NCBI GenBank assembly: GCA_040285825.1
Contig: JAUPSS010000012.1
Location: 600,144-664,143 of the forward strand
Source of the DNA: Eukaryota sp. TZLM1-RC
Taxonomy: Eukaryota > Protista > Metamonada: BaSk clade
DNA: 64,000 bases
Direction: 5' to 3'
Each line of letters starts with the position of its first letter. Within the stretch, counting starts at the first letter, position 1. The notes under the pieces were generated by a model. That model saw only the letters and a program-made list of their open reading frames with translations, did no database searches and was not told the DNA's origin. Made by a program: the position numbers and the translations under genes. Below, piece by piece: positions 1-64,000 of this stretch.

Positions 1-390
1 GATTTTATTCTTTTTGTTCATCTGTTAGGTAATGCTGCTTCGCTTCGTGGCAAATCTGTGATTTTAAAAGAAGAGCTTGCCAGTCTATCCTCCACAAAAG
101 AAACCAGTAATACTCTTGTCCTCTGTTTCATTTGTGATCTTATTAAAAATGGCCGTGTTCTGCCTGATGCCCAAGAAGCAAAAATCTTGTTCAGGTCTTC
201 AACTGCTTATTCTTCCTCCTGCAAGGTTTTAACTGCGCTATTTTCGGTCTTTCGTTTCCTTTTTCAATGGTCACATCATCCTGAAGCAGATGAATCGAAT
301 TTTGTTGAGGACTGTTATCTCTTTGATCAAAATGTTTCTCTGCTCAATGATTTTTCTTCAAAGAAGATGTTGAACAATTTGCTGAGTTAG
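1..390 (+). CDS. Partial ORF of unknown function, open from the window edge; outside the array
   Basis: Frame +1 is open from base 1 to the TAG at 390 (DFILFVHLLGNAASLRGK...NNLLS). No recognised motif. Bases 145-326 recur inverted in each array unit. Confidence 0.4.
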   Translation, partial: DFILFVHLLGNAASLRGKSVILKEELASLSSTKETSNTLVLCFICDLIKNGRVLPDAQEAKILFRSSTAYSSSCKVLTALFSVFRFLFQWSHHPEADESNFVEDCYLFDQNVSLLNDFSSKKMLNNLLS

Positions 391-825
391 ATTTTGAAAC
401 AAAAAGATACCTGAATACATTTATCATTCATCTGTCAGCATTGAGGTATCTAATTTGTTTTACATTGGACAAATTGGATTTCAAGAAGTTTTGGATATAC
501 CATAGATTTTGTGATCTTAAAGACAGTCCCAATGTGCTACCCAAAAGTAGTTTGTTTGTCCTGGAAAGGACCAATGATAACAATTTTGTCTTAATAAATA
601 AGCAAGTTGATGTTGATTGTATTGATTCATTGAATTTTAATGATCATTATTTTTGTTTCACTTCAACAATAGCTTCTGAATGGGGGGTAGCATTGTTAAA
701 GAACTAACTCTAGACTTGAACAGATTTCACAGAAAAGGAAACAGATATTATTGTTTGTCATCAAAGAAAGTTTAAAATAAATAAATCTATAAGTATAAAT
801 GATAATAAATGGTATAATTAAAAAA

Positions 826-1208
826 TATTTATTGAATTTGCACACTTAATTAAATTAATTCATAACTAATGGGACGAATATCATTGAACCAAGATTTTTC
901 AACAAAATCTTGATCTGCTTTCTGTGTAGCTAAAGCTTCTCTTATTCGATTGAAAAACCGAGGTAATCTATTAATAATGGCAAATTGAATCCGTGAACGC
1001 CATAAGCAAATACCAAATCTTCTCATTGTTTTTTCTTTAACCATTTTTTGGAAGTCATTCAAAAAAGTTTCTGCTTCATGTGATAATCTTCCGTTTATCG
1101 AAAACGGAAAAGCAATAAAAACTAGCTGTGTATTTCTATCGACATTAGCCTCCTCAGTATCTTTATCATATTTTCTATGTCTTTCTTTTGCTTTAAAATC
1201 AAGAACAT
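826..1208 (-). mobile_element. 3' fragment of CRE-like RLE non-LTR retrotransposon (family E, diverged variant)
   Basis: ORF 850-1227 has KERHRKY, FIAFPFSINGRL and LWRSRIQFAI, typical of the RLE C-terminus. Similar to but distinct from 18490-18870. Confidence 0.75.
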
Positions 1209-1659
1209 TTAACAAAACATGTAACATGTAACAAGGGTCTTAATGTTTCATCACTAACTTCATCATCTAGATCATCTGAACCTTAAGTTTTGGCATTGGT
1301 AAATTTCAAGTTTAAATTGTGTTCAATCAACCAACTTAAGGTTAATGGTAAATTATATCATTTACATGTAAAAACATGATAATTAACTAAAACCCAAACC
1401 AGCGAAAATCATCCTTCATGAGAAATTTTAGTTAGTTTAATAATAAATAAATAATAAATAAGAATAAAGATTTCCACTCAAAACCATGTTCTAGGTTCAA
1501 ATACCACCACCTCCAACAAAATAACAGTAGAAATCCCAATGTTTGTGGGTTCAACTCCCAGTTGTCGGAAATCATATGGGGTAATCATAAGGGAATAGAG
1601 GGTGCAAATGTGATGAAAATCAGCAAGCTAAGGTCAATGAAATGTATAATGAAGTTTGC

Positions 1660-2100
1660 TGGACAATACAGGTGTGGAATGGAAACTGAATGTCCCAGGT
1701 ATGAATTTGAAGTAAAAGTAGAATACAGTGTGGAGAACGATGGTGGTGAATATCAAGTATCTTTCTTGTTGAAATAAGCACGAGCACATCAAGAGAATGA
1801 TCAAGAAAAAGAGTGATTATACCAGAGACACATTATATGGATGATACGAAAGTAGAGGGAATGAACTGAAAGAACTACACCAAGAATGAAGTGAGTTGGG
1901 TTTCAAAGAATATCTTGAAAGGATATCTGTAATGTTTACAGTTTCTGAAGGGTGTAAAAATATCCGATCGATCGGCTTGGACAGAAGATTCAAAACCTAA
2001 TATCCGAGGGTCGTCTAGGTTATTTAGATTGTGCTACGTCAATAACAGGATTCTTGAACTTTATAGACAGAATAATCAAGGCTGACTATGTAAGTCTAAA
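1660..2100 (+). pseudogene. Possible highly degenerate LTR/DIRS-type reverse transcriptase remnant (also ~18040-18450, ~32830-33245, ~46690-47120)
   Basis: Across frames and in the expected order: (NR)MSQ, HYMDDT (YMDD at 1834-1845), ELGF, LQFLKG, ITGFLNF. Many stops. Confidence 0.3.
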
Positions 2101-2134
2101 AATAATATGAAGTTATTGCTTCTTTGTTATTTAA

Positions 2135-2557
2135 TATTTATTGAATTTTCACACTTAATTAAATTAACTCATAACTAATGGGACGACTATCATTGAACCA
2201 AGATTTCCTCTACAAAATCTTGATCTGCTTGCTGTCTAGCTAAAGCTTCTCTTATTCGATTGAAAAACCGAGGTAATCTATTAATAATGGCAAATTGAAT
2301 CCGTGAACGCCATAAGACAATATCAAAACTTTTCATTGTTTTTACTTGAACATTTTTTTGGAAATCATTCAAAAAAGTTTCTGCTTCATTTGATAATCTT
2401 CCATTAATCGAAAATGGGAAAGCAATAAAAACCAGCTGTGTATTTCTATCAACATTAGCCTCCTCAGTATCTGTATCATATTTTCTATGTCTTTCTTTTG
2501 CTTTAAAATCAAGAACACTTACAGGACCAAGTTTTCCTCTGTGAACAACAGTATCAT
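2135..2557 (-). mobile_element. RLE 3' fragment (family E, minus copy), truncated and joined to the RT fragment
   Basis: Same sequence as 18485-18910. Junction at GTATCA-TTG-AAATC. Confidence 0.8.
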
Positions 2558-3103
2558 TGAAATCAATGTTGGAATAGACTTGAAAATGCAGAAAACAATT
2601 CTATTTATCCAGAAAGTGGAGTTCATTGTTTTACCAGACCTATTCAGTAACACTTTTTTGAAATTTTCAAAAAAGTGCAACCCTGAAGGTCCAATATTGC
2701 CAAAAAGAGAAATTGCAAACGGCACAAACTGATATTTCACATGTTCCACTCTACCTAACTGTGCCAAAGGTTCTTCATATTTTTTTATCTTCTTTTTTTC
2801 GGCGTTAAAATTACAGAAATGTCATCCATATATGCTACAATATCTATTTCTGGGAATTTTTCTTTCAATTCGCACATTAATGGATGAATTGCCAGACAAA
2901 AGAAAAAAGGACCAAGTGGATCACCTTGTTTAACACCTGAAGACGAAAACAGGTCAAAGTTTTCATAGACCAATGTGGATGATTTTCCATAAAATGAATA
3001 GAAAAAAGGCTCAACTTCAGGAAAATGCTTTTTGCAGCAAAGGTAAAATGGAAGAACGAGATACAGAATTGAAAGCATTCTTAAAATCTAAATTGAAGAT
3101 GTT
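2558..3103 (-). mobile_element. Internally deleted CRE-like RT/RLE fragment (family R), 3'-truncated copy
   Basis: LDFKNAFNSVSR, SSGVKQGDPLGP and AYMDD, followed directly by KKYEE..FVPFAISLFG. Confidence 0.9.
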
Positions 3104-3719
3104 CTATAAAGTTAACCGTAATCTTTAAACGTTAATTCATTTAAAATAATTATTTAGAAAGCAACATTACCCGTAATTACACATATACGATTTACTCATT
3201 CAAGTGCTGATGCTCTATCAAAATGGCTCATAATTTGAAATTTGTGTTTCATTCTCTCCTCAGTTCATTTCAAAAACACAGGGAATGTTGGTTCAATAAA
3301 TTGAGTGCTATTAAGTCTGGGTACTGAAATACAAGAAATATTTTTGATTTTGACTCAAAAATGAATTATGTTTTTATAACTACAGAAAAAAACCCAACTG
3401 AGCAAACTCCAGTCAATCTTTATAATCCTGTAAAATGGAAACTACAAAAAAATATTACTTAGTATTAATTAATAAGAAGTAATTCCACTAAACATTCATT
3501 AAGATGAATGCCAACTCAACAAATCCAATTTATTCCTTGGATTGTGATCTCGTGTTTTATATCCATGTGTCAATTGCTGAATTTCCTCAAAAGAGTTTCG
3601 CAACAAATATTTGTAACAATAAGAAGAAAAATTGTTTCAACCTCCTTACATAATTGAATTGTTTTATTGAACTACAACACTTAATAAAAATTCAAATTGA
3701 CAAAAAAACTAATTCTCAT

Positions 3720-4022
3720 TTGGCACATTACAGAAGACAACGTCAACAGCAGCTTTAGAGTCCGCAACCCTATCGCATTATATATCACCCCTGTCATCAA
3801 CTAAAAATATTCAATGACAGTTCATCTTTCACCAGAGGCTCTTTAATACACCAGATTCAGGCAGTTCATGCCATATTGAACACAGTGCCTCTAACAGCAT
3901 CATGTTATGAAGAACAATCAGTTATCAATTCCGAACAATTCAGAGCATGATGCAAAGTGAGCTGTGGTGAATTTGAATACACTTTTTAGTGATAATTGAT
4001 CAATAGGAATGTTCAAACATAT
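3720..4022 (-). pseudogene. Stop-riddled zinc-knuckle/RLE remnant (family D); also ~12103-12405, 28160-28462, 41983-42288, 52100-52400, 62383-62690
   Basis: Minus translation SNSPQLTLHHALNC...*HDAVRG...KEPLVK...DDRGDI*CD...AAVDVV is homologous to family E, with in-frame stops. Confidence 0.75.
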
Positions 4023-4210
4023 TTATGCAAAAAAATAAAATAGTCTATAACATATAACAACAAATATAAGATAAGGTAACCGATGAAAACTCATTCGCAA
4101 TGGTTCATGCATATGTTCTGAAACATTGTGGAAGTTGTGAAACAGCAGGGTTTTTCAAATATAAACAAAAACTAAGCTTTTTAAATAGACTCATCTACCT
4201 TAATAAACAA

Positions 4211-7200
4211 TCACAGGGTTTTTGGTGAAATTTTAAGGTAGGGTTTATTTTTGGAGAAAATAATAATAGCATTTGAATCACAAAATACTGTGACGGGCAA
4301 TTGGTCATTTGATAGAGTTCTCACATTCATGCTGCCTACACTGTCTTTGGTCAACGCAGCTGGCATGAACATGTAAGAATCCTGCTGTGCCTTACACAGC
4401 CTATATTTGGAATCTCTTAGTTCAAGATAACAGGATTGTTGATTTATAAATTGGTCATCAATAAGAACAATGTTGAAATTCTTGGATCGGAATAACTCAG
4501 GCTTAAAATATAATTGGAGCATTGTAGTTAGTGTACAGTTTTTACTACTACTACTAGTGAAAACATCTTCCAAATTATTAAATACAGATTCACAATCAGT
4601 TTCACCGTAAAGAAACAGAGTAGCTGCCTCTAAAGATAGATTTCGGTGGTCTTTCTCCACAACAGTTGCCAATGTAAAACAATCTGAATTATCATCATCT
4701 TCATCATGTTGCAACAATAGTCGCGATTGAGGAATTTTGATATACTCAGCAACAGTATCATTATCCCAAACCAAATTTCGATCGTCAAAAGATAACATCT
4801 TACTTATGAAGAAAAAAAGACCATATTCTACCAACTGCTAGTTGCTCATCATCAGACAATGCTTCAAAACTGTGAGACAGCAAAAATTCTCCCATACTCG
4901 TAAACCATGAATCAAATTGAAGGACGGAATCTGGGGATTTTTCAACTAAAGAAATAAATAACTCATGTGTGAGATACTCGCTGGTGGAAAAACGGTTAGC
5001 CAAATCATTTCTACCCGAAAAATAACAACAACAATATGTCAATAAAAATCCATGCGCTGCAAAAAGTAGACCCGGAATCCTCAGCCAATGCCTGTTGATA
5101 GGAAATCAACGAGAGATCCAAACAGTGTGCTCTCCTGGAATGCAAATTTTGAGCAAAATAACGGAATGTATCCCCTAGAATAGTGAAGAACTGAGAAATT
5201 TGACGTTCTTTAACAAAACCTTCAGGCACATCGTAATCTCCAAATTTTTCAACAATTTTGCCACTGTTGTTAAAAAAATACAAATGGCTTCATCTATAAG
5301 TTTTTCAACTTCGAATCCCTCTTTTGCACAAATTTTCAAAAACGAACATTGAAGCTGACTATATAATAATTCTGAAGGAAGATTTTCGCTAGTACATCGG
5401 ATTAAAAAAATAGAGATCAAAAGCATCTTTTGGTTGAATTTTAATTTTACCTCTTCGATTAAGAAATAACTTTCGAATAACCTTTATAAAAACAGAATGA
5501 AACCATGCTTCGCTTCCAGAATCCCAAAGAAGACGAAAAGCATTCATAATAGTTGATTCGCCAGAGTTGGTTGAAGAAGAACAAATTATTTCAGCAACAG
5601 TTCTATTTATACAAAATAGACCTGTACCAGCTCCAACAGCAGGGAGAATAATTCTGTTAAAACAAGGCAACTTTTCAAAATTAGAATGAAATCTTTCAGA
5701 AGTGAATAAATCAAGGGGAAATTGTTCTGATTTCCCAGTCACCGAAAACAAGACAATAAAATAGAAATAGTCCTTTATCTCGATCGTTCAGTTTCTTCCA
5801 CATTGAATCGAGCAAACTCTTAACTGTAGTCTCAGCTAAGGAAAAATTCTTCTTAAATAATGCAATTCCTATATATAAGAAATCTTTTTCAACATGTCGT
5901 CCTAGTTTTTTTGTTTAATTGATCACAACGTTTGTTCAAAGTAGAAATAAAATTGTCTCTATAAAGATTCATTTCATACGTGTATTTTTTTGTATCGAAA
6001 CATCCTTTCTTTCAAGGCCGGTAACTTGTTTCCAATGTACACCAAATGAAAAAAACTCAAAGTGTCTCTGGCTAAGTGTATTCATGAGTTTGTGTACATT
6101 GTTCAACGGCAAATCCTTACAAAATAGAACTACACTGTTAATATAGATAAGACTTTCATATACTTTGTCCGGGGTATCAGACACAAATTTCTCCAATTGA
6201 TAACAAACCACATTGTTTAATTTCGATAATGCAAAAATAAATAGCAGTTGTTAGTCCAATACACGGTGATTTCCGTTGGACGCAAGTAACATATTTTCCT
6301 TTTGGTGATAAGTCGCTAAATTCTTGGCAAATGTCTTTCATTCCAGAATGTACTGGAACTGAATGATCACATTCATAAGAAAAAAAGGCTTGGATGTACC
6401 CTACCTCCTTGAAAAAAATTTTCTAGAGCTTGAAGTGCATCTTCGTCGCTGGCGAAAGGTTGAAAATTAATGACGGAGAGATGTTGATTAGGCCCATTGA
6501 GAGCCGCATGTTTAAAAAGGGAAGCGGTAATCGACAATGGGATCGTAAGTATTTAACAAATTGAAAATTAGGTTTGATAATTGACAAAATGAAATTTTGA
6601 TTAAATTACGCATATTAAAGTTTGGATCCATCTTATAAACATAACAAGGTTTACCATTAATAGGAGAAACTTGACTAGGAGCACAATTGATATCTTCCCT
6701 GGCTGAAACATGTAGTGCAGCTTTAATATTTGATAACTCAACAAGTTGTGCTTCATAAGTACTAAATAACGACTCAGATGCCGTATCAAAATACGTTACA
6801 AATGGATATGCAAACAAATTGTAAAACAAAATGAGAATATTGTTGCAATATTGATGTGAATTCCTCCGAATTGAACAAAACAGCACACCCACGGGTCTCC
6901 GAAACTGATTTGGGCAAAACTGAAGGAAAATTTGTCAGAAACTGGGCTTTTTGACTTTCATCAAGGTCTCGAAAAGAACAGACCTATTTTCAATGCGACT
7001 GAAGTAAGTTTGTATAAGGTTTTTGTAGAGCATAGGAATTGTATTCTTGATCATTAAGCACTTGTCACTAACGAAGAACTCTATCATCCAAATAGATCTT
7101 TTTCGAGGCTATATCAAAGAGATAATGAACACGAAAATCTGGTACGAAATTCAAATAGTAGGACATGGCACTAATGAGATTAATTTTATAAGGGTAAGGC

Positions 7201-7525
7201 TTCATATCAGGGAGACTAGGGAGGTCAGCTAATTTGGTTTTGAAAGGCTCTATCTCAACAGATTCTTCACTGAGCAAGATAATGTAAACAGCTTTCATGT
7301 TGTTCTCTGTGACAAAAAGGATTCAAAGTATTATGAAGACCACAGATTGTGTGAAGGAAAGACTTGTGGGTAGATTCAAATGTAGTGCTTGGATACGATT
7401 GAAAGGGGTTGGATCTTTTTGAGATCTAGGTGGTCTTGCTCCACAGGTACTGAAGAAAACCACGAGCGCAGGGTGTGAAGTATATTTGATCGATGCATCT
7501 CAGAAGTAAGTACAAAAAGCTGCAT
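4211..7525 (-). CDS. SAMD9-like STAND protein, copy 1 (type 1, complete AlbA-like N-terminus; homopolymer frameshifts)
   Basis: Fragment ORFs join into ~1100 aa with EQDHLDLK, TICGLHNT, YFDTASES, ENFFQGGRV, SPCIGLTT, VVLFCKD, DFLYIGIALFKKNF, IRKLFLNRR and TILGDTFR, collinear with SAMD9-family motifs recalled from memory. Confidence 0.72.
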
Positions 7526-7531
7526 TTCCAA

Positions 7532-7990
7532 GCATCATCATCTCATCACACAACTCCATGTCCTTTGTTATACGTATTCATTCTTCTTTCTTTACGTTAG
7601 ACACTGAATTCCGGAAAAAGTCTCAAACATGAGCTCCTTTTTGATATCATACGAGCAACAATTCTGAAATCATTGCACTTTCTAGAGTCTTTTTACCTTG
7701 GTGAATTCCACACAAAAGTTTCTCAACAGTTGAGAAGTTAATTCATCCGAAGCTTATTTTACTTGGTGGCTGCAAAGGTTCTACTCTTAATGTACAAACC
7801 CAAACTGTGAATAATTCTTAGGATCACGAACAGCATTATGAAGAACTGGCCGATATTGAAGAAATTTCTTACAACTCACAATACGACGGAAATTGACAGA
7901 CGGTTTTTTTGTTACAAATACAAGCAAATTATTCAAAAGTTCACTTGGATACAGCCCTAATCTCAAACGCATGTTTTGTTTTCAAGATTC
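7532..7990 (-). pseudogene. Decayed RLE retroelement 3' remnant (family Z); also ~23563-24030, 37356-37810, 47457-47915, 57802-58260
   Basis: MRLRLGL...IVSCKKF...LHNAVRD...VEPL is the conserved pre-knuckle, knuckle and RHN/EP region of RLE elements. Confidence 0.75.
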
Positions 7991-8034
7991 ATTTGTTAGA
8001 TGAAGACCGAATAGCCTTGGTTGCTGAGAAATTA

Positions 8035-8230
8035 AACCAGTGCAATTTTTGAATGACTTTCAAAAAAAGCGACAAAAAAAAGGAAAAAAAGGGACAGAAA
8101 CATAAAATTTGTTCCAATTGCATTTTCAATTTTTTGGTACCCTTGGAACTGAAGATCTCAATTGATTAGATGATTTAGGAAATCTTCTCACAGAAAGTGG
8201 TCGTACATTCAGTTTTATACTGTTTTTCGA
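8035..8230 (+). pseudogene. RLE C-terminal remnant (family Y), repeated in each unit; a related piece lies at 10226-10290
   Basis: Plus translation KFVPIAFSIFGTLGTEDLN*LDDLGNLLTESGRTF matches the F-x-P-x-A-x-S-x-x-G-x-L-G motif seen in families R and E. Confidence 0.7.
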
Positions 8231-8289
8231 GGTTAGATTCTGTGCCCAGAATTGTAGCAATGTGGTTGTTGCGGTTGGAGCTCAGAATA

Positions 8290-8350
8290 CGTTCCAGTTA
8301 CTGTTATTTAACGTAACGTAACAGTTACGGATACGCATCGTCCAACCCTA
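8290..8350 (-). mobile_element. Candidate solo hAT-like transposon end with GTAAC/GTTAC subterminal repeats (also ending 24390, 38169, 48274, 58613)
   Basis: Minus strand begins TAGGGTTGGACGAT, followed by clustered GTAAC/GTTAC/TAACG motifs forming an imperfect hairpin. No partner end found. Confidence 0.35.
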
Positions 8351-8724
8351 CATCAAATACAAATCCCTTGCATCATCATCTCATCTCAGCTTATTATTTC
8401 CGCAAAAGAGTTTCCCAACAATTATATGTAGCAATAAGAAAAAATTGTTTCAACCTCCAGACATAATTGAATTACATTATTAAACTACAACACTTAAATT
8501 TAAACTTAAGTTTAAATTGACAAAAACTAATTCTATTTAATACCTGAATGGAAGTTGATAAATTAACCATTTGCAAAAACAATTTTGAAAACACTGCAGT
8601 AACATGAACAGATTGAAATACCTTATGATTTTTTTGTAAAATAGCACAAAGGAATATCAACATTTGGACTACAAATTTGCTTCAAAATCATGATGTTGTT
8701 CAAACTGTATTATAATTATACCTC

Positions 8725-10040
8725 AAGCCGAATTATATTCAATTGATGCTATTCGTCATTTGGGTTCGTTTTTAGGAAATAATGATGACATTACCAAAAA
8801 TGTTTAAAAAGTTGAACTCAATTTCCGATACAATTGACCGAATGATGACTATAGATGTACAGAGACATATCAAATTTACCATTATAAGACTGTGTTTTTA
8901 ATTCCAACTTCAATCATATATTTCGATCTAAAAATCCTCTTTCCACTAGGCCTTTGGCTCAGAAGTTTGATGAGTTAGGTGCAAATGTTTTGTCACAATT
9001 TTTTGGGATGTAAAATGTTCTAAATTCCAGACCATGCTTACCTTAGTCCACATTATGGCGGTTTAAGTTGGATGAGGGCTTCTATTCTGACTTCGTGTGT
9101 TTTTTATTGGGGGATGCAAAAACGCAATCTTTGAGTTTTCCGAAATATTTGCAGATCGGGAAAATTTTTTATAACGCAAAAGTTCTACTGTTTTCGTATT
9201 AAATAAAGAAATTTCAAAAATTGATGTAGAAAAATGGAGTCGATGCTTTCCATCATTGTATTGCAATATTCCAGAAAAGAATCTATTAAATTTAAAATAC
9301 ACTCTTCGAACATTTTAGAAACGATTGACTGGAATGTATGAAACTGATCTTTATAATATATATATGCAGCTCGGCTGTTTTTAAATCACAATCTTCACTC
9401 ATTGTTATTGGAAAAGGGTGTTTGTGAATGCCAGTCATCAGATTCTTCACTTTTTGTAAAAATTGTACCACGAAGATTTGGACTGTGTGTTACTAATGAT
9501 GCATTTGTAATAAAAATGAGATTATATTTGAATATCCCCATTAATCAACTATTATCAAAAGAAAAATGTATTTGTTCGAATTCACCTCAACTCACTTTGC
9601 GCCATGCTCTGAATTGTTCTAAATTGATAACTTATCGTTCTTCATTACATGATCCTGCTAGAGACACTCTTTTCAATATAGCACAAACTGTAAGCATATC
9701 GTGTAACAAAGAGCCTCTGCTAAAGCAAACACGTTCTCAGAATTATTTTTGGTTGTGGTGATAAAGTTGCTGTATACTGTGATTGGATTGATAATTCTGA
9801 AGCTACTTTTGACTTTGTCTCATGTAATGATGCAAATGATACTGTTGTTCACAGAGGAAAACTTGGTCCTGTAAGTGTTCTTGATTTTAAAGCAAAAGAA
9901 AGACATAGAAAATATGATACAGATACTGAGGAGGCTAATGTTGATAGAAATACACAGCTGGTTTTTATTGCTTTCCTATTTTCGATAAATGGAAGATTAT
10001 CAGATGAAGCAGAAACTTTTTTGAATGATTTCCAAAAATG
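8725..10040 (+). mobile_element. CRE-like non-LTR retrotransposon fragment (family E): RT end, thumb, zinc knuckle, RLE; pseudogenised
   Basis: RHLGSFLG, PHYGGL, MRLYLNIP, CICSNSPQLTLRHALNC, LHDPARD, KEPLL, KERHRKY. In-frame stops (MF*IPD, TF*KRL) are shared by the copies. Confidence 0.88.
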
Positions 10041-10041
10041 G

Positions 10042-10223
10042 TCAAAGAGATAACAGTACTCAATGAAATTCGATTCATCTGCTTCAGAATGATGTGACCA
10101 TTGAAAAAGGAAACGAAAGACCGAAAATAGTGCAGTTAAAACCTTACAGGAGGAAGAATAAGCAGTTGAAGAACTGAACAAGATTTTTGCTTCTTGGGCA
10201 TCAGGAAGAACACGGCCATTTTT
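10042..10223 (-). repeat. Inverted, slightly diverged copy of 145-326, captured in each unit (also ~26087, 39885, 49990, 60317)
   Basis: The reverse complement matches 145-326 apart from scattered substitutions. The ORF track shows the same SSTAYSSSCKVLTALF peptide. Confidence 0.9.
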
Positions 10224-10852
10224 TTAGATCTCAATTTTTCAAATGATTTAGGAAATCTTCTCAAAGAAAGTGGTCGTACATTCGATTTTTCTGATCAGTC
10301 GTTTTGTATTGAGCATTCAAAACCATATATTTCCCATACTAGACGACACAGGTTGATTGATTGAGTTCAATAAATAAGCTTAAAACAAATGATCCAAGAC
10401 TTTATATTAAAGACATTTGGATTGGCAAGGTTGCACAATATAATTATTATATATAGTATATTATATTCATATTTATTACAGTATTTGCACAGTACTTATT
10501 GAACAAAATATCTCATTTGAGGAAATACTGGAAGAATTTTTCATCAACCCATATACATAATTCTGTTTCTCAATTAATAAAAAAATTTACACAATTTCCT
10601 TGAGGTTAAGCCGTCTTTTTAATAAGCAAAATTTATGCTGGCAACAGCACAAAAAAACTATAACAAAATTGTATCACCAACTGATCACTGTTTGGATGGA
10701 CCCAGTTCAAAAACAAAACTTTCAGTATCGTGGTAGAGGGAATGTATTGATATCAATTTGTGATTAATTATTGTAAATAGTTCTATAAAAAAAATTTATA
10801 ATACTTTAATTTATTTTTAAAACTGGAATAATTATTGAGATAAAAAAACCAT

Positions 10853-11489
10853 CTAGAATTCAATATCCTCCAAACAAGCGTCACTATTACTGAACCTACT
10901 CACAGCATTACGTTCATATTCTACACCAATAGCTAAAAGCGCCTTTGAAATCAATGTTGGAATAGACTTGAAAATGCAGAAAACAATTCTATTTATCCAG
11001 AAAGTGGAGTTCATTGTTTTACCAGACCTATTCAGTAACACTTTTTTGAAATTTTCAAAAAAGTGCAACCCTGAAGGTCCAATATTGCCAAAAAGAGAAA
11101 TTGCAAACGGCACAAACTGATATTTCACATGTTCCACTCTACCTAACTGTGCCAAAGGTTCTTCATATTTTTTTATCTTCTTTTTTTCGGCGTTAAAATT
11201 ACAGAAATGTCATCCATATATGCTACAATATCTATTTCTGGGAATTTTTCTTTCAATTCGCACATTAATGGATGAATTGCCAGACAAAAGAAAAAAGGAC
11301 CAAGTGGATCACCTTGTTTAACACCTGAAGACGAAAACAGGTCAAAGTTTTCATAGACCAATGTGGATGATTTTCCATAAAATGAATAGAAAAAGGCTCA
11401 ACTTCAGGAAAATGCTTTTGCAGCAAAGGTAAAATGGAAGAACGAGATACAGAATTGAAAGCATTCTTAAAATCTAAATTGAAGATGTT
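10853..11489 (-). mobile_element. Internally deleted CRE-like RT/RLE fragment (family R)
   Basis: RT motifs LDFKNAFNS, GVKQGDPLGP and YMDD fused to the RLE C-terminus (NAEKKKIKKY, FVPFAISLFG, FWINRI) ending EDIEF*. Confidence 0.92.
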
Positions 11490-12594
11490 CTATAAAGTTA
11501 ACCGTAATCTTTAAACGTTAATTCATTTAAAATAATTATTTAGAAAGCAACATTACCCGTAATTACACATATACGATTTACTCATTCAAGTGCTGATGCT
11601 CTATCAAAATGGCTCATAATTTGAAATTTGTGTTTCATTCTCTCCTCAGTTCATTTCAAAAACACAGGGAATGTTGGTTCAATAAATTGAGTGCTATTAA
11701 GTCTGGGTACTGAAATACAAGAAATATTTTTGATTTTGACTCAAAAATGAATTATGTTTTTATAACTACAGAAAAAAACCCAACTGAGCAAACTCCAGTC
11801 AATCTTTATAATCCTGTAAAATGGAAACTACAAAAAAATATTACTTAGTATTAATTAATAAGAAGTAATTCCACTAAACATTCATTAAGATGAATGCCAA
11901 CTCAACAAATCCAATTTATTCCTTGGATTGTGATCTCGTGTTTTATAACCATGTGTCAATTGCTGAATTTCCTCAAAAGAGTTTCGCAACAAATATTTGT
12001 AACAATAAGAAGAAAAATTGTTTCAACCTCCTTACATAATTGAATTGTTTTATTGAACTACAACACTTAATAAAATTCAAATTGACAAAAACTAATTCTC
12101 ATTTGGCACATTACAGAAGACAACGTCAACAGCAGCTTTAGAGTCCGCAACCCTATCGCATTATATATCACCCCTGTCATCAACTAAAAATATTCAATGA
12201 CAGTTCATCTTTCACCAGAGGCTCTTTAATACACCAGATTCAGGCAGTTCATGCCATATTGAACACAGTGCCTCTAACAGCATCATGTTATGAAGAACAA
12301 TCAGTTATCAATTCCGAACAATTCAGAGCATGATGCAAAAGTGAGCTGTGGTGAATTTGAATACACTTTTTAGTGATAATTGATCAATAGGAATGTTCAA
12401 ACATATTTATGCAAAAAAATAAAATAGTCTATAACATATAACAACAAATATAAGATAAGGTAACCGATGAAAACTCATTCGCAATGGTTCATGCATATGT
12501 TCTGAAACATTGTGGAAGTTGTGAAACAGCAGGGTTTTTCAAATATAAACAAAAACTAAGCTTTTTAAATAGACTCATCTACCTTAATAAACAA

Positions 12595-15500
12595 TCACAG
12601 GGTTTTTGGTGAAATTTTAAGGTAGGGTTTATTTTTGGAGAAAATAATAATAGCATTTGAATCACAAAATACTGTGACGGGCAATTGGTCATTTGATAGA
12701 GTTCTCACATTCATGCTGCCTACACTGTCTTTGGTCAACGCAGCTGGCATGAACATGTAAGAATCCTGCTGTGCCTTACACAGCCTATATTTGGAATCTC
12801 TTAGTTCAAGATAACAGGATTGTTGATTTATAAATTGGTCATCAATAAGAACAATGTTGAAATTCTTGGATCGGAATAAATCAGGCTTAAAATATAATTG
12901 GAGCATTGTAGTTAGTGTACAGTTTTTACTACTACTACTAGTGAAAACATCTTCCAAATTATTAAATACAGATTCACAATCAGTTTCACCGTAAAGAAAC
13001 AGAGTAGCTGCCTCTAAAGATAGATTTCGGTGGTCTTTCTCCACAACAGTTGCCAATGTAAAACAATCTGAATTATCATCATCTTCATCATGTTGCAACA
13101 ATAGTCGCGATTGAGGAATTTTGATATACTCAGCAACAGTATCATTATCCCAAACCAAATTTCGATCGTCAAAAGATAACATCTTACTTATGAAGAAAAA
13201 AAGACCATATTCTACCAACTGCTAGTTGCTCATCATCAGACAATGCTTCAAAACTGTGAGACAGCAAAAATTCTCCCATACTCGTAAACCATGAATCAAA
13301 TTGAAGGACGGAATCTGGGGATTTTTCAACTAAAGAAATAAATAACTCATGTGTGAGATACTCGCTGGTGGAAAAACGGTTAGCCAAATCATTTCTACCC
13401 GAAAAATAACAACAACAATATGTCAATAAAAATCCATGCGCTGCAAAAGTAGACCCGGAATCCTCAGCCAATGCCTGTTGATAGGAAATCAACGAGAGAT
13501 CCAAACAGTGTGCTCTCCTGGAATGCAAATTTTGAGCAAAATAACGGAATGTATCCCCTAGAATAGTGAAGAACTGAGAAATTTGACGTTCTTTAACAAA
13601 ACCTTCAGGCACATCGTAATCTCCAAATTTTTCAACAATTTTGCCACTGTTGTTAAAAATACAAATGGCTTCATCTATAAGTTTTTCAACTTCGAATCCC
13701 TCTTTTGCACAAATTTTCAAAAACGAACATTGAAGCTGACTATATAATAATTCTGAAGGAAGATTTTCGCTAGTACATCGGATTAAAAAATAGAGATCAA
13801 AAGCATCTTTTGGTTGAATTTTAATTTTACCTCTTCGATTAAGAAATAACTTGCGAATAACCTTTATAAAAACAGAATGAAACCATGCTTCGCTTCCAGA
13901 ATCCCAAAGAAGACGAAAAGCATTCATAATAGTTGATTCGCCAGAGTTGGTTGACGGGCAATTGGTCATTTGATAGAGTTCTCACATTCATGCTGCCTAC
14001 ACTGTCTTTGGTCAACGCAGCTGGCATGAACATGTAAGAATCCTGCTGTGCCTTACACAGCCTATATTTGGAATCTCTTAGTTCAAGATAACAGGATTGT
14101 TGATTTATAAATTGGTCATCAATAAGAACAATGTTGAAATTCTTGGATCGGAATAACTCAGGCTTAAAATATAATTGGAGCATTGTAGTTAGTGTACAGT
14201 TTTTACTACTACTACTAGTGAAAACATCTTCCAAATTATTAAATACAGATTCACAATCAGTTTCACCGTAAAGAAACAGAGTAGCTGCCTCTAAAGATAG
14301 ATTTCGGTGGTCTTTCTCCACAACAGTTGCCAATGTAAAACAATCTGAATTATCATCATCTTCATCATGTTGCAACAATAGTCGCGATTGAGGAATTTTG
14401 ATATACTCAGCAACAGTATCATTATCCCAAACCAAATTTCGATCGTCAAAAGATAACATCTTACTTATGAAGAAAAAAGACCATATTCTACCAACTGCTA
14501 GTTGCTCATCATCAGACAATGCTTCAAAACTGTGAGACAGCAAAAATTCTCCCATACTCGTAAACCATGAATCAAATTGAAGGACGGAATCTGGGGATTT
14601 TTCAACTAAAGAAATAAATAACTCATGTGTGAGATACTCGCTGGTGGAAAAACGGTTAGCCAAATCATTTCTACCCGAAAAATAACAACAACAATATGTC
14701 AATAAAAATCCATGCGCTGCAAAAAGTAGACCCGGAATCCTCAGCCAATGCCTGTTGATAGGAAATCAACGAGAGATCCAAACAGTGTGCTCTCCTGGAA
14801 TGCAAATTTTGAGCAAAATAACGGAATGTATCCCCTAGAATAGTGAAGAACTGAGAAATTTGACGTTCTTTAACAAAACCTTCAGGCACATCGTAATCTC
14901 CAAATTTTTCAACAATTTTGCCACTGTTGTTAAAAATACAAATGGCTTCATCTATAAGTTTTTCAACTTCGAATCCCTCTTTTGCACAAATTTTCAAAAA
15001 CGAACATTGAAGCTGACTATATAATAATTCTGAAGGAAGATTTTCGCTAGTACATCGGATTAAAAAATAGAGATCAAAAGCATCTTTTGGTTGAATTTTA
15101 ATTTTACCTCTTCGATTAAGAAATAACTTTCGAATAACCTTTATAAAAACAGAATGAAACCATGCTTCGCTTCCAGAATCCCAAAGAAGACGAAAAGCAT
15201 TCATAATAGTTGATTCGCCAGAGTTGGTTGAAGAAGAACAAATTATTTCAGCAACAGTTCTATTTATACAAAATAGACCTGTACCAGCTCCAACAGCAGG
15301 GAGAATAATTCTGTTAAAACAAGGCAACTTTTCAAAATTAGAATGAAATCTTTCAGAAGTGAATAAATCAAGGGGAAATTGTTCTGATTTCCCAGTCACC
15401 GAAACAAGACAATAAAATAGAAATAGTCCTTTATCTCGATCGTTCAGTTTCTTCCACATTGAATCGAGCAAACTCTTAACTGTAGTCTCAGCTAAGGAAA

Positions 15501-16948
15501 AATTCTTCTTAAATAATGCAATTCCTATATATAAGAAATCTTTTTCAACATGTCGTCCTAGTTTTTTTGTTTAATTGATCACAACGTTTGTTCAAAGTAG
15601 AAATAAAATTGTCTCTATAAAGATTCATTTCATACGTGTATTTTTTGTATCGAAACATCCTTTCTTTCAAGGCCGGTAACTTGTTTCCAATGTACACCAA
15701 ATGAAAAAACTGAAAGTGTCTCTGGCTAAGTGTATTCATGAGTTTGTGTACATTGTTCAACGGCAAATCCTTACAAAATAAAACTACACTGTTAATATAG
15801 ATAAGACTTTCATATACTTTGTCCGGGGTATCAGACACAAATTTCTCCAATTGATAACAAACCACATTGTTTAATTTCGATAATGCAAAATAAATAGCAG
15901 TTGTTAGTCCAATACACGGTGATTTCCGTTGGACGCAAGTAACATATTTTCCTTTTGGTGATAAGTCGCTAAATTCTTGGCAAATGTCTTTCATTCCAGA
16001 ATGTACTGGAACTGAATGATCACATTCATAAGAAAAAAGGCTTGGATGTACCCTACCTCCTTGAAAAAAATTTTCTAGAGCTTGAAGTGCATCTTCGTCG
16101 CTGGCGAAAGGTTGAAAATTAATGACAGAGAAATGTTGATTAGGCCCATTGAGAGCCGCATGTTTAAAAGGGAAGCGGTAATCGACAATGGGATCGTAAG
16201 TATTTAACAAATTGAAAATTAGGTTTGATAATTGACAAAATGAAATTTTGATTAAATTACGCATATTAAAGTTTGCATCCATCTTATAAACATAACAAGG
16301 TTTACCATTAATAGGAGAAACTTGACTAGGAGCACAATTGATATCTTCCCTGGCTGAAACATGTAGTGCAGCTTTAATATTTGATAACTGAACAAGTTGT
16401 GCTTCATAAGTACTAAATAACGACTCAGATGCCGTATCAAAATACGTTACAAACGGATATGCAAACAAATTGTAAACAAAATGAGAATACTGTTGCAATA
16501 TTGATGTGAATTCCTCCGAATTGAACAAAACAGCACACCCACGGGTCTCCGAAACTGATTTGGGCAAAACTGAAGGAAAATTTTTCAGAAAATGGGCTTT
16601 TTGACTTTTATCAAGGTCTCGAAAATGAACGGGCCTATTTTCAATGCGACTGAAGTAAGTTTGTATAAGGTTTTTGTAGAGCATAGGAATTGTATTCTTG
16701 ATCATTAAGCGCTTGTCACTAACGAAGAACTCTATCATCCAAATAGATCTTTTCGAGGCTATATCAAAGAGATAATGAACACGAAAATCTGGTACGAAAT
16801 TTAAATAGTAGGACATGGCACTGATGAGATTAATTTTATAAGGGTAAGGCTTCACATCAAGGAGACTAGGGAGGTCAGCTAACTTGGTTTTCAAAGGCTC
16901 TATCTCAACAGTTTCTTCACTGTGCAAGATAATGTAAACAGCCTTCAC
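12595..16948 (-). CDS. SAMD9-like copy 2 (type 2, N-truncated) with a 1277-bp tandem duplication of its 3' region
   Basis: Best-quality copy: ORFs 15545-16948 (467 aa), 14671-15471 and 13839-14702. The block starting at 12675 is repeated at 13952. Confidence 0.72.
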
Positions 16949-18484
16949 AATCGGAAAATAATTCTTCTCAGTCCATTGACCCTTTGTAACAAATTGTCAG
17001 TACTGAAGTATTAGGTATGTTAATCATAAAACTAATCATAGAATTGATAAAACTCAAATATTCACTCAGACGTTTTTTTCTCACAAAATCTTCTAATAAT
17101 TGTGAAGTTGCTGTATTCACATGGTAGTTGTCCTTATCACAATGTTTGGAAACAAAAACCAGACTTGTCTTGCACCATAATAACAGTGCTTCACATTTTT
17201 CATTTCGAAAAAGTAATTATTTAAATGATTAGTTATAAAAAAATCATATATAAATATATTAATAAGACTATATTAAGACTAGTTAAATCACATAAAAGGT
17301 TGTTGTCAACAAACATCCAAAAATCCAAAAACATGTAGACTATACAGAAACACGTAATCAGGTCTTTCTTGACCATAATCATCTTACAACAGTTAAAAAC
17401 AGAATGATTGATGATTAATTAGTCGTTTATGTGTTTATCAATAGAAACTCAAAATAAAGAGAATTACTCTCAATATTTGGTGGAGACTCTCAAATTGAAA
17501 ATAATAATAATGATGAATGGAACCCTACAATAGCATTTGAATAACAAACAACAACTACATCATCAAAGCCAACATTAGTTGTAACAAGGGTCTTAATGTT
17601 TCATCACTAACTTCATCATCTAGATCATCTGAACCTTAAGTTTTGGCATTGGTAAATTTCAAGTTTAAATTGTGTTCAATCAACCAACTTAAGGTTAATG
17701 GTAAATTATATCATTTACATGTAAAAACATGATAATTAACTAAAACCCAAACCAGCGAAAATCATCCTTCATGAGAAATTTTAGTTAGTTTAATAATAAA
17801 TAAATAATAAATAAGAATAAAGATTTCCACTCAAAACCATGTTCTAGGTTCAAATACCACCACCTCCAACAAAATAACAGTAGAAATCCCAATGTTTGTG
17901 GGTTCAACTCCCAGTTGTCGGAAATCATATGGGGTAATCATAAGGGAATAGAGGGTGCAAATGTGATGAAAATCAGCAAGCTAAGGTCAATGAAATGTAT
18001 AATGAAGTTTGCTGGACAATACAGGTGTGGAATGGAAACTGAATGTCCCAGGTATGAATTTGAAGTAAAGTAGAATACAGTGTGGAGAACGATGGTGGTG
18101 AATATCAAGTATCTTTCTTGTTGAAATAAGCACGAGCACATCAAGAGAATGATCAAGAAAAAGAGTGATTATACCAGAGACACATTATATGGATGATACG
18201 AAAGTAGAGGGAATGAACTGAAAGAACTACACCAAGAATGAAGTGAGTTGGGTTTCAAAGAATATCTTGAAAGGATATCTGTAATGTTTACAGTTTCTGA
18301 AGGGTGTAAAAATATCCGATCGATCGGCTTGGACAGAAGATTCAAAACCTAATATCCGAGGGTCGTCTAGGTTATTTAGATTGTGCTACGTCAATAACAG
18401 GATTCTTGAACTTTATAGACAGAATAATCAAGGCTGACTATGTAAGTCTAAAAATAATATGAAGTTATTGCTTCTTTGTTATTT

Positions 18485-19215
18485 AATATTTATTGAATTT
18501 TCACACTTAATTAAATTAACTCATAACTAATGGGACGACTATCATTGAACCAAGATTTCCTCTACAAAAATCTTGATCTGCTTGCTGTCTAGCTAAAGCT
18601 TCTCTTATTCGATTGAAAAACCGAGGTAATCTATTAATAATGGCAAATTGAATCCGTGAACGCCATAAGCCAATATCAAAACTTTTCATTGTTTTTACTT
18701 GAACATTTTTTTGGAAATCATTCAAAAAAGTTTCTGCTTCATTTGATAATCTTCCATTAATCGAAAATGGGAAAGCAATAAAAACCAGCTGTGTATTTCT
18801 ATCAACATTAGCCTCCTCAGTATCTGTATCATATTTTCTATGTCTTTCTTTTGCTTTAAAATCAAGAACACTTACAGGACCAAGTTTTCCTCTGTGAACA
18901 ACAGTATCATTTGCATCATTACATGAGACAAAGTCAAAAGTAGCTTCAGAATTATCAATCCAATCACAGTATACAGCAACTTTATCACCAGAACCAAAAT
19001 AATTCTGAGAACGTGTTTGCTTTAGCAGAGGCTCTTTGTTACACGATATGCTTACAGTTTGTGCTATATTGAAAAGAGTGTCTCTAACAGGATCATGTAA
19101 TGAAGAACGATAAGTTATCAATTTAGAACAATTCAGAGCATGATGCAAAGTGAGCTGTGGTGAATTTGAATACACTTTTTAGTGATAATTGATCAATAGG
19201 AATGTTCAAACATAT
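18485..19215 (-). mobile_element. RLE domain fragment (family E, minus copy), chimeric with family D at its 5' end
   Basis: ORF 18516-19175 (219 aa) covers knuckle to C-terminus. From ~19130 the sequence is identical to the D remnant. Confidence 0.88.
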
Positions 19216-19402
19216 TTATGCAAAAAATAAAATAGTCTATAACATATAACAACAAATATAAGATAAGGTAACCGATGAAAACTCATTCGCAATGGTTCAT
19301 GCATATGTTCTGAAACATTGTGGAAGTTGTGAAACAGCAGGGTTTTTCAAATATAAACAAAAACTAAGCTTTTTAAATAGACTCATCTACCTTAATAAAC
19401 AA

Positions 19403-22400
19403 TCACAGGGTTTTTGGTGAAATTTTAAGGTAGGGTTTATTTTTGGAGAAAATAATAATAGCATTTGAATCACAAAATACTGTGATGTTGTTGTCGAACT
19501 TAAATTGAATTAGTAGGTTTCATTGTATTTTTGACTGATGACGTGATACTCGTTTATGAATCAGTTTTATTAATAAACTCAGATTTCTCTCTCTCCTTCG
19601 TGTGTTCATCTGCCTAACGGCATCAATAATTATTGGCCCTTCTTATTTCAGATGACTGTTCCCTCTGTTAACCTGACGTCTCTTTCTTCCATGAAAGTTG
19701 AAAGTGTTCTTCTGTTCCTATAGGAGTGAAAGATTTATTCTTCGGTGACTCCTAAGAAAGAGCTTGTTCCAGCAAGACTCTTGGTCGATTCTTTTCTGTT
19801 AGAGTCCCTATCTCTCCAGAAATCCGACGGCTGATCCAGTGACGATGTTCTTCTCAGACATCTACAATCTGTCGTATCGTTCGCCATGTACGAAGATTTT
19901 TAGTCTGGCTATGTCAGAACTGATGCTTTATGTCCGTATTGGTGACGTCCGAGAACGTATGTCCTGTTACCTGCGACGTTTTTTTCCAGGTAAAGAGTAG
20001 GGCTTCCGGACTGAAGTTGCCAGACATAGCTTTTTCTGAACCGATTTGCCAGAGGACTTCTTTTCGTAGGTATCCAACGTTCTCATACCATCGATGCACC
20101 GGAGAATTTAACAAACCCCATATCTCCCCTCTATTGAGCCAGTACTGTATTTGTCCTCAGAAAATGAGAAAAAGTAGTGTTGTTGTCGAACTTAAATTGA
20201 ATTAGTAGGTTTCATTGTATTTTTGACTGATGACGTGATACTCGTTTATGAATCAGTTTTATTAATAAACTCAGATTTCTCTCTCTCCTTCGTGTGTTCA
20301 TCTGCCTAACGGCATCAGTGACGGGCAATTGGTCATTTGATAGAGTTCTCACATTCATGCTGCCTACACTGTCTTTGGTCAACGCAGCTGGCATGAACAT
20401 GTAAGAATCCTGCTGTGCCTTACACAGCCTATATTTGGAATCTCTTAGTTCAAGATAACAGGATTGTTGATTTATAAATTGGTCATCAATAAGAACAATG
20501 TTGAAATTCTTGGATCGGAATAACTCAGGCTTAAAATATAATTGGAGCATTGTAGTTAGTGTACAGTTTTTACTACTACTACTAGTGAAAACATCTTCCA
20601 AATTATTAAATACAGATTCACAATCAGTTTCACCGTAAAGAAACAGAGTAGCTGCCTCTAAAGATAGATTTCGGTGGTCTTTCTCCACAACAGTTGCCAA
20701 TGTAAAACAATCTGAATTATCATCATCTTCATCATGTTGCAACAATAGTCGCGATTGAGGAATTTTTGATATACTCAGCAACAGTATCATTATCCCAAAC
20801 CAAATTTCGATCGTCAAAAAGATAACATCTTACTTATGAAGAAAAAAAGACCATATTCTACCAACTGCTAGTTGCTCATCATCAGACAATGCTTCAAAAA
20901 CTGTGAGACAGCAAAAATTCTCCCATACTCGTAAAACCATGAATCAAATTGAAGGACGGAATCTGGGGATTTTTCAACTAAAGAAATAAATAACTCATGT
21001 GTGAGATACTCGCTGGTGGAAAAACGGTTAGCCAAATCATTTCTACCCGAAAAATAACAACAACAATATGTCAATAAAAATCCATGCGCTGCAAAAAGTA
21101 GACCCGGAATCCTCAGCCAATGCCTGTTGATAGGAAATCAACGAGAGATCCAAACAGTGTGCTCTCCTGGAATGCAAATTTTGAGCAAAATAACGGAATG
21201 TATCCCCTAGAATAGTGAAGAACTGAGAAATTTGACGTTCTTTAACAAAACCTTCAGGCACATCGTAATCTCCAAATTTTTCAACAATTTTGCCACTGTT
21301 GTTAAAAAAATACAAATGGCTTCATCTATAAGTTTTTCAACTTCGAATCCCTCTTTTGCACAAATTTTCAAAAACGAACATTGAAGCTGACTATATAATA
21401 ATTCTGAAGGAAGATTTTCGCTAGTACATCGGATTAAAAAATAGAGATCAAAAGCATCTTTTGGTTGAATTTTTAATTTTACCTCTTCGATTAAGAAATA
21501 ACTTTCGAATAACCTTTATAAAAACAGAATGAAACCATGCTTCGCTTCCAGAATCCCAAAGAAGACGAAAAGCATTCATAATAGTTGATTCGCCAGAGTT
21601 GGTTGAAGAAGAACAAATTATTTCAGCAACAGTTCTATTTATACAAAATAGACCTGTACCAGCTCCAACAGCAGGGAGAATAATTCTGTTAAAACAAGGC
21701 AACTTTTCAAAATTAGAATGAAATCTTTCAGAAGTGAATAAATCAAGGGAAATTGTTCTGATTTCCCAGTCACCGAAAACAAGACAATAAAATAGAAATA
21801 GTCCTTTATCTCGATCGTTCAGTTTCTTCCACATTGAATCGAGCAAACTCTTAACTGTAGTCTCAGCTAAGGAAAAATTCTTCTTAAATAATGCAATTCC
21901 TATATATAAGAAATCTTTTCAACATGTCGTCCTAGTTTTTGTTTAATTGATCACAACGTTTGTTCAAAGTAGAAATAAAATTGTCTCTATAAAGATTCAT
22001 TTCATACGTGTATTTTTTTGTATCGAAACATCCTTTCTTTCAAGGCCGGTAACTTGTTTCCAATGTACACCAAATGAAAAAAACTGAAAGTGTCTCTGGC
22101 TAAGTGTATTCATGAGTTTGTGTACATTGTTCAACGGCAAATCCTTACAAAATAAAAACTACACTGTTAATATAGATAAGACTTTCATATACTTTGTCCG
22201 GGGTATCAGACACAAATTTCTCCAATTGATAACAAACCACATTGTTTTAATTTCGATAATGCAAAATAAATAGCAGTTGTTAGTCCAATACACGGTGATT
22301 TCCGTTGGACGCAAGTAACATATTTTCCTTTTGGTGATAAGTCGCTAAATTCTTGGCAAATGTCTTTCATTCCAGAATGTACTGGAACTGAATGATCACA

Positions 22401-23557
22401 TTCATAAGAAAAAAAAGGCTTGGATGTACCCTACCTCCTTGAAAAAAATTTTCTAGAGCTTGAAGTGCATCTTCGTCGCTGGCGAAAGGTTGAAAATTAA
22501 TGACGGAGAGATGTTGATTAGGCCCATTGAGAGCCGCATGTTTAAAAAGGGAAGCGGTAATCGACAATGGGATCGTAAGTATTTAACAAATTGAAAATTA
22601 GGTTTGATAATTGACAAAATGAAATTTTGATTAAATTACGCATATTAAAGTTTGGATCCATCTTATAAACATAACAAGGTTTACCATTAATAGGAGAAAC
22701 TTGACTAGGAGCACAATTGATATCTTCCCTGGCTGAAACATGTAGTGCAGCTTTAATATTTGATAACTCAACAAGTTGTGCTTCATAAGTACTAAATAAC
22801 GACTCAGATGCCGTATCAAAATACGTTACAAATGGATATGCAAACAAATTGTAAACAAAATGAGAATATTGTTGCAATATTGATGTGAATTCCTCCGAAT
22901 TGAACAAAACAGCACACCCACGGGTCTCCGAAACTGATTTGGGCAAAACTGAAGGAAAATTTGTCAGAAACTGGGCTTTTTGACTTTCATCAAGGTCTCG
23001 AAAAAGAACAGACCTATTTTCAATGCGACTGAAGTAAGTTTGTATAAGGTTTTTGTAGAGCATAGGAATTGTATTCTTGATCATTAAGCACTTGTCACTA
23101 ACGAAGAACTCTATCATCCAAATAGATCTTTTTCGAGGCTATATCAAAGAGATAATGAACACGAAAAATCTGGTACGAAATTCAAATAGTAGGACATGGC
23201 ACTAATGAGATTAATTTTATAAGGGTAAGGCTTCATATCAGGGAGACTAGGGAGGTCAGCTAACTTGGTTTTTGAAAGGCTCTATCTCAACAGATTCTTC
23301 ACTGAGCAAGATAATGTAAACAGCTTTCATGTTGTTCTCTGTGACAAAAAGGATTCAAAGTATTATGAAGACCACAGATTGTGTGAAGGAAAGACTTGTG
23401 GGTAGATTCAAATGTAGTGCTTGGATACGATTGAAAGGGGTTGGATCTTTTTGAGATCTAGGTGGTCTTGCTCCACAGGTACTGAAGAAAACCACGAGCG
23501 CAGGGTGTGAAGTATATTTGATCGATGCATCTCAGAAGTAAGTACAAAAAGCTGCAT
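19403..23557 (-). CDS. SAMD9-like copy 3 (type 1), interrupted near the 3' end by a mini-LTR element
   Basis: Same peptide fragments as copy 1. The frame reads into the LTR and stops at 20212. Confidence 0.7.
19486..20317 (+). mobile_element. 832-bp non-autonomous LTR element (TRIM-like, probably Ty3/Gypsy-derived)
   Basis: Identical 140-bp TG...CA LTRs at 19486-19625 and 20178-20317. 4-bp TSD GTGA at 19482-85 and 20318-21. Purine tract AGAAAATGAGAAAAAGTAG before the 3' LTR. The empty site is present in other copies. Confidence 0.95.
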
Positions 23558-24767
23558 TTCCAAGCATCATCATCTCATCACACAACTCCATGTCCTTTGT
23601 TATACGTATTCATTCTTCTTTCTTTACGTTAGACACTGAATTCCGGAAAAAAAGTCTCAAACATGAGCTCCTTTTTTTGATATCATACGAGCAACAATTC
23701 TGAAATCATTGCACTTTCTAGAGTCTTTTTACCTTGGTGAATTCCACACAAAAAGTTTCTCAACAGTTGAGAAGTTAATTCATCCGAAGCTTATTTTTAC
23801 TTGGTGGCTGCAAAGGTTCTACTCTTAATGTACAAACCCAAACTGTGAATAATTCTTAGGATCACGAACAGCATTATGAAGAACTGGCCGATATTGAAGA
23901 AATTTCTTACAACTCACAATACGACGGAAATTGACAGACGGTTTTTTTGTTACAAATACAAGCAAATTATTCAAAAAGTCCACTTGGATACAGCCCTAAT
24001 CTCAAACGCATGTTTTGTTTTTCAAGATTCATTTGTTAGGTGAAGACCGAATAGCCTTGGTTGCTGAGAAATTAAACCAGTGCAATTTTGAATGACTTTC
24101 AAAAAAAAGCGACAAAAAAAAGGAAAAAAAGGGACAGAAACATAAAATTTGTTCCAATTGCATTTTCAATTTTTGGTACCCTTGGAACTGAAGATCTCAA
24201 TTGATTAGATGATTTAGGAAATCTTCTCACAGAAAGTGGTCGTACATTCAGTTTTTATACTGTTTTTCGAGGTTAGATTCTGTGCCCAGAATTGTAGCAA
24301 TGTGGTTGTTGCGGTTGGAGCTCAGAATACGTTCCAGTTACTGTTATTTAACGTAACGTAACAGTTACGGATACGCATCGTCCAACCCTACATCAAATAC
24401 AAATCCCTTGCATCATCATCTCATCTCAGCTTATTATTTCCGCAAAAAGAGTTTCCCAACAATTATATGTAGCAATAAGAAAAAAAATTGTTTCAACCTC
24501 CAGACATAATTGAATTACATTATTAAACTACAACACTTAAATTTAAACTTAAGTTTAAATTGACAAAAAAACTAATTCTATTTAATACCTGAATGGAAGT
24601 TGATAAATTAACCATTTGCAAAAACAATTTTGAAAACACTGCAGTAACATGAACAGATTGAAATACCTTATGATTTTTGTAAAATAGCACAAAGGAATAT
24701 CAACATTTGGACTACAAATTTGCTTCAAAAATCATGATGTTGTTCAAACTGTATTATAATTATACCT

Positions 24768-39884: not shown

Positions 39885-40716
39885 TCAAAGAGATAACAGT
39901 ACTCAATGAAATTCGATTCATCTGCTTCAGAATGATGTGACCATTGAAAAAGGAAACGAAAGACCGAAAATAGTGCAGTTAAAAACCTTACAGGAGGAAG
40001 AATAAGCAGTTGAAGAACTGAACAAGATTTTTTTGCTTCTTGGGCATCAGGAAGAACACGGCCATTTTTTTAGATCTCAATTTTTTTCAAATGATTTAGG
40101 AAATCTTCTCAAAGAAAGTGGTCGTACATTCGATTTTTTCTGATCAGTCGTTTTTGTATTGAGCATTCAAAACCATATATTTCCCATACTAGACGACACA
40201 GGTTGATTGATTGAGTTCAATAAATAAGCTTAAAAACAAATGATCCAAGACTTTATATTAAAGACATTTGGATTGGCAAGGTTGCACAATATAATTATTA
40301 TATATAGTATATTATATTCATATTTATTACAGTATTTGCACAGTACTTATTGAACAAAAATATCTCATTTGAGGAAATACTGGAAGAATTTTTTTCATCA
40401 ACCCATATACATAATTCTGTTTCTCAATTAATAAAAAAATTTACACAATTTCCTTTGAGGTTAAGCCGTCTTTTTTTAATAAGCAAAAATTTATGCTGGC
40501 AACAGCACAAAAAAACCATAACAAAAATTGTATCACCAACTGATCACTGTTTGGATGGACCCAGTTCAAAAAAACAAAACTTTCAGTATCGTGGTAGAGG
40601 GAATGTATTGATATCAATTTGTGATTAATTATTGTAAATAGTTCTATAAACAACATTTTATAATACTTTAATTTATTTTTTTAAAACTGGAATAATTATT
40701 GAGATAAAAAAACCAT

Positions 40717-41365
40717 CTAGAATTCAATATCCTCCAAACAAGCGTCACTATTACTGAACCTACTCACAGCATTACGTTCATATTCTACACCAATAGCTAA
40801 AAAGCGCCTTTGAAATCAATGTTGGAATAGACTTGAAAATGCAGAAAACAATTCTATTTATCCAGAAAGTGGAGTTTATTGTTTTACCAGACCTATTCAG
40901 TAACACTTTTTTTGAAATTTTTCAAAAAAAGTGCAACCCTGAAGGTCCAATATTGCCACAAAAGAGAAATTGCAAACGGCACAAACTGATATTTCACATG
41001 TTCCACTCTACCTAACTGAGCCAAAGGTTCTTCATATTTTTTTATCTTCTTTTTCGGCGTTAAAAATTACAGAAATGTCATCCATATATGCTACAATATC
41101 TATTTCTGGGAATTTTTTTCTTTCAATTCGCACATTAATGGATGAATTGCCAGACAAAAGAAAAAAAGGACCAAGTGGATCACCTTGTTTAACACCTGAA
41201 GACGAAAAACAGGTCAAAGTTTTTCATAGACCAATGTGGATGATTTTCCATAAAATGAATAGAAAAAAAGGCTCAACTTCAGGAAAATGCTTTTTGCAGC
41301 AAAGGTAAAATGGAAGAACGAGATACAGAATTGAAAGCATTCTTAAAATCTAAATTGAAGATGTT
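40717..41365 (-). mobile_element. Family R RT/RLE deletion fragment
   Basis: Near-identical to 10853-11489. Confidence 0.88.
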
Positions 41366-42480
41366 CTATAAAGTTAACCGTAATCTTTAAAACGTTAATT
41401 CATTTAAAATAATTATTTAGAAAGCAACATTACCCGTAATTACACATATACGATTTACTCATTCAAGTGCTGATGCTCTATCAAAATGGCTCATAATTTG
41501 AAATTTGTGTTTCATTCTCTCCTCAGTTCATTTCAAAAAAACACAGGGAATGTTGGTTCAATAAATTGAGTGCTATTAAGTCTGGGTACTGAAATACAAG
41601 AAATATTTTTGATTTTGACTCAAAAATGAATTATGTTTTTATAACTACAGAAAAACCCAACTGAGCAAACTCCAGTCAATCTTTATAATCCTGTAAAATG
41701 GAAACTACAAAAAAATATTACTTAGTATTAATTAATAAGAAGTATTCCACTAAACATTCATTAAGATGAATGCCAACTCAACAAATCCAATTTATTCCTT
41801 GGATTGTGATCTCGTGTTTTATAACCATGTGTCAATTGCTGAATTTCCTCAAAAGAGTTTCGCAACAAATATTTGTAACAATAAGAAGAAAAAAATTGTT
41901 TCAACCTCCTTACATAATTGAATTGTTTTTATTGAACTACAACACTTAATAAAATTCAAATTGACAAAAAAACTAATTCTCATTTGGCACATTACAGAAG
42001 ACAACGTCAACAGCAGCTTTAGAGTCCGCAACCCTATCGCATTATATATCACCCCTGTCATCAACTAAAAAAATATTCAATGACAGTTCATCTTTCACCA
42101 GAGGCTCTTTAATACACCAGATTCAGGCAGTTCATGCCATATTGAACACAGTGCCTCTAACAGCATCATGTTATGAAGAACAATCAGTTATCAATTCCGA
42201 ACAATTCAGAGCATGATGCAAAGTGAGCTGTGGTGAATTTGAATACACTTTTTAGTGATAATTGATCAATAGGAATGTTCAAAACATATTTATGCAAAAA
42301 AATAAAATAGTCTATAACATATAACAACAAATATAAGATAAGGTAACCGATGAAAACTCATTCGCAATGGTTCATGCATATGTTCTGAAACATTGTGGAA
42401 GTTGTGAAACAGCAGGGTTTTTTTCAAATATAAACAAAAACTAAGCTTTTTTAAATAGACTCATATACCTTAATAAACAA

Positions 42481-45400
42481 TCACAGGGTTTTTGGTGAAA
42501 TTTTAAGGTAGGGTTTATTTTTGGAGAAAATAATAATAGCATTTGAATCACAAAAATACTGTGACGGGCAATTGGTCATTTGATAGAGTTCTCACATTCA
42601 TGCTGCCTACACTGTCTTTGGTCAACGCAGCTGGCATGAACATGTAAGAATCCTGCTGTGCCTTACACAGCCTATATTTGGAATCTCTTAGTTCAAGATA
42701 ACAGGATTGTTGATTTATAAATTGGTCATCAATAAGAACAATGTTGAAATTCTTGGATCGGAATAAATCAGGCTTAAAAATATAATTGGAGCATTGTAGT
42801 TAGTGTACAGTTTTTTTACTACTACTACTAGTGAAAACATCTTCCAAATTATTAAATACAGATTCACAATCAGTTTCACCGTAAAAGAAACAGAGTAGCT
42901 GCCTCTAAAGATAGATTTCGGTGGTCTTTCTCCACAACAGTTGCCAATGTAAAACAATCTGAATTATCATCATCTTCATCATGTTGCAACAATAGTCGCG
43001 ATTGAGGAATTTTTGATATACTCAGCAACAGTATCATTATCCCAAACCAAATTTCGATCGTCAAAAGATAACATCTTACTTATGAAGAAAAAAAGACCAT
43101 ATTCTACCAACTGCTAGTTGCTCATCATCAGACAATGCTTCAAAAACTGTGAGACAGCAAAAAAATTCTCCCATACTCGTAAAACCATGAATCAAATTGA
43201 AGGACGGAATCTGGGGATTTTTTTCAACTAAAGAAATAAATAACTCATGTGTGAGATACTCGCTGGTGGAAAAAAACGGTTAGCCAAATCATTTCTACCC
43301 GAAAAATAACAACAACAATATGTCAATAAAAAAATCCATGCGCTGCAAAAAGTAGACCCGGAATCCTCAGCCAATGCCTGTTGATAGGAAATCAACGAGA
43401 GATCCAAACAGTGTGCTCTCCTGGAATGCAAATTTTTGAGCAAAAATAACGGAATGTATCCCCTAGAATAGTGAAGAACTGAGAAATTTGACGTTCTTTT
43501 AACAAAAACCTTCAGGCACATCGTAATCTCCAAATTTTTTTCAACAATTTTGCCACTGTTGTTAAAAAAATACAAATGGCTTCATCTATAAGTTTTTTTC
43601 AACTTCGAATCCCTCTTTTGCACAAATTTTTCAAAAACGAACATTAAAGCTGACTATATAATAATTCTGAAGGAAGATTTTTCGCTAGTACATCGGATTA
43701 AAAAAATAGAGATCAAAAAGCATCTTTTGGTTGAATTTTTAATTTTACCTCTTCGATTAAGAAATAACTTTCGAATAACCTTTATAAAAAAACAGAATGA
43801 AACCATGCTTCGCTTCCAGAATCCCAAAGAAGACGAAAAGCATTCATAATAGTTGATTCGCCAGAGTTGGTTGAAGAAGAACAAATTATTTCAGCAACAG
43901 TTCTATTTATACAAAATAGACCTGTACCAGCTCCAACAGCAGGGAGAATAATTCTGTTAAAAACAAGGCAACTTTTCAAAAATTAGAATGAAATCTTTCA
44001 GAAGTGAATAAATCAAGGGGAAATTGTTCTGATTTCCCAGTCACCGAAAACAAGACAATAAAATAGAAATAGTCCTTTATCTCGATCGTTCAGTTTCTTC
44101 CACATTGAATCGAGCAAACTCTTAACTGTAGTCTCAGCTAAGGAAAAAAATTCTTCTTAAATAATGCAATTCCTATATATAAGAAATCTTTTTCAACATG
44201 TCGTCCTAGTTTTTTTGTTTAATTGATCACAACGTTTGTTCAAAGTAGAAATAAAATTGTCTCTATAAAGATTCATTTTCATACGTGTATTTTTTTGTAT
44301 CGAAACATCCTTTCTTTCAAGGCCGGTAACTTGTTTCCAATGTACACCAAATGAAAAAAACTCAAAGTGTCTCTGGCTAAGTGTATTCATGAGTTTGTGT
44401 ACATTGTTCAACGGCAAATCCTTACAAAATAGAAACTACACTGTTAATATAGATAAGACTTTCATATACTTTGTCCAGGGGTATCAGACACAAATTTCTC
44501 CAATTGATAACAAAACCACATTGTTTAATTTCGATAATGCAAAATAAATAGCAGTTGTTAGTCCAATACACGGTGATTTCCGTTGGACGCAAGTAACATA
44601 TTTTCCTTTTGGTGATAAGTCGCTAAATTCTTGGCAAATGTCTTTCATTCCAGAATGTACTGGAACTGAATGATCACATTCATAAGAAAAAAAGGCTTGG
44701 ATGTACCCTACCTCCTTGAAAAAAATTTTCTAGAGCTTGAAGTGCATCTTCGTCGCTGACGAAAAGGTTGAAAAATTAATGACAGAGAGATGTTGATTAG
44801 GCCCATTGAGAGCCGCATGTTTAAAAGGGAAGCGGTAATCGACAATGGGATCGTAAGTATTTAACAAATTGAAAATTAGGTTTGATAATTGACAAAATGA
44901 AATTTTTGATTAAATTACGCATATTAAAGTTTGCATCCATCTTATAAACATAACAAGGTTTACCATTAATAGGAGAAACTTGACTAGGAGCACAATTGAT
45001 ATCTTCCCTGGCTGAAACATGTAGTGCAGCTTTAATATTTGATAACTGAACAAGTTGTGCTTCATAAGTACTAAATAACGACTCAGATGCCGTATCAAAA
45101 TACGTTACAAAACGGATATGCAAACAAATTGTAAAACAAAATGAGAATACTGTTGCAATATTGATGTGAATTCCTCCGAATTGAACAAAACAGCACACCC
45201 ACGGGTCTCCGAAACTGATTTGGGCAAAACTGAAGGAAAAATTTTTCAGAAAACTGGGCTTTTTGACTTTTCATCAAGGTCTCGAAAATGAACGGGCCTA
45301 TTTTCAATGCGACTGAAGTAAGTTTGTATAAGGTTTTTTGTAGAGCATAGGAATTGTATTCTTGATCATTAAGCGCTTGTCACTAACGAAGAACTCTATC

Positions 45401-45612
45401 ATCCAAATAGATCTTTTCGAGGCTATATCAAAGAGATAATGAACACGAAAAATCTGGTACGAAATTCAAATGGTAGGACATGGCACTAATGAGATTAATT
45501 TTATAAGGGTAAGGCTTCACATCAAGGAGACTAGGAGGTCAGCTAACTTGGTTTTCAAAGGCTCTATCTCAACAGTTTCTTCACTGTGCAAGATAATGTA
45601 AACAGCCTTCAC
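42481..45612 (-). CDS. SAMD9-like copy 6 (type 2, N-truncated)
   Basis: Collinear with copy 4; many homopolymer indels. Confidence 0.63.
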
Positions 45613-47157
45613 AATCGGAAAATAATTCTTTCTCAGTCCATTGACCCTTTGTAACAAATTGTCAGTACTGAAGTATTAGGTATGTTAATCATAAAACTAA
45701 TCATAGAATTGATAAAACTCAAATATTCACTCAGACGTTTTTCTCACAAAAATCTTCTAATAATTGTGAAGTTGCTGTATTCACATGGTAGTTGTCCTTA
45801 ACACAATGTTTGGAAACAAAAACCAGACTTGTCTTGCACCATAATAACAGTGCTTCACATTTTTCATTTCGAAAAAGTAATTATTTAAATGATTAGTTAT
45901 AAAAATCATATATAAATATATTAATAAGACTATATTAAGACTAGTTAAATCACATAAAAGGTTGTTGTCAACAAACATCCAAAAAAATCCAAAAACATGT
46001 AGACTATACAGAAACACGTAATCAGGTCTTTTTCTTGACCATAATCATCTTACAACAGTTAAAAACAGAATGATTGATGATTAATTAGTCGTTTATGTGT
46101 TTATCAATAGAAACTCAAAATAAAAGAGAATTACTCTCAATATTTGGTGGAGACTCTCAAATTGAAAATAATAATAATGATGAATGGAACCCTACAATAG
46201 CATTTGAATAACAAACAACAACTACATCATCAAAGCCAACATTAGTTGTAACAAGAGGGTCTTAATGTTTCATCACTAACTTCATCATCTAGATCATCTG
46301 AACCTTAAGTTTTGGCATTGGTAAATTTCAAGTTTTAAATTGTGTTCAATCAACCAACTTAAGGTTAATGGTAAATATATCATTTACATGTAAAAACATG
46401 ATAATTAACTAAAACCCAAAACCAGCGAAAATCATCCTTCATGAGAAATTTTAGTTAGTTTAATAATAAATAAATAATAAATAAGAATAAAGATTTCCAC
46501 TCAAAACCATGTTCTAGGTTCAAATACCACCACCTCCAACAAATTAACAGTAGAAATCCCAATGTTTGTGGGTTCAACTCCCAGTTGTCGGAAATCATAT
46601 GGGGTAATCATAAGGGAATAGAGGGTGCAAATGTGATGAAAATCAGCAAGCTAAGGTCAATGCAAATGTATAATGAAGTTTGCTGGACAATACAGGTGTG
46701 GAATGGAAACCGAATGTCCCAGGTATGAATTTGAAGCAAAGTAGAATACAGTGTGGAGAACGATGGTGGTGAATATCAAGTATCTTTCTTGTTGAAATAA
46801 GCACGAGCACATCAAGAGAATGATCAGAAAAAGAGTGATTATACCAGAGACACATTATATGGATGATACGAAAGTAGAGGGAATGAACTGAAAGAACTAC
46901 ACCAAGAATGAAGTGAGTTGGGTTTCAAAGAATATCTTGAAAGGATATCTGTAATGTTTACAGTTTCTGAAGGGTGTAAAAATATCCGATCGATCGGCTT
47001 GGACAGAAGATTCAAAACCCAATATCCGAGGGTCGTCTAGGGTTATTTAGATTGTGCTACGTCAATAACAGGATTCTTGAACTTTATAGACAGAATAATC
47101 AAGGCTGACTATGTAAGTCTAAAAATAATATGAAGTTATTGCTTCTTTGTTATTTAA

Positions 47158-47363
47158 TATTTTATTGAATTTTTCACACTTAATTAAATTAACTCATAAC
47201 TAATGGGACGACTATCATTGAACCAAGATTTCCCTACAAAATCTTGATCTGCTTTGCTGTCTAGCTAAAAGCTTCTCTTATTCGATTGAAAAACCGAGGT
47301 AATCTATTAATAATGGCAAATTGAATCCGTGAACGCCATAAGACAATATCAAAAACTTTTCAT
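47158..47363 (-). mobile_element. Family E minus copy, truncated by a large deletion
   Basis: Matches 18485-18690, then jumps into the start of a type 1 gene. Confidence 0.8.
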
Positions 47364-47366
47364 ATT

Positions 47367-47450
47367 CACAGGTACTGAAGAAAACCACGAGCGCAGGGTG
47401 TGAAGTATATTTGATCGATGCATCTCAGAAGTAAGTACAAAAAGCTGCAT
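47367..47450 (-). pseudogene. SAMD9-like copy 7 remnant (first ~28 codons of type 1)
   Basis: Matches 7442-7525; the rest of the gene is deleted. Confidence 0.75.
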
Positions 47451-48654
47451 TTCCAAGCATCATCATCTCATCACACAACTCCATATCCTTTGTTATACGT
47501 ATTCATTCTTCTTTCTTTACGTTAGACACTGAATTCCGGAAAAGTCTCAAACATGAGCTCCTTTTTGATATCATACGAGCAACAATTCTGAAATCATTGC
47601 ACTTTCTAGAGTCTTTTACCTTGGTGAATTCCACACAAAAGTTTCTCAACAGTTGAGAAGTTAATTCATCCGAAGCTTATTTTTACTTGGTGGCTGCAAA
47701 GGTTCTACTCTTAATGTACAAAACCCAAACTGTGAATAATTCTTAGGATCACGAACAGCATTATGAAGAACTGGCCGATATTGAAGAAATTTCTTACAAC
47801 TCACAATACGACGGAAATTGACAGACGGTTTTTTTGTTACAAATACAAGCAAATTATTCAAAAGTCCACTTGGATACAGCCCTAATCTCAAACGCATGTT
47901 TTGTTTTTCAAGATTCATTTGTTAGGTGAAGACCGAATAGCCTTTGGTTGCTGAGAAATTAAACCAGTGCAATTTTTGAATGACTTTCAAAAAAGCGACA
48001 AAAAAAGGAAAAAAGGGACAGAAACATAAAATTTGTTCCAATTGCATTTTCAATTTTTGGTACCCTTGGAACTGAAGATCTCAATTGATTAGATGATTTA
48101 GGAAATCTTCTCACAGAAAGTGGTCGTACATTCAGTTTTTATACTGTTTTTCGAGGTTAGATTCTGTGCCCAGAATTGTAGCAATGTGGTTGTTGCGGTT
48201 GGAGCTCAGAATACGTTCCAGTTACTGTTATTTAACGTAACGTAACAGTTACGGATACGCATCGTCCAACCCTACATCAAATACAAATCCCTTGCATCAT
48301 CATCTCATCTCAGCTTATTATTTCCGCAAAAGAGTTTCCCAACAATTATATGTAGCAATAAGAAAAATTGTTTCAACCTCCAGACATAATTGAATTACAT
48401 TATTAAACTACAACACTTAAATTTAAACTTAAGTTTTAAATTGACAAAAAAACTAATTCTATTTAATACCTGAATGGAAGTTGATAAAATTAACCATTTG
48501 CAAAAACAATTTTGAAAAACACTGCAGTAACATGAACAGATTGAAATACCTTATGATTTTTTTGTAAAAATAGCACAAAGGAATATCAACATTTGGACTA
48601 CAAATTTGCTTCAAAAATCATGATGTTGTTCAAACTGTATTATAATTATACCTC

Positions 48655-49989
48655 AAGCCGAATTATATTCAATTGATGCTATTCGTCATTTGGGTTCGTT
48701 TTTAGGAAATAATGATGACATTACCAAAAACAATGTTTAAAAAGTTGAACTCAATTTCCGATACAATTGACCGAATGATGACCATAGATGTACAGAGACA
48801 TATCAAATTTACCATTAGAAGACTGTGTTTTAATTCCAACTTCAATCATATATTTCGATCTAAAAATCCTCTTTCCACTAGGGCCTTTGGCTCAGAAGTT
48901 TGATGAGTTAGGTGCAAATGTTTTGTCACAATTTCTGGGATGTAAAATGTTCTAAATTCCAGACCATGCTTACCTTTAGTCCACATTATGGCGGTTTTAA
49001 GTTGGATGAGGGCTTCTATTCTGACTTCGTGTGTTTTTATTGGGGATGCAAAAACGCAATCTTTGAGTTTTTCCGAAATATTTGCAGATCGGGAAAAATT
49101 TTTTTATAACGCAAAGTTCTACTGTTTTTCGTATTAAATAAAGAAATTTCAAAAATTGATGTAGAAAAAAATGGAGTCGATGCTTTCCATCATTGTATTG
49201 CAATATTCCAGAAAAGAATCTATTAAATTTAAAATACACTCTTCGAACATTTTAGAAACGATTGACTGGAATGTATGAAACTGATCTTTATAATATATAT
49301 ATGCAGCTCGGCTGTTTTAAATCAAAATCTTCACTCATTGTTATTGGAAAAAGGGTGTTTGTGAATGCCAGTCATCAGATTCTTCACTTTTTGTAAAAAA
49401 ATTGTACCACGAAGATTTGGACTGTGTGTTACTAATGATGCATTTGTAATAAAAATGAGATTATATTTGAATATCCCCATTAATCAACTATTATCAAAAG
49501 AAAAAAATGTATTTGTTCGAATTCACCTCAACTCACTTTTGCGCCATGCTCTGAATTGTTCTAAATTGATAACTTATCGTTCTTCATTACATGATCCTGC
49601 TAGAGACACTCTTTTTCAATATAGCACAAACTGTAAGCATATCGTGTAACAAAGAACCTCTGCTAAAAGCAAACACGTTCTCAGAATTATTTTTGGTTGT
49701 GGTGATAAAGTTGCTGTATACTGTGATTGGATTGATAATTCTGAAGCTACTTTTTGACTTTGTCTCATGTAATGATGCAAATGATACTGTTGTTCACAGA
49801 GGAAAACTTGGTCCTGTAAGTGTTCTTGATTTTAAAGCAAAAGAAAGACATAGAAAATATGATACAGATACTGAGGAGGCTAATGTTGATAGAAATACAC
49901 AGCTGGTTTTTATTGCTTTCCTATTTTTCGATAAATGGAAGATTATCAGATGAAGCAGAAACTTTTTTGAATGATTTCCAAAAAAATGG
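48655..49989 (+). mobile_element. Family E fragment
   Basis: Near-identical to 8725-10040. Confidence 0.85.
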
Positions 49990-50822
49990 TCAAAGAGATA
50001 ACAGTACTCAATGAAATTCGATTCATCTGCTTCAGAATGATGTGACCATTGAAAAAAAGGAAACGAAAGACCGAAAATAGTGCAGTTAAAAACCTTACAG
50101 GAGGAAGAATAAGCAGTTGAAGAACTGAACAAGATTTTTTTGCTTCTTGGGCATCAGGAAGAACACGGCCATTTTTTTAGATCTCAATTTTTTTCAAATG
50201 ATTTAGGAAATCTTCTCAAAGAAAGTGGTCGTACATTCGATTTTTCTGATCAGTCGTTTTTGTATTGAGCATTCAAAACCATATATTTCCCATACTAGAC
50301 GACACAGGTTGATTGATTGAGTTCAATAAATAACCTTAAAAACAAATGATCCAAGACTTTATATTAAAGACATTTGGATTGGCAAGGTTGCACAATATAA
50401 TTATTATATATAGTATATTATATTCATATTTATTACAGTATTTGCACAGTACTTATTGAACAAAATATCTCATTTGAGGAAATACTGGAAGAATTTTTTT
50501 CATCAACCCATATACATAATTCTGTTTCTCAATTAATAAAAAAATTTTACACAATTTCCTTTGAGGTTAAGCCGTCTTTTTAATAAGCAAAAATTTATGC
50601 TGGCAACAGCACAAAAACCATAACAAAAAATTGTATCACCAACTGATCACTGTTTGGATGGACCCAGTTCAAAAAAACAAAACTTTCAGTATCGTGGTAG
50701 AGGGAATGTATTGATATCAATTTGTGATTAATTATTGTAAATAGTTCTATAAAAAAAATTTTTATAATACTTTTAATTTATTTTTTTAAAAACTGGAATA
50801 ATTATTGAGATAAAAAAACCAT

Positions 50823-51476
50823 CTAGAATTCAATATCCTCCAAACAAGCGTCACTATTACTGAACCTACTCACAGCATTACGTTCATATTCTACACCAAT
50901 AGCTAAAAGCGCCTTTGAAATCAATGTTGGAATAGACTTGAAAAATGCAGAAAACAATTCTATTTATCCAGAAAGTGGAGTTTCATTGTTTTACCAGACC
51001 TGATTCAGTAACACTTTTTTTGAAATTTTTCAAAAAAAGTGCAACCCTGAAGGTCCAATATTGCCAAAAAGAGAAATTGCAAACGGCACAAACTGATATT
51101 TCACATGTTCCACTCTACCTAACTGTGCCAAAGGTTCTTCATATTTTTTATCTTCTTTTTTTCGGCGTTAAAAATTACAGAAATGTCATCCATATATGCT
51201 ACAATATCTATTTCTGGGAATTTTTTTCTTTCAATTCGCACATTAATGGATGAATTGCCAGACAAAAGAAAAAAAGGACCAAGTGGATCACCTTGTTTAA
51301 CACCTGAAGACGAAAAACAGGTCAAAGTTTTTCATAGACCAATGTGGATGATTTTTCCATAAAATGAATAGAAAAAAAAGGCTCAACTTCAGGAAAAATG
51401 CTTTTTGCAGCAAAGGTAAAATGGAAGAACGAGATACAGAATTGAAAGCATTCTTAAAATCTAAATTGAAGATGTT
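50823..51476 (-). mobile_element. Family R RT/RLE deletion fragment
   Basis: Near-identical to 10853-11489. Confidence 0.88.
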
Positions 51477-52594
51477 CTATAAAGTTAACCGTAATCTTTA
51501 AACGTTAATTCATTTAAAATAATTATTTAGAAAGCAACATTACCCGTAATTACACATATACGATTTTACTCATTCAAGTGCTGATGCTCTATCAAAATGG
51601 CTCATAATTTGAAATTTGTGTTTCATTCTCTCCTCAGTTCATTTCAAAAAAACACAGGGAATGTTGGTTCAATAAATTGAGTGCTATTAAGTCTGGGTAC
51701 TGAAATACAAGAAATTATTTTTGATTTTTGACTCAAAAATGAATTATGTTTTTTTATAACTACAGAAAAACCCAACTGAGCAAACTCCAGTCAATCTTTA
51801 TAATCCTGTAAAATGGAAACTACAAAAAAATATTACTTAGTATTAATTAATAAGAAGTAATTCCACTAAACATTCATTAAGATGAATGCCAACTCAACAA
51901 ATCCAATTTATTCCTTGGATTGTGATCTCGTGTTTTATAACCATGTGTCAATTGCTGAATTTCCTCAAAAGAGTTTCGCAACAAATATTTGTAACAATAA
52001 GAAAAAAAATTGTTTCAACCTCCTTACATAATTGAATTGTTTTATTGAACTACAACACTTAATAAAAATTCAAAATTGACAAAAAAAACTAATTCTCATT
52101 TGGCACATTACAGAAGACAACGTCAACAGCAGCTTTAGAGTCCGCAACCCTATCGCATTATATATCACCCCTGTCATCAACTAAAAATATTCAATGACAG
52201 TTCATCTTTCACCAGAGGCTCTTTAATACACCAGATTCAGGCAGTTCATGCCATATTGAACACAGTGCCTCTAACAGCATCATGTTATGAAGAACGATAA
52301 GTTATCAATTTAGAACAATTCAGAGCATGATGCAAAGTGAGCTGTGGTGAATTTGAATACACTTTTTAGTGATAATTGATCAATAGGAATGTTCAAAAAT
52401 ATTTATGCAAAAAATAAAATAGTCTATAACATATAACAACAAATATAAGATAAGGTAACCGATGAAAACTCATTCGCAATGGTTCATGCATATGTTCTGA
52501 AACATTGTGGAAGTTGTGAAAAGAGCAGGGTTTTTTTCAAATATAAACAAAAAAACTAAGCTTTTTAAATAGACTCATCTACCTTAATAAACAA

Positions 52595-55500
52595 TCACAG
52601 GGTTTTTGGTGAAATTTTAAGGTAGGGTTTATTTTTTTGGAGAAAATAATAATAGCATTTGAATCACAAAATACTGTGACGGGCAATTGGTCATTTGATA
52701 GAGTTCTCACATTCATGCTGCCTACACTGTCTTTGGTCAACGCAGCTGGCATGAACATGTAAGAATCCTGCTGTGCCTTACACAGCCTATATTTGGAATC
52801 TCTTAGTTCAAGATAACAGGATTGTTGATTTATAAATTGGTCATCAATAAGAACAATGTTGAAATTCTTGGATCGGAATAACTCAGGCTTAAAATATAAT
52901 TGGAGCATTGTAGTTAGTGTACAGTTTTTTACTACTACTACTAGTGAAAACATCTTCCAAATTATTAAATACAGATTCACAATCAGTTTCACCGTAAAGA
53001 AACAGAGTAGCTGCCTCTAAAGATAGATTTCGGTGGTCTTTCTCCACAACAGTTGCCAATGTAAAAACAATCTGAATTATCATCATCTTCATCATGTTGC
53101 AACAATAGTCGCGATTGAGGAATTTTGATATACTCAGCAACAGTATCATTATCCCAAACCAAATTTCGATCGTCAAAAGATAACATCTTACTTATGAAGA
53201 AAAAAAGACCATATTCTACCAACTGCTAGTTGCTCATCATCAGACAATGCTTCAAAAACTGTGAGACAGCAAAAATTCTCCCATACTCGTAAAACCATGA
53301 ATCAAATTGAAGGACGGAATCTGGGGATTTTTTTCAACTAAAGAAATAAATAACTCATGTGAGATACTCGCTGGTGGAAAAACGGTTAGCCAAATCATTT
53401 CTACCCGAAAAATAACAACAACAATATGTCAATAAAAAAATCCATGCGCTGCAAAAAGTAGACCCGGAATCCTCAGCCAATGCCTGTTGATAGGAAATCA
53501 ACGAGAGATCCAAAACAGTGTGCTCTCCTGGAATGCAAATTTTGAGCAAAAATAACGGAATGTATCCCCTAGAATAGTGAAGAACTGAGAAATTTGACGT
53601 TCTTTAACAAAAACCTTCAGGCACATCGTAATCTCCAAATTTTTTTCAACAATTTTGCCACTGTTGTTAAAAAAATACAAAATGGCTTCATCTATAAGTT
53701 TTTTTCAACTTCGAATCCCTCTTTTGCACAAATTTTTCAAAAACGAACATTGAAGCTGACTATATAATAATTCTGAAGGAAGATTTTCGCTAGTACATCG
53801 GATTAAAAAAATAGAGATCAAAAAGCATCTTTTGGTTGAATTTTTAATTTTTACCTCTTCGATTAAGAAATAACTTTCGAATAACCTTTATAAAAAAAAC
53901 AGAATGAAACCATGCTTCGCTTCCAGAATCCCAAAGAAGACGAAAAGCATTCATAATAGTTGATTCGCCAGAGTTGGTTGAAGAAGAACAAATTATTTCA
54001 GCAACAGTTCTATTTATACAAAATAGACCTGTACCAGCTCCAACAGCAGGAGAATAATTCTGTTAAAAACAAGGCAACTTTTTCAAAATTAGAATGAAAT
54101 CTTTCAGAAGTGAATAAATCAAGGGGAAATTGTTCTGATTTCCCAGTCACCGAAAACAAGACAATAAAATAGAAATAGTCCTTTATCTCGATCGTTCAGT
54201 TTCTTCCACATTGAATCGAGCAAACTCTTAACTGTAGTCTCAGCTAAGGAAAAAAATTCTTCTTAAATAATGCAATTCCTATATATAAGAAATCTTTTTC
54301 AACATGTCGTCCTAGTTTTTTTGTTTAATTGATCACAACGTTTGTTCAAAGTAGAAATAAAATTGTCTCTATAAAGATTCATTTCATACGTGTATTTTTG
54401 TATCGAAACATCCTTTCTTTCAAGGCCGGTAACTTGTTTCCAATGTACACCAAAATGAAAAAAACTCAAAGTGTCTCTGGCTAAGTGTATTCATGAGTTT
54501 GTGTACATTGTTCAACGGCAAATCCTTACAAAAATAGAACTACACTGTTAATATAGATAAGACTTTCATATACTTTGTCCGGGGTATCAGACACAAATTT
54601 CTCCAATTGATAACAAAACCACATTGTTTAATTTCGATAATGCAAAATAAATAGCAGTTGTTAGTCCAATACACGGTGATTTCCGTTGGACGCAAGTAAC
54701 ATATTTTCCTTTTGGTGATAAGTCGCTAAATTCTTGGCAAATGTTTTTCATTCCAGAATGTACTGGAACTGAATGATCACATTCATAAGAAAAAAACGGC
54801 TTGGATGTACCCCTACCTCCTTGAAAAATTTCTAGAGCTTGAAGTGCATCTTCGTCGCTGACGAAAGGTTGAAAAATTAATGACAGAGAGATGTTGATTA
54901 GGCCCATTGAGAGCCGCATGTTTAAAAAGGGAAGCGGTAATCGACAATGGGATCGTAAGTATTTAACAAATTGAAAATTAGGTTTGATAATTGACAAAAT
55001 GAAATTTTGATTAAATTACGCATATTAAAGTTTGCATCCATCTTATAAAACATAACAAGGTTTACCATTAATAGGAGAAACTTGACTAGGAGCACAATTG
55101 ATATCTTCCCTGGCTGAAACATGTAGTGCAGCTTTAATATTTGATAACTGAACAAGTTGTGCTTCATAAGTACTAAATAACGACTCAGATGCCGTATCAA
55201 AAATACGTTACAAACGGATATGCAAAACAAATTGTAAAACAAAATGAGAATACTGTTGCAATATTGATGTGAATTCCTCCGAATTGAACAAAACAGCACA
55301 CCCACGGGTCTCCGAGACTGATTTGGGCAAAAACTGAAGGAAAAATTTTTTTCAGAAAATGGGCTTTTTTGACTTTTTATCAAGGTCTCGAAAAATGAAC
55401 GGGCCTATTTTCAATGCGACTGAAGTAAGTTTGTATAAGGTTTTTGTAGAGCATAGGAATTGTATTCTTGATCATTAAGCGCTTGTCACTAACGAAGAAC

Positions 55501-55719
55501 TCTATCATCCAAATAGATCTTTTCGAGGCTATATCAAAGAGATAATGAACACGAAAAATCTGGTACGAAATTTAAATAGTAGGACATGGCACTAATGAGA
55601 TTAATTTTATAAGGGTAAGGCTTCACATCAAGGAGACTAGGGAGGTCAGCTAACTTGGTTTTCAAAGGCTCTATCTCAACAGTTTCTTCACTGTGCAAGA
55701 TAATGTAAACAGCCTTCAC
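52595..55719 (-). CDS. SAMD9-like copy 8 (type 2, N-truncated)
   Basis: Collinear with copy 4. Confidence 0.63.
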
Positions 55720-55852
55720 AATCGGAAAAATAATTCTTTCTCAGTCCATTGACCCTTTGTAACAAATTGTCAGTACTGAAGTATTAGGTATGTTAATCAT
55801 AAAACTAATCATAGAATTGATAAAACTCAAATATTCACTCAGACGTTTTTTT

Positions 55853-64000: not shown

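Follow-up and report, generated by a model that had tools for sequence, protein, structure and literature searches.

A 1,099-codon gene hidden in a fragmented Skoliomonas litria array and its possible likeness to SAMD9 and Avs9 immune sensors

Positions 4211 to 7525 of the stretch of DNA analysed here (64,000 nucleotides, called the window below) carry many small 'hypothetical' ORFs. The question raised by this locus is whether these ORFs belong to one gene and, if so, whether its product could be an immune sensor-nuclease of the SAMD9/Avs9 type, as an initial annotation made from the letters of the sequence had proposed. In humans, SAMD9 and SAMD9L are antiviral tRNases of clinical importance, and how they arose in evolution is a matter of debate. 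A cross-kingdom survey of 2025, in which Avs9 was named, reported analogues in animals, bacteria and archaea only; it found no counterpart in protozoa, algae, fungi or plants and made a case for convergence (PMC12680541). The window spans the 64 kb at the end of contig JAUPSS010000012.1. The probable protist suggested as its host is the free-living metamonad Skoliomonas litria TZLM1-RC, and an animal origin of the window was rejected. The reading that we favour, at a probability of about one half, is that the locus holds an intact S. litria gene of 1,099 codons, the product of which combines an AlbA_2-like, a STAND-type, a helical and a beta-rich region and is an analogue of SAMD9/9L and Avs9.

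An intronless gene behind the small ORFs

The ORFs located between 4211 and 7531 tile a single intronless coding region on the minus strand, and the supposition that they are pieces of one gene was thus confirmed. The coordinates proposed for this gene (4211 to 7525, minus strand, named copy c1) were exact, as they match the start ATG at 7525-7523 and the stop codon at 4213-4211. When homopolymer lengths are taken as in the Illumina contigs, c1 is full-length, with a conceptual product of 1,099 aa, in agreement with the ~1100 aa expected. A frameshift-corrected model of this kind had been suggested as a check. The eight motifs that had been read in this gene (YFDTASES, ENFFQGGRV, SPCIGLTT, VVLFCKD, DFLYIGIALFKKNF, CINRTVAE, IRKLFLNRR and TILGDTFR) were all found on the minus strand and in that order. 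An ATG at 7298 was also considered as the start and was rejected, as coding runs 75 codons further upstream in copy c5 and in the paralogues.

The gene looks like many small ORFs because Nanopore homopolymer errors were left in the assembly, which the genome paper describes as an R9.4 Nanopore assembly polished with Nanopolish and Illumina. Among the small indels that differ between copies, 135 of 158 are in homopolymer runs of at least 3 bases, and substitutions are few. Logan contigs from three Illumina runs are mutually consistent, and the window differs from them by 1-2 bases in A/T runs. Within 4000-7700 there are 18 homopolymer positions at which they depart from the window, and applying the 12 listed differences supported by Illumina yields 776 codons in one frame. 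The remaining breaks of c1 are read through by copies c2 and c5. Compared with the full 1,099-aa model, c1 contains 16 small indels, 14 of them in runs of at least 4 bases. The breaks in c1 are therefore unpolished R9.4 homopolymer errors in a near-identical tandem array, and the gene is intact. By our own estimate, the probability that an open frame of 1,099 codons arises by chance in DNA of 33% G+C is ~1e-37. Since multi-copy regions of this assembly keep Nanopore homopolymer errors, the 'pseudogenes' and tiny hypothetical ORFs in them should not be trusted at face value.

A family so far known from one genome

The gene belongs to a fast-evolving family that is so far known from this genome only. 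Its divergent paralogues are P0003, which is intact, encodes 1,135 aa and lies in single-copy DNA, the P0002 locus, a third copy on contig 6, and a gene named subA. The latter starts ~2.46 kb left of the window, converges on c1 and ends within the window (positions 1 to 707, plus strand); the subA part keeps the motifs A-A-L-H-N-S, Y-L-I-I-G-V-D-E-D-G and L-L-F-V-V-T-K as well as a Walker B Asp. Despite identities of 21-34%, collinear blocks are common to the window gene, P0003, subA and P0002.

Database searches were run with pieces of the gene, with the intact P0003 (whole and as five segments), with subA pieces and with profiles of three or four sequences, the joined 1,099-aa model being used in local comparisons only. 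Hmmscan against Pfam (including PF04326 AlbA_2 and the SIR2, NACHT, NB-ARC and nSTAND models), NCBIfam and PADLOC gave nothing, and phmmer and hmmsearch of single sequences and of the three- and four-sequence profiles against PDB sequences gave nothing relevant. In protein searches that covered 1.8 and 5.8 billion sequences, the S. litria genome alone was matched. Three word-indexed searches (with P0003, a 483-aa piece from the window and profile A6) returned self matches only, tblastn of P0003:1-215 against plasmids gave nothing useful, and aligning the family profile with hhalign to MalT of E. coli, a canonical STAND protein, gave nothing. HMMER, which the initial annotation had named as a means of checking its proposal, found no match to SAMD9-family domains, and no significant profile or structure match was obtained. 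As sequence and profile comparisons gave no significant similarity to the SAMD9/SAMD9L family, membership of this family is not demonstrated.

Structure models were too poor to speak for or against such a match, with a pLDDT of 34.6 for the 483-aa window piece (AlphaFold2, three-sequence alignment) and of 35.7 for P0003, because there were no relatives outside this genome for the alignments. In these low-confidence models the secondary structure has a beta-loop-helix exactly at the Walker-A-like motif described below, and residues 576-1050 of the P0003 model (pLDDT 35.7) are all-helical, followed by terminal beta strands. Foldseek with the P0003 model (pLDDT ~35) gave TPR and helical-repeat proteins as weak neighbours, at E values of 2e-3 or weaker, which do not count as evidence.

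These results may also be read as those of a lineage-specific orphan family of unknown fold in transposon-rich, recently amplified DNA, with the likeness to SAMD9/Avs9 stemming from chance short motifs and AT-rich composition bias. We consider this rather unlikely. It would explain the blank profile and sequence searches, including phmmer of the 467-aa ORF of copy c2, for which 1.84 billion representatives yielded two fragments, both from the S. litria genome itself. It is further favoured by Walker-like motifs that lack their defining residues and by protein-language-model scores within a range that shuffled sequences sometimes reach. Chance is nevertheless difficult to reconcile with motifs that are conserved and collinear in four paralogues at 21-34% identity and that follow the order and spacing of documented SAMD9 residues. 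In addition, two independent protein-language-model queries pointed to the expected domain types: P0003 led to AlbA_2, and the window piece to STAND NTPases.

Proposed likeness to SAMD9 and Avs9

The N-terminal region contains the motif V-E-Q-D-H-L-D-L-K (7418 to 7441, minus strand), which by eye looks similar to the first of the catalytic strands in AlbA_2/Schlafen nucleases. Its E-x4-D-L-K pattern is conserved in P0003, in subA and in the third contig-6 paralogue. Comparison was made by eye with the AlbA_2 part, to near human residue 400, of the supplementary SAMD9 alignment of Mekhedov et al. 2017 (PMC5445408). In that part, E-x4-D-L-K can be set beside E-S-E-S-L-D-F-K of the bacterial SAMD9-family row and H-E-F-K of human SAMD9. 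The strings F-L-H-T-I-C-G-L-H-N-T and A-V-Y-I-I-L-L-S-E-E, which follow each other at approximately 7262 to 7360 on the minus strand, appear as the counterparts of F-A-S-A-C-M-N-S and I-H-F-G-V-K-D in the same portion of human SAMD9, and the paralogue motifs A-A-L-H-N-S and h-h-h-G-V-D-E-D-G similarly correspond there to A-S-A-C-M-N-S and I-H-F-G-V-K-D. Hmmscan with PF04326 (AlbA_2), at E values up to 10, found nothing in P0003:1-220, the subA pieces or the N-terminal pieces of the window gene. The protein-language-model clusters nearest to P0003 were SLFN_AlbA_2, at 0.79; one of these clusters includes TPR, and another is 1,106 aa long.

The central region carries E-N-F-F-Q-G-G-R-V (6397 to 6423, minus strand), by motif and spacing a candidate counterpart of the R685-G686-x-K688 insert of the SAMD9 lineage. 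It is conserved as F-[FL]-x-G-x-K in P0003 and subA, with a weaker form (F-L-Q-N-G) at the P0002 locus. It lies 53 residues upstream of a Walker-A-like motif; in SAMD9 the distance from R685-G686-x-K688 to T745 is 59. The putative Walker A (S-P-C-I-G-L-T-T, 6246 to 6269, minus strand) is degenerate and lacks the lysine, and its C, G and last T are invariant in the four paralogues. Its end reads G-L-T-T in the window gene, where a Lys is present at position -8, G-L-H-T in P0003, G-C-R-T in subA and G-L-T-T in P0002. The Walker Lys of GxxxxGK[ST] is thus absent from all four. A Walker-B-like strand (V-V-L-F-C-K-D, 6113 to 6133, minus strand) was recognised from the sequence and the paralogue alignment. 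Where STAND NTPases have a Walker B of the form hhhhD[DE], a single acid is present in the window gene (in a displaced position), subA and P0002, whereas P0003 has none. Of the sensor-1 Arg, which in STAND NTPases comes after a hhhhT[ST] strand, only P0003 retains a copy (I-V-T-R-N); subA has a Lys, and the window gene lacks a sensor arginine. Walker A and Walker B are 41-49 residues apart (55 in SAMD9), and the sensor position follows Walker B at 27-31 residues (37 in SAMD9).

The initial annotation had paired the window motifs with stretches of human SAMD9, among them EDFYRGGKV for ENFFQGGRV, HPGCGGTT for SPCIGLTT and VLLLVDD for VVLFCKD. For the motifs further downstream it gave IIHSLIAE (CINRTVAE), MHTLLLTRH (IRKLFLNRR) and DTLGQVYK (TILGDTFR) as counterparts. 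Three of the eight SAMD9 motifs fit residues documented by cryo-EM of SAMD9, a study that describes R685/G686/K688, H737, G742-G743-T744-T745 and D799/D800 (PMC13600222). The pairing of YFDTASES with LEFDPES is probably wrong, the AlbA_2-type E-x4-D-L-K being located further upstream, at 7441-7418. That the Walker lysine is missing is a documented peculiarity of SAMD9-family proteins, SAMD9 itself having GGT (PMC13600222). Neither the SAMD9-type GGT/S Walker A nor the conserved His upstream of it was found in the four paralogues, in which the lysine is lost but its replacement is not Gly. The proposed likeness to a SAMD9/Avs9 sensor-nuclease is partly supported, by the collinear motifs, the AlbA_2-like N-terminus and the protein-language-model neighbours, but it lacks a significant match and the strict hallmarks of SAMD9.

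These neighbours were, for the 483-aa window piece, clusters of nSTAND_NTPase5, nSTAND3, AAA_16, NACHT and NB-ARC, with a top score of 0.92 and 173 shared features, although this piece has a 'recognition' value (2050) too low for a high score to weigh heavily, and P0003 scores less than 0.8. The nearest of these families (nSTAND_NTPase5 PF25199, nSTAND3 PF20720, NACHT and NB-ARC) have the beta-strand/P-loop/helix topology in common with the family of the window gene, which differs from them in having no HMMER match to their models and no canonical GK[ST].

An AlbA_2/Schlafen-like nuclease joined to some other P-loop or Rossmann-like, non-STAND module, that is, a fusion either novel or akin to Schlafen proteins and not specifically related to SAMD9/Avs9, would account for the N-terminal motifs, which are the best-matching part, and for a P-loop too degenerate for class assignment. 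The weak neighbours of residues 318-455 in fold searches are in line with it, being P-loop kinases and designed P-loop folds and no NLRs, although at pLDDT ~35 they are not evidence. We regard such a fusion as improbable. The language-model neighbours of the NTPase region are consistently nSTAND, NACHT, NB-ARC and AAA_16, with no helicases or kinases. P0003 and subA have after Walker B the motif h-h-h-h-T-[RK], as in STAND proteins, and F-F-x-G-G-K upstream of Walker A matches a feature of the SAMD9 lineage. The Schlafen family, in which a helicase follows the AlbA_2 nuclease, has two N-terminal motifs in common with the window gene, E-x4-[DE]-[FL]-K and G-V-x-D, both characteristic of this nuclease fold. 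In the window gene, no SWADL or SF1 helicase signal is found and the downstream NTPase-like region rather resembles a STAND module.

Hmmscan detected no Pfam match to SIR2 or SIR2_2. The ~110 residues between a nuclease domain of SAMD9 size and the F-F-Q-G-G element are too few for a SIR2-like domain, the loss of which has been reported in some SAMD9-family members (PMC12680541). The C-terminus (4211 to 4600, minus strand) is predicted from its sequence to be a beta-rich, possibly OB-like domain, and P0003, in its low-confidence model, likewise finishes with beta strands; no Pfam match to TPR or OB models was obtained by hmmscan. Most likely, the protein is a SAM-less and SIR2-less analogue of SAMD9/Avs9.

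Animal SAMD9 and SAMD9L (PMC5445408, PMC13600222) are, like the predicted product of the window gene, large cytosolic multidomain proteins in which an AlbA_2-type nuclease-like N-terminus and a central nucleotide-binding module are followed by a helical region and a small beta-rich C-terminus. Their Walker A also lacks the canonical lysine, a putatively shared F-[FY]-x-G-G-[KR]-V element is situated 53-59 residues upstream of it in both families, the spacing of Walker A, Walker B and sensor is similar, and their genes are likewise multi-copy, with varying copy number. The description of the window product as a SAM-less, compact protein of a microbial eukaryote was borne out: it has no SAM domain and, at 1,099 aa, is ~500 residues shorter than SAMD9/SAMD9L, with neither room nor signal for the SIR2-like and Delta domains. 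It further differs from them by G-L-T-T (G-L-H-T and G-C-R-T in paralogues) instead of G-G-T-T, an unconserved upstream His, one Walker B acid instead of D-D, the absence of a sensor arginine and of detectable sequence or profile similarity, and its metamonad host. Bacterial Avs9 (PMC12680541) resembles the predicted product in being SAM-less, with AlbA_2, STAND and helical/C-terminal modules and a presumed abortive-infection-type defence, and the first AlbA_2 acidic pair is equally spaced in both (E14/D19 in Avs9, E-x4-D in the window gene). However, Avs9 keeps a SIR2 domain and was structurally aligned to SAMD9 over more than 1,300 residues, the standard of that superposition being a TM of ~0.5 over >1,300 aa (PMC12680541), whereas the window gene was compared with them through sequence motifs.

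The array and a possible mode of action

The window contains ~8 copies of the gene, all on the minus strand and with 97-99.5% identity, and the contig ends inside the array. Full-length and 5'-truncated copies alternate across most of it, and some copies are truly damaged, beyond sequencing error. Following c1, copy c2 (12595 to 16948) is 5'-truncated: GTG replaces the internal Met codon, and the DNA upstream is unrelated. It has an internal duplication of 1,277 bp; outside this duplication it is nearly free of indel errors, and it holds the longest ORF (467 aa). Copy c3 (20318 to 23557) is of the full-length type and has lost its last ~26 codons to a TRIM insertion. Copy c4 (28652 to 31741) is 5'-truncated and carries a nonsense substitution at codon 647 of a 1,024-aa model starting at the internal Met. 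The full-length type recurs in c5 (34282 to 37351), in which the N-terminal 75 codons are unbroken and ~175 nt are deleted internally. Copy c6 (42562 to 45611), again 5'-truncated, shares its nonsense substitution with c4 and contains 49 homopolymer indels. Copy c7 (52677 to 55718), of the 5'-truncated type, is joined directly to c7b (55853 to 57795), a copy of the full-length type of which no more than the 5' half is present. Of c8 (62957 to 64000) there is only the 3' part, as the window, and with it the contig, ends within this copy.

Such an array might consist of decaying pseudogenes, dead relics amplified passively with the retroelement mosaic, so that no copy yields a functional protein. 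Four copies without 5' end and ATG, the nonsense substitution common to c4 and c6, the TRIM that cuts c3, the ~175-nt deletion of c5, the 1,277-bp duplication of c2, the RT fragments in the spacers and the fact that no RNA run containing the gene was found are all compatible with decay. Decay of the whole array is nevertheless very unlikely. As the frameshifts of c1 are assembly errors, at least this copy is a complete open gene, and an open frame of 3.3 kb cannot persist in DNA of 33% G+C without recent constraint. Moreover, the substitutions among the copies (20 nonsynonymous, 13 synonymous and 1 nonsense; omega ~0.42) show a synonymous excess (p = 0.015).

Under the favoured reading of an intact SAMD9/Avs9 analogue, the product would begin with a nuclease domain similar to those of AlbA_2/Schlafen proteins. 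A nucleotide-binding module of the STAND type, in which the F-F-x-G-G-[KR] element comes before a Walker A without lysine, would be followed by a long helical region and a small beta-rich C-terminal domain. It might act as an autoinhibited intracellular sensor, in which a cue from a virus or mobile element would release the N-terminal nuclease, which would then cleave RNA (perhaps tRNA) and bring translation to a halt. As the first nuclease motifs are missing from the 5'-truncated copies, these could not serve as effectors; such effector-truncated genes might be decoys or regulators. Possibly, though at less than even odds, this is the first SAMD9/Avs9-type AlbA_2-STAND antiviral sensor family in a protist, diverged beyond sequence recognition, with a terminal array in which effector-complete and effector-truncated genes alternate. 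If so, a metamonad family with SAMD9/Avs9 logic would either close a gap in the phyletic distribution or represent a third independent origin, and a free-living, culturable protist with an unusual amplified array would become available for the study of such sensors. The spacers between the copies are occupied by RT fragments, and the surroundings form a mosaic of retroelements.

Reading frame of the c1 gene

On the minus strand, some ten short ORFs, shifting from frame to frame, cover the region from 7531 to 4211. Single-frame translation showed that these ORFs adjoin without gaps. The corrected gene model has 1,099 codons, running from the ATG at 7525-7523 to the stop codon at 4213-4211 with no intron, in agreement with the initial annotation, which had taken the many small hypothetical ORFs of this gene (named c1, 4211-7525) for pieces of one gene. 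All eight window-side motif strings that it had paired with human SAMD9 motifs were found on the minus strand, in the order proposed; for three of the eight pairs, the human SAMD9 side fits residues documented by cryo-EM (PMC13600222).

Alignment of the copies of this gene in the window (c1 to c7, c7b and c8) showed that their coding parts differ almost solely by 1-2-base A or T indels, substitutions being rare. The small indels between copies lie mostly (135/158) in homopolymer runs of at least 3 bases, which account for just a quarter of the sequence. Compared to the 1,099-codon model, c2 carries 3 small indels, c1 16, c4 19, c5 21, c3 23, c7b 25, and c6 and c7 49 each, almost always an additional base in a run of at least 4. 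According to the genome paper of the organism, Nanopore R9.4 reads (ABruijn, Nanopolish) were the basis of the assembly, and Illumina reads served afterwards for its correction. Correction with short reads tends to fail where repeats are nearly identical.

Logan contigs from three Illumina-derived runs were compared with the window from 4000 to 7700. The contigs of the three runs agree with one another and show 18 differences from the window, and each of the 12 that are listed concerns one or two A/T bases within a run of 4-7. When these 12 read-supported changes were applied to c1 by script, a single open frame of 776 codons ending at the stop at 4211 was obtained. The two remaining breaks, at approximately 6514-6934 and at 7298-7525, both match inter-copy differences in homopolymer length; the first is bridged by c2, which has an open segment of 483 codons, and the second by c5. 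The homopolymer indels, the Illumina contigs and the read-through copies show that the many small hypothetical ORFs are an assembly artefact over a real, open gene. The corrected, joined protein was analysed in local scripts, and the remote searches covered the unaltered pieces.

A run of the same study labelled as organism B (X3) also holds the gene at a level of at least 99% over 4000-7700, with the homopolymer lengths of the organism A runs. Either a second isolate carries a nearly unchanged gene or some material was common to both samples.

Host, array and paralogues

The fetched loci of JAUPSS010000012.1 were 100% identical to the window, which is thus the last 64 kb of a 664-kb contig. 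Two fragments retrieved by an exhaustive phmmer search and the intact paralogue P0003 all belong to GCA_040285825.1, 'Eukaryota sp. TZLM1-RC', the type strain of the metamonad Skoliomonas litria, and the protist host suspected from the sequence alone is thereby established. The array consists of a 3.3-kb stretch present in about eight copies across the 64-kb window with 97-99.5% identity, in two unit types that alternate through most of its length. It runs into the contig end at window position 64000 and, since the assembly stops inside it, the true copy number may be larger.

The full 5' end is present in c1, c3, c5 and c7b. In c2, c4, c6 and c7 the DNA upstream of codon 76 is unrelated, the internal ATG is replaced by GTG, and these copies lack a usable start codon. 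Junctions of both kinds occur in the Illumina contigs (loose ends at 7297), and part of the damage among the copies is real. A 1,277-bp internal duplication is found in c2 and a deletion of about 175 nt in c5, c7b consists of the 5' half alone, and c3 is split from its last ~26 codons by a TRIM-like insertion of 832 bp (19486-20317), whose two 140-bp direct repeats (LTRs) are identical and therefore indicate a very recent event. The sole stop-creating substitution among the copies, CAA to TAA at codon 647 of the 1,024-aa model starting at the internal Met, is common to c4 (28652-31741) and c6 (42562-45611) and was not seen in the Illumina contigs, where minority variants are lost. In total, the inter-copy substitutions comprise 20 nonsynonymous, 13 synonymous and 1 nonsense changes; with a nonsynonymous to synonymous site ratio of 3.8:1 (omega ~0.42), this synonymous excess (p = 0.015) points to some purifying selection. 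The spacers contain reverse-transcriptase fragments (RVT_1, E = 2e-9) at 2193-3087 on the minus strand and at the equivalent positions, ~1.1 kb downstream of the individual copies; 24 spacer ORFs yielded no further Pfam domain.

A divergent paralogue, subA, begins 2.46 kb to the left of the window, ends at window position 707 on the plus strand (1-707; 14092-17261 of the fetched locus L004, minus strand) and converges on c1. It is split by at least one frameshift, and a fragment of its tail (77% identical) is repeated in the spacer at 9724-10050. A second family cluster lies on contig 6 (locus L001, JAUPSS010000006.1, 1280360-1300935) and includes P0003 (2560-5967), an intact ORF of 1,135 aa with 21% identity over ~440 aligned columns (pairwise E = 3e-6), the shortened paralogue of the P0002 locus (9824-11346), with 34% identity over the NTPase region, and a third copy, from ~19544, with in-frame stops. 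This cluster adjoins a MULE-like gene and an ORF resembling a Tc1/mariner DDE transposase (13291-13872). Three paralogues are preceded by a 75-codon N-terminal extension with a conserved protein sequence (S-N-P-F-Q-S ... S-F-L-H-T-I-C-G-L-H-N-T; window 7298-7525; L001 9696-9899 and 19400-19560), which the annotated gene calls show as separate tiny ORFs or omit. Relatives outside this genome were found neither among 1.84 billion representative proteins nor among 5.8 billion proteins in word-indexed searches.

Comparison with SAMD9 and Avs9

The proposed SAMD9/Avs9 likeness was partly supported by the collinear motifs and by protein-language-model neighbours, but not by profile searches: the pieces, paralogues and family profiles had no match in Pfam, NCBIfam, PADLOC or PDB sequences at E up to 1-10, nor did hhalign against the STAND protein MalT give one. 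The 483-aa window piece was nearest to nSTAND_NTPase5, nSTAND3, AAA_16, NACHT and NB-ARC clusters (0.92, 173 shared features) and P0003 to SLFN_AlbA_2 clusters (0.79, 0.76), neighbours of low recognition value that we take as leads only.

Aligning four paralogues revealed conserved collinear blocks, several of which match documented SAMD9 residues. The N-terminal blocks are E-x4-D-L-K, [AG]-L-H-N-[ST] and h-h-h-G-V-D-E-D-G, the last of which ends in L-S-E-E in the window gene; their counterparts in a published alignment (PMC5445408) are, for human SAMD9, H-E-F-K, A-S-A-C-M-N-S and I-H-F-G-V-K-D and, for a bacterial member, E-S-E-S-L-D-F-K. The motifs of subA (A-A-L-H-N-S, Y-L-I-I-G-V-D-E-D-G, the Walker B Asp and L-L-F-V-V-T-K) are more canonical than those of the window gene. 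In the latter, F-F-Q-G-G-R-V precedes the Walker-A-like motif by 53 residues, while SAMD9 has a lineage-specific insert, R685-G686-x-K688, 59 residues upstream of T745, and the Walker A lysine is lost as in the SAMD9 family, of which this rare loss is a published hallmark (PMC13600222). Walker A and Walker B are 41-49 residues apart (55 in SAMD9) and Walker B and the sensor position 27-31 (37 in SAMD9), and h-h-h-h-T-[RK] after Walker B is kept by P0003 and subA, as in STAND proteins. In low-confidence secondary-structure models, the N-terminal third is alpha/beta, a long helical stretch follows, and the chain ends in beta strands.

Other features differ. Walker A is G-L-T-T instead of G-G-T-T, the upstream His of SAMD9 is unconserved, and, unlike in strict SAMD9 members, Walker B has a single acid and the sensor arginine is missing from the window gene. 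There is neither signal nor room for a SIR2-like domain, and the protein contains no SAM domain, as had been noted at the outset. We put at about 0.5 the probability of an architectural analogy, in which the family functions as a reduced SAMD9/Avs9 would and probably shares its layout, an AlbA_2-like effector being followed by a STAND-like switch, a helical sensor and, at the C-terminus, a small domain; true membership of the SAMD9 family is improbable. In the 2025 survey that defined Avs9, animals, bacteria and archaea were found to have SAMD9/Avs9 analogues, while protozoa, algae, fungi and plants were explicitly reported to have none (PMC12680541). If the architecture is confirmed, this family would be the first protist example, too far diverged to be recognised by sequence; otherwise, a well-defined, intact and highly amplified orphan gene family remains.

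On the model of SAMD9 and Avs9, the nucleotide-binding module would hold the protein closed until a virus- or transposon-derived cue opened it and freed the putative N-terminal nuclease to act against RNA. In SAMD9, ATP is bound as a structural cofactor with hardly any hydrolysis (PMC13600222), and the degenerate Walker A is therefore compatible with such a closed-switch role. The truncated copies are wholly devoid of the first nuclease-like motifs; the full-length copies have the first acidic pair, E29 and D34, and a Glu at the later G-V-D position.
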